Positions 1 through 62,146 of a DNA stretch of 62,146 nt are shown one piece after another. The notes beneath the pieces were generated by a model that saw only the letters and a program-made list of their open reading frames with translations, made no database searches and was not told the DNA's origin. Where the stretch lies: positions 1-62,146 of the forward strand of contig JBPCNP010000062.1 in assembly GCA_051001215.1 (NCBI GenBank), written 5' to 3'. A program made the translations under genes and the position numbers. The stretch's first letter is position 1; every line of letters begins with the position of its first letter. The DNA is from Acidimicrobiales bacterium (lineage in GTDB: Bacteria > Actinomycetota > Acidimicrobiia > Acidimicrobiales > AC-14).

Positions 1-649
1 CCGGGTCGGTGGCCGCCGCCGAGGTGCCGGTGCCGGTGGCGGCGTTGGACGCCGACCCCGGGGTGGCGTTGGAAGCCGAGGCGTAGTTGCTGGCCGGCCC
101 GGCGGGGGCCACCGCGACGGGGCCGGCTACGACGGGGCCGGGGGTGGCCGGGCCACCGGTGGCGGTCACGACCGGCGACGGGGTGGCAGTCGGAGCCGGG
201 GCCGCCGAGGGGTCGGTGGCAGCGGGGCCGGTAACAGCGGGGCCCGGTGCCACCGTGGTGGGCGGAGCGTCGGCGGGGACAGGGACGGGAGCGATCGTGG
301 GGGGCGGGACATCAGCCACGGGAGGGGGAGCGGCATCGCCGGCGACAGGAGCCGGAGCGACGGTGGTGGGAGGAGCCTCGGTGGTCGGTGGCGCCACGGT
401 GGCGGGAGGAGCGGCGGTGGTCGGTAGCGCCACGGTGGTGGGCGGCGCTTCGGTGGTGGGAGGGGCGGCGGTCACGGTTGTGGGAGGCGCGGCCGTGGTC
501 GTCGGCGCCGCAGCCACCGTGGTGGGAGGCGCCTCGGTCGCCACCGGTGCATCGGAGGGGGTGTCGGCGCCAGCCCGGCCGGACGTGAGGATCAGCAGGA
601 GCCCGGCCGCCAGCAGGGCGAACACAGCCCAGACCGCGGCACTGGCCAT
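1..649 (-). CDS. Secreted or membrane-anchored Pro/Thr/Ala-rich repeat protein; the gene's 3' end runs off the left edge of the window
   Basis: My own minus-strand translation from the ATG (complement of 647-649) gives MASAAVWAVFALLAAGLLLILTSGRAGADTPSDAPVATEAPPTTVAAAPTTTAAPPTTV... This is a hydrophobic signal/anchor followed by degenerate APPTTV-like repeats. The listed + ORF 87..1019 (A/G/V-rich) is its antisense shadow. Confidence 0.5.
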   Translation of the reverse strand, partial: MASAAVWAVFALLAAGLLLILTSGRAGADTPSDAPVATEAPPTTVAAAPTTTAAPPTTVTAAPPTTEAPPTTVALPTTAAPPATVAPPTTEAPPTTVAPAPVAGDAAPPPVADVPPPTIAPVPVPADAPPTTVAPGPAVTGPAATDPSAAPAPTATPSPVVTATGGPATPGPVVAGPVAVAPAGPASNYASASNATPGSASNAATGTGTSAAATDP

Positions 650-805
650 CCTGGGATGCTCGGTCCTGCCCACGTTCGACTCGACGCCCTCACTGCCGCC
701 GGCGGCGACGTGCGGGGGCCCCGACGTCCCCCAAGCCGCGGTTGTCTACCACGGCCCCCCCGGCAGGGCAAGGGTCGAGTCCCACGCCGGCCCGTCGCGA
801 CCGAC

Positions 806-1684
806 TCAACCGGCCGGCAGCACCCGCGTGGCCGCAGCACGGATGAGGACGACGGCCCACGTTCGAAACGGCCTCCATCGTTCGGCCATGGCGGAGAACT
901 CGTCCTCGGTGGGCACCCCGGGCAGGTCCCACAGCCGGGCCGCCAGGGCCATGGCCTTGGGCTCGAAGACGGCGACGTCGGCCAGACCGGCGCTGCGGAC
1001 CACGATCAGTGAGCTGTAGAAGGGCCCGATCCCCTTCAGCGCCTGCAGGTCGGCCATGGCCTCCCCGGGAGCCAGTCCCTGGATGCGCGCGACGTCGAGC
1101 TTTCCGGCGAGGGCGGCGGTGGCCAGGCCATGCAGGCGATCGATCTTGTCGGTCGACAAACCCGGAAAGCTGTCGAGGTCGAGCAGGCGCTCGGGCGTGG
1201 GCAGAGCGGCGACCATCTCGCCCGCCACCCGGAAGGTGCTGCCGTGGGCCTCGTTCAGTTGCCTGCGGACCTCGGCCATCTGATGGGCGGGACGGCGGGC
1301 GCTGATGATGCACCACGCCGCCGCCTCGTACGGCGAGTAGAACAGCGGAGGCCGAAGACCCGGTGCCGCCGCCTGAAGCATGGCCATCACCGGGTCGCGT
1401 TCGCCGACCTCGACGAAGGCCTCGCCGTCGTGGTCGAGCGACAGCACCCTGGCCACCTGGCGCCTCACCGTCACGAGATCGGCTGATCCCTCGACCGAGC
1501 AATGGACACCGTGGTCGTCCTGACGCACGGCAACGCCGACCTGGTCCCGGTAGCCGTCGACACAGAACGCCAGGCGCATGATCCCGTCCCAGGTGGTCGC
1601 CGAACGCTGACCGAAGCCGAAGTTGTTCGCCTCCTCGAGGGAGAAGGGCCCTCGGGGCTCGATGGTGAAGGTCACGGACGACAT
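806..1684 (-). CDS. DNA-3-methyladenine glycosylase II-like (AlkA/HhH-GPD family) base-excision repair enzyme
   Basis: 292-aa ORF with an AlkA-like N-terminal region and a helix-hairpin-helix signature (LQALKGIGPFYSSLIVVRSAGLADV). Its length and layout fit HhH-GPD glycosylases. Confidence 0.7.
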   Translation of the reverse strand: MSSVTFTIEPRGPFSLEEANNFGFGQRSATTWDGIMRLAFCVDGYRDQVGVAVRQDDHGVHCSVEGSADLVTVRRQVARVLSLDHDGEAFVEVGERDPVMAMLQAAAPGLRPPLFYSPYEAAAWCIISARRPAHQMAEVRRQLNEAHGSTFRVAGEMVAALPTPERLLDLDSFPGLSTDKIDRLHGLATAALAGKLDVARIQGLAPGEAMADLQALKGIGPFYSSLIVVRSAGLADVAVFEPKAMALAARLWDLPGVPTEDEFSAMAERWRPFRTWAVVLIRAAATRVLPAG

Positions 1685-1738
1685 CCTGCGCCCCGAAACC
1701 GGTCATCTCCTGTCCTGTATTGCTGACAAGATCAGATC

Positions 1739-2749
1739 ATGCGCGCCGATCGCCTGGTGTCGATCCTCCTGTTGCTGCAGCAGCGCGGTCAGGTCACCGC
1801 CCCCGAGGTGGCGGCCGAGCTCGAGGTCTCGGAGCGCACCGCTCGTCGCGACCTCGAAGCGCTGGGGATGGCCGGGATCCCCGTGTACGCCGAGCGGGGC
1901 CGCAACGGCGGGTGGCGGCTCGCGGGAGGCGGCAGGACCGACCTGAGTGGGCTCAGCGCGGCTGAGGCTCAGGCCCTCTTTCTCGTCGCCGGCCCCTCAT
2001 CGACGGCGACGCCCGAGGTGAAGGCGGCGCTGCGCAAGCTGGTGCGGGCGCTCCCCGAACCGCTGCGGGATCGGGCTGAAGCAGCCTCGACCGCGGTCGT
2101 GGTCGACCCCTTGAGCTGGGACCGTTCGCCGGGTAGCCGGCCGGCGCCGCCCTACCTCGAAGCCGCTCAGAGCGCCGTAATCGAAGGGATGCAGTTGCGG
2201 CTGGGCTATGTCGCTCGCGACCGGGCCTCGACGGCGCGCGTCGTGCATCCCCTCGGCCTCGCCGCCAAAGGCTCGGCCTGGTACCTGATCGCCGGCACCG
2301 AGGCGGGCCTGCGGACCTTCCGGGTGGACCGCATCACCTCGCTCGAGGCCACCGGCGAGGCGGTCGCGAAACCGGTGGACTTCGACCTCGCCGACGCGTG
2401 GCGGCTCATCGCAGACGAAGTCGAACGGAAGCGGGCGCCGATCCTGGCGCGGGCATTGGCGGCGCCGGAGGCGCTGCGGACACTTCGCTTCGTGCTCGGC
2501 ACGCGCCTGGGCATCGGCCCGACGGGCTCCGACGGCCGGGTGCAGGTGGAGCTGCGAGGGCAGAGCATCGCCTCGCTGGCCGGGGAGGTCGCCGGGCTCG
2601 GCGCCGCCGTCGAGGTGCTCGCCCCCTCCGAACTGCGCCGCGCCCTGGCCATGATCGGAGAGCAGCTGACGGCCACGTACGACGACCGTGGAGTCACCGC
2701 GGTGAAGCCAGGTGGTGCAACACGACGGCGGCGGCGGTGGCCACGTTGA
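1739..2749 (+). CDS. HTH plus WYL domain transcriptional regulator (YafY/PafBC-like)
   Basis: The N-terminus MRADRLVSILLLLQQRGQVTAPEVAAELEVSERTARRDLEAL is the typical DeoR/YafY-type HTH. Length is ~335 aa. It is divergent from the glycosylase gene across a 54-bp gap. Confidence 0.8.
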   Translation: MRADRLVSILLLLQQRGQVTAPEVAAELEVSERTARRDLEALGMAGIPVYAERGRNGGWRLAGGGRTDLSGLSAAEAQALFLVAGPSSTATPEVKAALRKLVRALPEPLRDRAEAASTAVVVDPLSWDRSPGSRPAPPYLEAAQSAVIEGMQLRLGYVARDRASTARVVHPLGLAAKGSAWYLIAGTEAGLRTFRVDRITSLEATGEAVAKPVDFDLADAWRLIADEVERKRAPILARALAAPEALRTLRFVLGTRLGIGPTGSDGRVQVELRGQSIASLAGEVAGLGAAVEVLAPSELRRALAMIGEQLTATYDDRGVTAVKPGGATRRRRRWPR

Positions 2750-3551
2750 GGGAGTCCACGCCGTCGGCCATGGTGACCCGGACCCGGCGATCGGCGCAGG
2801 CGAGGGCGGGCGGCGACAGGCCCGGGCCCTCGGCTCCGACCAGGACGGCCTGCCGTCCCCCCACCTCGACACTGCGGACATCGTCGGCGTCGGTCGCCGG
2901 CGTCAGGGCCAGGACTTCGAAGCCGAGGGCCCGGAGGTCGGCGATGGCGCCCGGCCACGCCTGGGCGCGTGTATACGGAAGGCCGAGGACGTGGCCCATG
3001 GACACGCGCGTGGACCGGCGGTAGAGGGGATCGGCCGTCGTCGGGTCGAGCACGACGGCGCCGGCGCCGAAGGCGGCGGCATTGCGAAACAGGGCTCCGA
3101 GGTTCTCGTGGTCGTTGACCCCTTCGATCAGCACGGCCAGGTCGGTGGCCCCGGCCAGCCTCGTCAGGTCGGGGAGGGGCCGACGGTCGGCCGAGGCCAG
3201 GGCGCCCCGGTGGAAGTTGAAGCCACCGACGGCGTCGACCACCGCCTGGGGGGCCACGTAAACGGGTGCGTCGATCGGGGCCAGGGCTTCCCGCAGGGAC
3301 CTCAGGCCTCGGTCGGTGACCAGCAGGGCCCGCACCCGGTAGTCGGACTGCACCAGCCGGCGCACCACCAGGGGCCCCTCGACGACGAAATAGCCCTCAC
3401 CGTCGCCACCCGGTCGCTCGAGGCGCCGCCGCAGGTCGGGGTCATTGAGGCCGGCGAAGTCGCGGACCCGCACGTCGGTCGGGTCGTCGATGGGAACGAT
3501 GGTGGCTACGCCACCATTCTGCCCGGCGATCGTCAGTCTTCTGGCGCTCAA
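2694..3551 (-). CDS. TrmH/SpoU family RNA 2'-O-methyltransferase
   Basis: SpoU motifs are present: LIEGVNDHENLGALFRNAAAFG, VLVGAEGPGLS and DSLNVATAAAVVLH. Confidence 0.85.
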   Translation of the reverse strand: MSARRLTIAGQNGGVATIVPIDDPTDVRVRDFAGLNDPDLRRRLERPGGDGEGYFVVEGPLVVRRLVQSDYRVRALLVTDRGLRSLREALAPIDAPVYVAPQAVVDAVGGFNFHRGALASADRRPLPDLTRLAGATDLAVLIEGVNDHENLGALFRNAAAFGAGAVVLDPTTADPLYRRSTRVSMGHVLGLPYTRAQAWPGAIADLRALGFEVLALTPATDADDVRSVEVGGRQAVLVGAEGPGLSPPALACADRRVRVTMADGVDSLNVATAAAVVLHHLASPR

Positions 3552-3599
3552 GGTGATCCGGTCGCCGACCGATATCCCTCAGGTGAGGAGCGGCCACCC

Positions 3600-4775
3600 G
3601 TGATCGACCTCGACCGCCTGGACGCCAGCCTCGACCTGGCGCTCTCCGACGAGGTCCGCGCTCACCGGGCCACGCCCACGGCCGACGGCGCCACGCCCGT
3701 CACCACCGACGGCGCCGCCCCCGACCGCGTCATTCCCGCCCGCGTCATCCCCGACGTGCGGTCACCGACGGCGGTCGGTGACCGGGCACCGAGGCCTCAC
3801 CGCCGCCGCTCGGCCCCGACCCCGCCCGTCACGCCGCTGTCGGTCGCACCTGTCTCGCCCCCTGCACCGGCGGACGCCGTCTGGGCCGACCTCGACAGCC
3901 AGCAGCACAGCCGGGCGGTGGTCGAGCTCTTGGGCCAGGCAAAGTTGGCCGAGGCCGATCTGCACATCGCCGCCCACGCCGACCTGGGCCACGACGCCAC
4001 CCGTCTCGGCCACCGTGGCGACGCCGTCGGGTGGACGGTCATGCGCGCCCTGCTCGACGGGCGTGAGAGCGCCGCCCGGGCCGGCATCGAGCAAGCCCAG
4101 GCGCTGGACCCCGCCGGCGGCGCCGGCGAGCACCGCGAGCGCGTCTGGTCGCAGCGCTTTGCCATAGCCCTCACCTGGGGCGACGAGGACGAGCGCTACG
4201 ACGTCTTGGATCACAGTCGCGAGCGTGCCTATGGTCACGGCGATCTGGCCTGGCACGGCCGGCTCACGCTGCTTCTCGCCGTCCTGGGGCGGGCGGGCGA
4301 GGCCCGTCGGGAGTTCGATTCCGTCATCGGCACGGTCCTGAGCGGGCCTGCCGGCGACATGGCGTGGCTCGACCGGGCCACCGATCTGGCCGAGGCGGCC
4401 GCTGTCCTGGGCGACTCGGCGCGCGGCGAGGCGGCCGTCCGGAGCCTGGCCCGGGTGACGACCCCGCCGGTCGCCGTCAGCGGCCGGGCATGGGTCTGCA
4501 AGGGTTCGGTCGACCGGTACCGGGCCCTCGCCAGTGCGTCGGCGGGACGCGTCGATGACGCCGATCGCTGTTTCCGCTCCGCGGCCGAGATCCACCGCCT
4601 CCTCGGTGCCGACGCCCACCTGGCCCGGACACTACGGCAATGGGGCACCAGCCTGGTCGGACGGGACCCACAGCGGAGCGTCCAGCTGCTGCGCCAGGGC
4701 GCCGACCTGGCTCACCGCCTCGGTCTGGCTGACGACGGCCCGGCTGTGCACGCCGTCGCCGCCCACGCCTGTTAG
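3600..4775 (+). CDS. Hypothetical protein with a Pro/Ala-rich linker and a helical repeat-like C-terminal region
   Basis: This is the in-frame downstream part of ORF 2712..4775. The upstream part is antisense to the SpoU gene. A GTG at 3600 is preceded by aggtgaggag. I recognise no family. Confidence 0.4.
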   Translation: MIDLDRLDASLDLALSDEVRAHRATPTADGATPVTTDGAAPDRVIPARVIPDVRSPTAVGDRAPRPHRRRSAPTPPVTPLSVAPVSPPAPADAVWADLDSQQHSRAVVELLGQAKLAEADLHIAAHADLGHDATRLGHRGDAVGWTVMRALLDGRESAARAGIEQAQALDPAGGAGEHRERVWSQRFAIALTWGDEDERYDVLDHSRERAYGHGDLAWHGRLTLLLAVLGRAGEARREFDSVIGTVLSGPAGDMAWLDRATDLAEAAAVLGDSARGEAAVRSLARVTTPPVAVSGRAWVCKGSVDRYRALASASAGRVDDADRCFRSAAEIHRLLGADAHLARTLRQWGTSLVGRDPQRSVQLLRQGADLAHRLGLADDGPAVHAVAAHAC

Positions 4776-4794
4776 GGGGCGGAGCCCACCCGCT

Positions 4795-7470
<2,676 letters not shown>

Positions 7471-7564
7471 GGGGCTGGGCGGCGTCGCACGGGACCCTGA
7501 GTTTACCAGCGCCCCTGCCGGGGCGGCCCGGGGCGGCCAACCCCGCCCACTAGGTTGGTCGGCC

Positions 7565-8314
7565 GTGGTCACCCAGAACCAGAAGCGGGCCAGACAGAAG
7601 CAGGGACGCCATGCCCGCCAGGCAGCCCTGGAGGCGGCGCGCCGCAAACGCAGCCAGCGCAACCGCGTCATCGTGTCGGCCATCCTCGCCCTGGCCCTGG
7701 TGGGAGGCATCGGGATCCTGGTGGGGGGCGGGGGAAGCGGCAAGGCGGCGGCGAAGAAGGTGTCCTGCCCGGCCGCCGACGGCTCGTCGCCCCGGCAGAC
7801 CAAGTTCAGCGCCGCCCCGCCGATCTGCATCGACCCGACCCACACCTACTCGGCCGAGATCAACACCAACAAGGGCATCATCGACCTGGCCCTCGACCAG
7901 AAGCGGGCGCCGAACACGGTGAACAGCTTCGTTTTCCTGGCCCGCAACCACTTCTTCGACGGGCTCACCTTCCACCGGGTCGTGCCCGGCTTCGTGCTCC
8001 AGGGCGGTGACCCCGAAGGCACGGGATCGGGCGGACCCGGGTACAAGTTCAGAGACGAACTGCCCCCGGCGGGCCAGTACAAGGTCGGCTCCCTGGCCAT
8101 GGCCAACGCCGGGCCCGACACCAACGGGAGCCAGTTCTTCATCATCAGCGGCGACCAGGGGGCCAAGCTCGACCCCAAGTACTCGTTGTTCGGGCAGGTC
8201 ACCAACGGGCTCGACGTCGTGGCCAAGATCGACGCCCTGGGCAACGCCGACGACCCGTCGGGCAAGCCCAAAGAGCCCATCACCATGTCGTCAGTCACGA
8301 TCAAGGAGAGCTGA
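7565..8314 (+). CDS. Cyclophilin-type peptidyl-prolyl cis-trans isomerase with a basic N-terminus and one TM anchor
   Basis: The start is refined to the GTG at 7565. It has a TM segment ([21 protein letters not shown]) and cyclophilin motifs [15 protein letters not shown] and [15 protein letters not shown]. Confidence 0.9.
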
Positions 8315-8315
8315 G

Positions 8316-8867
8316 ATGCCCACCGACTGCCCGGCCGCCGACGGTTCCAGCGCCAAGCGCCAGCGCTTCGACGCTCCACCGCCGATGTGCATCGACCCGG
8401 CTCGCACCTACGGCGCCACCATGGTCACGTCCCACGGCACCATGACCCTGTCGCTCGACGTCGCCGGCGCCCCGAACACGGTCAACAACTTCGTGTTCCT
8501 GTCCCGCTACCACTACTACGACGGGGTGGGGTTCCACCGCATCATCCCCGGCTTCATGCTCCAGGGTGGCGACCCCGAGGGCACCGGGCGCGGCGGACCG
8601 GGCTACCGCTTCGCCGACGAGCTGCCCCGACCCGGCCGCTACGAGGTGGGCTCGGTGGCCATGGCCAATGCCGGCCCCGACACCAACGGGAGCCAGTTCT
8701 TCATTGTCAGCGGCCCCAACGGCGTCGGTCTACCTCCCCAGTACTCCCTGTTCGCCAAAGTGGTGGCCGGCCTCGACGTCGTGTCCGCCATCGAGGCGCA
8801 GGGCTCGCCCTCGGGGGCCCCGAAGGCCAAGGTCGTCATCGAGTCGGTCACCATCACCGAGAGCTGA
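8316..8867 (+). CDS. Cyclophilin-type peptidyl-prolyl cis-trans isomerase (no anchor), tandem paralogue
   Basis: The ATG at 8316 is 1 nt after the stop of the preceding cyclophilin. Motifs FHRIIPGFMLQGGDP and [15 protein letters not shown] are present. Confidence 0.9.
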   Translation: MPTDCPAADGSSAKRQRFDAPPPMCIDPARTYGATMVTSHGTMTLSLDVAGAPNTVNNFVFLSRYHYYDGVGFHRIIPGFMLQGGDPEGTGRGGPGYRFADELPRPGRYEVGSVAMANAGPDTNGSQFFIVSGPNGVGLPPQYSLFAKVVAGLDVVSAIEAQGSPSGAPKAKVVIESVTITES

Positions 8868-8889
8868 GTTGCCGGCGGCTTCGGAGCGG

Positions 8890-9558
8890 TCAGTACCGGG
8901 GCAGGGCGCTCATGTCGACTTCGGCGCCGTCGACGAACACCACGACTTTGCCCTTGCCCTCCACCGACCAGGACCCGTCGGGATGCAGGATGACGGCGGT
9001 CTTCTCGTCGATGGCCACGAGGCGCAGGCCCGGTGGTGCCAGCTCGATGGTGCGCTTGGCCTTCTCGGGCGACCAGGTGTCGTGGTGGGGGATGACCGCC
9101 AGTTGGGCCAACAGGCCCAGGCCGAGGGTGAAAGCGCCGCCGCGCGGGTCGACCATCGGGTCGCAGAAGACCATGGCCCCGGCCGACGACCCGGCCACGC
9201 CGGCGCCGTCCTTCCAGGCATCGATCAGCGCATCCCAGACGGGTGAGTCCTTGAGGACCGAGCGAAGGTGCATCGGCGAACCGCCGCCCAGGTAGATGAA
9301 CCGGCTCTGTCGAACGGCGGCGGCCATGTCGGGATCCTCGGCCTCCCGCCGGTGCAGCACCATGAGGCCCCGGGCCTTTCCGCCGATGCTCTCGAACCAT
9401 CGCTCGGCTGTCTGCACCGCTCGTTCGGGGTGCTCATAGGCGGCCGCGGTGGGCAGCACGAGCACCTCGGGGTTGCCGAGCTCGGCCAAGAGGGCAGCGT
9501 CGAACGTGCAGCCCTCCTGCCATTCGCCTCCCCCCACCAACACCAGCGGCCCGTTCAC
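8890..9558 (-). CDS. Peptidase S51 / type-1 glutamine-amidotransferase-like protein (PepE/cyanophycinase-like)
   Basis: 222 aa with an LVGGGE N-terminus, FIYLGGGSP, and the nucleophile-elbow-like GSSAGAMV. Confidence 0.65.
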   Translation of the reverse strand: MNGPLVLVGGGEWQEGCTFDAALLAELGNPEVLVLPTAAAYEHPERAVQTAERWFESIGGKARGLMVLHRREAEDPDMAAAVRQSRFIYLGGGSPMHLRSVLKDSPVWDALIDAWKDGAGVAGSSAGAMVFCDPMVDPRGGAFTLGLGLLAQLAVIPHHDTWSPEKAKRTIELAPPGLRLVAIDEKTAVILHPDGSWSVEGKGKVVVFVDGAEVDMSALPRY

Positions 9559-9762
9559 CCGGCCAACCTAGTGGCACCAGCGCGCGGAGCTGCCTACAGG
9601 CCCTTCCCGAACACCACGAAGACGATGATGCCCAGAACGATCAGGACGATGGGGACGAGAATCAGGGTGGCGGTTTCACTCAAGGCGCACCATTCGCGGA
9701 GGATATCGCGAAGCGGAATTGCCGTGGTGGCCCGCCGGGCGACCGGCCCGATGGCGCAGCCG

Positions 9763-10758
9763 TCAAGAGGCGAGGCGCGGCCAGATGGGGAAGCAGCGGT
9801 CGTCGAGGGCGCCGAACGAGTACGCCGGGTAGAGCCCGCCGAACATGGCCCGGGTGCGCTCCGACCAGTCGAGCGCCTCGGGCGTGGAGATGCGCCGGAA
9901 CACCTGAACGATCCCGCCTTCGAACACGCGGTACTCGGCCCAGCCGCCCGGGAAGTCCTTGGTGGACGACACCTCGGCCCACGGCACGCCACCGGTCTCG
10001 GGCAGGTGGCGCACCCGGTTGCGGTGGGTGTGCCCGGCGAAATAGCCCACCAAGGCGGGCCGCCGGGCCACCACGTCGACCAGGCGCTGCGTGTCGGCCG
10101 GGGTGATGCCGAACGAGTCGTTGCGCGCGTCGGCCAGGGGATGGTGCCCGAAGACCAGGACGGGCCGGTCTGCTCGCGACCCGAGCTCGTCGATCCACTC
10201 GAGCTGGGTCTCTCCGAGGGCCCCTCCGGCCCGACCGGCAACCGGGGTGTCGAGGAGGGCCAGGATCACCCCGGCGAGGTCGACCTCGACGGGCCCGAGG
10301 TCGGCGACGGCTCCGTCGACGAGCACGTCGTGGTTGCCCCGGCACCAGTGCAGGCGGTCGCCGAAGACGCTGCCGTAGCAGTCCACGAAGGCATCGAACT
10401 CCTCCGACGTCCCCGTCGACGTCAGGTCGCCCTTGGCCACCACCGCGTCGGGCCGGCAGGCGGCGATCTCGGCCGCCGCGGCCCGGTTCATGGTCTCGGT
10501 GTAGGGCGCCTCGCCGGCGTCGGCGCGCAGAGGCGGGCCCAGGTCGACCCCCGCCATCACCCCACAGACGGTCTCGCCGAAATGGACGTCGTTGACCGTG
10601 GCGACGGTGGCCAGGCGCAGGCCGGGTGGGCGGGGCAACGTCTCGAACTCGACCCCGTCGAGGTGGTACGTGGTGGCGGGGGCCAGGCCCTCGTGGCGCA
10701 CCACGGTCGTCCCGTCGTGGAGCACGGCCGCGTCGTCGGCCACGGTCGTGACCTCCAT
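9763..10758 (-). CDS. Metallophosphoesterase (calcineurin-like)
   Basis: Motifs VNDVHFGE, AKGDLTSTG, RGNHD, FGHHP and GHTHRN. The start is placed at the internal ATG 10758, 2 nt after the accE-like stop. The track start 10869 is the alternative. Confidence 0.8.
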   Translation of the reverse strand: MEVTTVADDAAVLHDGTTVVRHEGLAPATTYHLDGVEFETLPRPPGLRLATVATVNDVHFGETVCGVMAGVDLGPPLRADAGEAPYTETMNRAAAAEIAACRPDAVVAKGDLTSTGTSEEFDAFVDCYGSVFGDRLHWCRGNHDVLVDGAVADLGPVEVDLAGVILALLDTPVAGRAGGALGETQLEWIDELGSRADRPVLVFGHHPLADARNDSFGITPADTQRLVDVVARRPALVGYFAGHTHRNRVRHLPETGGVPWAEVSSTKDFPGGWAEYRVFEGGIVQVFRRISTPEALDWSERTRAMFGGLYPAYSFGALDDRCFPIWPRLAS

Positions 10759-10760
10759 GC

Positions 10761-11036
10761 TCACCGGCAGGCGCCCCAAGAGGGAGAGCCCCACGTCGGC
10801 GAGTCGCAGGAGTCGGTTCGCCACTGCCTCCCCACCGGCGACCCCGGCCACTGGCGCCCACTCGACCACCGCCAGGGTGGGGGAAGCTGTGCGTCGGTGG
10901 CGTCGGGGCCGAGCACGATCTCGATGGCGGCCATCACCGCCGCCACTTCCTCCGGCGACGGTGCACCACCGCCCGTGAGCTGCACCTGCAGGCCGGGCCG
11001 GGTCCCTGCCGCCGGGTCAGAGGGGGACGTTGCCAT
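10761..11036 (-). CDS. accE: Probable acyl-CoA carboxylase epsilon subunit
   Basis: 91-aa ORF whose start overlaps the 3' end of the carboxyltransferase gene. The segment LQVQLTGGGAPSPEEVAAVMAAIEIVL resembles the conserved AccE core (..V.rG.pt.EElAAl.avl). The distal part is low-complexity, so the true stop and frame are less certain. Confidence 0.5.
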   Translation of the reverse strand: MATSPSDPAAGTRPGLQVQLTGGGAPSPEEVAAVMAAIEIVLGPDATDAQLPPPWRWSSGRQWPGSPVGRQWRTDSCDSPTWGSPSWGACR

Positions 11037-12570
11037 GTTTGCGGGACGGCAGTTCCTCCCGCTTGGATCGCAGCATGGCCAGGGCCCGCACCAGCGCCGG
11101 CCGGGTCGTGGCCGGGTCGATCACGTCGTCGATGTAACCCCGTTCGGCGGCGATCCAGGGGTTGGCGTGGCGCTCGGCGTAGTCGGCCACCAGCGCGGCC
11201 CGAAGGGCGGCGGGGTCGTCGGAGTCCTCCAGCTCACGGCGGTGGAGGATCTCCACCGCCCCGTGGGGGCCCATCACCGCCACCTCGGCGGTCGGCCAGG
11301 CCAGGGCCAGGTCGGCACCGATCGACTTCGAGTTCATCACCACGTAGGCGCCTCCGTAGGCCTTGCGGACCACCACCTGGATGCGGGGGACAGTGGCCTC
11401 GCAGAAGGCGTAGAGCAGCTTGGCTCCGTGTCGGATGATGCCGCCGTGCTCCTGGTCGGTACCGGGAAGGAAGCCGGGCACGTCGACAAGGGTGACCAGG
11501 GGGATGTTGAACGCGTCACAGGTGCGGACGAAGCGGGCGCCCTTCTCCGACGAGTCGATGTCGAGCACGCCGGCCAGCACCTGGGGCTGGTTGGCCACGA
11601 TCCCCACGGTGTGACCGTCGAGGCGGGCGAAGCCGCACACCAGGTTGCGGGCCCACAGCGGGGAGTACTGGTAGAGCTCACCGTCGTCGACCACGGCGCG
11701 GATGAGGGCGGTCATGTCGTAGGGCTCGTTCGGTCCGTCGGAGACCATCTCGAACAGCCCCGGCGACGTCCGCGCCGGGTCGTCGGTAACGATGGCCCGG
11801 GGGGGCTCGTCGCGGTTGCTCTGGGGGAGGAAGCCGAGGAGGTGGCGGACCTCGGCGAGGCAGGCCCTGTCGTCGGGGGCGGTGAAATGGGCCACACCCG
11901 AACGGGTGGCGTGGGTCATGGCGCCGCCCAGCTCCTCCAGGCTCACGTCCTCGCCGGTCACCGTGCGGACCACGTCGGGGCCGGTGATGAACATGTACGA
12001 CGTCTTTTCGACCATGAACACGAAGTCGGTCATGGCCGGGCTGTACACGGCGCCGCCGGCACAGGGCCCCATGATCACGCTGATCTGGGGGACGACGCCC
12101 GATGCCTCGACGTTGCGGCGGAAGATCTCGCCGTAGGCCACGAGGGAGACGACGCCCTCCTGGATGCGGGCGCCGGCCCCGTCGTTGAGACCGATCAGCG
12201 GCGCCCCGACCCGCTGGGCCAGGTCCATGACCTTGTGGATCTTCTCGGCGAAGACCTCACCCAGCGAGCCACCGAACACGGTGAAGTCCTGGGCGAACAG
12301 AAAGATTTGGCGACCGTTGACGGTGCCCCAACCGGTGATCACGCCGTCGGTGTAGGGCCGGTCGTCGAGGCCGACACCCTCGGCCCGGTGGCGGGCGAGC
12401 AGGTCGAGCTCGTTGAAGCTGTCCTTGTCGACCAGGTAGTCGACCCGCTCCCGGGCGGTCATCTTGCCCCGGGCGTGCTGGCGCTCGACGGACTGCTCGG
12501 ACCCGGCGTTGCGGGCTTCTTCCCGCCGCCGCCGTAGGTCGTCGAGGCGGTCGGTGGTCGTCGGCTCCAT
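11017..12570 (-). CDS. pccB: Acyl-CoA (propionyl-CoA) carboxylase, carboxyltransferase beta subunit
   Basis: The start is refined to the ATG at 12570 (MEPTTTDRLDDLRRRREEA...). The sequence reads as AccD5/PccB throughout (GGSLGEVFAEKIHKVMDLA, VPQISVIMGPCAGGAVYSPAMTDF, GIVANQP). Confidence 0.95.
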   Translation of the reverse strand: MEPTTTDRLDDLRRRREEARNAGSEQSVERQHARGKMTARERVDYLVDKDSFNELDLLARHRAEGVGLDDRPYTDGVITGWGTVNGRQIFLFAQDFTVFGGSLGEVFAEKIHKVMDLAQRVGAPLIGLNDGAGARIQEGVVSLVAYGEIFRRNVEASGVVPQISVIMGPCAGGAVYSPAMTDFVFMVEKTSYMFITGPDVVRTVTGEDVSLEELGGAMTHATRSGVAHFTAPDDRACLAEVRHLLGFLPQSNRDEPPRAIVTDDPARTSPGLFEMVSDGPNEPYDMTALIRAVVDDGELYQYSPLWARNLVCGFARLDGHTVGIVANQPQVLAGVLDIDSSEKGARFVRTCDAFNIPLVTLVDVPGFLPGTDQEHGGIIRHGAKLLYAFCEATVPRIQVVVRKAYGGAYVVMNSKSIGADLALAWPTAEVAVMGPHGAVEILHRRELEDSDDPAALRAALVADYAERHANPWIAAERGYIDDVIDPATTRPALVRALAMLRSKREELPSRKHGNVPL

Positions 12571-12655
12571 CCCCGTCGAGGCTACCCCGGCGCTTCTCTG
12601 CTCGACTTCCGCCGGCGGTCTCGACCAGGCACCGGTCAACGCGAGCAAAGAATGG

Positions 12656-13531
12656 TCAGGGTTCGCTGGTGAGGGCGGCGACGCGCTCGGGCAGGCGCCC
12701 GGCGCGCAGGCGACGGGCCACGCCGGCGAGGGCGGGGGTGGGGCCCCGCCATCGCAGCGTGTCGACGTGGTCGAGCACCGGAGCCTCGGCCCGCAGGGTG
12801 GCCAGGTCCCGGAACAGCAGGACGAGCTCGAGCTGGTCGACGAGCGTCGCTGCCAACCGCACCCGGCCACGCACGGCCACGTCCCACCTGGTGGCGTCGA
12901 CGGGGATGTCCTCCAGGTGTCGATAGCGCCCCAGCACGGCGCTGGCCGCCGTCTTGCCCCAGCCGGGAAGGCCTGGGAAGCCGTCGGCGGAGTCGCCCAC
13001 CAGGGCCAGCCAGTCGGGGATCGACTCCGGATGGATGCCGTAGCGGGCCACGACGCCGTCTTCGTCGGTGATGGCGTCCTTGCGGCGGTCGAGTTGCACG
13101 ACCCGGGTGCCCACCACGGCCTGGGCGAGATCCTTGTCGGGCGTCATGATCACCACCTGGTCGACGGCGGGATCGGCGGCCGCAGTCCGGGCTGCGGCGG
13201 CCAGGGCGTCATCGGCCTCCAGCTCGACCATCGGGAACACCACGACGCCCAGGGCGCCAAGGGCTTCCTCGACGAGGGGGAACTGGGCCAGCAGGGCCGG
13301 GGGCATCCCGGCGCTCGACTTGTAGCCGTCCCAACGTTGGTTGCGGAAGGACTCGACCACGCTGTCGGTGGCCACCCCCAGGTGGGTGACGCCGTGTTCG
13401 AGGAGGCCGACCACGCTCCAGATCACCCCCCGGGTCGCGGCCACGTCTTCGGTCGCGTCGTGGTCGGCGGGAGGGGCGCCGAAGTGATGGCGGAACAACT
13501 CGTAGGTACCGTCGAGCAGGTGGACCTTCAC
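12656..13531 (-). CDS. 5'-3' exonuclease / FEN-like nuclease (Pol I N-terminal domain family)
   Basis: MKVHLLDGTYELFR, the EADD acidic cluster, IMTPDKDLAQ, and the H3TH region LVGDSADGFPGLPGWGKTA. Confidence 0.85.
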   Translation of the reverse strand: MKVHLLDGTYELFRHHFGAPPADHDATEDVAATRGVIWSVVGLLEHGVTHLGVATDSVVESFRNQRWDGYKSSAGMPPALLAQFPLVEEALGALGVVVFPMVELEADDALAAAARTAAADPAVDQVVIMTPDKDLAQAVVGTRVVQLDRRKDAITDEDGVVARYGIHPESIPDWLALVGDSADGFPGLPGWGKTAASAVLGRYRHLEDIPVDATRWDVAVRGRVRLAATLVDQLELVLLFRDLATLRAEAPVLDHVDTLRWRGPTPALAGVARRLRAGRLPERVAALTSEP

Positions 13532-14778
13532 CGCTCAAGCCTGCCTGACGGCGATGGGGACGGCGGCAGGACCAGTCGGGGCACCTCGGCGGCCTGGCAG
13601 GTCAGGGCAACGGGGTCGACACCGCCGAGAGCGGCCATACGGGCCGCAGCCTGGTTGAGCCGATCCTCGCTCAACCGGCCCTGTTCGACCGAGGCCTCCA
13701 GGCTGTCCCGCATCTCGCGGGCGGCTTCGCCTTCGGTGACCAGGACACCATCGGCGCCGGCGATGAGGGCCATCACCGCGGCCTCCCCGTAGCTCCAGCG
13801 CCGGTTGACGGCGCCCATGCCCAGGGCGTCGGTGATGGCCACGCCGTGAAAGCCGGTGTTTCGCAACAGCCGGTAGGCCGCGGGTGACAGGCTGGCGGGA
13901 ACGCCGGGGTCGAGGGCGGCGTACTCCACGTGGTTGACCATCACGACGGGGACACCGGCGACGATCAGGTCCCTGAACGGTACGAGGTCGCCGGCCCCCA
14001 GGTCGGCGAGCGATGCGTCCACCCGCGACCGCCCCACCTCGTCGTCTCCGACGGCCCGGCCGTGGCCGGGGAAGTGCTTGACGGCCGAGCGCACGCCGGC
14101 ATCGGCGAAACCGGCGGCCTGGGCAGAGGCGTACCGCGAGGCGGTCGCCGGGTCGGCCGAGAACGACCGGTCCCCGATAGTGGCGTTGTAGGGGCCGGCG
14201 TCCAGGTCGGCCACCGGTGCCAGGTCGAGGTCGACGCCGAAGGCAGACAGCTTCGAGCCCACCTGGTGGGCCAGGCCGCGCACCTCGTCGGCCGAGCGTT
14301 CTGCGGCCTGGCGCCGGGCTGAGGGGCTGGGCCCGAGCACGGCTGCGAACGACGAGACCCGGCCCGACTCCTCGTCGGTGGAGACGATGAGGTGGTGGTG
14401 CGAGCGCGCCCTGAGGTCGGCGATGAGGCGGCTGACCTGATCGGCGGACTTCACGTTCCTGGCGGCCAGGAAGACACCACCCACGCCGACGTCGATTACC
14501 TCGCCCACGACGGGGTCGCCCGACGTCGTGGCCCCGGAGAGCCCGGCGATCAGCACCTGGGCAGCCCGTTCGGCCAGGGGAGCGGGCCGGCAGGGGGGAG
14601 CCGGGGCCGTCACGGGCGGGGGCGTGGTGCCCGGCCGGGCGCCGGAACCGGTCACCGGCGACGTGCAGGCGGCCGCCAGCACGGCGGTCACGCCGATCAC
14701 GGTCTTCCAGCGGTTCCGGTCGGTTCTGGAGTGGCCAGGCCGCCCCGAACCAGGACCAGACGGGTTCATGGCCGCCAC
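13528..14778 (-). CDS. Glycoside hydrolase family 3 (NagZ-like beta-N-acetylhexosaminidase), probable lipoprotein
   Basis: KHFPGHG motif, DLDLAPVADL, and a lipobox-like LAAAC after a hydrophobic N-terminus. It overlaps the exonuclease start by 4 nt. Confidence 0.8.
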   Translation of the reverse strand: MAAMNPSGPGSGRPGHSRTDRNRWKTVIGVTAVLAAACTSPVTGSGARPGTTPPPVTAPAPPCRPAPLAERAAQVLIAGLSGATTSGDPVVGEVIDVGVGGVFLAARNVKSADQVSRLIADLRARSHHHLIVSTDEESGRVSSFAAVLGPSPSARRQAAERSADEVRGLAHQVGSKLSAFGVDLDLAPVADLDAGPYNATIGDRSFSADPATASRYASAQAAGFADAGVRSAVKHFPGHGRAVGDDEVGRSRVDASLADLGAGDLVPFRDLIVAGVPVVMVNHVEYAALDPGVPASLSPAAYRLLRNTGFHGVAITDALGMGAVNRRWSYGEAAVMALIAGADGVLVTEGEAAREMRDSLEASVEQGRLSEDRLNQAAARMAALGGVDPVALTCQAAEVPRLVLPPSPSPSGRLER

Positions 14779-14856
14779 GGACGAACCGTAGACCGCGGGG
14801 CCGGGGCACCGATGTCGCCGTCATCGGTACTCTCGAAGGAATGCGTCGGGATGGTC

Positions 14857-15699
14857 GTGCCTGAGGGGGACACCCTCTTCCGGACCGCGGCCACCCTGCA
14901 ACGATGGCTCGGGGGCCGCGAGGTCAGCGACGCCACCACGACGGTCCCGGGGCTTCCCGCCGACCGGCTGGTGGGTCAGCGGATCGACAAGGTGGAGGCC
15001 TGGGGCAAACACCTGCTGGTGCGCTTCGGGTCAGGGCAGGTCCTGCACTCCCACCTGCGCATGAGCGGGTCGTGGCACGTGTACTCCGTCGGCGACGCCT
15101 GGCGTCGCCCGCAACGTCAGGCCCGCTTGGTGCTGACCTGCGGCGACCGGTTGGCCGTGTGCTACAACGCGCCGGTCGTCGAGTTGCTGGCGGCCAGAGC
15201 CGAGCTGGTCCATCCCGCCCTGGCCCGGTTGGGTCCCGATGTGCTGGCTGACGCCATCGACCTCGAGGGCGTCAGGCGTCGGATCCGGCGCCGTCCGGGC
15301 GAGTCGGCGCTGGGCGAGCTGCTCCTCGACCAGACCCTCGTTGCCGGTATCGGCAACATCTGGAGATGTGAGGCCTTGTTCGTGGAAGGCCACAATCCGT
15401 GGACGCCGCAGTCCCGGCTCGACGACGACCAGCTCGACCGGTTGGTGGCGACGGCCAGTCGGCTGATGCGGACCAGCGCGGGTCTGGACCCCGAACCGCG
15501 GCCCGGCTCACCCGACGCCGTGCCCAACCCGTCGGGTCGGCAATTCACCCGCTGGGTCTACAAGCGCAACGGTCTGCCCTGTCGGCGTTGCGGCACCCTC
15601 GTGGCCGCCCGCCGCCAGGGCGAGCAGGCCCGCACGGCCTACTGGTGCCCGACGTGCCAGTCCGCCGATACCGACACTGCCCCCCGCGCCGACCCGTGA
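14857..15699 (+). CDS. nei: Fpg/Nei family DNA glycosylase / AP lyase (endonuclease VIII-like)
   Basis: The GTG at 14857 gives M-PEGDTLFR, placing the catalytic Pro at residue 2 as the family requires. It has an H2TH region and a C-terminal zinc finger (CRRCG...CPTCQ). Confidence 0.9.
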   Translation: MPEGDTLFRTAATLQRWLGGREVSDATTTVPGLPADRLVGQRIDKVEAWGKHLLVRFGSGQVLHSHLRMSGSWHVYSVGDAWRRPQRQARLVLTCGDRLAVCYNAPVVELLAARAELVHPALARLGPDVLADAIDLEGVRRRIRRRPGESALGELLLDQTLVAGIGNIWRCEALFVEGHNPWTPQSRLDDDQLDRLVATASRLMRTSAGLDPEPRPGSPDAVPNPSGRQFTRWVYKRNGLPCRRCGTLVAARRQGEQARTAYWCPTCQSADTDTAPRADP

Positions 15700-17099
15700 T
15701 CGCCGGCCCGTCCGGCCCCCAGGACAGTGCCCGCCCGTCCGGCCCCCAGGACAGTGCCCGCCCGTCCGGCCCCCAGGACAGTGCCGGCCCGTCCGGCCCC
15801 CAGGACAGTGCCGGCCCGTCCGGCCCCCAGGACAGTGCCGGCCGCTCCAGCCTTCGGCGGCGGGTCTTCGTCGACCTGTCGCCGCTGCGCGACTCCCGCG
15901 ACTACCGCCTGCTCTTCAGCGGCGAGGCGGTGTCGTGGTTGGGGCGCCAGGCCACCGTCGTCGCCGTCTCCTATCAGGTGTACCTGCTCACGGGGTCATC
16001 GTTCGCCGTGGGCCTGTTGGGCCTGGCCAATCTCGGTCCTCTCGCCGCCATGTCCCTGGCCGGTGGGGCCATCGCCGACGCCGTCGACCGGCGCAAGCTC
16101 CTCCTGGTCACGCAGGTGTTGCTGGGCCTCACCAGCGTCGGCCTGGCCCTCAACGCCTCGGCCGTCTCGCCCATGGTGTGGCCCATCTACGTGTTGAGCG
16201 CCCTGGCCGCCGGCCTGTCCGGCATCGACCTTCCCACCCGCAACGCCATGATCCCGAAGATGGTGGGCCGCGATGCCATCCCGGCGGCGTCGGCCCTGGG
16301 TCAGATCCTCATGCAGGCCGGCTTCGTGGTCGGTCCCGCCCTGGCCGGCCTGGTGATCGCCCGGGTCAGCCTGGCTTCGGCCTACTGGCTCGATGTGGCC
16401 ACCTTCGTGGTCTCCATCGCCGCCGTGTCGTTGCTACACCCCCAGCCGCCCGAGGGGGGAGGGACCCGGGCGGGGGTGGCCTCGGTGCGCGAGGGCCTGA
16501 ACTACCTGCGAGGCCGGCGGCTGCTGGTGAGCACATTCGTCATCGACATCGACGCCATGGTCTTCGGCATGCCCCGGGCCCTGTTCCCGGCGCTGGGGAC
16601 GAGCCTGTACGGGGGTGGAGCGGCCACCGTGGGCCTCCTCTACGCCGCGCCCGGTTTCGGCGCCTTGGTCGGGGCCCTGCTCACGGGATGGGTCACGCGC
16701 GTCCGTCGCCAGGGACGTGCCGTCATCGTGTCGGTGATGGGATGGGGCGCAGCCATCGCCGCCTTCGGCCTGGTGCACTGGCTGCCGCTGGGCCTGGTCC
16801 TGCTGGCCGTCGCCGGGGCGGCCGACGTGATCTCCGCGGTGTTCCGCAACACCATCCTGCAGATCAACGTCCCCGACGCCCTGCGGGGGCGCCTGACGGC
16901 CGTGCACATCGGCGTCGTCACGGGTGGGCCCTCCCTGGGCGACGCCGAGGCAGGTGCGGTGGCCGCCCTGACGTCGGCTCCCATCTCGGTGGTGACGGGG
17001 GGCCTGGCCTGCGTGCTGGGCGTCGGCCTGTTGCACCGGTGGGCACCCCAGCTGTGGGCCTACGACACCGCCGAGGCGCCACCGGGTACGCCTGGCTGA
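15696..17099 (+). CDS. MFS transporter (EntS/MFS_3-like) with a repeat-encoded N-terminal tail
   Basis: The TM-rich body (DYRLLFSGEAVSWLGRQ..., DRRKLLL) is typical of MFS_3. The proposed GTG at 15696 overlaps the nei stop (GTGA). A later start after the repeats cannot be excluded. Confidence 0.75.
   Translation: MIAGPSGPQDSARPSGPQDSARPSGPQDSAGPSGPQDSAGPSGPQDSAGRSSLRRRVFVDLSPLRDSRDYRLLFSGEAVSWLGRQATVVAVSYQVYLLTGSSFAVGLLGLANLGPLAAMSLAGGAIADAVDRRKLLLVTQVLLGLTSVGLALNASAVSPMVWPIYVLSALAAGLSGIDLPTRNAMIPKMVGRDAIPAASALGQILMQAGFVVGPALAGLVIARVSLASAYWLDVATFVVSIAAVSLLHPQPPEGGGTRAGVASVREGLNYLRGRRLLVSTFVIDIDAMVFGMPRALFPALGTSLYGGGAATVGLLYAAPGFGALVGALLTGWVTRVRRQGRAVIVSVMGWGAAIAAFGLVHWLPLGLVLLAVAGAADVISAVFRNTILQINVPDALRGRLTAVHIGVVTGGPSLGDAEAGAVAALTSAPISVVTGGLACVLGVGLLHRWAPQLWAYDTAEAPPGTPG
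15705..15839. repeat. Tandem repeat, 5 x 27 nt (ggcccgtccggcccccaggacagtgcc), plus a degenerate sixth unit running to ~15852
   Basis: Read directly in the DNA. The copies differ only at the first and second base of the unit. In the MFS reading frame they encode PSGPQDSA(R/G) x5. Confidence 0.95.
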
Positions 17100-17120
17100 C
17101 GGTCAGCGCGCAGGCCCCAC

Positions 17121-17609
17121 TCAGCTCGCGGCCTGGTCGGCGGCGCGCTGGAGGTCGGCCAGGTCGATCTTGCCCATGCCCAACATGGCCTTCATCGCCG
17201 CCTGCGACCTGGCCGGGTCGGGGTCGGTGAGGAGCTTGTCCATGGCGATCGGCACGATCTGCCACGAGACGCCGAACCGGTCCTTCAGCCAGCCGCACGG
17301 GCCCTCTTGGCCGCCATCGGACAGCGCCGTCCAGAAGGCATCCACCTCGTCCTGTGACTCGCAGTTCACCTGGAACGACACGGCTTCGCTGAAGCGGAAC
17401 TCAGGTCCGCCGTTGAGGGCGGTGAACGGCTGTCCGTCGAGCTCGAAGCTCACGACCATGACCATTCCCTCGGGCCGGGGGCCGGCCGAACCGTAGTGGG
17501 AGACCTCGAGGATCCGGGAGCTCTCGAAGACGCTCGTGTAGAAGGTGGCCGCGTCCTCGGCCTCGGTGTCGAACCACAGGCAGGGGGTGATCTTCGTCAG
17601 TGTCGCCAT
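17121..17609 (-). CDS. VOC family protein (PhnB-like / 3-demethylubiquinone methyltransferase-like domain)
   Basis: ITPCLWFDTEAEDAATFYTSVF, SFELDGQPFTALNGGP and CGWLKDRFGVSWQIVP are typical of this family. Confidence 0.8.
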   Translation of the reverse strand: MATLTKITPCLWFDTEAEDAATFYTSVFESSRILEVSHYGSAGPRPEGMVMVVSFELDGQPFTALNGGPEFRFSEAVSFQVNCESQDEVDAFWTALSDGGQEGPCGWLKDRFGVSWQIVPIAMDKLLTDPDPARSQAAMKAMLGMGKIDLADLQRAADQAAS

Positions 17610-17777
17610 CGGTTTGGTCCTTTCCGTGGCGGCCCGGAGGGGTCGGGCCGAGGTCGGATCGACCGGGGATCCCCCGCTCGACGGTGTGACACTTGCATAG
17701 TGGGGTGCATTGAAGGGAAGCTACGCAACGAATGTCCGTCGGCTATAGCCCGGGTCCCCTTGATGAGGAGTAGTTAC

Positions 17778-18767
17778 ATGCGAAGAGTTGTCTCGGCAGC
17801 GGTCACTACTGCCACCTGTCTGGCCACGTTCATCGCTGCGGCGGTGGGCCCGGCTGCCGCCGAACCGGCGCGCAAGAGCAGCGCCAACGCCTACGGCCTG
17901 TCGGCCGCAGGCCTCCTTGCCATCTCCCCGACGATCCCCACTGCGGCGACCCAGCCGCCCGACCAGGACTCGGCCGCCGCCAGCCCGGCGGGTCAGAGCC
18001 CCTCCGTCCTCACCCTCCCGTTGGGCACGCTTGCCCTCGCCGGGGTGGTCGGGGTGACTGCCAACGCCCACCAGGCCGACAACATCACGCCGGAGCTCAC
18101 CGCCGTTCCCACCACGGCCGGCACCAGCGACCCGGTCAGCCAACTGGACGACAACTCCAGAGGACTGGCCAAGACCACCGGACTGGGTCTGGTGTTCCAG
18201 GCGCCGACCACGGGCACGATCGACCCCATCGCCACCGCCCTGGCCGCCCTCCCCGGTCTGCTGAGCGCCGACGCCGTCACGTCGGAGGCTGTGGCCAAGT
18301 GCGTCAACGGAGCGCCCGTGTTCGAGACCGGCTACCAGATCGCCGGGCTCGGCGGCCTCGTCGGCGGCGTGCTCGACCCCATCGTCCAGACCCTCCTCAA
18401 CACCGTTCTCGGCCTGATCGGTCCCGGGGCCGCGCTCAGCAGCATCATCAGCATCGCCCCCGGTGTCGTGACGCAGTTGCCGGATGGGGTGGCCATCGAC
18501 GGTCTCCAGGTCAACGTGCCGCTGCTCAACGAGACCATCGTCGTCTCGCACTCCGAGGCGCACATGGATGCCAACTGCACCGTGGTAGCAGCCCCGCCGA
18601 CGAGCGCTCCGCGAGCGGGCGGCCCGGGCGGCGGGGGTTCTGGCCGGCTGGCCAGCACCGGCGCCGAGCTGCCCTTCCTGCCCCTCGGCCTCGGCCTGGT
18701 GATCGCGGGCATGGTCGGCACGGCCGTGGTGGTCCGCAGCCGCCGGGGCCAGACGGCTACCCGCTAG
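17778..18767 (+). CDS. Secreted cell-wall-anchored protein (LAxTG sortase signal)
   Basis: The ATG at 17778 follows gaggag. It has a signal peptide (VVSAAVTTATCLATFIAAAVGPAAA) and a C-terminal LASTG, hydrophobic helix and RSRRG tail. Confidence 0.65.
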   Translation: MRRVVSAAVTTATCLATFIAAAVGPAAAEPARKSSANAYGLSAAGLLAISPTIPTAATQPPDQDSAAASPAGQSPSVLTLPLGTLALAGVVGVTANAHQADNITPELTAVPTTAGTSDPVSQLDDNSRGLAKTTGLGLVFQAPTTGTIDPIATALAALPGLLSADAVTSEAVAKCVNGAPVFETGYQIAGLGGLVGGVLDPIVQTLLNTVLGLIGPGAALSSIISIAPGVVTQLPDGVAIDGLQVNVPLLNETIVVSHSEAHMDANCTVVAAPPTSAPRAGGPGGGGSGRLASTGAELPFLPLGLGLVIAGMVGTAVVVRSRRGQTATR

Positions 18768-18893
18768 TTCGACAGCTGTCCTCGACCGGGCCGGAGGTTG
18801 CGGCCCGGTCGAGACGCGTCACCCGGGCCCTTGGTCATCCTCGAGCCCGTCGACGAACGGCCTGGCGGCTGACCGACCTGTACCGTCTCGCCC

Positions 18894-19712
18894 ATGTCTC
18901 TCGTGGCGACAGTCGACCTGGGCGCGGCCCGCAGTGCGGTGGAGCGGGAGTCGGCTCGCGTGACGGCGCTGCTGCGATCGGCCCGCATGGTGCACGCCCC
19001 GGCGCTCGGCGAGTGGGACCTGGGCGACCTGGGCGTCCACCTGTCCCTCAGCCTCGACGGGGTGCTGGCCGCAGCCCGCGGCAGCGGGCCCGTGCTCGAC
19101 GACATCTGGGGGCTGTCGGGTCTGAGCGGCGTGCTCGTCAAAGGTGAGGACACCCGCGATCTCGGCGTCATCGCCGATCGCATCGACGCCACAGTGGCCG
19201 ATCTGCTCACCGCCCTGCCGACGACCGGGGGCCAACAGGTGCGGCCGTGGCTCGTGCCGGGCGTGGAGCTGTCCCAGTCGGCGCTGGCCTGCGAAGTGCT
19301 CAACGAGCTGGTGGTGCACGGGCGCGACCTGGCCATGGCCGAGGGCGTGGCCTGGCCCGTCGACCGGGATTCGGCCGCCCTGGTGCTCGACGGGTTCCTC
19401 TTCCCCGTCCTCGGTGCCCTGGGGCGGTCGATGGTCGACCAGGATGCGGCGGCAGGCGTGCGGGCCTGTTTCGACGTTCGCCTTCGGGGCGGCGGCGGTG
19501 CCTTCCTGCGCTTCGACGCCGGCGACCTCTGGGTGACCCGCACGGCGTCGGCTCCGGTCGACTGTCATCTGTGGGTCGACCCGGCGGCCTTCCTCCTCGT
19601 GTCCTGGGGGCGGGTCGACCAGTGGCCGGCCATCGCCCGAGGGCAGTTGCTGGCATGGGGCCGCAAGCCCTGGCTCGGGCTCCGGCTGCGGTCCCTGCTG
19701 CGCAACCCCTGA
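18894..19712 (+). CDS. Mycothiol-dependent maleylpyruvate-isomerase-family (DinB-like N-terminal) protein
   Basis: The N-terminal pattern (GEWDLGDLGVHLS...) and the C-terminal SCP2-like region (WLGLRLRSLLRNP) resemble the TIGR03083-type family. Confidence 0.6.
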   Translation: MSLVATVDLGAARSAVERESARVTALLRSARMVHAPALGEWDLGDLGVHLSLSLDGVLAAARGSGPVLDDIWGLSGLSGVLVKGEDTRDLGVIADRIDATVADLLTALPTTGGQQVRPWLVPGVELSQSALACEVLNELVVHGRDLAMAEGVAWPVDRDSAALVLDGFLFPVLGALGRSMVDQDAAAGVRACFDVRLRGGGGAFLRFDAGDLWVTRTASAPVDCHLWVDPAAFLLVSWGRVDQWPAIARGQLLAWGRKPWLGLRLRSLLRNP

Positions 19713-19864
19713 CCCGGGGCGCGATCGCGCAGGCGGGCCCGGCGTCGTCAGCCTTCCCGAGGGGCGCGGGCCACCCGGCCCGTATACTCGCCGAAGGGTC
19801 TGGACGCGACCCCGGCTCGGCCCCGTGGGCTCTCGCCGTGACGACGACGGAACGGGTGTGACGC

Positions 19865-21412
19865 GTGGCTGAGGGTGCAAAGGTTCGCACAGTTGCCGAT
19901 CTGATGAGCACCGAGGTCCTCACTGCCAGCCCGCTCGAGACGGTCGCCGCCGTGTGCGGACGAATGCTCGATGCCGGTGTCGGCTCGGCGGTCGTGATCG
20001 ACGGGGGCACCCCGGTCGGCATCCTCACCGAGCGAGACCTGGTGCGGATCTCCGCCGACGGCACCGACCTGTCGACTGCCGTGGTCAAGGACTGGATGAC
20101 GCCCGATCCCGACTCGGTGTCGTCGTCGCTCGGCGTCAACGATGCCTTCATCAGCCTCCGCACCCATGGGTACCGCCACTTCCCGGTGGTCGACGACGGC
20201 CGTCTGGTTGGCATCGTGTCGATGCGCGACCTGCTCAAGTTGGCCCCCATCCTGCAGATCGAAGACCCGGGCCTCCCCGAGTCGCGCCGGGGCCTCGAGG
20301 GCGTGGTCGTGGCCGAGACGGCGGTGGGCGACGTCCGGGGCAAGGAGGGCTTCTACCACTACCGCCAGTACAACGCCACGGAGCTGGCCGAGAAGCGCTC
20401 CATGGAGGACGTCTGGCACCTCCTCTACGAGGGTCATCTGCCCGACCGGGACGAGCGGGAGCGCTTCGCCGACGAGATCCGCCCGCTGCGCGAGATCCCC
20501 ACTGCGGTCAACGAGCTCCTGCCGGCCATCGCCAACGCCGGCGACGACTTCGTCCCCCTCGATGCCCTGCGCAGTGCCTACTCGATGCTGGCCACCAGCC
20601 TCGGGTTCCGCTCGTGGATGGACATCGACGTGGCCGCCCTGCGCGCCGATGCCATGCGCACCAGCGCGGTGATGCCCACGCTGATCATGGCGCTCTACCG
20701 GCTGAGCCGGGGTCAGGAGCCCATCGACCCCCACCCCGAGCTGGCCTACGCGGCCAACTACCTGTACATGCTCACCGGCGAGGTCCCCGACCCCGGTCAC
20801 GCCCGCGCCATCGAGCAGTACCTCATCTCGACGACCGACCACGGGTTCAACTCGTCCACCTTCACCGCCCGGGTCATCACCTCGACCGGTGCCGACCTGG
20901 GGTCGGCCGTGGTCGGGGCCATCGGGGCCCTGTCCGGCCCGCTCCACGGCGGTGCTCCCAGCCGGGCCCTCGACATGCTCGATGCCATCGGCACCCCCGA
21001 CCAGGCCGATGCGTGGATCCGCAAGCACGTGATGGCCGGGGAGAAGATTATGGGCTTCGGCCACCGCATCTACAAGACCGACGACCCCCGCTCGGTGATG
21101 CTGCGGGGCGTGGCCGAGCGCCTCGGTGGGCCCATGGTCGACTTCGCCAAGCAGGTGGAGCAGACGGTGGTGGCGGTGCTGGCCGAGCTCAAGCCCGGTC
21201 GCCAGCTGTACGCCAACGTGGAGTTCTACGCCGGCGTGGTCATGAACAACGTGGGCCTTCCCCGCACCCTGTTCACCCCCACCTTCACCTCCAGCCGGGT
21301 CATCGGCTGGACGGCCCATGTCCTGGAGCAGGCGGGCGACAACCGACTCATCCGCCCGAGTGCCCACTACGACGGTCCCCCGCCCCCCGAGCCCGTCCCC
21401 GACCCGGATTGA
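19865..21412 (+). CDS. CBS-pair domain fused to citrate synthase (type II / 2-methylcitrate synthase-like)
   Basis: aa ~10-130 form a tandem CBS pair (VADLMSTEVLTASP..., VKDWMTPDPDSV...GIVSMRDLL). aa ~140-500 are citrate synthase (GPLHGGA, GFGHRIYKTDDPR, NVEFYAG). Confidence 0.9.
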   Translation: MAEGAKVRTVADLMSTEVLTASPLETVAAVCGRMLDAGVGSAVVIDGGTPVGILTERDLVRISADGTDLSTAVVKDWMTPDPDSVSSSLGVNDAFISLRTHGYRHFPVVDDGRLVGIVSMRDLLKLAPILQIEDPGLPESRRGLEGVVVAETAVGDVRGKEGFYHYRQYNATELAEKRSMEDVWHLLYEGHLPDRDERERFADEIRPLREIPTAVNELLPAIANAGDDFVPLDALRSAYSMLATSLGFRSWMDIDVAALRADAMRTSAVMPTLIMALYRLSRGQEPIDPHPELAYAANYLYMLTGEVPDPGHARAIEQYLISTTDHGFNSSTFTARVITSTGADLGSAVVGAIGALSGPLHGGAPSRALDMLDAIGTPDQADAWIRKHVMAGEKIMGFGHRIYKTDDPRSVMLRGVAERLGGPMVDFAKQVEQTVVAVLAELKPGRQLYANVEFYAGVVMNNVGLPRTLFTPTFTSSRVIGWTAHVLEQAGDNRLIRPSAHYDGPPPPEPVPDPD

Positions 21413-21429
21413 GCGAGGGCCCGAGACAT

Positions 21430-21882
21430 GTGGCCTCCCCGGCGGGCGCGGTGGCGGTGGAGGAGGCCACATCGGTCACCGACGAGCTCATGGCCGCCGT
21501 CGCCGGCCTGGTCCCTCAGCTGTCCCGGACCAGCCCCGTCCCCAGCCGCGCCGAGGTGGACGAGATCGTGGCGTCGCCCGCCACCTGCCTGCTCGTGGCC
21601 CGCGCCGGCGACGGGGCCATCGTCGGTCTGCTCACCCTGGTGCTGTTCCGCATCCCCACGGGCGTTCGTGCCTGGGTCGAAGACGTGGTGGTCGACCAGT
21701 CAATGCGCGGGCAGGGCATCGGCGAGACCCTGGGCCGCGAAGCCCTGCGCCGAGCGGCGGCCACCGGGGCTCGCACCGTCGACCTCACGTCCCGCCCGAC
21801 CCGCGAGGCGGCCAACCGGATGTACCGGCGCCTGGGCTTCGAGGTCCGGGAGACCAACGTCTACCGCATGACGCTGGGATAG
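21430..21882 (+). CDS. GNAT family N-acetyltransferase
   Basis: The acetyl-CoA binding motif (VVDQSMRGQGIGETLGREALRRA) and RMYRRLGF are present. The start is uncertain (GTG 21430, 21451 or 21457). Confidence 0.8.
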   Translation: MASPAGAVAVEEATSVTDELMAAVAGLVPQLSRTSPVPSRAEVDEIVASPATCLLVARAGDGAIVGLLTLVLFRIPTGVRAWVEDVVVDQSMRGQGIGETLGREALRRAAATGARTVDLTSRPTREAANRMYRRLGFEVRETNVYRMTLG

Positions 21883-21956
21883 GTCGGCCCCGAACGCCCG
21901 TCGGGGGGGGGGGTCACCTGTGACGCTCGGGCCGTTCATGCCTAGTATGGCGAGGT

Positions 21957-22283
21957 ATGAAGAACGAACAACTCAAGGGGCACCTCGATGTGCTCCTGCT
22001 GGCCGTGGTCGACGTGAGCCCGGCCCACGGCTACGCCATCATCTCGGCGCTGCGGGAGCAGAGCGACGGCGCCTTCGACCTTCCCGAGGGCACGGTCTAC
22101 CCGGCCCTCCACCGCCTCGAGGAGGCCGGCCTGGTGGCCAGCCGCTGGGGTGAGGTCGGTGGCCGGCGGCGGCGGGTGTACCAACTCACCGGCGCCGGGG
22201 CCACGGCACTGGCCGAGCGCCGACGCGAATGGAGGCAGTTCGTTCTGGGTGTCGACAACGTGCTCGGATGGAACCCGGCATGA
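21957..22283 (+). CDS. PadR family transcriptional regulator
   Basis: LKGHLDVLLLAVVDVSPAHGYAIISAL...GTVYPALHRLEEAGLV...RRVYQLT is the canonical PadR winged helix. Confidence 0.9.
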   Translation: MKNEQLKGHLDVLLLAVVDVSPAHGYAIISALREQSDGAFDLPEGTVYPALHRLEEAGLVASRWGEVGGRRRRVYQLTGAGATALAERRREWRQFVLGVDNVLGWNPA

Positions 22284-23131
22284 CGAACGAGACCGTCTCC
22301 GATCCGATCGAGGCCTACCTCGACCGGCTTCTCGTCGAGTTGTCAGGCCGGGCCCGCAATGTGCGGCGCATCCTGGCCGAGGTCGACGACCACCTGCACG
22401 ACGCCGTCGACGAGGGGGTGGCCGAGGGACTGTCCACGGGTGAGGCCGAGCAACGGGCGCTCGCCCGGTTCGGGACGCCCGCCACCGTCGCCCGTCGCTT
22501 CACCCGTGGCGGGCCCGGTCGCTTCCTGCCCGTGCCTGTGCTCAGCCAGTTGGTGCTGGCCCTGGCCCTCCTCGCCGGCATCGGCCTGATGGGCATCGGC
22601 GCCAGCGGGGCGCTGGCCGGGGGGATGGGCGCCGTCTTCGGCAAGGACTTCGTCTCGGGCGATGTTGCCGGCGTCACCTACACGCCGGCCCGCTGCGCCG
22701 ACTACCTCGAGTACCACCCCGAGGCTGGTACCTGTGCCCGGGCTGCCACCGCCCATCACTTCGACGAGACCGTGCAGTACCGCCTGGCTGCCGGCGTCCT
22801 CGGGTTGCTCGTGCTCGGCGGCCTGTACCTCATCCGCCGCTCGCGCCGCCTCGCTCGCATCATCCCTCTGGGCGAGGGGGTGGGCCTGCTCCCCGAGGGC
22901 TTCGTGGCCACCACCGGAGCGGCCGTCTTCGGCTGCGGCGCGAGTGTGCTGATCGTCAGCGGCCTCGCCCAAGTGGGAGGAGGCAGCGGCGGCGCGGGTG
23001 ACTACCTCAGCGGCGGCATCGTGGCTGCCGTCATCGCCGCCGTCTTCGCCGTGGGCCTGTTCCGGGCCCTGGCCAGGCGAGCCCTGGTCGTCGACGACAT
23101 CGAGAGCCTGCGCCCCTCGATCGGGTCGTGA
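22280..23131 (+). CDS. PadR-associated membrane protein (N-terminal helical 'permease prefix'-like domain plus TM helices)
   Basis: The ATG at 22280 overlaps the padR stop (ATGA). The N-terminus IEAYLDRLLVEL...ILAEVDDHLHD and the multiple hydrophobic helices are typical partners of PadR regulators. Confidence 0.6.
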   Translation: MTNETVSDPIEAYLDRLLVELSGRARNVRRILAEVDDHLHDAVDEGVAEGLSTGEAEQRALARFGTPATVARRFTRGGPGRFLPVPVLSQLVLALALLAGIGLMGIGASGALAGGMGAVFGKDFVSGDVAGVTYTPARCADYLEYHPEAGTCARAATAHHFDETVQYRLAAGVLGLLVLGGLYLIRRSRRLARIIPLGEGVGLLPEGFVATTGAAVFGCGASVLIVSGLAQVGGGSGGAGDYLSGGIVAAVIAAVFAVGLFRALARRALVVDDIESLRPSIGS

Positions 23132-23141
23132 GGACTCAGGG

Positions 23142-25135
<1,994 letters not shown>

Positions 25136-25244
25136 CGTGGTCCCCCTTCGCCTGCGCCCACCTCGGGCGTCCGATGCACGACAGCGAGTGAGACCTCGCC
25201 TCAGACGGGACGCTATTTCCTCACCGTTTCCGCCTCATGGCGAG

Positions 25245-25276
25245 TTTGTGACAGGTGTGTGAACGGTTGTCACAAA
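25245..25276. promoter_or_regulatory. Candidate operator upstream of amt-glnK: perfect 9-bp inverted repeat TTTGTGACA-N14-TGTCACAAA
   Basis: Read in the DNA ~110 bp upstream of the amt start, inside the least G+C-rich part of the intergenic region. A direct GACAGGT repeat lies at 25250 and 25280. Confidence 0.3.
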
Positions 25277-25541
25277 GGCGACAGGTCCTAGGCTGCGGCC
25301 TCCCTCCGGATGGTGCGAAAGTCGGTGGCCAGGTGGCGTCGCCGCGACGGCATGGCACGGGCAGTTCGGACGCGTCGGCGAGGTGATCGCGAAGATCGGG
25401 GAGGGAAGGCTTCCACCCGCACGGGCGGACTTTGCGCACTTCGATACCTGCGGCTTTGATGACGTCGTCGCTCATGTCCCGCTCCCGATCATTGGCGTGG
25501 CGTGTCCAGCGCGACTGCGACACTGGTGAAAGGTCGGGCCG

Positions 25542-26747
25542 TCAGGCCGGGTGGATGCGGTAGAGGCCGTCGGCGGCGAGGAGGTAGAGCTCCCCGGCGG
25601 CATCTTCGCCGAAGGAGAAGATCGAGTGGCCGGCGCCGACATCGAGCTCGCGCTGGTCGACCACCTTGCCATCGGCCTCGACCAGGCCCCACACCTTCCC
25701 CGAGCAGTAGTCGCCGTAGAGGTAGACGCCCTGCAGTGCGGGGATGCGCGTGCCCCGGTAGACGTAGCCGCCGGTGACGGCGCAGTTGGCGTTGTCGTGG
25801 GTGTACTCGACGATCGGGAGGACGCCGTCGGGGGGGTTGGTGCCGTGGAAGGGGTGGGTGGCGTCCATCAGGCTCCAACCGAAGTTGGCCCCGGCGGGCT
25901 CGGCGGCAGCGCGGAAGTCGATCTCCTCCCAGCGGTCCTGGCCCACGTCACCGATCCAGAGATCGTTGGTACGGCGGTCCCAGGAGAACCGCCACGGGTT
26001 GCGAAGCCCCCACTCGAATGTCTCGGGCACCACGCCCGGTCGGCCCACGAACGGGTTGTCTTCCGGCACGGTGTAGGCCTTGTCGCCCGACGGCGCGGGA
26101 TCGATGCGCAGAATCTTCGACAGCGGCGTCCCCAGGTTCTGGCCGACCATGTCCGGGTCGTTCTCGCTACCACCGTCGCCCAGGCCGACGTAGAGCTTTG
26201 CGTCGGGCCCGAAGGCCACCTCGCCGCCGTTGTGATTGGTGTAGGGCTGATGCACCGACAGCACCACCCGGCGGCTGACCGGGTCGGCCGTCCTGTCCCC
26301 GAAGGCGTACTCGACGACCTGGGTGTCGCCCGCCCGGTCGGTGTAGTCGACGTAGAGCCGGGCGCCGTCGGGCGAGAAGGTGAGGCCCAACAGGCCCTGC
26401 TCGCTGCCAGTGGAGACCTCGCCCGACAGGTCGAGCACAGGAGAGGCGTCGGCCGATGCCTTGGTTGTCGTCTGTCCGTGGGCCACCCGGCGCACCCGAC
26501 CCGTCTTCTCGGCCACGTAGAGGGCGTCATCACCTGGACGCACGGCCAAGGCGGTGGGCCCGACCAGACCGTTGAGCTTGGACAGGCCCAGCTTCACCGC
26601 TTTCAGGTCGGGTCCGGCCGGACTGGCCCCGGTCGACCTCGACGAGGTCGACGTCGATGGCGGTTCGGAGCCGGCGCACGCCGCGGCAATGAGGGCGACG
26701 CCGATCGTCAGCGTCGCCAGTGGGCGGCGCGCGAGCGCCTTGGTCAC
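25542..26747 (-). CDS. PQQ-dependent sugar dehydrogenase (soluble glucose/sorbosone dehydrogenase family), probable lipoprotein
   Basis: The start is refined to the GTG at 26747 (VTKALARRPLATLTIGVALIAAAC..., lipobox). Beta-propeller motifs are present: EQGLLGLTFSPD, HNGG, GLGDGGS, GLRNPWRFSWD, IGDVGQDRWEEI and GGYVYRG. Confidence 0.85.
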   Translation of the reverse strand: MTKALARRPLATLTIGVALIAAACAGSEPPSTSTSSRSTGASPAGPDLKAVKLGLSKLNGLVGPTALAVRPGDDALYVAEKTGRVRRVAHGQTTTKASADASPVLDLSGEVSTGSEQGLLGLTFSPDGARLYVDYTDRAGDTQVVEYAFGDRTADPVSRRVVLSVHQPYTNHNGGEVAFGPDAKLYVGLGDGGSENDPDMVGQNLGTPLSKILRIDPAPSGDKAYTVPEDNPFVGRPGVVPETFEWGLRNPWRFSWDRRTNDLWIGDVGQDRWEEIDFRAAAEPAGANFGWSLMDATHPFHGTNPPDGVLPIVEYTHDNANCAVTGGYVYRGTRIPALQGVYLYGDYCSGKVWGLVEADGKVVDQRELDVGAGHSIFSFGEDAAGELYLLAADGLYRIHPA

Positions 26748-27787
26748 CCTCCCATCCTCTCGTACTGGCGGGTGCCGCGGAACAGGGCCGAGGCGGGGCT
26801 GGTCCCCCCCAGGGCGTCGGCAGCCAGGACGACCGCAGCGGCTGAGTAGGTGGTGCGCTCGCCTCCCGGGAAGTGGACCCGTTCGGGGTGGACCATGCCG
26901 GTGAAGTAGCTCCCGTCGGTGTGGCGCAGGTGTCGGGTGCCGGCCAGGAGCCGACGTCCCCAGGCCTGGTCCCCGGCGGCCACGTGGGCCATGGCGCACT
27001 CGGCCGTCTCCGCCGCCGTCACCCAGGGTCGGTCGGCGACGCAGCGCGTTCCCAGGTCGTCGAGCAGGAACCGGTCTCGCCCACCCGCCAGCCGGGCTCC
27101 GGCGGCCTCGCCCTGCACCGCCCCGACCAGCACCGGGTAGTACCAGTCCATGGACCAGCGGTCCTTGGGCAGGAAGGCCTGGGGGCGCTCGGCGATGGCG
27201 CGAGCGAGCGCCGTCGCCGCCCGCGCCCAGTCGGGCCGCTCGTGGCCGAGGAGGTTGGCGATGGCCAGGGCACAGCGGAGGCTGAAGTAGGTGCTCGACG
27301 ACGCCGTGAGCAGGGCGAACGACCAGGCCGTGCCGTCGGCGTGGCGCGCCCACAGGATCTCGCCACCCGGGGTTTGGAGGCCGAGGGCGAACCCGACCGC
27401 GCCTTCCACCACGGGCCACATCTCGGCCAGGAAGCCGGTGTCGGCGGTGGCCAGGTAGTGGTGCCAGGTGCCGGTGGCGACATAGGTCGACACGTTGGCG
27501 TCGAGGGTCGCCTCCTTCACCCGCCCGCCTCCGAGGTAGTACTGGTGCCAGGCGCCGTCGGGGCGCTGGGTGGCGGCCAGCCAGGCGTAGGCGGCCTCGG
27601 CCTCGGCTCGCCGGCCGCCCACGTCGAGGGCCATGGCCGCTTCCACGTGGTTCCAGGGGTCGGCGTGACCATCGACGAACCAGGGCAGCATCCCGTCGCC
27701 GAGTTGGACGGCGACGATGGACTCCACCGTGGCCGCCACCTCGTCGGCCTCGAGAACCCCGGCCACCCCGGGGACGGCCGCCTTCAC
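26744..27787 (-). CDS. Prenyltransferase / squalene-cyclase-like alpha-alpha toroid protein
   Basis: The start is refined to the GTG at 27787 (GTGA overlap with the methyltransferase stop). Repeated aromatic-rich helical hairpins (DGAWHQYY, GTWHHYLATAD, GGEILWAR, DWYYPVL) resemble the terpene cyclase/prenyltransferase repeat fold. The assignment is by resemblance only. Confidence 0.55.
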   Translation of the reverse strand: MKAAVPGVAGVLEADEVAATVESIVAVQLGDGMLPWFVDGHADPWNHVEAAMALDVGGRRAEAEAAYAWLAATQRPDGAWHQYYLGGGRVKEATLDANVSTYVATGTWHHYLATADTGFLAEMWPVVEGAVGFALGLQTPGGEILWARHADGTAWSFALLTASSSTYFSLRCALAIANLLGHERPDWARAATALARAIAERPQAFLPKDRWSMDWYYPVLVGAVQGEAAGARLAGGRDRFLLDDLGTRCVADRPWVTAAETAECAMAHVAAGDQAWGRRLLAGTRHLRHTDGSYFTGMVHPERVHFPGGERTTYSAAAVVLAADALGGTSPASALFRGTRQYERMGG

Positions 27788-28530
27788 GCCGACGACGGGA
27801 CGGCGACGGTACTGCGTCTCTTTGCCAGGTAGAGCACCAGGCTCTTGCCCACGACGGGGTTGAGAGCCCGCTCGACCAGGCGGACCGGCCGGGGCCTGGC
27901 GGTGATGTCCCAGACGAGGAAGCGGTGGTACAGGCGAACGGCGAGGGCATCGTCGCGGCCCACGCCGATCAGGCACCGCAGCCACCAGTAAGGCGCGTGC
28001 AGGGCGTGGGCGTGGTGCGACCCGGTCACCTCCAGTCCCGTCTCTCGCAGGCGCCGGGCCAGTTGGGCGCCCCGGTAGATGCGGACATGTCCGCCGGCAA
28101 CGGCCGGTGCGTGGTAGTCGTCGGCCAGGGCCCAGCACACCTGTTCGGGGAACCACCGGGGGACGGTGACGGCCATGGTGCCGCCCGGCCGCAGCACCCG
28201 GGCCAGCTCGGCCATCGCTCCCTGGTCGTCGGGGAGGTGCTCGAGGACCTCGGCGGCAACCACCCGGTCGAAGCTGGCGTCGGGGAAGGGCAGGGCGAGG
28301 GCGTCGCCCCCCACGGCGGTGCCCATGGCGACGGCCGGCGCCTCCCCGGCCAGGCGCATGGCGCCCAGAAGCCCGGCCACGCCGCTCGTCTCGGTGGGCG
28401 AACGGTCGAGGGCCACCACGTGGGCGCCCCTCCGGTGGGCTTCGAAGGCGTGGCGACCGCCGCCACAGCCGAGGTCGAGCATCCGGTCCCCGGCCACCAG
28501 GCCGAGCCGGGCGAAGTCGACGGTCAGCAC
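27784..28530 (-). CDS. Class I SAM-dependent methyltransferase
   Basis: Motif I (MLDLGCGGGRH), an acidic loop (VVALD), and post-I/II motifs (FDRVVAAEVLEHL, LRPGGTMAV). Confidence 0.85.
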   Translation of the reverse strand: MLTVDFARLGLVAGDRMLDLGCGGGRHAFEAHRRGAHVVALDRSPTETSGVAGLLGAMRLAGEAPAVAMGTAVGGDALALPFPDASFDRVVAAEVLEHLPDDQGAMAELARVLRPGGTMAVTVPRWFPEQVCWALADDYHAPAVAGGHVRIYRGAQLARRLRETGLEVTGSHHAHALHAPYWWLRCLIGVGRDDALAVRLYHRFLVWDITARPRPVRLVERALNPVVGKSLVLYLAKRRSTVAVPSSA

Positions 28531-29843
28531 CGCGGCCCGGTGGATACCTCGGCCCTGTCTCCCCTGGCGTCGGCCCTGTCTCCCCTGGCGTCGGCCAGGG
28601 CACGGCGGTACTGGGTGACGGTGTCCCGCGCCGTCGCCTGCCAGGTGAAGCGATCGAGCACACGTGTGCGTCCGGCGGCGCCGATGCGGGCGCGCAACTC
28701 GGCGTCGTCGAGCAGGGACCCGATGGCCGTGGCCAGGGCGCCGGGGTCGCCCGGGGGCACGAGCAGGGCGGTGTCACCGTCGCGGCCCACCACTTCGGGC
28801 AGGGCGCCGCCGGTGGTGGCCACCAGGGGCACCCCGCAGGCCATGGCCTCGATGGCCGGCAGCGAGAACCCTTCGTAGAGCGAAGGCACCACTGCCACCT
28901 CGGCCTCGGCGTAGAGCTCGATCATGCGTCGGTCGTCGACCGCTCCTACCAGGTGGACCGATCCCTCGAGGCCCAGGCGGGCGATGGCCGCCGGGACCTC
29001 GCTGCCCTGGCGCCGCTGTCCCACCACGACCAGCTCGGCGTGGCGTTCGGTTCGCACCTTGGCCACCGCTTCGATCAGGGGCAGGAGCCCCTTGAGCGGG
29101 ACATCCGCGCTGGCTGTGGTCATGATGCGCCCCGGTACCCGGGCCAGGTGGGGCAGAGGCCGGAACTGGGCGGTGTCGACCCCCACCGGCACCACCGCGA
29201 GCTGTCGGGGTCGAGCCTCCATCTGGGCGCAGATGTCGCGCGCCGACGACGACGAGACGGTGATGAGCCGGGGCAGGTGGCGCACCACCCGCTTCTGCAT
29301 GCGGACGAAGGCGTACCACCGGCGCAGGCTCGCCCGCCGTTGCCAGGTCGGGGCGTGAGCCAGGTCCAGCGCCCGGTCGACGGTGATGGGGTGGTGCAGG
29401 GTGGCCACCACCGGAGCGACGTCGTGGTCGATGCCGAGGATGCCGTACCCCAGGCACTGGTTGTCGTGCACCACGTCGAAGTCGCCCCGCCGGTGGCGCA
29501 GGGCCCGCCACGCTCGCAGGCTGAAGGTGAGGGGTTCTGGAAACCCGCCGCTGCACATCAGGGCGAACTCGGCCACGTCGAGGGCGTCGCGGAACTCGCT
29601 GAGGGCGGGCGTGCGGAACGGGTCGGGCGAGCGGTAGAGATCCAGGCTGGGAACCCGCACCAGGGGGACGTCGGGGTCGAGCGGCGGGTAGGGCGGCCCG
29701 CTCCAGACCTCGACTCGGTGCCCGAGGGCGACCAACTCTCGGCTCAGGTGGCGGACGTAGACGCCCTGGCCTCCCGAGTAGGGGTTGCCCCGGTAGGAGA
29801 GGAGGGCGACGCGCAGGGCGTCGTCAGTTCCGGGGCCGAGCAC
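28524..29843 (-). CDS. Glycosyltransferase family 4 (GT-B fold)
   Basis: GGQGVYVRHLSRELVALGH N-terminal signature and the C-terminal EGFSLPAIEAMACGVPLVAT motif. The C-terminal tail contains a tandem ADARGDR repeat. Confidence 0.9.
   Translation of the reverse strand: MLGPGTDDALRVALLSYRGNPYSGGQGVYVRHLSRELVALGHRVEVWSGPPYPPLDPDVPLVRVPSLDLYRSPDPFRTPALSEFRDALDVAEFALMCSGGFPEPLTFSLRAWRALRHRRGDFDVVHDNQCLGYGILGIDHDVAPVVATLHHPITVDRALDLAHAPTWQRRASLRRWYAFVRMQKRVVRHLPRLITVSSSSARDICAQMEARPRQLAVVPVGVDTAQFRPLPHLARVPGRIMTTASADVPLKGLLPLIEAVAKVRTERHAELVVVGQRRQGSEVPAAIARLGLEGSVHLVGAVDDRRMIELYAEAEVAVVPSLYEGFSLPAIEAMACGVPLVATTGGALPEVVGRDGDTALLVPPGDPGALATAIGSLLDDAELRARIGAAGRTRVLDRFTWQATARDTVTQYRRALADARGDRADARGDRAEVSTGPRC
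28550..28600. repeat. Tandem repeat, 2.4 x 21 nt (cggccctgtctcccctggcgt)
   Basis: Read directly in the DNA. It encodes ADARGDR-ADARGDR in the C-terminal tail of the GT4 gene. Confidence 0.9.
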
Positions 29844-29962
29844 GATGAGGCAGCCTGACCGCGCCCGGCGAGGTGGTCAAGCGGGGCCCCTCCCCGGTGT
29901 TCGCGTGCGCGAACCGCGCTGGGTGGCAGCGCCGTTCGCGCACCGAAAGGCGAACCGTTGGA

Positions 29963-30415
29963 TCAGTTGGCCGAGGCGCCTGTCGTGATGGGGGTGGCCT
30001 TGACGTTGCCCGATCCGCCGATCTCCACCCGGCGGGGCTTGGCCGCCTCGGCTACCGGGATGGATACGGTGAGCACGCCAGCGTCGTAGGTGGCTTCGAC
30101 CTTGCCGGCGTCGAGGGTCTCGGCCAGGAAGAGCTGACGGGTGAAGGCGCCCTGGGGCCGTTCGGCCACGATGAGCTCGGCGTCGGAGCCCCAACTCGGC
30201 GAGCGCTCGGCCCGCACGGTGAGCACGTTCTTCTCCACGGTGAGATCGACGGTGGACGGGTCGACCCCCGGCAGGTCGAAGTGGACCAGGAAGCGGTCGC
30301 CCGACCGGTAGGCGTCGATGGGCATGGCCGTGGCCGTGGCCCGCCGGTTGTTGGTGTTCCACACGTTCTCGGTGAGGCGGTCGAACTCACGGAAGGGATC
30401 GAATCGCATGACCAT
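29963..30415 (-). CDS. Hsp20 / alpha-crystallin family small heat-shock protein
   Basis: The start is refined to the ATG at 30415 (MVMRFDPFREFDRL...). The alpha-crystallin core is present (DAYRSGDRFLVHFDLPGVDPSTVDLTVEKNVLTVRAER...GVLTVSIPV). Confidence 0.9.
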   Translation of the reverse strand: MVMRFDPFREFDRLTENVWNTNNRRATATAMPIDAYRSGDRFLVHFDLPGVDPSTVDLTVEKNVLTVRAERSPSWGSDAELIVAERPQGAFTRQLFLAETLDAGKVEATYDAGVLTVSIPVAEAAKPRRVEIGGSGNVKATPITTGASAN

Positions 30416-30441
30416 GTGCAATAAGTCTGATGTAGAAACAC

Positions 30442-31262
30442 TCAAGTTTTCTGAGTTGTACCCAGCAGCGGCCAGCGGTCGCTGACGCTGGAGCCGTCGT
30501 CGCCGTAGGCGCTGACGATGTGGTCGAAACCACCTGGACCTTGGCCTTGAACAGCTCGGGCGGGTAGGGGCCGGCGGGCAGGTCGTCGTCGAGGACGTCG
30601 GGATCGTGGTGCGGACCTCTGGGGTGGTGGCTGACTTGCGCCGCCAGTCGAGCACGAGCTTGTCGTTCGGGTGGGTGAGCAGCCGCTTGGCGCTGGCCTT
30701 GACCACTTCCCGCTGGGCATCGTCGAGGACGGGCACCGGGTTGATGAGCAGGTCGAAGATCGCCAGCTCTTCCTCGGTCATGTCCTCGACGACGGCCCGT
30801 CGCGCCTCGGCGCTGAGGTCAAGGGACAGCGAGATGAGCATGCGCAGGTACTCGTCGATGTTGACGCTGTCGGCGTTGTAGTCGGCGATCAGCTCCTCGA
30901 TGCGCTCGGCCAGGGCGAAGTTCGACAGGAAGTCCTCATAGATCAGCCCGAAGGCGTCACCCGACAGCATGCGGGGGAGCGGGGAGAAGAGGCGGAGCAG
31001 CTCGACGAGGGTCGACTTCTCCAGCCGCTGGTAGCCCACCGACAACACGTCTCTGAGCTCGGGGTTGCTGGTCTCGACGAGGCGCGTGGCAGTGTCGACG
31101 GCGGCGCCGAGGTCCTGCTTCTCGGGAGGTGCACGAGATGGGAGAGCCGGGCCTCCTTGGGGATGACAGGACCGACCTGGCCCGGAAGTCATCGGCGGTG
31201 ACGGGCCGCCTGCCGTGGCCTTGGCCTCGGCAATCGTACGACTCCCTGGAGTTGCCGCTGAT
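30442..31262 (-). pseudogene. Remnant of a type I restriction-modification system: an hsdM 5' fragment fused to an hsdR 3' fragment, with frameshifts
   Basis: The minus strand reads VIPKEARLSHLVHLP / EKQDLGAAVDTATRLVETSNPELRDVL...GDAFGLIYEDFLSNFALAE, which is HsdM-like and has one frameshift near 31130. Around 30905 it joins directly to RIEELIADYNADSVNIDEYL...MTEEELAIFDLLINP...KLVLDWRRKSATTPEVRTTI...DVLDDDLPAGPYPPELFKAKVQVV / FDHIVSAYGDDGSSV, an HsdR C-terminal domain with a frameshift near 30530. No hsdS, methylase core or helicase core is present. Confidence 0.6.
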
Positions 31263-31407
31263 CATGCCGCCTCAATCTCCGGGAAGAGGGGGCCCGTCTA
31301 CGCCGAATGGGCCATTCATCCAGGTGCAAGGTGTCGCATCAGCTCTGGCCCGATTTTTTGGCAAATAGGGCTTGCGGCCGAACACCAGTTCGTATAAAAT
31401 GAACGGT

Positions 31408-32871
31408 ATGAGCACGGAGATGGGTTCCCGGGAAGCCGAGGCGGCACTTCTCGAGGGCGAGATCGCTGACGTGTGCGGGATTCTCAATGTGGCTACTGGC
31501 CGGCTCGTCTCGCTCATCGGGCGGGTGCTGGCTACTGAGTCCTACGCTGGGGCGGGCATCCGGTCGCCCGAGCAGTGGGTGGCGTGGAAGTGCGGTGTCT
31601 CACTGGGCCGGGCACGGGCCCTGGTGGCCATGGCCCGTCGCTTGCCCGAGCTTCCGAAGACTCGCACCGCCCTGGAGGCCGGTGAACTGGCCGAAGACCA
31701 GGTGGCGGTGATCTGTCGCTACACACCAGCACGCAACGACGGCGAGGCGGCCGACCTGGGTCGGGCGGCTACGGTGGCCCAGCTGAAGCGCACGCTGAGC
31801 CGCTACGCCTTCGACGAGCGGGTCCGGCCGCCCAAGCCGGAGCCCAAGCCGGAGCCGCCCAAGCGTGAGCCCGAGGGAACTGAGCCGGACGCGAAGCCGG
31901 AGCCGGAGCCTGAAGAGGCACGGCGGGCAAACTTCGGATTCGATGACGACGGGTCGTGGCGCATGTCGGCGGTGTTGCCGGCCGACGAGGGGGCCGTGGT
32001 CGAGCGGGCCCTGAGCGTGGCCCGCCAGCGCCTGTTCGGCGGCGACGCCGACCACACCGACGCCCCCAAGACGGTGTCGTGGGCCGATGCCCTGGTGGCC
32101 ATGGCCGAGACGTCGCTGGCGGCCGAGGCCGTCGCCCGTCCCCACTACGACCGCCACCTGGTGGTCATCCACGTCGGCGCCGACGACACCGGCCGGCCCA
32201 CCGGGCACCTCCACCTGGGCCCGGCCCTGCCCGACAGCCTGCGCCGGTTCATGACCTGTGACACCAAGGGCCGGGTGCAGGCCGATAACGGCGGCACCCC
32301 CCTCGGCGTCGGGCGAAAGGCCCGGATCGTGCCCGACCGCACCCGCCTCGCCATCGAAGAACGAGATGGCGGGTGTCGGGTCCCGGGTTGCGAGCGCACC
32401 CGCTGGTTGCACGTCCACCATATCCGGCATTGGGAGGATGGCGGAGCGACCGATACCGCCAACTTGATAGCCTTGTGCGGTCGACACCATCGCCTCCACC
32501 ACCGGGGCCAGCTCGGGATATCGGGCAACGCCGACCGCCCCGACGGCATCACCTTGACCGATGCCCGCGGTCGACCAATGGCTCCGAGTGGCACACCCAC
32601 GCCACCGACGAAGCCGCCACCGACGGGCAACTGGACCCATCCCACCGGTGAGCGCCTCGAAGACCGCTGGATCGACTTCGCCAGGCCGCCGGCCGGCCCG
32701 GCGGCCACCCCGGCGACCCCGAGCGAGGCGGCCGTCGCCTCCTTGGCCCGACCAGCCCTCGTCCAGCCCGAGCCGGCCCCCGGGGCCGTGTCACCGGAGC
32801 GGGACTATCCCGCCTTCATCAACCTCGATGACCCGATCTACGGGCTCGACGACGATGACGAGGTCGCTTGA
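31408..32871 (+). CDS. HNH endonuclease with a DUF222-like N-terminal domain (actinobacterial 13E12-type)
   Basis: The DUF222-like N-terminus (GRLVSLIGRVL...SPEQWVAWKCGVSLGRARALV...LEAGELAEDQV) and an HNH motif (CRVPGCERTRWLHVHHIRHWEDGGATDTANLIALCGRHHRLHH). The start is ATG 31408 or 31399, preceded by an AT-rich tataaa. Confidence 0.85.
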   Translation: MSTEMGSREAEAALLEGEIADVCGILNVATGRLVSLIGRVLATESYAGAGIRSPEQWVAWKCGVSLGRARALVAMARRLPELPKTRTALEAGELAEDQVAVICRYTPARNDGEAADLGRAATVAQLKRTLSRYAFDERVRPPKPEPKPEPPKREPEGTEPDAKPEPEPEEARRANFGFDDDGSWRMSAVLPADEGAVVERALSVARQRLFGGDADHTDAPKTVSWADALVAMAETSLAAEAVARPHYDRHLVVIHVGADDTGRPTGHLHLGPALPDSLRRFMTCDTKGRVQADNGGTPLGVGRKARIVPDRTRLAIEERDGGCRVPGCERTRWLHVHHIRHWEDGGATDTANLIALCGRHHRLHHRGQLGISGNADRPDGITLTDARGRPMAPSGTPTPPTKPPPTGNWTHPTGERLEDRWIDFARPPAGPAATPATPSEAAVASLARPALVQPEPAPGAVSPERDYPAFINLDDPIYGLDDDDEVA

Positions 32872-32939
32872 GGCAGACCGGCGAGGCGAATCATGCGGAC
32901 ATGTCTCGCCTACCTCTCACCGCCATTCGGCCACTGAGT

Positions 32940-34466
32940 TCACTCCCGGTCTGAACGCCCCTCCGGGTGTGCATACCGGGACCGGACCCAGACCAGCGCC
33001 AGCGCCGCCAGGCCGGCGACCACCAGGGGGCCGTCACCCAGGCGGGTGGCCGGTGTCCGGCCGTGGCGACGGGTCACGGTCGCCTGGACCACGGCCGAGC
33101 TCCCCAGGCGGCTGCGGTGGCGCACCCGGCCCTGGGCGTCGACCACTGCGCTGAAGCCGGTGGGCGCGGCCTGCACGAGGTCACGGCCCGTCTCGATGGC
33201 CCGCAGGCGGGCGGCGGCCAGCTCCTGGGCCGGCACCTGGGAGGTGGTGTACGACGAGGCGTTGGTGGGCACCAGCAGCACCTCGGCGCCGGCGCTCACC
33301 GCGGCCCGGGCCCGGTCGGCGAAGAACACCTCGTAGGAGATCATCACGCCGAGGCGCCCGGCCGGCGTGGCCAGGACGCCGGGCCCCTGGCCGGCGATGG
33401 CGTCGCGGGGCACGGCCGACAGGTCGGCCAGGCGGCTGACCAACCCTCGCAGCGGCACGTACTCGCCGAAGGGCACGCGATGGACCTTTTCGTAGGTGGC
33501 GACGACGGCACCGTCGGGGGCCCAGGCCACGGCGGCGTTGCGGAAGTGGTCGGCGCCGGCTGCGGTGACCACGCCGGCCACCGTGGTGGCGCCCAGGGTG
33601 CGGGCAACGTCGGCCACCGCCTGCTCCTGGGCCGAGCCGGCCAGGGGACCGTCGACGTTCACCACGTTCTCGGGGAACACCACCAGGTCGACGGGACGGA
33701 CCACGCCGGCACTCGCGGCCAGGTGGGCGTCGAGGGGCACCTGGGGGTCGACGTAGATGGCTCGCAGGCCCCGCTGGCCGCCTCCCTGCACGGCGGCGAC
33801 CCGCAACACGCCGCCCGGCACGGGCGATCCCGCGGGCGACACGGCGCCGCCCAGGGCCAGGGCCACCACTGCCGCCAGCCCTGCCAGCGGGCCCAGCACA
33901 GCCCTCGGGTTGAAGTGGGCAATGGCACCGAGGAGGGCGGCCAGGGCCGATCCCAGGCCTCCGACGAGGGCGACGAGCAGGAGGTCGCCGCCCAGACGGG
34001 CCGCGGGGGCCAGGGGCCCGCCGGCCTGGCCCAGGGCGATGCCGGCCAGGGGGAGGCCGCCGAAGGGCCAGTGCCCGCCCACCGCGCTGGCCGCCACCAG
34101 GGCGGCGGGGAAGGCTACGTGGCGCCCCCGGCCGGGCGGGACGGCGATCATGGCCAGCCCCACGAGGCCGGCTTCGAGCAGCGTGGAGGCCACGTAGCCG
34201 GGCGCCGAGAACTCGGTCATCCACCACAGGCCGGGGGCGTAGAGGCCCAGGCCGGCAGCCGCGCCCGCCAGGAGGCGGCGCGACCACGAACGGTTCGCCA
34301 GGCTGAGGGCGAGGCCGGCGGCTCCCACCGGAGCCAGTGGCCACCATCCCCAGGGCGGCAGGCTGGCGGCCAGCAGGGCCCCGGCGCCCAGCCCGGCCGC
34401 GGCCAGGGTCCGAGCGGGGTGGCGGGCCCGAGCGGCCCCCTGAGCCCCGGTCACCTCCACACTCAA
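32940..34466 (-). CDS. lnt: Apolipoprotein N-acyltransferase
   Basis: A multi-TM N-terminal half plus a CN-hydrolase domain (VVFPENV, YEKVHRVPFGEYVP, ISYEVFF, LLVPTNASSY). Confidence 0.9.
   Translation of the reverse strand: MSVEVTGAQGAARARHPARTLAAAGLGAGALLAASLPPWGWWPLAPVGAAGLALSLANRSWSRRLLAGAAAGLGLYAPGLWWMTEFSAPGYVASTLLEAGLVGLAMIAVPPGRGRHVAFPAALVAASAVGGHWPFGGLPLAGIALGQAGGPLAPAARLGGDLLLVALVGGLGSALAALLGAIAHFNPRAVLGPLAGLAAVVALALGGAVSPAGSPVPGGVLRVAAVQGGGQRGLRAIYVDPQVPLDAHLAASAGVVRPVDLVVFPENVVNVDGPLAGSAQEQAVADVARTLGATTVAGVVTAAGADHFRNAAVAWAPDGAVVATYEKVHRVPFGEYVPLRGLVSRLADLSAVPRDAIAGQGPGVLATPAGRLGVMISYEVFFADRARAAVSAGAEVLLVPTNASSYTTSQVPAQELAAARLRAIETGRDLVQAAPTGFSAVVDAQGRVRHRSRLGSSAVVQATVTRRHGRTPATRLGDGPLVVAGLAALALVWVRSRYAHPEGRSDRE
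34424..34445. repeat. Single copy of the dispersed repeat (gggcccgagcggccccctgagc) inside the 5' end of lnt
   Basis: A 22-nt string identical to 54892-54913. It encodes AQGAARA in lnt, the same peptide that the repeat encodes in hemH. Confidence 0.85.
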
Positions 34467-34549
34467 CTGCCAACGCAGGGGTGAGCGCCAACCACTGCGC
34501 CGGCCCCGATCGCTATAGGCCCGGGAGCTCTGCTAGTCCTGGTAGGGCG

Positions 34550-35803
34550 ATGGAGGCCACCACCACGAACGTCAGCATCACCACAGAAGGCAAGCCGCCG
34601 TTCCGGCTGGGCGACCCCATGCCACCCGAGTACCGGGCCGATCCCTATCCCCTCTACGACTGGATCCGCGAGAACGAGCCCGTCCACCGGGCCGCCGACG
34701 GCAACTGGGTACTGGTCCGCTACGCCGATGCCAGTGCCGTGCTGCGCGATCCCCGCTTCTCCAACAACCCCGAGTGGCTGGGGCCCGACGCGGTCAACGC
34801 CAGCTCGGTGCGGGTCCCCGGTTCACGGGTGATGATGTTCCTCGACCCGCCCGACCACACCCGCCTGCGTTCGCTGGTGAGCAAGGCCTTCACCCCCAAG
34901 GTGGTCGACGGCCTGCGCCCGCGCATCCAGGCCATCGTCGACGAGTCGCTCGACGCCGTGGCCGACCGGGGCGAGATGGACGTGCTCGCCGACCTGGCCT
35001 ACCCGCTGCCCACCATCGTCATCTGCGAGCTGCTGGGCATCCCACTGGCCGACCGGAAGCTGTTCAAGGACTGGTCGGCCGACGCCTCCCGCCTTCTCGA
35101 CGGCTACGTCGACGCCGACGCCCAGGTGCGGGGCATGGCCGCCACCATGCACCTGGCCCAATACTTCACCGACCTCATCGACGAGCGCCGGGCCAACCCG
35201 AAAGAGGACCTCCTCACGGCCATGATCGGGGCCGAGGAGGGGGGGACCAAGCTCACCCACGAGGAGCTGTTGACCACGGCCACCCTGCTGTTGCTGGCCG
35301 GCTTCGAGACCACCATGAACCTGGTGGGCAACGGCATGTTCATGCTGCTCCGCCACCCCGATCAGCTCGACCGGTTGCGCGACGACCCCTCCCTCGACCG
35401 TACCGCCGTCGAGGAGCTGCTTCGCTACGAGGGCCCGGTGCACATCACCGCCCGCATCGCCACCACCGACGTCGAGATCGGCGGCCAGGCCATCGCCAAG
35501 GGTGAGCAGATCGCCGTGTCGATCGCCGCCGCCAACCGCGATCCGTCCCAGTTCGCCGACCCCAACCGCCTCGACGTGGGTCGCTCCGACAACCGCCACC
35601 TGGCCTTCGCCGCCGGGGCCCACTTCTGCCTGGGCGCGGCGCTGGCCCGGATCGAAGCCCGGGCGGCGGTCACCACGCTGGTGCGACGCTTCCCCGACCT
35701 CCACCTGGTCGGCCCCGAACCGCAGTGGCGTGACCACTTCGTGGTGCGGGGGCTGAAGGAGCTCCGGGTGGGCTTCGACCCGGCTGCGGCTGGGTCCGCT
35801 TGA
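34550..35803 (+). CDS. Cytochrome P450
   Basis: The start is refined to the ATG at 34550. The I-helix (AGFETT), ExxR (EELLR) and Cys-ligand loop (FAAGAHFCLGAALAR) are present. Confidence 0.95.
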   Translation: MEATTTNVSITTEGKPPFRLGDPMPPEYRADPYPLYDWIRENEPVHRAADGNWVLVRYADASAVLRDPRFSNNPEWLGPDAVNASSVRVPGSRVMMFLDPPDHTRLRSLVSKAFTPKVVDGLRPRIQAIVDESLDAVADRGEMDVLADLAYPLPTIVICELLGIPLADRKLFKDWSADASRLLDGYVDADAQVRGMAATMHLAQYFTDLIDERRANPKEDLLTAMIGAEEGGTKLTHEELLTTATLLLLAGFETTMNLVGNGMFMLLRHPDQLDRLRDDPSLDRTAVEELLRYEGPVHITARIATTDVEIGGQAIAKGEQIAVSIAAANRDPSQFADPNRLDVGRSDNRHLAFAAGAHFCLGAALARIEARAAVTTLVRRFPDLHLVGPEPQWRDHFVVRGLKELRVGFDPAAAGSA

Positions 35804-37338
35804 ACATCGGGCGACCGGGGGGCGTAGGCTCGCGCATGGTGGACGACCGCCCGCTGTTGCTCCTTCTGTCCCCGGCGTGGCTGGGGACCGGCATCTTCCA
35901 GACCTTCGGGCACCGGATGCCCCCCATGTCGCTCATGACGCTCGGGGCTCACGCCCGGCGCTGCGGCTGGCGCACCCGCATCGTCGACCTGCAGTTCGAG
36001 AAGGTCCCCACCGACGTCACCCCCGACCTGGTGGGCATCACCGTCTGGACCATGAGCTGCCCGCAGTCCTACCGGGTGGCCGACGCCTTCCGGGCCAAGG
36101 GGGTGCCGGTCGTGCTGGGTGGCGTGCACCCGTCGCTGCTGCCCGAGGAGGCGCTGTGCCACGCCGACTCGGTGGTGTGCGGCGAGGCCGACAGCATCAT
36201 CGACCAGGTCCTGGCCGACGCCGCCGCCGGTTGCCTGCAACCGCTCTACAAGGGCGAGTGGCTGGGGATGGAAACGGTGCCGACGGCCGACACGTGGGCG
36301 GCCGACCTCAAGCGTGTCCCCCTCACCCGGTACGCCCCCCTGAACACCCTGCAGACCACGCGGGGGTGCCGGTTCAACTGCGACTTCTGCTCGGTGATCC
36401 GCATCAACGGCCGTGGCTCGCGCCACAGCGACCCCGACCGGGTGGTCGACGAGATCAACGTCATCAAGAAGGCCGGCCAGCACATCGGCGGGTTCGCCTA
36501 TGTCTTCTTCCTCGACGACGACCTGGCCGCCGACCTCGAGTACACCGAGCTCCTCTGCGAGACCATCATCCGGCGCAAGTGCAAGGTCACGTGGGGTGCC
36601 CAGGCTTCGATCGGGCTGGCCAAGAACCCCAAGCTGATCGATCTGGCCGCCCGGGCCGGGTGCCGGGTGGTGTTCACCGGTTTCGAGAGCGTGTCGCGCG
36701 ACAGCCTGGTGGAGGCCAACAAGAAGAACCGCCCGGGCGAGTACGGCGAGCTCATCGAGGCCCTGCACCGCCGGGGCATCGCCGTCGAGGGTGGGTTCAT
36801 CTTCGGCTTCGACACCGACGGTCCCGGCGTGTTCGACGAGACGGTGCAGGTGGTCGACAGCATCGGGGTCGACGTGGCCCATTTCGCCGTGCTCACGCCC
36901 TACCCGGGCACCCACACCTTCGCCCGCATGGCCTCCGAGGGTCGCATCACCAGCTACGACTGGAAGCGCTACAACCTCTACACGCCGGTGTTCGAGCCGG
37001 CCAAGATGACGGCGAACGAGCTGTCCGAAGGCCTGCGCCGGGCCTACCGGAACTTCTACGCGGTTCGCCCCCGGGCCCGTCGCTTCTGGAAGGAGGCCCG
37101 CCGGCGCGATCCCCGGTTCCATCTGGCCCTGACCCTGGCCAACCAGAACTACGCCACGCGCTACCGCAATCCCCACCTCTCGCCGGAGGCGGGGTACGAG
37201 GCCGACCCCGAGCACATCGGCCGCCTCATCACCGCATCGGAGGCACCCGCCCAGGAGGCGCTGAACGTGGCCTTCGCCAACGTGCGCCTCATGCCCAAGC
37301 CGGCGACCCGTCCCGTCGCCGCCCCCGCCGGCAGCTAG
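35800..37338 (+). CDS. B12-binding-domain radical SAM protein (class B)
   Basis: An N-terminal cobalamin-binding-like Rossmann region (LVGITVWTMS...VPVVLGGVHPS) and a CxxxCxxC cluster (TTRGCRFNCDFC). The TTG at 35800 overlaps the P450 stop; ATG 35836 is the alternative start. Confidence 0.9.
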   Translation: MNIGRPGGVGSRMVDDRPLLLLLSPAWLGTGIFQTFGHRMPPMSLMTLGAHARRCGWRTRIVDLQFEKVPTDVTPDLVGITVWTMSCPQSYRVADAFRAKGVPVVLGGVHPSLLPEEALCHADSVVCGEADSIIDQVLADAAAGCLQPLYKGEWLGMETVPTADTWAADLKRVPLTRYAPLNTLQTTRGCRFNCDFCSVIRINGRGSRHSDPDRVVDEINVIKKAGQHIGGFAYVFFLDDDLAADLEYTELLCETIIRRKCKVTWGAQASIGLAKNPKLIDLAARAGCRVVFTGFESVSRDSLVEANKKNRPGEYGELIEALHRRGIAVEGGFIFGFDTDGPGVFDETVQVVDSIGVDVAHFAVLTPYPGTHTFARMASEGRITSYDWKRYNLYTPVFEPAKMTANELSEGLRRAYRNFYAVRPRARRFWKEARRRDPRFHLALTLANQNYATRYRNPHLSPEAGYEADPEHIGRLITASEAPAQEALNVAFANVRLMPKPATRPVAAPAGS

Positions 37339-37348
37339 CGAACGACCG

Positions 37349-37555
37349 ATGGCCCGACCCAGTGGCGTGGCCCGGCGGGCCCTGGGAGCGACGTTCAGCG
37401 TCGGCCTTGCCCTGGGCCTGCGCGAGGCGCTGCAACCCGAGCCGTCGTCGCCCATCGTGATCATCGACGAGGAACGTGAGCCACCGCCGTTGGGTCCGGT
37501 GACGCTCTTCTTCCATCCTGCCGTCCCCGAGGCGACGCTGATCCTCGTCCGGTAG
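37349..37555 (+). CDS. Small hypothetical protein (68 aa) immediately downstream of the radical SAM gene
   Basis: The ORF starts 11 nt after the rSAM stop and its third-position G+C looks coding-like by eye. I recognise no family and it may not be translated. Confidence 0.3.
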   Translation: MARPSGVARRALGATFSVGLALGLREALQPEPSSPIVIIDEEREPPPLGPVTLFFHPAVPEATLILVR

Positions 37556-37589
37556 GGCCAGAGGGCTGCGCGGGCCCGGGCCACGACCG

Positions 37590-37871
37590 ATGAATCGGCG
37601 CCCCCGGCGGCGTCTCTACCGCAGCGTGGGGTCCGACACCGAGATCGTGCTCGTCGCCCCGGATGGCGCCGAGATGGCCAGGTGGGCGCTCCCGGCGATG
37701 CGCCTCCCCGACCTGTCGGTGGTGGACGCCCTGGCCCGGCTCCAGCTCAGGGCCCGGCGGTCGGGCTGCACGATCCGACTGGTCGACCCCTCGCCGCAGC
37801 TCTCGGAGCTGCTCGACCTCGCCGGCTTGATGGGTGAGGAAGGCCAGGACCGGGTAAGTATCCCATGGTGA
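37590..37871 (+). CDS. Short STAS-domain-like protein (anti-sigma-antagonist fold, no phosphorylatable Ser motif)
   Basis: LPDLSVVDALARLQLRARRSGCTIRLVDPSPQLSELLDLAGL matches the C-terminal STAS pattern (..iDssgl.aL..l.r.a...g..l.L......v..ll.l.gl). Confidence 0.45.
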   Translation: MNRRPRRRLYRSVGSDTEIVLVAPDGAEMARWALPAMRLPDLSVVDALARLQLRARRSGCTIRLVDPSPQLSELLDLAGLMGEEGQDRVSIPW

Positions 37872-38566
37872 AGATCCCTCTTGAATCGGTCGCCTACCGC
37901 GAAGGTGCTGTCCCGCGACCGGACATGGTGAGCGTGGTCGACGAGACCGCCACCAAGGAGAACGCCAAACCGCCCGGGCCCACGGGCGACGCCGCCGGCC
38001 TCGAGCTGGAGACGAAGCTGTCGGTGCAGGCCTGGGTACGCAACGTCGACCCCACCAAGTACAGCTGGGTAGACCTTCACGTCTTCGACGAGAACGACCA
38101 GCTCATCCGGGCCGAGACGTTGGCCCTGGACTGGCTTGAGGCTGCGGGCGACGACGGCGACATCTTCGCCTTCGAGGGAAGCATCTACCGGGGGACCGGA
38201 GCGGTAGGCGGGTCGGTGTGGTTCGGTGAGGATGCCCGCAAGTTGCAGTACCGGCTGTACTACGAGGTCAACGGCACGGTCTTCAGCGATGGCGTGTTGC
38301 GCCAGCACGAAGTGACGGCCGACGCCGAGGTGATGAACCCCTCGCACTCGACAGCAAAACCCCGCCGCACGGCCAAGGCGCCGTCGTCGGGCATCAAGGT
38401 GGCGTCCAAGTCGGCGCCCGCCGAGTCGGGCCCGGAGAGGCCGTCCACGGCCAAGCGGTCCACAGCCAAGCGGTCAGTGGCCAAGCGGTCAGTGGCCAAG
38501 CCATCGGCGGCCAAGCCATCGGCAGTCGAGCCATCGCCGGCCAAGCCGGCTCGGCGAGCCGGCTGA
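37865..38566 (+). CDS. Hypothetical protein: beta-rich N-terminal domain (CBM21-like by eye) plus a Lys/Arg/Ala/Ser-rich repeat tail
   Basis: The ATG at 37865 overlaps the STAS gene stop (ATGGTGA). The tail STAKRSTAKRSVAKRSVAKPSAAKPSAVEPSPAKPARR is encoded by 7 x 15-nt repeats (38450-38554). Confidence 0.55.
   Translation: MVKIPLESVAYREGAVPRPDMVSVVDETATKENAKPPGPTGDAAGLELETKLSVQAWVRNVDPTKYSWVDLHVFDENDQLIRAETLALDWLEAAGDDGDIFAFEGSIYRGTGAVGGSVWFGEDARKLQYRLYYEVNGTVFSDGVLRQHEVTADAEVMNPSHSTAKPRRTAKAPSSGIKVASKSAPAESGPERPSTAKRSTAKRSVAKRSVAKPSAAKPSAVEPSPAKPARRAG
38450..38554. repeat. Tandem repeat, 7 x 15 nt (gccaagcggtcagtg and variants)
   Basis: Read directly in the DNA. It encodes the AK(R/P)S(V/A) pentapeptide repeats. 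Confidence 0.9.
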
Positions 38567-38594
38567 CGCGTCCGAGCGTCCTCGTCCCCGACCT

Positions 38595-40028
38595 TCAGCG
38601 GGCGGGTGACTTCCTCCGGCCCGCCAGCACGAGGGCCCCACCCAGCTTCAGCGACATCCCGGCCAGGGCGATCATGGGGACGAAGTCGGCGCCGGTGGTG
38701 GGCATGCCGTTCGAGTCGGTGCTCCCGGTATCGGCCCCGGTCCCCGGGTCGGTGCTGCCGGCTGACGGGCTCGGGATGGGGTCCCCGGTCTGCGGATCGA
38801 AGGCCCCGGCACCGGGGTCGGTGCTGCCGGGATCGGTGACCCCGGTGTCGGCGTTCCCCGGGTCGGTGTTGCCCAGGTCGGTGTTGCCCAGGTCGGTCGT
38901 CCCGTCGCCGGTGCCGGCCGCCGGCTGGTTGATGCCTGTGCCGTCGCCCCGGCTGGCCAGCACCACGTCCAGGGCAACGGCGGCATCGCCGCTGCCATCG
39001 GACAGGACGAGGTGGTGGGCGCCTGGGGCGGCGTTGGCCGGGATCCTCACCGTCGTCCTGTAGGCGCCCTGCGGGTTGGCCGTGACGGCGCCGAGGACGG
39101 TGGGCACGCTGCACAGGGTGACCGTGAGCCGCTGACCGGAACCGAACCCGTTGCCCTGAAGTCCCAGCTCCTGGTCGGGTGTCGCCGCCTTGGCGCTCAC
39201 GCTCACTGTCCGGGTCATCCACGATGGCGAGGCAGTGAGGGCCGCGGGACCCAAGGCCTCGGCCTCCCGGCAGAGGGTGGCCGGATCCTTGGGATGACCC
39301 GCCCCTGCGGCGGCCCCACCCGCAGACGCCGGCGGCTCGGGCTCGGGCGACATTTTGTCGATGCGGTTCTCCGGCGAGTTGGCCACCAACACCGCCCCGG
39401 TCAGGTCGACGGTGACACCGAGCGGGCCCCTGATCGCCTCCGGGGGCGCCGTCGCCTCCGGGGGCGCGGCCGGGACCAGGGCCGGCGGCGCCGACTGGCC
39501 GGCACCGGCCACGAACTCCGCCCCGCCGGCCACGGTGGTGATGATGCCGGTGGCCGCGTCGATTCGGCGGATGCGCTGGTTGGCGGTGTCGGCCACGAAC
39601 ACGTTGCCGGTGCCGTCGACAGCCACGCCCGAGGGGTTGGCGAGCTGGGCCCTGGCTGCGGGCCCACCGTCGCCGCCGAAGCCGGCCGCGCCCTTGGCCG
39701 CCCCGCCGGCCACGGTGGTGATGATGCCGGTGGCCGCGTCGATTCGGCGGATGCGTTGGTTGGCGGTGTCGGCCACGAACACGTTGCCGGTGCCGTCGAC
39801 AGCCACGCCCGAGGGGTTGGCGAGCTGGGCCCCGGCTGCGGGCCCACCGTCGCCGCCGAAGCCGGCCGCGCCCGTGGCCGCCCCGCCGGCCACGGTGGTG
39901 AGCACCGACGAGGCCCACGCCGAGGCGTGGGTCATGCTCAGAGCCAGGACGCTCGCGGCGGCGAGCGCAGCCGGGCGTCTGACGCCGAGACGGCGGAGAT
40001 CGGAAATAGAGCGTCGCATGTGCGGCAT
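38595..40028 (-). CDS. NHL-repeat secreted protein with a C-terminal sorting-signal-like anchor
   Basis: NHL units (LANPSGVAVDGTGNVFVADTANQRIRRIDAATGIITTVAGG) occur twice plus a third degenerate unit. There is a signal peptide, a TD(P/L)G(N/S) repeat region, and a C-terminal MPTTG, hydrophobic helix and RRK tail. Confidence 0.8.
   Translation of the reverse strand: MPHMRRSISDLRRLGVRRPAALAAASVLALSMTHASAWASSVLTTVAGGAATGAAGFGGDGGPAAGAQLANPSGVAVDGTGNVFVADTANQRIRRIDAATGIITTVAGGAAKGAAGFGGDGGPAARAQLANPSGVAVDGTGNVFVADTANQRIRRIDAATGIITTVAGGAEFVAGAGQSAPPALVPAAPPEATAPPEAIRGPLGVTVDLTGAVLVANSPENRIDKMSPEPEPPASAGGAAAGAGHPKDPATLCREAEALGPAALTASPSWMTRTVSVSAKAATPDQELGLQGNGFGSGQRLTVTLCSVPTVLGAVTANPQGAYRTTVRIPANAAPGAHHLVLSDGSGDAAVALDVVLASRGDGTGINQPAAGTGDGTTDLGNTDLGNTDPGNADTGVTDPGSTDPGAGAFDPQTGDPIPSPSAGSTDPGTGADTGSTDSNGMPTTGADFVPMIALAGMSLKLGGALVLAGRRKSPAR
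39521..39880. repeat. Near-perfect tandem duplication, 2 x 180 nt (plus the first 20 nt of a third copy, to 39900)
   Basis: Lines 39541-39720 and 39721-39900 are identical except at 39576/39756, 39653/39833 and 39694/39874. Confidence 0.95.
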
Positions 40029-40109
40029 TGTCCGCCTTTCCTCGTGGTGTCGCGCAGGCTCAGCCGCGGCCGGGTCCTGAGATGCACCAGAGCCTATCGG
40101 CCGTCCTCG

Positions 40110-41039
40110 TCAGGCGAGTCCGGGGGCCTTCGGCAGCGACTGCTCGAACTCGGCGACGGGGGCGAACAGGTCGCCGTGTTCGTGCACCCGGGCGAGCACG
40201 GCATCGCCGTCGAAGACCACCGGGTCGGGGTCGCCGGTGGCTGCCACCCGTTCGACCTCGTCCCAGGTGAGGGGCGTGGACACGGTGGGCCGGTCCCGGG
40301 CGCGGAGGGAGTAGACGCACACCGTGGTCTTCACCGCGTCGTTCTGGCTCCAGTCGATGAGGACCTTGCCTTTCCTGAGCTCCTTGGCCATCTGCGAGAC
40401 GACCAGATCGGGGAGCCTGGCCTCGAGCATGCGAGCCAGGGCGTGGGCGAAGGGCTTGGTCTGGTCATAGGTGACGGGTGTGTTGAGGGGGGCGTAGATT
40501 TGCAGCCCCTTCGACCCCGACGTCTTGGCGAAGCTGGCCAGGCCCAGCTGGTCGAGGACCTCGCGCACCGCCAACCCGACCTGGGCGCACTCGACCATGG
40601 ATGCCGGTGCCCCCGGGTCGAGGTCGAACACGACCATGGTGGGGCGGGCCACGTCGTCGGCGCGGGCGAGCGAGGTGTGCAGCTCCAGTGACGCCAGGTT
40701 GGCCACCCACACGAGGGTGGACAGGTCGTTGGCCAGGCAGTAGTTGACGTCGGCCTTGTTGCGCCCGCTCCACACCGCCACCGTGTCGACCCAGGGGGGC
40801 CGGTGCGAAGGGCAGTTCTTCTCGTAGAAGAACTGGCCCCCGACGCCGTTGGGGTAGCGCTTGAGGGTGAGGGCGCGGTTGCGCAGGTGGGTCAGCAGCA
40901 CCGGTGCGATGCGCGAGTAGTAGTCGATGACCTGGCCCTTGGTGAACCCCGTCGCCGGGTAGAGCACCTTGTCGATGTTGGACAGCTTGAGCTGGCGTCC
41001 CTCGACGGTGACCTCGACCGGCGCCGCAGCCGGGCTCAC
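40110..41039 (-). CDS. NHEJ DNA polymerase/primase (stand-alone LigD polymerase domain)
   Basis: LKLSNIDKVLYPATGFTKGQVIDYY, FDLDP, KTSGSKGLQIYAPL and IDWSQN are canonical PolDom motifs. Confidence 0.9.
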   Translation of the reverse strand: MSPAAAPVEVTVEGRQLKLSNIDKVLYPATGFTKGQVIDYYSRIAPVLLTHLRNRALTLKRYPNGVGGQFFYEKNCPSHRPPWVDTVAVWSGRNKADVNYCLANDLSTLVWVANLASLELHTSLARADDVARPTMVVFDLDPGAPASMVECAQVGLAVREVLDQLGLASFAKTSGSKGLQIYAPLNTPVTYDQTKPFAHALARMLEARLPDLVVSQMAKELRKGKVLIDWSQNDAVKTTVCVYSLRARDRPTVSTPLTWDEVERVAATGDPDPVVFDGDAVLARVHEHGDLFAPVAEFEQSLPKAPGLA

Positions 41040-41851
41040 GTGTCGATCTTGTCCTTCTTGTCGCCCTTGGCCGTTTCGCCCTTCACCGCGGCCAGGCTGG
41101 CCTCCAGGGCGGCCATGAGGTCGACCACCTTGGTGGGCTCCTCGGTGGCGTCTTCGACCACGATCTCCTGGCCGGCCGCCTTCTGCTCGATGAGGTCGAG
41201 CACCCGCTGGCGGTACTCGTCGCGGTACTTGTCGGGTTCGAACTCCGACGACAGCGAGTCGATGAGCTGACGGGCCATCTTCTCCTCGCGGGGCGAGACG
41301 TCGACCTCGTCACGGGGCAGGTCGAGCTCGTCGTCGGGTACGACCTCGTCGGCGAACAGCATGGTCTCGAGCACCAGGGCGTCGCCCTTGGGACGGATGG
41401 CGGCCAGGTACTGCTTGGTGCGTAACACGACCCGGGCGATGCCCACCTTGTTGGTCTCGCGCATGGCCTCACGCAGCAGGGCATACGCCTTGGTACCGCC
41501 CTTGTCGGGCACCAGGTAGTAGGGCCGCTCGTAGAAGACGGGATCGATCTGGTCGAGGTCGACGAAGTCCTCGATGTCGATGGTCTTGGTGGCCTTGGGG
41601 TCGAGGGCGTCGAGCTCGTCGGGGGTGATGGTGACGTAGGTGTCGGGGCCCAGCTCGTAGCCCTTCACGATCTGGTCGAAGGGCACCTCCTCACCAGTGG
41701 CGGCCGAGACCCGCTTCTGCTTCACCCGGGCGTTCGACTTGGCGTCGAGCTGATGGAAGCGCACGTCCTTGGACGACACGGCACTGAACAGCTTCACGGG
41801 CACGTTCACCAGCCCGAAGCTGATGGCGCCGCTCCAGATTGGTCGTGGCAC
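41036..41851 (-). CDS. ku: Ku protein (NHEJ DNA end-binding)
   Basis: The start is refined to the GTG at 41851 (VPRPIWSGAISFGLVNVPVKLFSA...). It has a basic Lys-rich C-terminal tail and overlaps the PolDom start by 4 nt. Confidence 0.95.
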   Translation of the reverse strand: MPRPIWSGAISFGLVNVPVKLFSAVSSKDVRFHQLDAKSNARVKQKRVSAATGEEVPFDQIVKGYELGPDTYVTITPDELDALDPKATKTIDIEDFVDLDQIDPVFYERPYYLVPDKGGTKAYALLREAMRETNKVGIARVVLRTKQYLAAIRPKGDALVLETMLFADEVVPDDELDLPRDEVDVSPREEKMARQLIDSLSSEFEPDKYRDEYRQRVLDLIEQKAAGQEIVVEDATEEPTKVVDLMAALEASLAAVKGETAKGDKKDKIDT

Positions 41852-41930
41852 CGGCCACCTCCTTGGCCGACGATGGTAGATGGCCACGGGGCCGAACGGG
41901 TGAAGGAGTGGCGCCCAGTAGCCTGGCCGG

Positions 41931-42308
41931 ATGGCATCCACGGACAAGCCCGACGTCTCCGTTCCCGGCGGTCAGCCGCCGGCCGAGCTCGGTATGGAAG
42001 ATCTCACCATCGGCGACGGGGCCGAGGCCACCGCCGGTTCCCAGGTCGAGGTGCACTACGTGGGGGTCTCCTGGTCGAACGGAAAGCAGTTCGACGCGTC
42101 GTGGGACCGTGGGTCGACCTTCTCGTTCGGCCTCGGCGGCGGCCAGGTGATCTCGGGCTGGGACCGCGGGGTGGCGGGGATGAAGGTGGGTGGCCGGCGC
42201 CGGCTCACCATCCCTCCCGAGCTCGGCTACGGCAGCCGGGGGGCGGGCCGGGCCATCGGGCCGAACGAGACCCTCGTGTTCGTCGTGGACCTCATCGGCG
42301 TGAGCTAG
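41931..42308 (+). CDS. FKBP-type peptidyl-prolyl cis-trans isomerase
   Basis: VEVHYVGVSWSNGKQFDASWDRG.TFSFGLGGGQVISGWDRGVAGMKVGGRRRLTIPPELGYG is the FKBP core. Confidence 0.9.
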   Translation: MASTDKPDVSVPGGQPPAELGMEDLTIGDGAEATAGSQVEVHYVGVSWSNGKQFDASWDRGSTFSFGLGGGQVISGWDRGVAGMKVGGRRRLTIPPELGYGSRGAGRAIGPNETLVFVVDLIGVS

Positions 42309-42966
42309 CGCCGGGGCCGGGGACGGCAGCGGCGGCGGCCATGACCACGGCGGCGCCGAAGGCGACGCCTCCGACCACGTCGGTGGGGTAGTGCCAGCCG
42401 AGGCGCACCACGCCGGCTCCGGCGGCGAGGGGCAGGAGGGCGACCACGGGGGCCCAGTGCATGGCCGGGCGCCACCCGTACCAGCGGTTGACCAGCACCA
42501 GCACCAGGGCGGCGGCGGCCGCGGCCGTGGTGGCGTGGCCGGAGGGAAAGGCCAGACCGGTGCCGTGGTAGCGGCCGACGAGGGGCTTGGCCACCCCGTC
42601 GACGAGGGCGACGGCCAGGGCCGGTGCCCCCACGCTCACCACCACCGCCCAGGTGTCGTGTCGTCGCACGGCCAGAGCGGCCAGGACGACGACCAGGGCA
42701 ACGGCAACGGCGATGGTGCCCCAGGCGACGAGGGGCTGGGCCAGCGAGCGTGGTGCGGCGGCGCCAAAGTCGACTGTGAGGCGGCGGGGCGCGCGAATGG
42801 AGTCGACGATGCCCGATCCGATGCGGTCGACCCCGAGCGGCAAACCGGTGCCGCGAACGCGAAGGGCGAGGACGCCGACGACCGCGAACAGGCCGGCCGA
42901 GACCACCGAGAGCTCGCTCCGGCGAAGCCGGTCGATCGGTCGGCCATCTCCACCGATCCCTCGCAC
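42292..42966 (-). CDS. PAP2 family membrane phosphatase
   Basis: Multi-TM protein with PSGH and a (R)LGWHYPTDV acid-phosphatase motif. Confidence 0.75.
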   Translation of the reverse strand: MRGIGGDGRPIDRLRRSELSVVSAGLFAVVGVLALRVRGTGLPLGVDRIGSGIVDSIRAPRRLTVDFGAAAPRSLAQPLVAWGTIAVAVALVVVLAALAVRRHDTWAVVVSVGAPALAVALVDGVAKPLVGRYHGTGLAFPSGHATTAAAAAALVLVLVNRWYGWRPAMHWAPVVALLPLAAGAGVVRLGWHYPTDVVGGVAFGAAVVMAAAAAVPGPGASSRR

Positions 42967-43024
42967 GACCCGAGCCTAGGTCGCGGTTGGGGCTGTTCGG
43001 CCCGCGCCCGCTACGTTGGCGACG

Positions 43025-43270
43025 ATGACGTCATCGGAGGCGGTCGGAAACGCGTTTGCCTGGTTCGAGGTCAACAGCGGCTGGGCTCCGCCCGATGCCG
43101 AGACGCTGGACGACTGGCTGGGCGACGGCGTGTGCCGGTGCCCGGACGAGTGCCTGGTGGAACCGAACGGGTGGTGCGAGCACGGCCTGGCCAGTTGGTC
43201 GCTCATCCTCATGGCCGTGGAGGAAGCCGAGGGGCCGACGCTCCCCCGACCCGAGCAAGGGAGAAGATGA
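43025..43270 (+). CDS. Small Cys-containing hypothetical protein (81 aa)
   Basis: MTSSEAVGNAFAWFEVNSGWAPPDAETLDDWLGDGVCRCPDECLVEPNGWCEHGLASW... Its stop overlaps the ATG of the next gene (ATGA). I cannot name a family. Confidence 0.4.
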   Translation: MTSSEAVGNAFAWFEVNSGWAPPDAETLDDWLGDGVCRCPDECLVEPNGWCEHGLASWSLILMAVEEAEGPTLPRPEQGRR

Positions 43271-43695
43271 TGGGCAGCTTCGGTACCACCGTCCAAGCCG
43301 CACTCACCTCCGGACGTCTCGCCCATCTCGTCACCATCAACCCCGACGGGACCGCACAGATCAGCATCGTGTGGGTCGGCCTCGATGGCGACGACATCGT
43401 GGTCGGCCATCTCGGCCAGGGTCAGAAGATCCGCAACATCGAGCGCGATCCCCGGGTGGCACTGTCGATGGAGGCCGAGGGTCGAAACGAGATGGGCCTC
43501 GACCACTACCTCATCGTGCACGGCACTGCGACCCTCACCGAGGGGGGCGCAGCCGACCTGCTCCAGCGACTGGCCGAAATCTACCTTGGCCCCGGCGTGA
43601 AATTCCCGCCCTTCGACAACCCGCCCCCCGGGCGGGTCATTCGCATCGCCCCGACGCGCGTCGGCGGCGTCGGCCCGTGGGCCGAGACGGGCTGA
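43267..43695 (+). CDS. PPOX-class (pyridoxamine-5'-phosphate-oxidase-like) probable F420-dependent enzyme
   Basis: 142 aa: LAHLVTINPDGTAQISIVWVGLDGDDIVVGH...RNIERDPRVALS... is the typical split-barrel family pattern. Confidence 0.8.
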   Translation: MMGSFGTTVQAALTSGRLAHLVTINPDGTAQISIVWVGLDGDDIVVGHLGQGQKIRNIERDPRVALSMEAEGRNEMGLDHYLIVHGTATLTEGGAADLLQRLAEIYLGPGVKFPPFDNPPPGRVIRIAPTRVGGVGPWAETG

Positions 43696-43708
43696 ACGGT
43701 CGATCCTC

Positions 43709-44427
43709 GTGCGCGTCGGCATCCACCTGATGAGCTTCACCTGGCCCGGCCAGCCTGCGTCGATCGCCGCCACGCTGGCCGCGACCGCCCGGGAGGCCGA
43801 GGACGCCACCCCGGCCTGCTGGCCAAGATCGTCACCACCCTCGACGTCCTCTCCGGAGGCCGGGCCCAGCTCGGCCTCGGTGCCGCCTGGTACGAGCGGG
43901 AGCACGCCGCCCTGGGCGTGCCCTTCCCACCGCTTGCCGAGCGTTTCGAGCGCCTCGAGGAGACCGTGCGGATCTGCCTGCAGATGTGGAGTGACGACGA
44001 TGGCCCGTTCGAGGGTCGCCACTACCAATTGGCCGAGTCGCTGTGCTCGCCCCGTCCCGTCAGCGCTCCACACCCCGGGATCCTCATCGGCGGCAGCGGT
44101 GAGCGAAAGACCCTGCGACTGGTGGCCAGGTACGCCGACGCCTGCAACCTGTTCGCCACCGACCCCGACACCGTGGCCCGCAAGCTCGAGGTCCTCCGTG
44201 GTCACTGTGAGGCCGAAGAGCGGGACTACGCCACCATCGAAAAGACCATCCTGGCCATTGGCAACCCCCTGGCCGACCCGGACGCCTTCGTGGCCCAGAT
44301 GGCCGGCTACGCCCGCCTGGGTGTCGACACCGTGGCCGTGATGCCCGTCGGTGACCCCGTCGAGTTCACCGCCGACCTCGGCCTTCGGGTCATCCCCCGC
44401 CTCGCCGACCTCGAAGTCTCGGCCTGA
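43709..44427 (+). pseudogene. Luciferase-like (LLM class, F420-type) oxidoreductase with an internal deletion plus frameshift
   Basis: The N-terminal 33 aa (MRVGIHLMSFTWPGQPASIAATLAATAREAEDA, frame of 43709) are joined at ~43808-43812 to GLLAKIVTTLDVLSGGRAQLGLGAAWYEREHAALGVPFPPLAERFERLEE... in a different frame (that of ORF 43918..44427). The usual ~70-90 aa between these segments are missing. Confidence 0.6.
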
Positions 44428-44440
44428 GCCTGACGCCCGC

Positions 44441-45325
44441 TCACGGCTCCCAGCCCAGGTCGCTGCGGGCGTGGCGTCCCCAGTCGGGCTGGGTGCCGTC
44501 CACATCGGTGAAGCCGTAAGCCTGGTAGAGCTCCCAGGTGGCGGTGGCCGTACCGGTGCGGACCATCTTGTCGGCATCGGCGGCCAGAGCGGCCACGGCA
44601 CGGCCGAGGTAGCGCGGGGTCTCGGAGAAGGCGAAGTGCGGGTCCTTGGCGATGCCGTCGCGCCAGGTGGCCTCGGTCACGCCGAACAGCTCCAGCATGG
44701 CCTCCGAGCGCAGGAACCCCGGGCTCACTGCCACCGCTGCGGTCTGGTGGGCCCGGAGCTCCTCGCCCTGGGCCAGGGCCAGGCGGATGGCCGATGCCTT
44801 GGCCAGGTCGTAGAACAGCGAGCCGCGGTAACGGGGGCCCACGCCGTCGGTGACCTCGACGACGAGGCCGCCGGGCGTGCGGACCATGAGTGGCACCGCG
44901 TGCCAACTCGTGATGAGGTGCGTGTCCACGGCACCGCGCAGGAGGGACATGCCATTGGCCAGGTCGTGCTCCCAGAACGGGACGCCCCACTCGGCCAGAG
45001 GGTCGCCGCCCCAGATGTCGTTGACGAGGATGTCGAGGTGGCCCCGCTCGGCGTCGATCCGCCCGATCAGAGCCCGTACCTGGTCGGAGCTCGAATGGTC
45101 GACCTTGACGGCGACTCCCGTGCCGCCGGCGGCGTCGACCAACCGGGCCGTCTCCTCGATGGTCTCGGGACGGCCCATGGGTGAGGCAGACGAATCCGTG
45201 GTGCGGCCGGTGACATAGACGGTGGCTCCGGCCGCGCCCAGTTCGACGGCGATGCCGCGGCCGGCACCGCGAGTACCCCCGGCGACGAGCGCCACGCGAC
45301 CAGAGAGATCGGGGGCATCGCTCAC
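44441..45325 (-). CDS. SDR family oxidoreductase
   Basis: A VAGGTRGAGRGIA cofactor motif and a YDLAK (YxxxK-like) catalytic motif. Confidence 0.85.
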   Translation of the reverse strand: MSDAPDLSGRVALVAGGTRGAGRGIAVELGAAGATVYVTGRTTDSSASPMGRPETIEETARLVDAAGGTGVAVKVDHSSSDQVRALIGRIDAERGHLDILVNDIWGGDPLAEWGVPFWEHDLANGMSLLRGAVDTHLITSWHAVPLMVRTPGGLVVEVTDGVGPRYRGSLFYDLAKASAIRLALAQGEELRAHQTAAVAVSPGFLRSEAMLELFGVTEATWRDGIAKDPHFAFSETPRYLGRAVAALAADADKMVRTGTATATWELYQAYGFTDVDGTQPDWGRHARSDLGWEP

Positions 45326-45390
45326 AACGAGTTCTTGGCGCTGATCACGCGAGGTCGCATCTCGGTATGATCGCCGCCGAGGAGCGTGAG

Positions 45391-45783
45391 ATGGAAAACG
45401 AGGCGGTACGGGAAGTCATCGGGGGACCAGGCGTTCCCTCGGTCATCGGGCACTACTCCCCGGGCGTGCGGGCCGCCGGAATGGTCTATGTCTCCGGGCA
45501 GGCCGGCATCGACCCGGCGACCGGGAAGCCGGCCGGTGCCACCTTCGCCGAGCAGGCGAGACAGGCGCTCACCAATGTCGCCGCCGTCCTCGAGGCGGGT
45601 GGCAGCCGTCTCGATCTGGTGGTGAACATCACCGTGCTCATCGCCGACTTCAGCGTCTTCGCCGATCTCAACCAGGTCTTCTCGGAGTTCTTTCCTGCCG
45701 AACCCCCGGCTCGCATGACGATTCAGAACACCCTTCCCGGAGGCCTGCTCATCTCCGTCGGGTGCGTCGCCCTCGCCGGCTGA
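45391..45783 (+). CDS. ridA: RidA / YjgF / L-PSP family protein
   Basis: VIGHYSPGVRAAGMVYVSGQAGIDPATGK...ARQALTNVAAVLEAGGS... is the family pattern. The ATG at 45391 gives the usual ~130 aa. Confidence 0.85.
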   Translation: MENEAVREVIGGPGVPSVIGHYSPGVRAAGMVYVSGQAGIDPATGKPAGATFAEQARQALTNVAAVLEAGGSRLDLVVNITVLIADFSVFADLNQVFSEFFPAEPPARMTIQNTLPGGLLISVGCVALAG

Positions 45784-45789
45784 CCCTGG

Positions 45790-46650
45790 ATGGCGATCAT
45801 CCTGATCGTCGACGGCGACCCGGCGGGGCTCGAGCTGTTGGAGCGCGATATCGGCCGCCGTTACGGCGACGAACACCGGGTGGAGTCGACGACGAGCGGC
45901 GAATCCGCCCTCGCCGCCTGCGCTCGCTTGCGGGACGGTCCGAACCCGGTGGCCCTGGTGCTCGCCGCCGAGCTCCTCCCCGACAGCAACGGCTCGGCGA
46001 TCCTGCTGGGCGCCCGGGCCATGTTCCCCGAAGTCGGGCGGGTGCTGGTCACCAGTCACGCCGATGTCGAGGCGGCGATGGCCGCCATCAACGACACCGG
46101 AATCGACCAGTACCTGGCCAGTCCGTGGCAGTCGCCCGAGGACACGCTGTATCCCGTCATCGACGAGTTGCTGGCCGACTGGCGGGAGCGGATCGCCCTT
46201 CCCTATAGGCGGGTGCGAGACGTGATGCAGGGCACCGACGGCCTGGTTGGCGATGACGCCGACCTGCGCCAGGCGGCGGAGGTCGTCGCCTCGACCCGAA
46301 TCGGCGACCTGATGGTGGTCGACCCCGACGGAGCCTTCGTCGGTGTGCTGTCGGAGGGCGACATCCTGCGCAACGCCCTCCCCGACCTCGACGAGATCCT
46401 GGCTGCGGGCGGCTCGCTCTACGACGCCTACCAGCTCTTCATGGGCAAGGCCCACGCCCTTGCCGACCGACCTATCCTGCCTCTCGTCATCCGCGAGCCC
46501 CTGGTCATGCATCCCGACGATCACGTGGCCAAGGCGGCCACGATCCTGATCGAGCGACAGATCCGGCGGCTCCCTGTCGTCGACGACGGCCGGTTGGTGG
46601 GAACGGTGTCGCGCGCCGACATCTGCCGGGCGGTCGTGAGCACCCCGTGA
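45790..46650 (+). CDS. Pseudo-receiver (REC-like) domain fused to a CBS pair
   Basis: It has a REC fold (MAIILIVDGDP...VALVLAAELLPDSNG...VLVTSHAD...DQYLASPW), but Ala occupies the phospho-acceptor Asp position and Ser the conserved Lys position. The C-terminal half is a tandem CBS pair (VRDVMQG..., GVLSEGDIL, VMHPDDHV..., GTVSRADI). Confidence 0.75.
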   Translation: MAIILIVDGDPAGLELLERDIGRRYGDEHRVESTTSGESALAACARLRDGPNPVALVLAAELLPDSNGSAILLGARAMFPEVGRVLVTSHADVEAAMAAINDTGIDQYLASPWQSPEDTLYPVIDELLADWRERIALPYRRVRDVMQGTDGLVGDDADLRQAAEVVASTRIGDLMVVDPDGAFVGVLSEGDILRNALPDLDEILAAGGSLYDAYQLFMGKAHALADRPILPLVIREPLVMHPDDHVAKAATILIERQIRRLPVVDDGRLVGTVSRADICRAVVSTP

Positions 46651-49600
46651 CCGGGCACGCCGTGACGGCGGCGCCGAGCGGCCCGGTCGTCCCCGCCCGC
46701 CAGGTCCTCGTCGCCGCCGAGGAGACGAACGACCGACTCGGTCACGAGAACCTCGGGTTCCTGTCCGAGTCACACGGCTTCATGCCCCGCCGGCCTCCGT
46801 TGCTCTGCCTTCCGCCCTCGCACCGGGTCTGGGACGACATGGCCGCCCGCCTCCCGGAGATGTTCCGCAGCCTCACCCTCCGGGAATCCCTCGACCGGAT
46901 GCCCGTCCTCGGTGCCGGCCCCGACGACCTGGACGAGCGCTACCTGCTGCGCGCCTCGGCCATCTTCAGCATCTTCGCCCACGCCTACTACTACGTGGAT
47001 CCCGACCCACCGCCGGTGGTGCCCGACTCCGTCCTGCGCCCGTGGGGACAGATCACCGAGCGCCTCCAGCGCCCGGCCCCGCACCTCTCGTTCATCGACC
47101 TGAACGTCTACAACTGGAGGCTGATCGATCCGAGCCGGGCCGATTCGGTCAGGGTCGAGAACCTCGAACTTCTCATCCCGATCCTGGGCAACGAGGACGA
47201 ACGCCGATTCCAGATGGCCACCGTCGAGATCGTGGCCGAGCTCACCCCGATCGTGGCCGCCGCCGTCCGGGCCCAGGAGGCGGTCGTGGCCGGGAGCGTC
47301 GGCGACCTCAGGCGGGAACTGGCCGCCATCATGGGACACCTCGAGCACGTCGGCCTCGAGACCTTCGCCCAGGTCGATCCCAACCCTCGCTCGCACCTGC
47401 ACGTCGATCCGGTGGTCTGGGGCAAGACGGTGGCGCCGTTGGCCACTCCCTACCAGGACGATCCCCCGCCGGGCCCGAGTGGTACCGCCATCCCCGCCTT
47501 CCAGTTGCTCGACTCCCTCTTCGGTCGTCATCGCCACGCCACCAGCATCGGCACCGAGACGGCCCGGGTCCGTGCCTGGTTCCCCCGGCACTGGCAGGAC
47601 TTCCTCGAGGCGTTCGGGGCCATCTCGGTCCCCCGGTACGTCGCGACCAGCGGCGACCGGGCCCTGCGCGGCCTGTTCTCGGAGTGCCGTGAGGCCTACG
47701 CCGGAGACGCCGGCCTGCTGGGGCGACACCGGCTGAAGACCTACGGCTTCCTCGACCTCTCCTTCAAGGCGGGCCGGAGCAAGACGCTGGCCGGGTTCGC
47801 CGGCGGGTTCAACGACCGTCCGTGGGACCGCATGGACACCGAGCTGAGCGCGTCCCGACTGGAGCGCTACCCGGTGACCAACCAGAGCTGCCACCAGGTC
47901 CGCATCGCCCGCGTCAGGGCGTTGCGCTCCGACGAACAGGCATGGGTCGGCGAAGTCACCCTCGACGTGGCGGGGTCCGGAATCCGGTACCGCCCCGGGA
48001 GCAGGTGCGCGGTGCTGCCCGAGAACAGCGACGATCTCGTGGCCCTCACACTGTCGGCCCTTCACGCCCGGGGCGACGAGCCCATCCAGCTGAACGGGCC
48101 GTGGCGAGAGGCGGTCGAGCTGCGCCACGGCTACGAGGACGCCCGGATCCTCGCCCTCCGCACCTTGTTGCGCTTCGGTCGCATCCGTCCGGTGACCCGT
48201 CCGGTGGCCAAGGCGCTGCTCGCCGTGAGCCACGGCGAGAGGCTGCGCCGCATCGTCGAGGCCCGCAGCGAGGAGCAGTGGGAGCTGTGGGAGCTGCTGG
48301 AGATGCTGAGCGGCACGGGTTTCAAAGCGGCCCGGCTCTGGAAGGCCCATGCCGGCGAGCGGGAAGGCATCTGCCGGATCGTCCCACCGGAGTCGTTCCG
48401 GCTGTTCTCCGTGTCCTCGGCGGTGGAGGGCCCACCCGAGGAGGGGGCCCGGGAGCTGAACCTCACCATCGGGCGCATGCGCTACGACACCAGCCCGACC
48501 GAGCTGGCGCCCGCCGGCACGCACGTGGGGACGGCATCGGGGTTCTTGTCCCGCCCAGCGCGCTCCGACTCGGCCTCGCGCCGGGTGTCGGTCAGAGTCG
48601 TACAACCGCCCAACTTCGGGCTCCCCACCGACGTCCGGCGGCCCGTGGTGATGTTCGCCGGAGGTACGGGCGTCTCCCCGTTCATCGGCATGATCCTCGA
48701 GCGGGCCCGCCAGCCGGGCGCCGGGGAGAACTGGCTCTTCCTGGCCGGGCGAACCGCGGCCGACGTGCACCATGGCGAGCTCCTGCGAGCGATGGCGCTC
48801 GAGGGCACGCTCAATTTGCGGATCGCCCTGTCGAGCGACGAGGCGTCGGGCTCGCGGCGCCACATCGGTGACGAGATGCTGGAGGAGGCCAACGCCCGCC
48901 GCTTGTGGCAGTTCCTGCGATCCGAGGGCGACGGTGGTCTGGGCGCGTCGTTCTACGTCTGCGGCCGGACCGGCTTCGCGTCCGCGGTGACCGACGCCAT
49001 CAAGGCCATCCTGGCCCGCTTCGGCGAGGGCTCGACCGAGGAGCGGCGGGCGGCGGCCAACCAGGCTCTGTTCGGGCTCATCGGGGAGAAGCGCTACATG
49101 CAGGAGGTCTTCACGACCTACGCCGGGCCCGAGCGGCCCCCTGAGCGGGGTGACGGGCCCGAGGTGGGGAGCGGGCGCAGCTATGACGCGTCCGAGGTGG
49201 CGGGTCACAACGACGTGGCCGAGGGCCTCTGGATGACTATCGGTGGGCGGGTCTACGACGTCGGTGAGTTCGCCGACATGCACCCCGGGGGACCCAAGAT
49301 CGTCCGCTCCTACGCGGGCATGGACGCCACCGACGCCTATCGCCGCGTGCGCCACGACGTCAACCCCGAAGTCGACGCCCTGCTCCCGATGTACGAGATC
49401 GGGGTCGTCCGGCGTCTCGACTTCGGAGCTGCCTGGGGAACGGCGATCTCGCCCGAAGGGCTCCGCTTCATCACCTTGAAAGACGCCTACCGGGCCTGGA
49501 TCGGGTTGCTGTTCTCGGCGGTGGAGATGGAGAACGCCCTGACCATGGACTACGGCGTCCGCGACGAGCCGGTCACCTACGACGAGAGCCACTCCATCTC

Positions 49601-50138
49601 GGGGTCCCCCTACAAGACCCGTCTCTGCCTGCACACCCACGAGCGCTTCGTCGACCAGTACCTGCCCACGCTCACCGGCGACCGCCTGGGCGACGTCTGG
49701 GCCATGACGAGCGGGCTGGTCTCCGACCGTCACCACGTGCGATGGATGAGCGATCAGATCGGGGCCCTGGAGCACGGCCCCCGGGCCCAGGCCGCGACCG
49801 CCTTCGCCCATGAGATCGCCCGGCGTCTCCGGGCCGCCGCCGGGCGGCCCAGCCCATCGGGTGACGCCTCCCTCCGGTGGTGTGAGAACCGGGCCCGCCT
49901 GCTCGAACGTGAGGATCGGCGGCTCCTCGGCGAGCTGAAGTCGGCCCTCATCGACGGCGTACGGGTCTTCGAGCACTGGGAGGATCGCACGATCAGCCAC
50001 GGCGGCCAGGAGCTGGTGGCCACGGCTCGGGCCCTGCCGGCGTTGATCGACGACTACTGGGGCCGCTGCGCCCTCGTGGGCGAATCGCAGCCACCGGGTG
50101 GATCAGGCATGCCCGGGTGGGAGACACTGGTGCAGTGA
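46647..50138 (+). CDS. Multidomain fusion: IDO-like heme dioxygenase, FAD/NAD(P)H ferredoxin-reductase-type domain, cytochrome b5, and an unknown C-terminal helical domain
   Basis: The GTG at 46647 overlaps the upstream stop (GTGA).
aa ~35-405 (nt ~46749-47861) carry IDO-type motifs.
aa ~415-826 (nt ~47889-49124) carry FRLFSVSS, GTASGFL, PVVMFAGGTGVSPFIGMI, FYVCGRTGFASAV and RYMQEVF.
aa ~845-925 (nt ~49179-49421) form a cytochrome b5 domain with HPGG and a second His 24 residues later.
aa 926-1163 are unassigned. Confidence 0.8.
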   Translation: MTGHAVTAAPSGPVVPARQVLVAAEETNDRLGHENLGFLSESHGFMPRRPPLLCLPPSHRVWDDMAARLPEMFRSLTLRESLDRMPVLGAGPDDLDERYLLRASAIFSIFAHAYYYVDPDPPPVVPDSVLRPWGQITERLQRPAPHLSFIDLNVYNWRLIDPSRADSVRVENLELLIPILGNEDERRFQMATVEIVAELTPIVAAAVRAQEAVVAGSVGDLRRELAAIMGHLEHVGLETFAQVDPNPRSHLHVDPVVWGKTVAPLATPYQDDPPPGPSGTAIPAFQLLDSLFGRHRHATSIGTETARVRAWFPRHWQDFLEAFGAISVPRYVATSGDRALRGLFSECREAYAGDAGLLGRHRLKTYGFLDLSFKAGRSKTLAGFAGGFNDRPWDRMDTELSASRLERYPVTNQSCHQVRIARVRALRSDEQAWVGEVTLDVAGSGIRYRPGSRCAVLPENSDDLVALTLSALHARGDEPIQLNGPWREAVELRHGYEDARILALRTLLRFGRIRPVTRPVAKALLAVSHGERLRRIVEARSEEQWELWELLEMLSGTGFKAARLWKAHAGEREGICRIVPPESFRLFSVSSAVEGPPEEGARELNLTIGRMRYDTSPTELAPAGTHVGTASGFLSRPARSDSASRRVSVRVVQPPNFGLPTDVRRPVVMFAGGTGVSPFIGMILERARQPGAGENWLFLAGRTAADVHHGELLRAMALEGTLNLRIALSSDEASGSRRHIGDEMLEEANARRLWQFLRSEGDGGLGASFYVCGRTGFASAVTDAIKAILARFGEGSTEERRAAANQALFGLIGEKRYMQEVFTTYAGPERPPERGDGPEVGSGRSYDASEVAGHNDVAEGLWMTIGGRVYDVGEFADMHPGGPKIVRSYAGMDATDAYRRVRHDVNPEVDALLPMYEIGVVRRLDFGAAWGTAISPEGLRFITLKDAYRAWIGLLFSAVEMENALTMDYGVRDEPVTYDESHSISGSPYKTRLCLHTHERFVDQYLPTLTGDRLGDVWAMTSGLVSDRHHVRWMSDQIGALEHGPRAQAATAFAHEIARRLRAAAGRPSPSGDASLRWCENRARLLEREDRRLLGELKSALIDGVRVFEHWEDRTISHGGQELVATARALPALIDDYWGRCALVGESQPPGGSGMPGWETLVQ

Positions 50139-50170
50139 CCGACCCCAGTTCTCGGGCTCAGGCGAGCACC

Positions 50171-50590
50171 ATGCGATGCCCGGTGTGCAAGAAGATGAAC
50201 CGGGTCCCGCTCCACGACAGCGGCAGGGCCCGGTGCGGTGCGTGCAGGGCCCCGCTCACCCCGCTCGCCGGTGGCCCGTCAGCGTCGCCCCGATCGGGCG
50301 ACCTGGGCCGCCAGGTGATCGAGCGCTGGGACGCCCTGTTGCGCCTCGTCCCGCGGGGCATGGCCCTGGGCCGGGCCGTGGGCAGGAGCGGGGCTGACGA
50401 CCCGGCCGCCGATCCGGTCGGGTTTCTCAGTAGCGCGGCCCACATGCCGAGGGACGAACTGGATCAGGTGCGACTGCTGCGCATCCATCTGGCGTCCAAC
50501 AAGGTGGTGCCCCAGGCCGTGCTCACCAAGGCCCTCGACACCCTCGACCGGGCCCACGCCGTGCTGGAGCGCACCCGCCTGTCCGAATGA
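50171..50590 (+). CDS. Zinc-ribbon protein (Trx2-type N-terminal CxxC..CxxC finger) with a non-thioredoxin helical C-terminus
   Basis: MRCPVCKKMNRVPLHDSGRARCGACRAPL matches the thioredoxin-2 N-terminal zinc finger pattern (CP.C...NRvP......CG.C...L). No CGPC/thioredoxin fold follows it. Confidence 0.5.
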   Translation: MRCPVCKKMNRVPLHDSGRARCGACRAPLTPLAGGPSASPRSGDLGRQVIERWDALLRLVPRGMALGRAVGRSGADDPAADPVGFLSSAAHMPRDELDQVRLLRIHLASNKVVPQAVLTKALDTLDRAHAVLERTRLSE

Positions 50591-50617
50591 CGGCCGCCGG
50601 CGCACCGGCCCCTACCT

Positions 50618-51700
50618 TCAGGCCAGTTCGTCCGTCCAGCCGACGGTTGCCGGGTCGACGTCGTCGCGCAGTCCCTTGAGGGAGGGCTGGCGGAGGACGC
50701 CGGCCACGGTGACCTCGTTGAACATCACCTCCACCACCACGGTGGGCCTGACGTAGTGCAACGGCGCCCCGGGGGTGTTGGCGAACGGGCTCGTCTCGGC
50801 TGCGAGCTGCCGGAACTGGTCGGACAGCTTCTGGAGGAGGAGATCGCTGAGGCCCGAACCCACCTGGCCGACGTAGCGCAGGGCGAAGGGGTGACCGGGT
50901 GGCGCCGGGGCATCGGGATCGACCCAGCCGACGGCCAGCGAGCCGATCTGACCGGACCGACCGCCTCCCCCCTCGCTCCAGCCACCCACCACGAACTCGC
51001 GCCGGCCGACGCACTTGACCTTGGTCCACGCCTTCGATCGCTTCCCGATGGCGTAGGCGGACGAGGCCACCTTGCCCATGTACCCCTCGAGCCCGACCTT
51101 GCGGCAGGCGGCCACCAGCTCGTCGTCGGCGGCATCGGGCAGCAGCGGCGACGTCTGCCACGACGGCCCCGTCAGGGCCAGCGCCTCGAGCCGGCGTCGA
51201 CGGTCGACGAAGGCCTCGTCGGTGACGAACTGCCCATCGAGCCAGAGCACGTCGAACACCACGTAGAGGGCAGGCACGTCTGCCACCAGGGCCGGAGCGG
51301 GACGGCGCACATGCATGCGGCGCTGCAGGCGCTCGAAGCTGGGCCGGCCCCCCTCGTCGAAGGTGATGATCTCACCGTCGAGCACGACGGCCCGGTCACC
51401 GAGCGCGAAGCCCAGCTCGGCCAGCTCCGGGTAGCCGGCGGTGACATCGTTGCCGAGGCGGCTGGTGATCGACACCCGGCCGTCCCACACCCGGGCGACG
51501 GCGCGCACACCGTCCCACTTGGGCTCGAACAACCAGCCGTCGTGGTTCTCGGGCGGGCCCGTCAGGCCCGTGAGCATCGGCGCCACGACCGGCGGCACCG
51601 GCCCTTCGTAGGCGGCGGCCGGCGCCGCGCCAGCCGCGGGCGCCGGCACCTTCGCCTTGGCCTTGGCCTTCGGGCGCGACCCCTTCCGGACCTTGCTCAT
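50618..51700 (-). CDS. ATP-dependent DNA ligase (stand-alone LigD/LigC-type ligase domain)
   Basis: Adenylation motif I (EPKWDGVR), LDGEI, EGYMGK, and an OB-fold region. The N-terminal tail is Lys/Ala-rich. Confidence 0.9.
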   Translation of the reverse strand: MSKVRKGSRPKAKAKAKVPAPAAGAAPAAAYEGPVPPVVAPMLTGLTGPPENHDGWLFEPKWDGVRAVARVWDGRVSITSRLGNDVTAGYPELAELGFALGDRAVVLDGEIITFDEGGRPSFERLQRRMHVRRPAPALVADVPALYVVFDVLWLDGQFVTDEAFVDRRRRLEALALTGPSWQTSPLLPDAADDELVAACRKVGLEGYMGKVASSAYAIGKRSKAWTKVKCVGRREFVVGGWSEGGGGRSGQIGSLAVGWVDPDAPAPPGHPFALRYVGQVGSGLSDLLLQKLSDQFRQLAAETSPFANTPGAPLHYVRPTVVVEVMFNEVTVAGVLRQPSLKGLRDDVDPATVGWTDELA

Positions 51701-53124
51701 GGCGCGATGACCACCAGGCGCTCCTCGGTCATCTCGCGCACCGCGTAGGCGGGGCCCTCCTTGGTGTTGCCGCTCTCGCGGACGCCGCCGTAGGGCATCT
51801 GGTCGGCGCGCCAGGTGGGGACCTCGTTGACCATCACGGCGCCGAACCGGAGCCGACGGGCGGCTTCCAGCGCGGTGTCGATGCGGGCGGTGAAGATGCC
51901 CGCTTGGAGGCCGTAACGGGTGTCGTCGGCCAGGCCCAGGCCCTCGTCGACGTCAGCCACCGCCTGCACGGCGACGACCGGCCCGAAGACCTCGTCACGG
52001 CACACCCGCATCTCCGGTCGCACGTCGCTCAGCACGGTGGGGGTCAACAGGCCGTCGCGAATGTCGCCCCCGGTGAGCACCTTCGCTCCTTGTCCCACGG
52101 CCTCGTCGACCCAGGCCTTCACCCGGTCGCGGTCGTCGGGGGTAATGAGGGCGGACACGTCGGTGCCCTCGTCGAGAGGGTCGCCCACCTTCAACGCACC
52201 GACGAGGCCGGCCAGGGCGGAGCAGAAGTCATCCGCCACCTTGGCATGGACGAACACCCGCTGCGTGGACACGCACGACTGACCGGCATGGCTGAACCCG
52301 GCTACGGCGATGGTGCGGGCGGCCCGCTCCCAGTCGCCGTCGGCGTCGACGATCACCGGTGAGCTGTTGCCCAGCTCGAGGGCGACCTTGGTGCGCGAGG
52401 CTCGCTCGGCGATGCCCCAGCCGACCTCACCGGAGCCGGTGAAGCTGATGTAGGACACGTCGGGGTTGTCGACCAGGGTCTTGCCTATCGAGCTGCCGCC
52501 ACCGGTGACCACGTTGAGGTGCCCGGCCGGCAAGCCGCACTCGTCGAGGAGGAGCTCGGCCAGGGCGATCGCCGACAGGGGTGTCTGGCTGGCGGGCTTG
52601 AGCACGACCGGGCAGCCGGCGGCGATGGCCGGTGCCAGCTTGTGGGCCACCAGGTTGAGGGGGAAGTTGAACGGCGAGATGGCCCCGACCACACCGATGG
52701 GCAGCCGCAGGGTGAAGGCCAACCGGCCCTCGCCCACCTGGGCGGCGTCGATGGGCACCATGTCGCCAGCGAGCGTGCGGGCGGCCACGGCCGCGAACGT
52801 GATGGTGGACACCGCCCGTTGCGCCTCGGTCCGAGCCGTCTTCAGGGGCTTGGCCGACTCGGCGGCGATGGTGCGGGCAAACTCCTCGGTGCGCTCCCCG
52901 AGGAGGCGGGCGGCGGTGTCGAGGATCTCCGCCCGTCGCCAGGGCGGCAACGGACCGGCGTCGTGGGCGGCTTTGGCGGCAGCCACGGCCCGATCGACCT
53001 CTGCCTCGCCGCACCGGGGGACGAGGGCCAGCTCGGCGCCGTCGAAGGGGGCCCGCACGGCGATGGTGTCGCCATCGCCGGTGAAGCGCTGGTCGCCGAT
53101 GGGGACGGGGCGTAGATCGGCCAT
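51697..53124 (-). CDS. NAD(P)-dependent aldehyde dehydrogenase
   Basis: ISPFNFPL, KPASQTP, FTGSGEVG, ELGNSSP and the catalytic Cys region GQSCVS. It overlaps the ligase start by 4 nt. Confidence 0.9.
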   Translation of the reverse strand: MADLRPVPIGDQRFTGDGDTIAVRAPFDGAELALVPRCGEAEVDRAVAAAKAAHDAGPLPPWRRAEILDTAARLLGERTEEFARTIAAESAKPLKTARTEAQRAVSTITFAAVAARTLAGDMVPIDAAQVGEGRLAFTLRLPIGVVGAISPFNFPLNLVAHKLAPAIAAGCPVVLKPASQTPLSAIALAELLLDECGLPAGHLNVVTGGGSSIGKTLVDNPDVSYISFTGSGEVGWGIAERASRTKVALELGNSSPVIVDADGDWERAARTIAVAGFSHAGQSCVSTQRVFVHAKVADDFCSALAGLVGALKVGDPLDEGTDVSALITPDDRDRVKAWVDEAVGQGAKVLTGGDIRDGLLTPTVLSDVRPEMRVCRDEVFGPVVAVQAVADVDEGLGLADDTRYGLQAGIFTARIDTALEAARRLRFGAVMVNEVPTWRADQMPYGGVRESGNTKEGPAYAVREMTEERLVVIAP

Positions 53125-53127
53125 GTC

Positions 53128-54576
53128 TCAAGTCTCCCCCGTCGCCGACCCCTGCTGGGACAGGTGCTCGATCACCTTGGCTGCGGTCGCGCCGGCCTGC
53201 TGTACGCAAGCGGCGATGCCGACACCGCGGAACGAGGCTCCGGCCACGAAGACCCCACCCAGTCCGGACAGTTCGGCCTCGATGCGCGCCACCAGTTGGT
53301 CGTGACCGGGCTCGTACTGTGGGAAGCCGTTGGCCCAGCGGTCGACGCGCCAGGCGGTGGGAGCGTCGGTGGTGCCCACCAGGGTGGCGAGCTCGTCGTG
53401 CAGCCGGCCGACCAGCGCGTCGTCGTCGAGCCGGCCGGCGCGGTCGTCGCCGTCGCGCCCGGCTGAGGCCCGCAGCCGCACCAGGTCGTCGCCGCCGATG
53501 CCGGGCCACTTGGCGGTGGAGAACGTGCACGCCGTCAGCAGCCGGTTCTCGCTCCTGGGCACGAGGAAGCCGCTTCCGGCGGGGAGCGCCGGGAGGTGCT
53601 CACGGCGGTAGGCCAGGGTGGCGGTGACGACCGAGGCGTAGCGGATGCGGCCGAGGAGGTGGGCGGCCTCCGGTGAGGCGGCGGCCACCACCGGGGCGAC
53701 GGCGAACGCCGGTGTGGTGAGGACGACGGCGTCGGCCGTCACGTCGGGGCCGGGCTGGCAGGTGAGCCGCCACCGGCCGTTCTCGGCCGCCAGCCCCGTG
53801 GCCGCCGTGTGCAGGCGCAGATCGCCAGCCTCGAGTGACGCCGCCAGCCGCTCGACCAGGCGCTCCAGGCCACCGGCCACGGACAGGAACACGGGTGAGC
53901 CATCGGCGCCGGCGGCCCGGTTGGCCCGAAGGCCCAGGATCAAGCTGCGATGGCTGGCCGCCGCTGCGGCCAGCTGGGGCGCGGCCGAACGCAGGCTGAG
54001 GGTGTCGGCCCGTCCGGCGTTGATGCCCCCCACCAGTGGCTCCACGAGGCGGTCGAGCATCTGGCGGCCCAGGCGTGACCCGATGACCTCGGCGACCGAC
54101 GGGTCGGGCCCGAGAAGCCGCCGGCGACGGGGGAGGACGACATCGAGGGCGGCCCGAGCCTTGCCGGCGGGTGAGAGCTGGGCGGCCCCGAGCAGCGAGC
54201 GGGCGGTGACGGGCACACCGAGGACGGTGCCCGGCGGGAAGGGTACGAGGCGGCCGCGATGACAGACATAGGCCACGCCCGTCGCCGGGGCGACCAGGTC
54301 GTCGTCCAGGCCGAGCCGGCGGGCCAGGTCGACGGCCCACGGCACGCGGGCGAGGAACGTGTCGGGGCCGGCTTCGACCGCCACGCCACCCAGTTCTTCG
54401 GTGCGGATCTTGCCGCCGAGGCGCCCGCTCGACTCGACCAGGACGACGTCGGCGCCGTCGGGGCCCAGCCCGTCGCGCAGGTACCAGGCGGTGGCCAACC
54501 CGGTGATCCCCCCGCCGACGACGGCGATCCTCGCCCTGGCCCGGGTTGGAGCGGACGCCCCGGGCGGGTCAGGCAC
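53128..54576 (-). CDS. hemY: Protoporphyrinogen / coproporphyrinogen III oxidase (HemY/CgoX family)
   Basis: The start is refined to the in-frame GTG at 54576 (VPDPPGASAPTRARARIAVVGGGITGLATAWYL..., an FAD GxGxxG motif). The further upstream part of track ORF 53128..54879 reads through the repeats and the inverted hemH fragment and is rejected. Confidence 0.85.
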   Translation of the reverse strand: MPDPPGASAPTRARARIAVVGGGITGLATAWYLRDGLGPDGADVVLVESSGRLGGKIRTEELGGVAVEAGPDTFLARVPWAVDLARRLGLDDDLVAPATGVAYVCHRGRLVPFPPGTVLGVPVTARSLLGAAQLSPAGKARAALDVVLPRRRRLLGPDPSVAEVIGSRLGRQMLDRLVEPLVGGINAGRADTLSLRSAAPQLAAAAASHRSLILGLRANRAAGADGSPVFLSVAGGLERLVERLAASLEAGDLRLHTAATGLAAENGRWRLTCQPGPDVTADAVVLTTPAFAVAPVVAAASPEAAHLLGRIRYASVVTATLAYRREHLPALPAGSGFLVPRSENRLLTACTFSTAKWPGIGGDDLVRLRASAGRDGDDRAGRLDDDALVGRLHDELATLVGTTDAPTAWRVDRWANGFPQYEPGHDQLVARIEAELSGLGGVFVAGASFRGVGIAACVQQAGATAAKVIEHLSQQGSATGET

Positions 54577-54610
54577 CCCGGACAGCGGCCGAGGGCGAGC
54601 CGGAACCCCG

Positions 54611-54693
54611 CTCAGGGGGCCGCTCGGGCCCAGCACTCCACTCAGGGGGCCGCTCGGGCCCAGCACTCCGCTCAGGGGGCCGCTCGGGCCCAG
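54611..54693. repeat. Tandem repeat, 2.8 x 30 nt (ctcagggggccgctcgggcccagcactccg). Its right-hand 39 nt (54655-54693) form the left arm of a perfect inverted repeat
   Basis: Read directly in the DNA. 54655-54693 (cgggcccagcactccgctcagggggccgctcgggcccag) is the exact reverse complement of 54890-54928. Confidence 0.95.
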
Positions 54694-54889
54694 GCAGACG
54701 TGCAGGGCGTGGTGGTGTGCGCCTGCGGGTTCGTGTCCGACCACCTGGAGGTCCTGTTCGACCTCGACGTGGAGGCCACCGAGGCCGCCGCCCGGCTCGG
54801 CCTGGCGTTCGCCCGCACCGCCTCGCTCAACGACGACCCCGCCTTCTGCGCCACCCTGGCCGAGGTGGTGCGCTCGCACGCGGCTGCCA
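54694..54889 (+). pseudogene. hemH: Inverted 3' fragment of ferrochelatase, encoded on the opposite strand from the rest of the gene
   Basis: The + strand encodes ADVQGVVVCACGFVSDHLEVLFDLDVEATEAAARLGLAFARTASLNDDPAFCATLAEVVRSHAAA. This is the conserved ferrochelatase C-terminal region (GFVSDHLEVLYDLD motif), while the N-terminal 238 aa are on the - strand at 54929-55642. Confidence 0.85.
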
Positions 54890-54928
54890 CTGGGCCCGAG
54901 CGGCCCCCTGAGCGGAGTGCTGGGCCCG
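54890..54928. repeat. Right arm of the perfect 39-bp inverted repeat (ctgggcccgagcggccccctgagcggagtgctgggcccg)
   Basis: It is the exact reverse complement of 54655-54693, checked base by base. Confidence 0.95.
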
Positions 54929-55642
54929 GTCGTCGAGCACCTCGAGCACGTCGGGGCCCATCCACGGTTCGGACGTGCGCCCCGCGCTCTGCCAGGCCAC
55001 CGACCAGCGGGTCAGGTCGAGTTGGCCGGCCACGGCGGCGGCCGTCTCGGCCAGCTGTGTCGGGTAGGGATCGCCGGACTCGAGGATGCGGGCCGGCAGG
55101 CTGTGGGCGGTGAAGACGACCTCGACCCGCTCGGGGTCGACGTCGCCCAAGCGGGCGCGGGCATCGGTCACCCGGTGGGCGAGGAGGTCGAGGTACCCGG
55201 GCGCCAGATGCCACGACTGGACCATGGTGAGCTCCACCCCGCCGGTGACGACGGCATCGCTGGCCCGGATGCGGGCCGCGTACTCGCCCACCGACAGGGC
55301 CGAGTAGTGGGGGGCCAGGACCAAGCCGATCATCTGGCGTACCCCACCTGCCGCCAGGGCGGCCATGCCGTCCTCGATGAACGGCGGCGCGTGCTTCATG
55401 CCCAGCTCGACATGCCAGCCCTCGCCCAGCACCGCGGCCAGGCCATCGGCCTGGGCCCGAGTCACCTCCAGCAGGGGCGACGTCCCGCCGATGGCGTCGT
55501 AGCGGCGCTGGAGGTCGGCCAACTGTTCGGGCGTCGGCGGCCGTCCCCGCCGCACGTGGGTGTAGTAGGCCTCGACATCGCCGGGCGTGGCCGGTGTGCC
55601 GTAGGCCATGACCAGCACGCCCGTCGGCGGCGTGTCGCTCAA
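54929..55642 (-). pseudogene. hemH: Ferrochelatase / coproporphyrin ferrochelatase, 5' part (disrupted in this orientation)
   Basis: (TTG)SDTPPTGVLVMAYGTPATPGDVEAYYTHVRRGRPP...VVFTAHSLP...PWMGPDVLEVLDD is canonical ferrochelatase. After the repeat the frame runs into antisense sequence. The start overlaps the hemE stop (TTGA). Confidence 0.85.
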
Positions 55643-56673
55643 GCCCGGCGCCAGTCGTGCACCTGGTCGACGACGCGGCGGAGGTTGTCGGGGTCGGTCT
55701 CCGGCAGCACACCGTGACCGAGGTTGAACACGTGGCCGAGACGCCCGCCGTTTCGCTCCAGCACGTCAGCGACGGCTGCGGCCACGGTGGCCGGGGGTGC
55801 CAGGCAGACGGCGGGGTCGAGGTTTCCCTGCACGGCGACGCCCGGAGGCAAGCGGGTGCGGGCCTGGTCGAGGGGCACGCGCCAGTCGACGCCCACCACG
55901 TCGGCACCGGCCTCGGCGAACAGGCCGAGCAGCTCGCCGGTACCCACCCCGAAATGGATGCGGGGGACATCGAGGTCGGCCAGCCCGGCGAAGATGCGAC
56001 GGCTGGCGGGCAGGACGTAGCGGCGGTAGTCGCCGGGTGTCAACGCCCCCGCCCACGAGTCGAACACCTGCACGGCGGCCGCCCCCGCGGCCACCTGGGC
56101 CCGCAACGAGGCCAGGACGATGTCGGCGAGGGCGTCGAGCAGCCGAGCCCACATCGGTGGGTCTGAGTACATGAAGGCCTTGGTGCGGCCTTGGGTCTTC
56201 GACGGTCCCCCCTCGATCAGGTAGCTGGCCAGGGTGAACGGGGCCCCGGCGAAGCCGATGAGGGGCACCTCGCACTCCTTGGCCACCAACCGGATCGTCT
56301 CGAGGACGTGGGCGAGGTCGGTCTCGGGTTCGATGGGGCGGAGACGAGCCAGGTCGTCAGGGGTGCGGAAGGGCTCATCGAGCACCGGGCCGACCCCGTC
56401 GCGCAGGGTGATGCCCACGCCGACGGCCACCAAGGGGACCACGATGTCGGAGAACAGGATGGCGGCATCGACGCCCAGGCGGCGGACGGGCTGGAGGGTG
56501 ACCTCGGCCGCCAACTCGGGATCGCCGACGACCTCGAACATCGTCGCTTTGGCCCGCACCGCCCGGTACTCGGGGAGCGACCGCCCGGCTTGGCGCATGA
56601 ACCACACGGGCACACGCTCGACCGGCCGGCGCCGGCAGGCATCGACAAACGTGCTGGTAGGCGCGGGCGACAT
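55639..56673 (-). CDS. hemE: Uroporphyrinogen decarboxylase
   Basis: The PVWFMRQAGRSLPEYR signature, 344 aa. Confidence 0.95.
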   Translation of the reverse strand: MSPAPTSTFVDACRRRPVERVPVWFMRQAGRSLPEYRAVRAKATMFEVVGDPELAAEVTLQPVRRLGVDAAILFSDIVVPLVAVGVGITLRDGVGPVLDEPFRTPDDLARLRPIEPETDLAHVLETIRLVAKECEVPLIGFAGAPFTLASYLIEGGPSKTQGRTKAFMYSDPPMWARLLDALADIVLASLRAQVAAGAAAVQVFDSWAGALTPGDYRRYVLPASRRIFAGLADLDVPRIHFGVGTGELLGLFAEAGADVVGVDWRVPLDQARTRLPPGVAVQGNLDPAVCLAPPATVAAAVADVLERNGGRLGHVFNLGHGVLPETDPDNLRRVVDQVHDWRRA

Positions 56674-56904
56674 CGCAGATCGACCCTACCCGCGGCCCTC
56701 GCCGTATCCCCAGGCAGGCCCTGTCCTCTCCGCAGATCCGGCGCCGCGTTCTCGGCTCAGAAGGCGGCCAGGCCGTTCGGCGTGCCCAGCCCAGTGGGGC
56801 CGTCGTAGCCGGTACCCGCGGTGCACAGGTAGGGAGCCCGTTTGCGACAGCTGCCGTTGCTGCCCGAGGTCACGTCGAACAGCGATGCTCGGCGGCGTGC
56901 TCAG

Positions 56905-58026
56905 ATGGACGGGGTGAGAGTCCTGACCGTCAACGCCGGATCCAGCAGCCTGAAGCTACGTGTCATCGGCCTCGACGGCGCCGTGGTCGCCACCGCCGAC
57001 CTGCCCCACCAGGCGCGAGGGTCGGTGGACGGCGAGATCTCCCAGTTCCTCACCAAGGTCTCCCCGTTCGACGCCGTCGGTCACCGGGTGGTCCACGGCG
57101 GCCGCGACTTCCAGGCGCCACTGGTCCTCGACGGCCAGGTCGAGGATGCTCTCGGGGCGCTGGCCGACCTGGCGCCCCTGCACAACCCTCCGGCCATCGA
57201 GGCCGTGAAGGTGCTGCGCCGGTTGCGCCCCGAGCTCCCACAGGTCGCCTGTTTCGATACCGCCTTTCACGCCGGACTGCCTGCCGAGGCGGCCACCTAC
57301 GCCCTGCCCCACGAGTGGAACGCTCGGTGGGGCCTGCGGCGCTTCGGTTTTCACGGCCTCAGCCACGCCTACGCCAGCGGGCGGGGAGCAGCGCTCATGG
57401 GTCGGCCGCCCAGCGAGCTGCGCCTGGTCACCGCCCACCTCGGCTCAGGTGCGTCCCTGGCTGCGGTGGCGGGCGGGAGCTCCGTCGACACCACCATGGG
57501 CTTCACACCACTCGAAGGCCTGGTCATGGCCACCCGGGCCGGGGACGTGGACCCGGGCCTGGTGCTCTGGCTGTTGCGTCGTAGCGGGTTGTCGGCCGCC
57601 GAGATCGAGGAAGCTCTCGAGACTGGGTCCGGGCTGCTCGGGATGTCCGGCGTCTCGGCCGACTTGCGTCTCGTCGTCGGTGCGGCCGACGCCGGCGACG
57701 CCCGGGCCGGTTTGGCCTACGCCGTGTACCTCCACCGGCTGCGGGCCGGGGTGGCGGCGATGACGGCGGCCATGGGCGGCGTCGACGGTGTCGTGTTCAC
57801 CGGCGGCGCCGGGGAGAGCTCGTGGCGGCTCCGGCGCGACGCCTGCCGCGGGCTGAGCTTTCTCGGGCTGGCCATCGACGACGACCTCAACGAGGCGGCG
57901 TCGGGTGACCGGACCGTTTCGCCGGCGGGGGCCTCGACGTCGGTCATGGTGGTGGCCGCGCGCGAGGACCTCGAGATCGCCCGTCAGGTACGCGAGGTCC
58001 TCGGACAGGGGTCTCAGGTTGAGTGA
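56905..58026 (+). CDS. ackA: Acetate (propionate) kinase
   Basis: [48 protein letters not shown] and [10 protein letters not shown]. The start is ATG 56905 or GTG 56914. Confidence 0.9.
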
Positions 58027-58036
58027 AGGGAAGGCC

Positions 58037-58305
58037 ATGCCGGCGGTGCTGACCGATGCCGAACTGGACGGGCTCATCGCCTACTGGGAGGCCGCCAACT
58101 ACCTGACGGTCGCCCAGATCTACCTGCAGGACAACGCCTTGGTGCGCGAACCCGTGCGGGCGGAGCACATCAAGCCCCGCCTGCTCGGCCATTGGGGGAG
58201 CTCGAGGACCACTGCCGCACCATGCTGGCTCGCCACCACGGATACATCCGCGAGCACCTCGAGGACATGCCCGAGGTTCGTGAATGGACCTGGTCGCCTG
58301 ACTGA
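58037..58305 (+). pseudogene. xfp: Phosphoketolase remnant (N-terminal ~54 aa joined to C-terminal ~35 aa)
   Basis: [54 protein letters not shown] is the conserved Xfp N-terminus. At ~58197 it joins, in another frame, [35 protein letters not shown], the Xfp C-terminal end. About 700 codons are missing. Confidence 0.7.
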
Positions 58306-58377
58306 GATCGTGACTGCCTCACCGGCGCTCGATCTGGCCGGCGCCGCCCGTCAGCCGGTCGCCGAGGGCTGGTGGGT

Positions 58378-59125
58378 CTGAACACCACCGAGGCCGGCCT
58401 CGAATCCGGCGAGGCCGCCGGGCGGCTGGCCCGCTGGGGCCCGACGACGAACGGGACCTGCATCTCGCGGGCTTCCTCACCTTCGTCGACCGGCCCAAAG
58501 CAGACGCCGGGGAGTCGATCGCCAAGCTCGACCGCTTGGGCGTGGCCGTGAAGGTCATCACCGGCGACAACGGGGTCGTGGCCGCCAAGGTCTGTCGCGA
58601 CATCGACGTCGATGTCAAGGGGGTCCTCAGCGGCGTCGAGGTCGAGGCTCTCGACGACGACGCCCTCGCCACCGCCATCCTTGTCCAGCAGTACGACATC
58701 GGCAGTGCCGCCGGCGCATCGCTGTTTCTTTCGTTCCTGCCCATGCTGCCGTCGCAGATCCTGTTGAACAACCTGCTCTACGACGTCGGTCAGCTCGCCA
58801 TTCCCACCGATCGGGTCGATGCCGAGGTGCTGGCCCGGCCTGCGGTGTGGGTCATCGCCTTCGTCCGCCGCTTCATGAGCGTGTTCGGGCCGGTCAGTTC
58901 GATCTTCGACCTCATGACCTTCTTCGTGATGCTGGCGATCCTCCACGCCGGTCACAGTGAGTTCCGCAGCGGCTGGTTCGTCGAGTCCCTGGCCACCCGG
59001 ACCCTCGTCGTGTTTCTCATCCGCACCCGCCGGGTCCCGTTCTTCCGCAGCCGCCCCAGCCTGGCCATGATGATCACACCCCCAACCTGCGCGCTCGTCG
59101 GCGCCGTCCGGCCGTTCCCCGAGGC
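58378..59125 (+). pseudogene. mgtA: MgtA-type P-type ATPase remnant with at least two internal deletions
   Basis: It reads [22 protein letters not shown] (Cation_ATPase_N-like). At ~58445, in another frame, it continues as ERDLHLAGFLTFVDRPKADAGESIAKLDRLGVAVKVITGDN...ALDDDALATAI. At ~58680 it continues as ...SLFLSFLPMLPSQILLNNLLYDVGQLAIPTDRVD...GPVSSIFDLMTFF...SGWFVESLATRTLVVFLIRTRRVPFF (C-terminal TM helices). The phosphorylation (DKTGT) and most nucleotide-binding regions are absent. Confidence 0.65.
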
Positions 59126-59277
59126 GTCCCGGCCACTGAGGATGAGCGGCACCGGCGCACGATCCACCGACGCGCCGCCCGGTTCATCCATCACCCCTCC
59201 ACGGACGCCGACCCCTTGCCATGAGGTGCGAAAGGCCCCGGACGCCGGTGGCGTTCGGGGTGATTCGCGTGCGGTCG

Positions 59278-59300
59278 CCCGCCCGACCCGGCAGGGCGGG
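59278..59300 (-). terminator. Possible hairpin terminator (cccgccc-N9-gggcggg) 3 nt downstream of the small minus-strand gene
   Basis: A 7-bp G+C stem read in the DNA. No U-tract follows it, so confidence is low. Confidence 0.25.
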
Positions 59301-59303
59301 TCC

Positions 59304-59663
59304 TCAGGCCGCCTGCCTCGGGGTGCTCATCGGGTAGGCCGGCAGCGCGTGCGGCGCAGGCCGGTGGGCGAGCTCGGCCCGCACCTCGTGCTCGGCGATG
59401 GTGATCACGTGACCGTGCTCGTCGAGCATGTCACGGGTGGGGTCGGGCATGGCCGTGCGCCACTCGGTCTGTGACTCTCCCGGCATGGCCCCGGCGAGGG
59501 AGAACGAGGGCCCGTGGCAACCGTGGCCAATGCCGGCGTGGCCGGCGTCGGGGTTCGGGTAGGCGGTCTTCCAGGACATCTCGGCGCCGCCCGGCATGGC
59601 GCCGGCGATCGAGAACACGGGGCTGCAATCTGCTGCGACGGGGGCGACGTGTCGCTGGTCCAT
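59304..59663 (-). CDS. Small protein (119 aa) with an internal duplication and His-rich motifs
   Basis: The ATG at 59663 is in frame in ORF 59304..60053. It has two repeats, SPVFSIAGAMPGGAEMSWKTAYPNPDAGHAGIGHGCHG and GPSFSLAGAMPGESQTEWRTAMPDPTRDMLDEHGH. I recognise no family. Confidence 0.45.
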   Translation of the reverse strand: MDQRHVAPVAADCSPVFSIAGAMPGGAEMSWKTAYPNPDAGHAGIGHGCHGPSFSLAGAMPGESQTEWRTAMPDPTRDMLDEHGHVITIAEHEVRAELAHRPAPHALPAYPMSTPRQAA

Positions 59664-59809
59664 GACATGCCTGCTTTCGTTTCGAGGAGGTTGTTTCTTC
59701 GGTGTCAGTGTGCGCTCACCCCTGTCGTCGCAACAGGGCCGGACGTCCCGAGTCGGTGTGTCGAAAGTCCTCTGGCGGCCTCTCTCCGGCCGGCTGGCAC
59801 GATGGGGGG

Positions 59810-59932
59810 GTGACGACGCGCGTCTTCCTGCTCGACGACCACGAGCTGGTGCGCCGGGGGGTACGCGACCTGCGGACAGAGGCGGCGGCGTACGCGGCGA
59901 CGCTGGCCGAGCGCCGGAGAGCCAATCCGTGA
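59810..59932 (+). pseudogene. NarL/LuxR-type response regulator remnant (in-frame internal deletion, 40 codons left)
   Basis: VTTRVFLLDDHELVRRGVRDL is the start of a REC domain. It is fused at ~59873 to RTEAAAYAATLAERRRANP*, the end of a LuxR-type HTH (..nRtEAaayA..). Its stop overlaps the kinase GTG (GTGA). Confidence 0.6.
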
Positions 59933-61074
59933 GCCCACTGCGGGGCGTCAATGACCCAGAACGGCTGCGGGGCCTTGTCGCCGCCGTGCTGGCCATCGGC
60001 TCGGACCTGTCGCTTCCTTCAGTGCTCCGCCACATCGTGGAGTCGGCCACCACGCTCCTCGACGCCCGCTACGGCGCCCTCGGCGTGCTCGATACGGCCG
60101 GCAAGGGGCTCTCGGAGTTCGTGTACGTGGGCATGAGCCTCGAACAGGTGGCTGCCATCGGGCACCTGCCCGAGGGTCACGGCATCCTCGGGTTGCTCAT
60201 CCTGGAGCCGGAGCCACTGCGCCTGGCCGTGCTCGGCGCCCATCCCGACAGCTTCGGCTTCCCCGCCAACCATCCACCGATGGGGTCGTTCCTGGGTGTC
60301 CCCATCCGGGTGCGCGGCCAGGTGTTCGGCAACCTGTACCTCACCGACAAGCGGGGGGCGGCCGAGTTCTCCGACGAAGACGAGATCCTGGCCGTCGCCC
60401 TGGCCGGGGCGGCGGGGATCGCCATCGAGAACTCCCGCCTGGCCGCCCGGGTGCGAGAGCTCTCTCTCGTCGAGGACCGGGAGCGCATCGCCGCCGACCT
60501 CCACGACACGGTCATTCAGCGACTGTTCGCGACGGGTCTCGGATTGCAGGCCACTGTCCGCACCGTCGACAACCCTGCTGCTGCGGTCCGCCTGCAAGAG
60601 GCGGTTGATGACCTCGACGAGACGATCCGCCAGATCCGTTCGACGATCTTCGCCCTGCAGGGCCCGAGCGTGGCCGGGCGCAGTCTGCGAGACGAGCTCA
60701 TGGCCCTGGTCGCCGAGGCCGCAGGCAGCCTCGGCTTCAAGCCCGGCCTGCACCTCGACGGCCCGATCGACGAGCGCATCAGCGACGCGACCGGCGCTCA
60801 ATTGCTCGCCGTCCTGCGTGAGGCACTGTCGAACGTGGTTCGCCACGCCGGTGCGTCGACGACATCGGTCGCGGTGGAGGTGACCGACACCGACCTCGTC
60901 GTCACCGTCATCGACGATGGCGTCGGCGCCGGTGCCGGGGAGCGACTGGGCGGACAGGGACTGGCCAGCCTGCACCACCGGGCCGAGGCCCTCGGCGGGA
61001 CTCTCGAAGTCGGGGCCGGAACCGATGGGACGGGCACCACCGTGCGCTGGCAGGTGCCCCTCGGAGCTGACTGA
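59929..61074 (+). CDS. GAF-domain sensor histidine kinase (HisKA_3 / NarL-partner type, DevS/DosT-like)
   Basis: The start is refined to the GTG at 59929. It has a GAF region (LRHIVESATTLLDARYGALGVLD...GFPANHPPMGSFLGVPIRVRGQVFGNLYLTDK), an H-box (RIAADLHDTVIQRLF), and HATPase N and G boxes (EALSNVVRHA, DDGVG, GQGLASL). Confidence 0.85.
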   Translation: MSPLRGVNDPERLRGLVAAVLAIGSDLSLPSVLRHIVESATTLLDARYGALGVLDTAGKGLSEFVYVGMSLEQVAAIGHLPEGHGILGLLILEPEPLRLAVLGAHPDSFGFPANHPPMGSFLGVPIRVRGQVFGNLYLTDKRGAAEFSDEDEILAVALAGAAGIAIENSRLAARVRELSLVEDRERIAADLHDTVIQRLFATGLGLQATVRTVDNPAAAVRLQEAVDDLDETIRQIRSTIFALQGPSVAGRSLRDELMALVAEAAGSLGFKPGLHLDGPIDERISDATGAQLLAVLREALSNVVRHAGASTTSVAVEVTDTDLVVTVIDDGVGAGAGERLGGQGLASLHHRAEALGGTLEVGAGTDGTGTTVRWQVPLGAD

Positions 61075-61282
61075 TGAACCCGAGCGGTGGGCGACGACCA
61101 ACGCTCACTCGCGGCCACATGGGTGGTTGGTCATTGCCACCGGAGCCACGTCCGCGGTCACGGCACCTACACGATCCGGGGGGGCGCGATTTCCCGACGT
61201 CGGCGAGTTCCACCGGTCGGTGCACGCGTGGCGGGCATGATGCCCGTTGCGACCGAGCACCCCGACCGGTGGAGGCAACAGC

Positions 61283-62146
61283 ATGGCAGGCCCGTCTTTG
61301 AACATGAACCAGCGCGAGGAGATCTCGCTGGGATTGGCTGACTCGCCGTCAGCGAGCTGGACCGATCTCGCCCGACGAGCCGGGGCACACCGCACGACGG
61401 TGGCCCGGGAGGTCATCCGCAACGGTGGCCGCCAGCACTACCGGCCGGCCGACGCCGAGCGCCGCGCCGAGGCCGAGCGCTGCCGGCCCCGACTCAGCCG
61501 CCTGATGATCGACTCCGTGCTTCGTGCCCGTGTGACCGCCGAGTTGAGGTTGTGCCGCTCGCCTGCTGCCATCGCCGCTGATCTCGTCGCCGAGGGCGCC
61601 GCCCGGGTGTGCCACGAGAGCATCTACCGCTCCGTGTACGCCGGCGAGCTCGACGTGGCCGCCCGTGACTGCCTGCGTCGACGCCGTCCCCGTAGGAGGG
61701 GTCGCCAGGTCCGCCACGCCACCAAACGCCCGGGGCTGCCGAACATCGCTCTGCGTCCGGCGGCGGTGAATGAACGGGGCGAGGGCGGCCACTGGGAGGG
61801 TGACCTCATCATCGGCGCCCACAACCGCTCGGCGGTGCTGACCATGATCGAGCGGGTGAGTCGCTACGCGCTGCTGCTCGACCTGCCCAACGGTTACTGC
61901 GCCGAGGCGGTGGCCGGCGCGTTCGTGGAGGCGTTCGAGTCCATCCCGGCGAACCTGCGGCGCAGCCTCACCCTCGACCAGGGCTCGGAATGGGCGGCCT
62001 GGCCGTCCCTGGCCGCCAGCTACGGCCTCGACGTGTGGTTCTGCGACCCTCACTCGCCCTGGCAGCGGGGGGCGATCGAGAACCTCAACGGCCACGTGCG
62101 CTTCTGGCTGCCCCGGGGCCGGCGCCTCGACATCGTCAGCCCCGAC
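61283..62146 (+). mobile_element. IS30-family transposase gene; its 3' end runs off the right edge of the window
   Basis: My own translation gives MAGPSLNMNQREEISLGLADSPSASWTDLARRAGAHRTTVAREVIRNGG (N-terminal HTH), then ...HWEGDLIIG...LTLDQGSEWA...FCDPHSPWQRGAIENLNGHVRFWLPRG (DDE region). It is not in the ORF track because no stop falls inside the window. The element ends were not identified. Confidence 0.85.

What the first reader, a model, noticed from the sequence alone, without database searches (positions are those of the whole stretch)
46647..50138. Candidate self-sufficient indoleamine-2,3-dioxygenase: IDO-like heme domain, FAD/NAD(P)H reductase and cytochrome b5 in one 1163-aa protein
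Seen in the sequence:
- aa ~35-405 carry the IDO-family pattern: GFLSESHGFMP..LPPSHRVWDDMAARLPEMFRSLTLRESLDRMPVL, FSIFAHAYYYV, VLRPWGQITERLQRPAPHLSFIDLNVYNW, GNEDERRFQMATVEI, and GPSGTAIPAFQLLDSLFG, which matches the GGSAGQSSvFQcfDvLLG region. LLGRHRLKTYGF aligns with the IDO1 proximal-His segment LRSYHLQIVTKYI, so His361 is the candidate heme ligand.
- aa ~415-826 are a ferredoxin-reductase-type module as found in CPR or sulfite reductase flavoprotein: FRLFSVSS, GTASGFL, PVVMFAGGTGVSPFIGMI, FYVCGRTGFASAV, RYMQEVF. No FMN/flavodoxin domain is present.
- aa ~845-925 are a cytochrome b5 domain (DMHPGG, with a second His 24 residues later).
- aa 926-1163 are an unassigned helical domain.

Established knowledge: IDO is active only with ferrous heme, and in eukaryotic cells cytochrome b5 with its NAD(P)H reductase is the accepted reducing system.

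Inference: this polypeptide carries the whole chain NAD(P)H -> FAD -> b5 heme -> dioxygenase heme. It would be analogous to P450-BM3 for P450s. I am not aware of such an architecture having been described. The neighbours (RidA, a pseudo-receiver/CBS protein, a zinc-ribbon protein) could form a small tryptophan/indole-type oxidation module.
Basis: partly seen in the sequence, partly recalled or inferred. Interest (0 to 1): 0.85.

Follow-up and report, generated by a model that had tools for sequence, protein, structure and literature searches.

The report
IDO haem enzyme with built-in reductase
One 1163-residue bacterial protein joins an indoleamine-dioxygenase-type haem domain to an NAD(P)H/FAD reductase, a cytochrome b5 and a new helical domain; this undescribed "self-powered" enzyme family occurs in several phyla, always next to a CBS regulatory protein, and its substrate is unknown.

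Summary
Bases 46647-50138 (+) are one uninterrupted 1163-aa ORF (GC3 0.91). It contains an IDO domain (PF01231, E 1e-27), a sulfite-reductase/CPR-type FAD/NAD(P)H module without an FMN domain, a cytochrome b5 domain (E 4e-15), and a ~230-aa helical domain with no Pfam, PDB-sequence or PDB-fold match.

The cofactor residues are invariant in 55 homologues:
- the candidate proximal His361, which aligns with IDO1 His346;
- the b5 ligands His879 and His903;
- the FAD/NADPH motifs.

It is not an assembly artefact. At least 120 protein clusters and 78 genome loci, all MAGs, share the architecture. They are mostly Chloroflexota, with Actinomycetota, Myxococcota, Acidobacteriota and Armatimonadota.

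A CBS-domain gene lies directly upstream in 72 of 85 loci, overlapping as GTGA here. RidA is adjacent in 24 loci. The zinc-ribbon ORF is not conserved.

Most likely mechanism: NAD(P)H -> FAD -> b5 haem -> IDO-type haem, an oxygenase that carries its own reducing system.

The reaction is unresolved. The residues that hold the tryptophan carboxylate in IDO1 (Arg231, Thr379) are not conserved, and no kynurenine-pathway genes are nearby. The recurrent partners (RidA, an HpaI-type aldolase, fused imine-reductase-like and GGACT domains) suggest imine or 2-oxo-acid chemistry.

Six full-text searches found no description of this fusion. I rate it a new variant of a known kind.

The parts
45367..45783 (+). 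RidA-family (enamine/imine deaminase-type) gene, first gene of the operon
   Evidence: Pfam Ribonuc_L-PSP E 1e-26. NCBIfam TIGR00004 Rid family scores 102.5 bits, just under its cut-off of 106.25. The PAR motif Arg is present. A homologue lies within about 1 kb of the fusion gene in 24 of 85 related loci. It ends 6 bp before the CBS gene.
45790..46650 (+). Degenerate receiver (REC-like) plus CBS-pair protein; conserved partner of the fusion enzyme
   Evidence: Pfam CBS E 7e-20 with two stretches; Response_reg 25.9 bits, below its cut-off. The acceptor position is Ala here and Asp in only about 18 of 46 long homologues. A homologue lies directly upstream of the fusion gene in 72 of 85 loci at 40-64% identity. 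Its stop overlaps the fusion gene start as GTGA at 46647-46650.
46647..50138 (+). Whole fusion gene, 1163 aa
   Evidence: The AlphaFold2 model has pLDDT 85.9 and pTM 0.87.
46716..47870 (+). IDO-type haem domain (aa ~24-408), with candidate proximal His361
   Evidence: PF01231 97.5 bits. PDB IDO2 2e-15 and IDO1 2e-10. hhalign to human IDO1 gives probability 98.4% over aa 32-387, with His361 aligned to His346 and GFAGG to GTGGT. F188, S278, G279, F285, D289 and H361 are invariant or nearly so.
47892..48626 (+). FAD-binding barrel with helical connecting sub-domain (aa ~416-660)
   Evidence: NCBIfam sulfite reductase alpha/CysJ alignment of aa 422-822. Foldseek TM 0.78-0.81 to SiR-FP60 1ddg and the P450 BM3 FAD domain 4dqk. 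R585-x-[YF]-S588 is invariant.
48645..49112 (+). NAD(P)H-binding sub-domain (aa ~667-822)
   Evidence: PF00175 35.7 bits. G672-G-T-G675..P678, C772-G773, E/D820 and F/Y822 are conserved. F/Y822 aligns with the C-terminal Tyr of SiR-FP. The Ser-Arg 2'-phosphate pair is S729-R730 in 32 of 55 sequences but S729-S730 in this protein.
49113..49178 (+). Flexible linker (aa 823-844) between reductase and b5
   Evidence: pLDDT is below 50 for aa 824-841.
49179..49421 (+). Cytochrome b5 domain (aa ~845-925), with haem ligands His879 and His903
   Evidence: PF00173 56.2 bits. PDB cytochrome b5 type B 5e-12. H879-P-G881-G882 and H903 are invariant.
49422..50096 (+). Family-specific C-terminal domain (aa ~926-1150): a beta-hairpin plus helical bundle with a very long last helix
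   Evidence: No Pfam hit and no PDB sequence hit with a single sequence or a profile. AF2 run on this domain alone gives pLDDT 90.1. The best Foldseek PDB hit has E 0.27. A profile search of 1.84 billion representatives finds 381 clusters. All nine that were Pfam-scanned have it downstream of b5; the shorter hits look like fragments of the same fusion. E960, N963, D968, R1000, W1018, K1098 and E1109 are invariant; H998 is present in 51 of 55.
50117..50590 (+).
   Evidence: Only a sub-threshold zf-Sec23_Sec24 hit. A tblastn match exists only in the 93%-identical relative L001.

Best explanation
The gene encodes a self-sufficient haem oxygenase of the IDO family. A CPR/sulfite-reductase-type module takes a hydride from NAD(P)H onto FAD. 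FAD passes single electrons to a bis-His cytochrome b5 domain, which is tethered by a flexible linker and stands where diflavin reductases have their FMN domain. The b5 haem then reduces the His-ligated IDO-type haem, which binds O2 and oxidises an aromatic, probably indole-like, substrate. A family-specific C-terminal helical domain and an obligate, translationally coupled CBS-pair protein probably scaffold and gate the enzyme. The CBS protein carries a degenerate receiver domain here; other lineages have an FHA domain fused to the enzyme instead.

Shown: the domains, the conserved cofactor-binding residues, the conservation of the architecture and of the CBS partner across phyla, and a confident predicted fold.

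Inferred: cofactor occupancy, the direction and path of electron flow, the role of the CBS protein and of the C-terminal domain, and the substrate.

It is undecided whether the electrons only restore Fe(II) after autoxidation (a true dioxygenase) or are used in every turnover (monooxygenase-like or NO-dioxygenase-like). I weight the first two about equally and the NO-dioxygenase reading lower.
For: - Domain identities.
- No FMN domain.
- Invariant His361, aligned to IDO1 His346.
- Invariant b5 His879 and His903, 24 residues apart.
- Conserved FNR-family catalytic residues: S588, C772, E/D820 and the stacking aromatic F/Y822.
- A low-confidence linker at 824-841 between reductase and b5 within an otherwise confident model with pTM 0.87.
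- The same architecture in at least 120 protein clusters and 78 genome loci from about six phyla.
- The CBS gene directly upstream in 72 of 85 loci, with a GTGA overlap here.
- FHA fused at the N-terminus in 39 of the 120 best hits.
- Cytochrome b5 is the proposed physiological reductant of eukaryotic IDO (PMC4191572, citing Vottero 2006 and Maghzal 2008).
- Natural b5/b5-reductase fusions that feed an oxygenase are known (PMC12462446).
Against: - There is no experimental evidence for any member, and every genome hit is a MAG.
- I could not read the model coordinates, so the b5-to-IDO haem distance and the position of His361 in the fold are not checked.
- FAD_binding_1 scores below Pfam's cut-off in this protein (29 against 32.3). 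The FAD module rests on the NCBIfam alignment and the fold match.
- This protein has Ser, not Arg, at position 730 of the 2'-phosphate pair, so NADPH versus NADH is open.
- A dioxygenase needs only occasional re-reduction, so a 500-residue built-in reductase is not obviously required.
- The IDO1 residues that bind the tryptophan carboxylate and ammonium groups are not conserved.
Confidence: 0.7

Rival explanations
1. Classical tryptophan (indoleamine) 2,3-dioxygenase that makes N-formylkynurenine. The reductase and b5 serve only to return autoxidised Fe(III) haem to Fe(II), replacing in cis the b5/b5-reductase system that most bacteria lack.
For: - Clear IDO family membership with the conserved haem-pocket elements F188 (= F163), S278/G279 (= S263/A264) and His361 (= His346).
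- b5 is the proposed physiological IDO reductant.
- IDO autoxidises readily and needs a continuous reductant in assays (PMC4191572).
Against: - IDO1 Arg231 and Thr379, which hold the amino-acid end of tryptophan, align with Tyr/Phe/His252 and Phe384.
- No kynurenine formamidase, kynureninase or other kynurenine-pathway gene appears in the nine annotated loci or among the 25 most recurrent neighbour clusters of 85 loci.
- The recurrent neighbours (RidA, HpaI-type aldolase) have no role after N-formylkynurenine.
Confidence: 0.3
2. NAD(P)H-consuming monooxygenase or oxidase built on the IDO fold. Electrons are used in every turnover, with P450/NOS logic on a His-ligated haem. The substrate would be an indole or amino-acid-derived compound, and the product an imine, enamine or 2-oxo acid (for example a 3-hydroxyindolenine-type or dehydro-amino-acid product) that RidA, the aldolase or a fused imine-reductase-like domain then processes.
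For: - The other natural haem-reductase fusions known to me (P450 BM3, NOS, flavohaemoglobin) use stoichiometric electrons (established knowledge).
- The FAD/NADPH module is homologous to that of BM3 and CPR.
- Human IDO has a monooxygenase side pathway (PMC12921851).
- The relative MarE is a monooxygenase (PMC11904535).
- RidA is adjacent in 24 loci. An HpcH/HpaI aldolase occupies the same slot in 9 other loci, and the two are mutually exclusive.
- One variant has a C-terminal NAD_binding_2/RedAm-like (imine-reductase-type) domain, and three clusters have an N-terminal GGACT domain.
- The amino-acid-binding residues of IDO1 are altered.
Against: - All of this is circumstantial.
- RidA and the aldolase together cover only 33 of 85 loci.
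- The imine-reductase-like fusion is seen once, on a contig with 2.85x coverage.
- No pocket residue diagnostic of monooxygenase chemistry is known for this family.
Confidence: 0.3
3. Gas-handling haemoprotein analogous to flavohaemoglobin. The IDO-type haem binds O2 and dioxygenates NO, or simply stores or senses O2 as molluscan IDO-like myoglobins do. The built-in b5/reductase acts as its met-reductase, under CBS/FHA signalling control.
For: - The architecture parallels flavohaemoglobin: a haem domain plus an FNR-type reductase that returns one electron per NO turnover (PMC3820574).
- The IDO fold is used as a myoglobin in gastropods (reference cited in PMC1821046).
- b5 with b5 reductase is the classical met-globin reductase (established knowledge).
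- The family associates with signalling domains (FHA, degenerate REC, CBS), with Ser/Thr kinases in about 15 loci, and with a bacillithiol biosynthesis operon in about 10 FHA-variant loci.
Against: - A conserved aromatic pocket (F149, F188, F285) suggests an organic substrate.
- No NO-responsive regulator or denitrification gene recurs nearby.
- RidA and aldolase linkage is not explained.
Confidence: 0.12
4. Artefact: separate IDO, reductase and b5 genes merged by a sequencing or assembly error, or a decaying pseudogene.
For: One database relative (P0139, a 2.4-kb contig) lacks aa 413-728, showing that deletions or mis-assemblies occur.
Against: - The ORF is uninterrupted with GC3 0.91.
- At least 120 independent full-length homologues down to 46% identity share the same domain order.
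- There are 78 genome loci, some on contigs of 2-11 Mb.
- Cofactor residues are invariant.
Confidence: 0.01

Closest known systems
Eukaryotic indoleamine 2,3-dioxygenases IDO1/IDO2 (PF01231), reduced in trans by cytochrome b5 and its reductase
   Same: The haem domain belongs to the same sequence family (97.5 bits; hhalign probability 98.4%). The proximal His, the G-x-S-G loop over the haem and Phe163 are conserved. The electron donor is b5, as proposed for IDO1 in cells.
   Different: Here b5 and an NAD(P)H/FAD reductase are in the same polypeptide. The reductase is of the CPR/sulfite-reductase type, not the b5-reductase type. Arg231 and Thr379 are not conserved. There is an extra C-terminal domain and a CBS partner. 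The host is bacterial.
Self-sufficient haem-reductase fusions: P450 BM3 (CYP102A1) and nitric oxide synthase
   Same: The logic is one chain from NADPH to a catalytic haem. The FAD/NADPH module, including its connecting sub-domain, is homologous (Foldseek TM 0.78-0.81 to 4dqk; top hit 8dme).
   Different: The catalytic haem domain has an IDO fold with a His ligand, not a Cys-ligated P450 or NOS. The FMN domain is absent, and a b5 haem domain placed after the reductase takes its role.
Sulfite reductase flavoprotein CysJ / SiR-FP60
   Same: It is the best sequence and structure match for aa 422-822. Several database entries carry this name.
   Different: Scores are far below the equivalog cut-offs (115 against 432; 108 against 668). 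There is no FMN domain and no CysI partner. The database name 'sulfite reductase alpha-like' describes one domain only.
Natural cytochrome b5 / b5-reductase fusions (animal Ncb5or; fungal CBBR that feeds CYP540A2, PMC12462446)
   Same: The electron chain NAD(P)H -> FAD -> b5 haem lies in one polypeptide and delivers electrons to an oxygenase.
   Different: Those fusions use the small b5-reductase-type FAD domain, and the acceptor oxygenase is a separate protein. Here the acceptor is fused and the FAD module is of the diflavin-reductase type.
Flavohaemoglobin (Hmp) and molluscan IDO-like myoglobin
   Same: Flavohaemoglobin is a haem domain fused to an FNR-family reductase that keeps or returns the haem to Fe(II). 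The IDO fold is known to serve as an O2 carrier in gastropods.
   Different: There is no globin domain, an intermediate b5 is present, and a conserved aromatic pocket suggests an organic substrate.
Other haem-dependent aromatic oxygenases with non-dioxygenase chemistry (PrnB, MarE, tyrosine hydroxylases)
   Same: They are His-ligated haem enzymes of the same superfamily that act on aromatic amino acids, some as monooxygenases needing an external reductant.
   Different: hmmscan reports only the IDO family for this protein, not the TDO or PrnB families. None of those enzymes is known to be fused to a reductase.

Membership tests
Indoleamine 2,3-dioxygenase family (PF01231) | Profile score above the curated threshold over most of the domain | tested here: met
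   97.5 bits against a cut-off of 26, aa 40-347 on profile positions 8-338 of 412. hhalign extends the match to aa 32-387 against IDO1 4-382.
Indoleamine 2,3-dioxygenase family (PF01231) | Proximal histidine haem ligand (IDO1 His346) | tested here: met
   His361 is invariant in 55 of 55 sequences and aligns with His346. Its position in the 3D fold was not checked because the model coordinates were not readable.
Indoleamine 2,3-dioxygenase family (PF01231) | Distal-pocket loop G262-S263-A264 and Phe163 | tested here: met
   P277-S278-G279 aligns with G262-S263-A264 (G276 with G261); G276, S278 and G279 are invariant. F188 aligns with F163 and is present in 50 of 55 sequences.
Indoleamine 2,3-dioxygenase family (PF01231) | Residues binding the carboxylate/ammonium end of L-Trp (IDO1 Arg231, Thr379) | tested here: not met
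   Arg231 aligns with position 252 (Tyr 40, Phe 9, His 5; His here). Thr379 aligns with Phe384 (49 of 55). The alignment around position 252 is of modest confidence.
Indoleamine 2,3-dioxygenase family (PF01231) | Catalyses Trp -> N-formylkynurenine | not testable with these tools
   This needs an enzyme assay. No kynurenine-pathway genes lie nearby.
Cytochrome b5 (PF00173) | Profile score above threshold, plus the HPGG motif and a second His ligand about 24 residues later | tested here: met
   56.2 bits against 23.7. H879-P-G-G and H903 are invariant.
FNR-superfamily FAD/NAD(P)H module of the CPR/SiR-FP type | NAD-binding domain above threshold; R-x-Y-S FAD motif; GTGxxP; Cys-Gly; acidic residue plus stacking aromatic at the C-terminal end; fold match | tested here: met
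   PF00175 35.7 against 22. R585/S588, G672-G675/P678, C772-G773, E/D820 and F/Y822 are conserved. Foldseek TM 0.78-0.81 to 1ddg and 4dqk. PF00667 alone is below its threshold (29 against 32.3).
Diflavin reductases (CPR, CysJ, BM3 reductase, NOS reductase) | FMN-binding flavodoxin domain N-terminal to the FAD module | tested here: not met
   No flavodoxin hit even at E<=1. The IDO domain ends at about aa 408 and the FAD barrel starts at 416. CysJ equivalog cut-offs are missed by a wide margin.
Flavohaemoglobin | Globin haem domain | tested here: not met
   No globin domain. There is only a weak hit of the reductase part to the NO-inducible flavohaemoprotein model (18 bits against 432).
RidA (neighbour gene 45367-45783) | Rid-family profile and the active-site Arg | tested here: inconclusive
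   Pfam 93.5 bits against 27.3. NCBIfam TIGR00004 scores 102.5, just below 106.25. A PAR motif Arg is present. Activity was not tested.

The most novel reading that the evidence does not exclude
This family would be the first NAD(P)H-driven monooxygenase or oxidase built on the IDO fold. A His-ligated IDO haem would receive electrons in every turnover through FAD and a fused b5. It would convert an indole or amino-acid-derived substrate into a reactive imine or 2-oxo-acid product, handled by RidA, an HpaI-type aldolase or a fused imine-reductase-like domain. A dedicated CBS-pair protein and FHA or pseudo-receiver modules would switch it on and off, making it a signalling-controlled metabolic enzyme in uncultured Chloroflexota and Actinomycetota rather than a kynurenine-pathway enzyme.
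Probability: 0.3. Interest if true: 0.85.

Novelty: new variant of a known kind. Interest (0 to 1): 0.72.

Why it matters
How IDO haem is kept ferrous in cells has been debated for decades: superoxide, b5 and other donors have been proposed. A natural fusion in which evolution wired b5 and an NAD(P)H reductase directly to an IDO-type haem is independent evidence that b5 is a cognate donor for this fold.

It also offers a single-polypeptide system for measuring that electron transfer without artificial reductants such as methylene blue and ascorbate.

If the electrons are used stoichiometrically, the family would extend the self-sufficient oxygenase principle (P450 BM3, NOS, flavohaemoglobin) to a third haem fold and could be a useful biocatalyst.

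The family is widespread: 381 clusters at 50% identity across several phyla. It has no name beyond "cytochrome b5 domain-containing protein". It carries a structurally novel domain and an obligate CBS partner, so it is also an annotation gap worth closing.

Tried and rejected
1. C-terminal domain identity. I tried Pfam at E<=1, PDB by sequence, PDB by a 20-sequence profile (best hit an Mce/MlaD protein at E 0.075, judged chance), and AF2 plus Foldseek against PDB (best E 0.27, TM <=0.32 over the query). No assignment resulted. I considered a ferritin-like or haem-oxygenase-like di-iron site because of the conserved E960/E962/H998/E1109. I rejected it because only one His is conserved and there is no paired ExxH motif.

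2. Other contexts for the C-terminal domain. An exhaustive profile search found it only in this fusion or in fragments of it. Variants carry GGACT, FHA or NAD_binding_2 additions.

3. A reductase-less architecture. P0139 looked like IDO-b5-C-domain, but it is a deletion of aa 413-728 on a single 2.4-kb contig. I do not treat it as a real variant.

4. The zinc-ribbon ORF as part of the module. Rejected, because it is conserved only in the 93% relative.

5. An anti-phage defence system. PADLOC gives no hit for the fusion or the CBS protein, only a generic RidA-like match. The 'Ukko' system that mentions PF01231 is an unrelated TDO-type gene set.

6. A biosynthetic gene cluster in the window. The flanks hold NHEJ genes, an SDR, an aldehyde dehydrogenase, an amine oxidase, URO-D and acetate kinase. 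It is not a recognisable cluster.

7. Literature. Six full-text searches for the fusion and one for PF01231 in bacteria found no description. One query failed on syntax.

8. Inter-haem geometry. The tools do not expose model coordinates, so the b5-to-IDO distance could not be measured. The whole-model Foldseek list was filled by reductase hits, so the IDO domain was not ranked structurally against IDO1, PrnB and TDO.


Full report
**1. The observation**

Bases 46647-50138 on the + strand form one ORF of 1163 codons with a GTG start and a single terminal stop. GC at the three codon positions is 0.705, 0.505 and 0.910, the pattern of a real gene in a ~71% G+C genome. The 1076-aa ORF on the opposite strand (46770..50000) has the mirror pattern and is a shadow ORF.

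**2. Domain content**

| Region (aa) | Assignment | Evidence |
|---|---|---|
| 40-347 | IDO (PF01231) | 97.5 bits, cut-off 26 |
| 410-483 | FAD_binding_1 | 29.0 bits, below cut-off 32.3 |
| 669-782 | NAD_binding_1 | 35.7 bits, cut-off 22 |
| 848-921 | Cyt-b5 | 56.2 bits, cut-off 23.7 |
| about 926-1150 | no assignment | nothing at E<=1 |

- No FMN/flavodoxin domain is reported.
- NCBIfam aligns aa 422-822 end to end with sulfite reductase alpha/CysJ models, at scores far below their cut-offs (115 against 432). This is a relative of that module, not CysJ.
- PDB sequence hits agree: SiR-FP60 at 2e-23, IDO2 at 1e-14, IDO1 at ~1e-9, cytochrome b5 at 5e-12, and CPR.
- The AlphaFold2 model built on 55 homologues is confident: mean pLDDT 85.9, pTM 0.87. 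Confidence drops at the termini, in a loop at 639-643, and in the linker at 824-841 between reductase and b5.
- Foldseek matches the reductase part to the BM3 FAD domain, SiR-FP60 and the CPR FAD/NADPH domains, with TM about 0.8 normalised on the target.

**3. Cofactor residues**

These come from the 55-sequence alignment, whose members are 47-94% identical to the query.

- *IDO haem.* His361 is invariant within R360-H361-R362..K364. hhalign against human IDO1 (probability 98.4%, aa 32-387 against 4-382) places His361 on the proximal ligand His346, and GFAGG (383-387) on the GTGGT of the JK loop.
- *Haem pocket.* S278-G279 align with IDO1 S263-A264, F285 with F270, D289 with D274, and F188 with F163. 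All are invariant or nearly so.
- *Tryptophan-binding residues.* IDO1 Arg231 aligns with position 252 (Tyr 40, Phe 9, His 5) and Thr379 with Phe384. No conserved Arg lies in that stretch.
- *b5 haem.* H879-P-G-G and H903 are invariant and 24 residues apart.
- *Reductase.* R585-x-[Y/F]-S588, G672-G-T-G675..P678, C772-G773, E/D820 and F/Y822 are conserved. F/Y822 aligns with the C-terminal Tyr of SiR-FP. These correspond to the Ser/Cys/Asp triad and the stacking aromatic of CPR-type enzymes.
- *Nucleotide preference.* The Ser-Arg pair that binds the NADPH 2'-phosphate is S729-R730 in 32 of 55 sequences but S729-S730 in this protein. Its nucleotide preference is therefore open.

**4. The C-terminal domain**

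- Residues about 926-1150 fold confidently, alone or in the full-length model: pLDDT 90.1 for the domain run separately.
- The fold is a beta-hairpin followed by a helical bundle that ends in a very long helix (1070-1144 by DSSP).
- It has no Pfam hit, no PDB sequence hit with a single sequence or a profile, and no PDB fold hit. The best Foldseek E-value is 0.27.
- A profile search of 1.84 billion representatives found 381 clusters. In all nine Pfam-scanned hits the domain lies downstream of a b5 domain; the shorter hits look like fragments of the same fusion.
- It is therefore specific to this family. Its role (scaffold, dimerisation, or docking of the CBS protein) is inferred only.

**5. A conserved, widespread family**

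- The word-indexed search returned at least 120 clusters covering 97-100% of the query at 46-93% identity, with the same four Pfam domains. Of these, 39 carry an additional N-terminal FHA domain.
- The only names given by sources are "cytochrome b5 domain-containing protein", "sulfite reductase alpha subunit-like flavoprotein", "FHA domain-containing protein" and "hypothetical protein".
- The scan of one genome per GTDB species found 78 loci, every one from a MAG or uncultured isolate.
  - About 58 are Chloroflexota: Anaerolineae, Ardenticatenaceae, Promineifilaceae, Caldilineaceae, Aggregatilineales, Chloroflexia.
  - Six are Actinomycetota: Euzebya, Nitriliruptoraceae and unclassified.
  - Five are Myxococcota, two are Vicinamibacterales, two are Armatimonadota and one is Oligoflexus.
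  - Four short contigs are binned to Bacteroidota or Proteobacteria and may be binning errors.
- The window itself has no match above 56% there, so it comes from an unrepresented high-GC lineage, most likely an actinobacterium. Its closest relative (93%) is on a JGI metagenome contig with the same gene order.
- Rarer variants add an N-terminal GGACT/AIG2 domain (three clusters) or a C-terminal NAD_binding_2/RedAm-like domain of imine-reductase or beta-hydroxyacid-dehydrogenase type. The latter is one cluster on a low-coverage contig.

**6. Gene neighbourhood**

In the window the order is RidA (45367-45783), then after 6 bp a degenerate-receiver/CBS-pair protein (45790-46650), then the fusion gene. 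The fusion gene's GTG overlaps the CBS gene's TGA as GTGA, which suggests translational coupling.

- tblastn finds the CBS protein directly upstream in 72, at 40-64% identity. Many of the rest are truncated contigs.
- RidA lies within about 1 kb in 24.
- The downstream zinc-ribbon ORF appears only in the 93% relative.
- Unsupervised clustering of flank ORFs adds an HpcH/HpaI-type aldolase. It sits in the RidA slot in nine other loci, and the two are mutually exclusive.
- Ser/Thr kinases lie nearby in about 15 loci.
- In about ten FHA-variant loci a same-strand bacillithiol-type operon follows: BshA and BshB1 above NCBIfam cut-offs, a PIG-L/cNMP-binding protein, and an unannotated ~400-aa protein.
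- No kynurenine-pathway gene recurs.
- The receiver domain of the CBS partner keeps the acceptor Asp in only about 18 of 46 long homologues.
- Where the CBS partner is short (CBS pair only), the enzyme tends to carry FHA. The two look like alternative input modules around a constant CBS-plus-enzyme core.

**7. Mechanism**

Best-supported reading, confidence about 0.7: NAD(P)H reduces FAD in the CPR/SiR-type module. The b5 domain sits on a flexible tether and stands in for the missing FMN domain. It shuttles single electrons to the His361-ligated IDO-type haem, which activates O2 on an aromatic substrate.

- *Shown:* the domains, the ligand and motif conservation, the architecture conserved across phyla, and the confident fold.
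- *Inferred:* cofactor occupancy, electron path, substrate, and the roles of the C-terminal domain and the CBS protein.
- *Precedents:* b5 is the proposed physiological reductant of IDO1 and IDO2 (PMC4191572). Natural b5/b5-reductase fusions feed oxygenases (PMC12462446).

What the electrons are for is unresolved. I hold three readings.

- **(a) Trp/indoleamine dioxygenase with built-in reactivation, about 0.30.** Family membership and the known lability of ferrous IDO favour it. The missing Arg231 and Thr379, the absence of kynurenine genes, and the unexplained RidA/aldolase linkage count against it.
- **(b) Stoichiometric NAD(P)H-consuming monooxygenase or oxidase giving an imine or 2-oxo-acid product, about 0.30.** All other natural haem-reductase fusions work this way. 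IDO and MarE have monooxygenase chemistry (PMC12921851, PMC11904535). The RidA, HpaI-aldolase, imine-reductase-like and GGACT associations also fit. All of this is circumstantial.
- **(c) Flavohaemoglobin-like NO dioxygenase or O2-binding protein with its own met-reductase, about 0.12.** PMC3820574 and the IDO-like myoglobins support the analogy.

An assembly artefact is excluded in practice.

**8. Comparison with known systems**

- The protein works like P450 BM3, NOS or flavohaemoglobin: a catalytic haem fused to its NAD(P)H reductase.
- It is a member of the IDO sequence family, the b5 family and the FNR superfamily.
- It is not a diflavin reductase or CysJ, because it has no FMN domain and misses the equivalog cut-offs.
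- It is not shown to be a tryptophan dioxygenase, because the substrate-anchoring residues tested are not met.
- The combination IDO + CPR-type FAD/NADPH + b5 + new domain + CBS partner was not found in six full-text searches of about 8.3 million papers and preprints. It has no curated NCBIfam or Pfam model.
- Subscription-only literature was not searched.

**9. Verdict**

I rate it a new variant of a known kind and score interest at 0.72. A haem-dioxygenase specialist would find a natural IDO-b5-reductase fusion surprising. It also makes the long-running question of how IDO haem is reduced directly testable in a single polypeptide. If reading (b) is right, it would define a new class of self-sufficient oxygenase.

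Noticed in passing
L006 11879-18063 (also L011, L013, L022, L024, L034, L041, L046, L047, L067, L084): In FHA-variant loci the fusion gene is followed on the same strand by four genes. They are a ~1030-aa PIG-L/NPCBM_assoc/cNMP-binding protein, BshA (TIGR03999, 310 bits against cut-off 273.7), an unannotated ~380-410-aa protein, and BshB1 (TIGR04001, 258 against 182.5). Together they form a bacillithiol-type thiol biosynthesis operon, which links the enzyme to thiol redox metabolism.
   Followed up: partly
L006 16172-17317 and homologues in about 10 loci: A recurrent ~400-aa protein lies between BshA and BshB1 with no Pfam or NCBIfam hit. From its position it could replace the cysteine-adding enzyme BshC.
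   Followed up: no
L066 3650-4465 (also L033, L039, L044, L050, L062, L064, L065, L071): An HpcH/HpaI-type class II aldolase (PF03328, E 1.5e-33) occupies the slot just upstream of the CBS gene in nine loci that lack RidA. The two are mutually exclusive, which hints at 2-oxo-acid chemistry downstream of the enzyme.
   Followed up: partly
window 45790-46650: The receiver domain of the CBS partner is degenerate. The phospho-acceptor position is Ala here and Asp in only about 18 of 46 long homologues. In FHA-variant loci the partner is a bare CBS pair of about 160 aa.
   Followed up: yes
window 40110-41947 (-) and 50618-51700 (-): Non-homologous end-joining genes flank the operon: LigD primase-polymerase, Ku, and a separate ATP-dependent DNA ligase. 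This order is shared only with the 93% relative, so it is probably unrelated to the enzyme.
   Followed up: no
window 51697-54879 (-): An aldehyde dehydrogenase (E 4e-145) and a flavin amine oxidase (E 6e-50) lie back to back on the opposite strand and could form an amine-catabolic pair. They are conserved with the fusion gene only in the closest relative. URO-D is at 55639-56673 here, and in L001 ferrochelatase precedes URO-D (haem biosynthesis).
   Followed up: no
window 46770-50000 (-): A 1076-aa antisense ORF spans almost the whole gene. Its codon-position GC (0.912/0.502/0.700) is the mirror image of the real frame, so it is a high-GC shadow ORF and not a gene.
   Followed up: yes
P0245 (L086 1790-6163); P0148, P0239, P0237 (L087 1489-6255): Rare longer variants exist. 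One has a C-terminal NAD_binding_2/RedAm-like (imine-reductase-type) domain, on a contig with 2.85x coverage. Three clusters have an N-terminal GGACT/AIG2 (gamma-glutamyl cyclotransferase-like) domain.
   Followed up: partly
P0139 (JGI 3300043331, 2.4-kb contig): A relative lacks residues equivalent to 413-728 (most of the reductase) but keeps the IDO end, b5 and the C-terminal domain. It is either a real deletion variant or a mis-assembly.
   Followed up: partly
L034, L035, L038, L051: Four loci are binned to Bacteroidota, Cellvibrionaceae, Alphaproteobacteria and Ectothiorhodospiraceae. Their proteins resemble the Chloroflexota FHA variants (39-46% identical to the query), so this is either MAG contamination or horizontal transfer.
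   Followed up: no
window 41753-42391, 43709-44341, 44351-45184 (+): Three + strand ORFs upstream of the operon have no Pfam hit. The 434-aa ORF at 42391-43695 has a PNPOx-like domain only in its last 130 residues. In the 93% relative the equivalent region was called as smaller PNPOx and luciferase-like genes, so the gene models here are uncertain.
   Followed up: no

Follow-up and report, generated by a model that had tools for sequence, protein, structure and literature searches.

An inverted segment between perfect 39-nt repeats in the assembled ferrochelatase gene of an uncultured Acidimicrobiales bacterium

Introduction

Intragenic invertons, among them the one in thiC of Bacteroides thetaiotaomicron, have been described as enzyme-mediated, and both of their orientations have been seen in sequencing reads and by PCR (Chanin et al., 'Intragenic DNA inversions expand bacterial coding capacity', bioRxiv 10.1101/2023.03.11.532203). 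A different process, template switching between the arms of an inverted repeat, homogenises the arms and can reversibly invert the spacer that they enclose, also in coding genes. The inversions documented for this process have spacers of 2–5 bp and arms of 10–16 bp (Abraham and Hazkani-Covo 2021, PMC8604942).

Here, we describe a locus in a 62-kb window (the whole stretch of DNA analysed, 62,146 nucleotides), in which part of a gene lies inverted between perfect repeats. This gene encodes an ordinary ferrochelatase of the coproporphyrin type (cpfC/hemH) and belongs to the hemE-hemH-hemY operon of an uncultured Acidimicrobiales bacterium. Judged by analogy, the closest known kind would be intragenic invertons such as that of B. 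thetaiotaomicron thiC.

Results

The ferrochelatase gene is divided between two strands

The features of the locus are collected in Table 1. As assembled, the first 238 codons of hemH, which include the FTAHSLP His motif, are on the minus strand, starting from a TTG at 55642 that overlaps the hemE stop. The conserved C-terminal piece, ADVQGVVVCACGFVSDHLEVLFDLDVE...VVRSHAAA (GVVVCACGFVSDHLEVLFDLDVE...SHAAA), is encoded by the plus strand, and the open reading frames and translations agree with the placement of both parts in a first-pass annotation of this DNA. The segment is flanked, inside hemH, by arms that the same annotation took to be exact reverse complements; checked directly in the sequence, they match at 39 of 39 positions and lie 196 nt apart, an arrangement shared with intragenic invertons. 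On the minus strand the right arm reads RAQHSAQGAARAQ and supplies hemH codons 239–251. With arms allowed to lie up to 2 kb apart, no exact inverted repeat in the window is longer than this pair; the runner-up elsewhere is 15 nt and the maximum in 30 first-order Markov simulations was 17 nt.

Table 1. Coordinates of the features at the hemH locus and of the related repeat copies
Feature	Position	Strand	Evidence or remark
hemY/cgoX, FAD-dependent coproporphyrinogen/protoporphyrinogen oxidase family, intact	53128..54576	-	Pfam Amino_oxidase 3e-50, NAD_binding_8
Overlap of hemY GTG start (54576-54574) and TGA (54571-54569), GTGCCTGA	54569..54576	-	
Tandem array, three 30-nt units	54600..54693	.	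Tandem-repeat call of 30 nt x 2.9 at 54608-54693
Left arm, closing 1.3 units of the array at the 3' end of ancestral hemH	54655..54693	.	
Inverted segment, hemH codons 252-316 plus first base of codon 317	54694..54889	+	Translation; relatives' alignment
Premature hemH stop, present orientation	54827..54829	-	
Right arm, 1.3 units of the 30-nt repeat	54890..54928	.	39/39 complementary to 54655-54693
Junctions as spelled by the window: GACGAC-arm-TGGCAGCC and GGCCGCT-arm-GCAGACGTG			
hemH/cpfC codons 1-238, N-terminal two thirds	54929..55642	-	ORF list; Pfam PF00762 profile positions 2-255; PDB alignment
hemE, uroporphyrinogen decarboxylase, intact	55639..56673	-	Pfam URO-D 6e-127
Repeat copy, 1.3 units, GPERPPERGDGPE	49125..49164	+	Inside IDO / FAD-NAD reductase / cytochrome b5 fusion gene
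Single repeat copy, 3 mismatches	34416..34445	-	5' end of lnt ORF, overlapping a long P450 ORF

In the present orientation the hemH product has 271 aa, in which the N-terminal part is followed by 13 repeat-coded residues and a 20-aa nonsense tail. The premature stop precedes the hemY start by 250 nt, which abolishes the overlap between the two genes. The TGA at 54571–54569 terminates hemH in the restored orientation only; its overlap with the hemY GTG, which had been noticed at first pass, is kept in all four relatives described below. Upstream hemE and downstream hemY/cgoX provide the expected heme-operon context, with the same gene order in the relatives L002, L082, L083 and L084.

Two other readings of the locus were discarded. 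A split yet functional enzyme is contradicted by the inverted piece, which has no gene signal of its own and is embedded in a long plus-strand ORF running antisense to hemY, and by the N-terminal product, which has no DHLE helix. As for a structured RNA or tRNA, there were no Rfam or ARAGORN matches across the whole window, and the 30-nt repeat unit folds no better than its shuffles (z about -1.2 to -1.5).

Inversion in silico restores a full-length ferrochelatase

When the segment is inverted in silico the frame is kept, and a 357-aa protein ending at the stop at 54569–54571 results, which reproduces the outcome first reported for this operation. The restored protein covers Pfam PF00762 from profile position 2 to 316 of 317 (247 bits), and its residues 7–311 align to residues 6–305 of the B. 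subtilis ferrochelatase 1AK1 (PDB, E 2e-68). The present 271-aa ORF covers positions 2–255 of the 317 (188 bits) and is thus not a full-length member of the family. By these matches the locus derives from a true PF00762 member of which the present allele is a truncated form, and the earlier view of the inverted piece as part of an otherwise ordinary ferrochelatase is borne out.

In B. subtilis, H183 (in AHSLP) and E264 (in DHLE) are active-site residues with a catalytic role. As assembled, the corresponding His and Glu do not share a polypeptide, FTAHSLP being on the minus strand and DHLE on the plus strand, and the two are joined only after inversion. The DHLE Glu is E264 in 1AK1 numbering, as counted on the alignment, and is carried by the inverted piece. 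The claim that the present allele lacks the conserved Glu therefore agrees with the Pfam and PDB comparisons, by which about a quarter of the fold is missing as well.

Close relatives carry the un-flipped gene

Four relatives (L084, L082, L083 and L002, about 87–95% nucleotide identity) all have an intact, un-flipped hemH, and the flipped state occurs in none of them. Against each relative the window aligns as collinear, inverted and collinear blocks, with the inverted segment aligning in reverse orientation only. In addition, hemH is contiguous in the best 120 homologues listed of 7,485 (E<=1e-60). Because all four close relatives carry the intact un-flipped gene, the restored arrangement is the ancestral one. 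The first-pass annotation had also allowed for relatives with a differently organised hemH; the gene is contiguous in all of them.

Among 64 aligned codons of the inverted piece, 3 have changes specific to the window (1 nonsynonymous); for the N-terminal part of hemH the figures are 11 of 238 (5 nonsynonymous). The inverted piece contains no stops or frameshifts, and this lack of decay suggests that the event is recent.

The arms belong to a dispersed coding minisatellite

The arms consist of units of a 30-nt in-frame repeat, which in the restored gene encodes the tail GPERPPERSA GPERPPEWSA GPERPPERGS. The array at the 3' end has one unit each in L084, L083 and L082, two in L002 and three in the window. 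At the internal site there are no copies in L084 and L083, about 0.5 in L082, 1.3 in the window and 2 in L002. This internal site is an insertion in the alignment, and the B. subtilis ferrochelatase has no counterpart residues. The inverted repeat is thus not kept as a site among the relatives: its internal arm is absent from L084 and L083 and partial in L082, and in L002, which is un-flipped, the matching inverted pair is only 91% identical, compared with 100% for the arms in the window.

The unit occurs at four loci within the window. That the arms belong to a dispersed repeat family was part of the original description, and it is supported by copies of the repeat core at two further places (34424–34440 and 49125–49141); the second of these, in the IDO fusion gene, adds exactly 30 nt in frame compared with the closest relative, L084. 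Tandem units, a copy number that varies between close relatives and several loci together make this an interspersed minisatellite. A protein search with the GPERPPER repeat matched only one other protein, P0122, and a widespread protein motif was accordingly rejected. On sequence comparison, the 30-nt unit is lineage-specific and dynamic.

Discussion

A possible recent, homology-driven inversion

The explanation that we favour, at about an even chance of being right, is that the inversion is real, recent and homology-driven, that it arose by recombination or by template switching during replication and that it left a null allele able to flip back. Under this explanation the 30-nt unit, encoding GPERPPERGS, would have been ancestrally single at the 3' end of hemH and would have expanded there to three copies. 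A unit in the opposite orientation would then have appeared 200 bp upstream, inside hemH, and the opposed units would have created the perfect 39-bp inverted repeat around codons 252–316. The 196 bp between the arms may then have been flipped by homology-driven exchange, with no dedicated invertase and through either RecA-type recombination or replication template switching. The flip would take the DHLE active-site helix out of frame, truncate the enzyme at 271 aa and break the overlap with hemY. As the arms are still perfect, the same process could flip the segment back.

Whereas the anatomy, the ancestral state, the behaviour of the repeat and the absence of decay are shown by the sequences, we infer that the flip is present in cells and not only in the assembly, and likewise the recombination route. 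Support for a real flip comes from the P-type ATPase gene of the same strain, from which 1.3 kb have been deleted between direct repeats of 9 nt; both assemblies show this deletion, another real rearrangement at a short repeat. Several points stand against it. A dominant null ferrochelatase allele is surprising, because an aerobe with genes for heme proteins cannot normally do without the enzyme, and such proteins (a P450 and the IDO-cytochrome b5 fusion) are encoded in the window. Absent decay and perfect arms are equally expected of an assembly error. Template switching in particular has to contend with a spacer of 196 bp, as opposed to the few bases of documented inversions, and at this spacer RecA-type recombination is at least as plausible.

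The main rival is an assembly or library artefact, in which the hemH of the organism is intact and the assembler misoriented the 196-bp segment, or chimeric inverted library fragments were formed. This is possible, at a probability clearly short of even. A segment between perfect inverted repeats is a classic orientation ambiguity in an assembly graph, and the gene is an essential one, with both halves perfectly preserved here and with an intact version in every relative. The only other assembly of the strain, a Logan contig (SRR33880236, k=31) found by exact-protein look-up of hemE, is 100% identical, hemE included, and stops at the arm, as a k=31 graph must. Since it ends 30 nt into the right arm, it carries no information on orientation, and the flipped junctions are shown by no independent assembly. 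No other record of the 271-aa product was found, and its cluster at 90% consists of P0121 alone, which is the intact gene of another genome (L084). The restored sequence is likewise on record for this strain neither as a protein nor as a contig, and the sole match in a metagenome scan, made with a conserved 29-mer from immediately before the arm, was an intact but distant hemH that lacks repeats.

An artefact is made less probable by the behaviour of the contig elsewhere, where it crosses exact direct repeats of 76, 58, 57, 53 and 40 nt. Passing repeats longer than 39 nt suggests that k-mers or reads longer than 39 nt were used, and a contig built in that way has only those junctions that occur in reads; the junctions of the window are thus probably read-supported. 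The ends of the contig also show normal short-read repeat behaviour, with the 3' end breaking in a transposase gene and the 5' end adjoining a tandem-repeat block of roughly 500 nt. A one-off inversion and an assembly artefact were both named as alternatives at first pass; they have become the two leading explanations, with the RecA mechanism proposed for the former retained as one route.

Fate of the flipped allele

If the flip is real, the gene could be a fixed pseudogene, dispensable through heme scavenging or a second ferrochelatase, with the change practically irreversible and a loss of the pathway beginning. A degree of gene erosion would fit the strain-specific deletion in the nearby P-type ATPase gene and the IS transposase at the end of the contig. 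Set against this, both neighbours, hemE and hemY, are intact, constraint on the flipped piece is not relaxed and a search of the 62 kb found no second ferrochelatase. We consider this outcome quite unlikely; it is in any case a sub-case of homology-driven inversion and not a separate mechanism. A recombinase-independent intragenic inverton, with a population that toggles ferrochelatase ON and OFF by homology-driven flipping, so that heme-auxotrophic and heme-prototrophic subpopulations coexist, is unlikely.

The locus was originally read as behaving like an ON/OFF switch, that is, as programmed phase variation in which a recombinase encoded elsewhere flips an intragenic inverton and turns heme synthesis off and on. 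The anatomy, with intragenic inverted repeats and a premature stop upon flipping, fits thiC-type invertons, and the two perfectly preserved halves are in keeping with a reversible element. Nonetheless, a Pfam scan of 43 ORFs in the window found no invertase of the serine or tyrosine type. Its one recombination-type match was an rve transposase (61241–62146), an HNH/DUF222 protein also being present, and this agrees with the original remark that no recombinase adjoins the locus. Furthermore, the arms consist of coding minisatellite units, which L084 lacks at the internal site and which are imperfect in L002, so the inverted repeat is young and not a conserved recombination site. None of the four relatives is flipped, and the unbroken contig suggests one dominant orientation. 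With one orientation in one assembly, a programmed switch is unsupported and we regard it as very unlikely. Returning to the favoured inversion, the flip is at best an unprogrammed, low-frequency reversible polymorphism and not a regulated switch.

A real flip would mean that, in a member of the Actinomycetota, an intragenic inversion shuts off a core enzyme of the heme pathway, and that a fast-evolving coding minisatellite built its own invertible segment without a dedicated recombinase. It would offer a route to heritable, reversible loss of function, possibly connected with heme cross-feeding in soil communities. Should it be an artefact, it would serve as a warning that essential genes in metagenome-assembled genomes can look like pseudogenes on account of short perfect intragenic inverted repeats. 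In both cases, the 30-nt in-frame repeat expands, contracts and enters other genes between genomes that are about 95% identical.

Comparison with known systems

As a protein, the restored ferrochelatase matches the CpfC/HemH family (PF00762; B. subtilis 1AK1, Listeria 6SV3) end to end, and the hemE-hemH-hemY context is typical of the coproporphyrin-dependent pathway. It differs from B. subtilis 1AK1 in 9 additional repeat-coded residues, inserted ahead of the beta strand GVVVCACGF, and in a repeat-coded tail of roughly 40 aa, and from the family in that the gene, in the sequence as given, is divided between two strands.

As in the thiC inverton, the segment is wholly inside a biosynthetic gene and bounded by inverted repeats, the non-reference orientation leads to a premature stop (with a null phenotype in thiC) and the change is reversible in principle. 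In contrast, both orientations were demonstrated for thiC and one is seen here; intragenic invertons are described as enzyme-mediated, whereas no invertase was found in the window; and the inverted repeat of thiC is 11 nt long, compared with 39-nt arms made of a coding minisatellite. The two cases further differ in host, which for hemH is an uncultured Acidimicrobiales bacterium, and in the pathway affected, which for hemH is heme synthesis.

Ripley-type template switching likewise gives perfect arms and a spacer whose sequence is exactly the reverse complement of the ancestral one, in a coding gene; it needs no dedicated enzyme, and a second event reverses the first. The 196-bp spacer and 39-bp arms of hemH, however, fall outside the very short spacers of that process.

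The MIRUs of mycobacteria are interspersed minisatellites with units of roughly 40–100 nt. The unit at hemH is shorter, at 30 nt, and has copies inside coding sequences in either orientation, and the likeness is one of function, with no similarity of sequence claimed. Like a MIRU, it is a GC-rich tandem unit found at several loci, with a copy number that varies between close relatives, and it sits at a gene junction in an operon, where it keeps the frame open and its stop overlaps the next start.

Anatomy of the inverted hemH segment

The ferrochelatase gene hemH (cpfC) lies between hemE and hemY and is divided over two strands, with its 3' piece inverted between two arms (Table). Among exact inverted repeats with arms at most 2 kb apart, the one formed by these arms is the longest in the window (62,146 nt). 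The runner-up outside the locus is 15 nt, and in 30 first-order Markov simulations the maximum never exceeded 17 nt. After codon 238, the present ORF continues into arm-coded RAQHSAQGAARAQ and then a 20-aa nonsense tail. When the segment is inverted in silico, the frame is kept and a 357-aa protein results. This restored protein spans Pfam PF00762 profile positions 2–316 of 317 (247 bits), compared with positions 2–255 (188 bits) for the present ORF. Its residues 7–311 align with residues 6–305 of the Bacillus subtilis ferrochelatase 1AK1 (E 2e-68), with the repeat-coded stretch as a 9-residue insertion. The glutamate of the DHLE motif, E264 as counted on this alignment, sits on the inverted piece.

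The first-pass annotation had described exact arms, a gene split over two strands and a flip that restores an intact ferrochelatase ending at the hemY start. Repeat search, ORF analysis, in-silico inversion, Pfam and the 1AK1 alignment confirmed each of its factual statements.

Coordinates of the hemH elements and of other features in the window
Feature	Position	Strand	Remarks
Inverted-repeat arms	54655-54693 and 54890-54928		39/39 exact reverse complements, computed; spacing 196 nt
Present hemH ORF	54827-55642	minus	271 aa; ferrochelatase up to codon 238
Flipped hemH C-terminal piece	54694-54889	plus	encodes ADVQGVVVCACGFVSDHLEVLFDLDVE...VVRSHAAA
Restored hemH stop	54569-54571		TGA; within GTGCCTGA, which also holds the hemY GTG
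Window-specific codons 254, 255, 315	54694-54705, 54883-54885		3/3 within ~12 nt of an arm boundary
Logan contig match	54899-61228		100% identical
ATPase-gene deletion junction	~58436-58444		in minus-strand P-type cation ATPase gene
180-nt tandem repeat	39518-39901		x 2.1, 98% identity; NHL-repeat protein ORF 38595-40028 (minus)
Repeat copy, fusion gene	49125-49164	plus	codes GPERPPERGD; ORF 46647-50138 (IDO / FAD-NAD reductase / cytochrome b5)
Repeat copy, lnt	34416-34445	minus	single, 3 mismatches; 5' end of lnt ORF (32940-34466, minus), where it overlaps a long P450 ORF (34337-35803)
27-nt tandem array	15702-15843	plus	x 5.3, 98% matches; codes AGPSGPQDS; N-terminal extension of MFS_3 transporter ORF 15399-17099
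NHEJ genes	40110-41947 and 50618-51700	minus	LigD primase-polymerase, Ku, separate ATP-dependent DNA ligase
rve (integrase core) transposase ORF	61241-62146	plus	runs off contig 3' end
5' tandem repeats	33-532		dense, overlapping; periods 18, 24, 36, 42, 54 nt; GGTGG-rich

The restored arrangement in relatives

With an E-value cutoff of 1e-60, a protein search with the restored query yielded 7,485 homologues. Of the best 120 listed, only the 271-aa product of the window itself, at 70%, falls below 83% query coverage. The 90%-identity cluster of that product has one further member, P0121, an intact ferrochelatase of 327 aa encoded on JGI contig Ga0167622_1000123 (L084). A one-genome-per-species scan returned 80 loci, the best being L002 (DATAQC010000020.1), an Acidimicrobiales MAG whose hemH matches all 357 restored residues at 85%. 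In BLASTN, L084, L002 and two other relatives, L082 and L083, are all collinear with the window, inverted at ~54680-54926 and collinear again; flanking identity is ~95% for L084 and 87–88% for the others. No relative was found that shares the present arrangement with an otherwise organised, intact hemH: all four are un-flipped and the window is the sole deviant among the five genomes compared, so the restored arrangement is ancestral.

Compared with these four genomes, the flipped piece has 3 window-specific codons among the 64 aligned, 1 of them nonsynonymous, and the N-terminal part has 11 among 238, 5 of them nonsynonymous; neither part has a stop or frameshift. Both parts show the same rates, with no sign of relaxed constraint. 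This leaves three readings of the inversion: it postdates the split from L084 by far, it is reversible, or it is not real. The three changes in the flipped piece all lie close to an arm boundary. As there are just three, such clustering may be fortuitous; alternatively, it may have been left by whatever event created or homogenised the arms.

A real inversion or an assembly artefact

The strain's only other assembly, a Logan contig built with k=31, breaks off precisely 30 nt inside an arm and carries no orientation information, because a de Bruijn graph with k <39 must break there. The window contig crosses exact direct repeats 76, 58, 57, 53 and 40 nt long without a break; the two longest, contained in the 180-nt array of the NHL-repeat gene, served as the gauge of resolving power. 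This uninterrupted passage suggests that whatever assembled the contig could get through repeats of more than 39 nt, in which case the junction sequences would come from reads, an indirect argument for a real flip. Weaker support comes from a bona fide short-repeat deletion 3.5 kb away in the same strain. Here, ~1.3 kb of a P-type ATPase gene is missing relative to L084 2197-3493, the break is bounded by a pair of 9-nt direct repeats (TCGGGCCCC) and only the Cation_ATPase_C part remains. This deletion is real and strain-specific, because the independent Logan contig has it too.

Against a real flip, ferrochelatase is normally indispensable, and the window encodes heme proteins (a P450 and the IDO–cytochrome b5 fusion). 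In addition, mis-orientation would leave just this picture, an exact repeat with the gene undamaged to either side. That the segment was simply mis-oriented in assembly is a serious alternative, to which we give clearly less than an even chance.

As to the contig ends, the Logan contig stops just short of the rve ORF, and both assemblies probably terminate at an IS element. The tandem-repeat block of roughly 500 nt is probably the cause of the 5' end.

The 30-nt repeat

The arms consist of units of a 30-nt repeat, GGGCCCGAGCGGCCCCCTGAGCGGRGTKCY. At least one unit, coding GPERPPERGS, is present at the hemH 3' end in all five genomes: one in L084, L083 and L082, two in L002 and three in the window. 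Internal copies in opposite orientation number 0 in L084 and L083, about 0.5 in L082, 2 in L002 and 1.3 in the window. The 3' unit directly precedes the hemH/hemY stop-start overlap, which is conserved. The internal copy codes AQHSAQGAARAQ at an insertion site without counterpart residues in B. subtilis HemH. The L002 inverted pair is 91% identical over 46 nt and is un-flipped.

The core 17-mer occurs at two more places in the window, which bears out the earlier proposal that the arms belong to a dispersed family. The copy in the fusion gene, absent from the ~95%-identical L084, adds exactly 30 nt and leaves the frame intact, so the repeat enters coding sequences within very short evolutionary times. 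A search of 5.8 billion sequences for the repeat peptide found one other protein, P0122 (JGI, 107 aa, 2448-nt contig), which has a tail of GPERPPERDS x 3.5 and an N-terminal stretch that is hydrophobic and probably spans the membrane. The unit of the 27-nt array agrees with that of hemH at about 75%, allowing for a 3-nt indel, and may belong to a related family. Judged from these copies, the 30-nt repeat is a young, fast-changing coding minisatellite spreading within genes and not a conserved recombination site.

Mechanism and comparison with known systems

No serine or tyrosine invertase was found among the 43 window ORFs scanned with Pfam, in agreement with the earlier remark that no recombinase adjoins hemH; the sole mobile-element enzyme is the rve transposase at the contig end. 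The arms, moreover, are not conserved among relatives. On these two grounds a programmed switch is the least supported reading and very improbable. Of the first-pass interpretation, the inverted ferrochelatase piece and its ancestral restored state are supported, the ON/OFF switch is not. The mechanism in best accord with the data is homology-driven exchange between the two arms, in which RecA-type recombination or replication template switching would flip the segment. A real, recent, homology-driven flip, yielding a potentially reversible null allele, is given about an even chance. Such a flip would take the DHLE helix out of the reading frame, truncate the product at 271 aa and abolish the stop-start overlap with hemY, since the ORF now ends prematurely, 250 nt before the hemY GTG. 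The NHEJ genes show that the organism also encodes non-homologous end joining.

Template switching homogenises inverted-repeat arms and reversibly inverts spacers in coding genes (PMC8604942), the documented spacers being much shorter than the 196 nt of hemH. Among described systems the nearest is the intragenic inverton, in particular that of thiC in B. thetaiotaomicron, whose flipped state brings a premature stop and a phenotype resembling auxotrophy (bioRxiv 10.1101/2023.03.11.532203). As in that class, hemH has inverted repeats inside the gene and the flip changes the product, but the hemH repeat is unconserved among relatives. The locus may work like an inverton, yet assigning it to that class is not justified. 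The 30-nt repeat itself resembles MIRU-type interspersed minisatellites in its behaviour, with a shorter unit.
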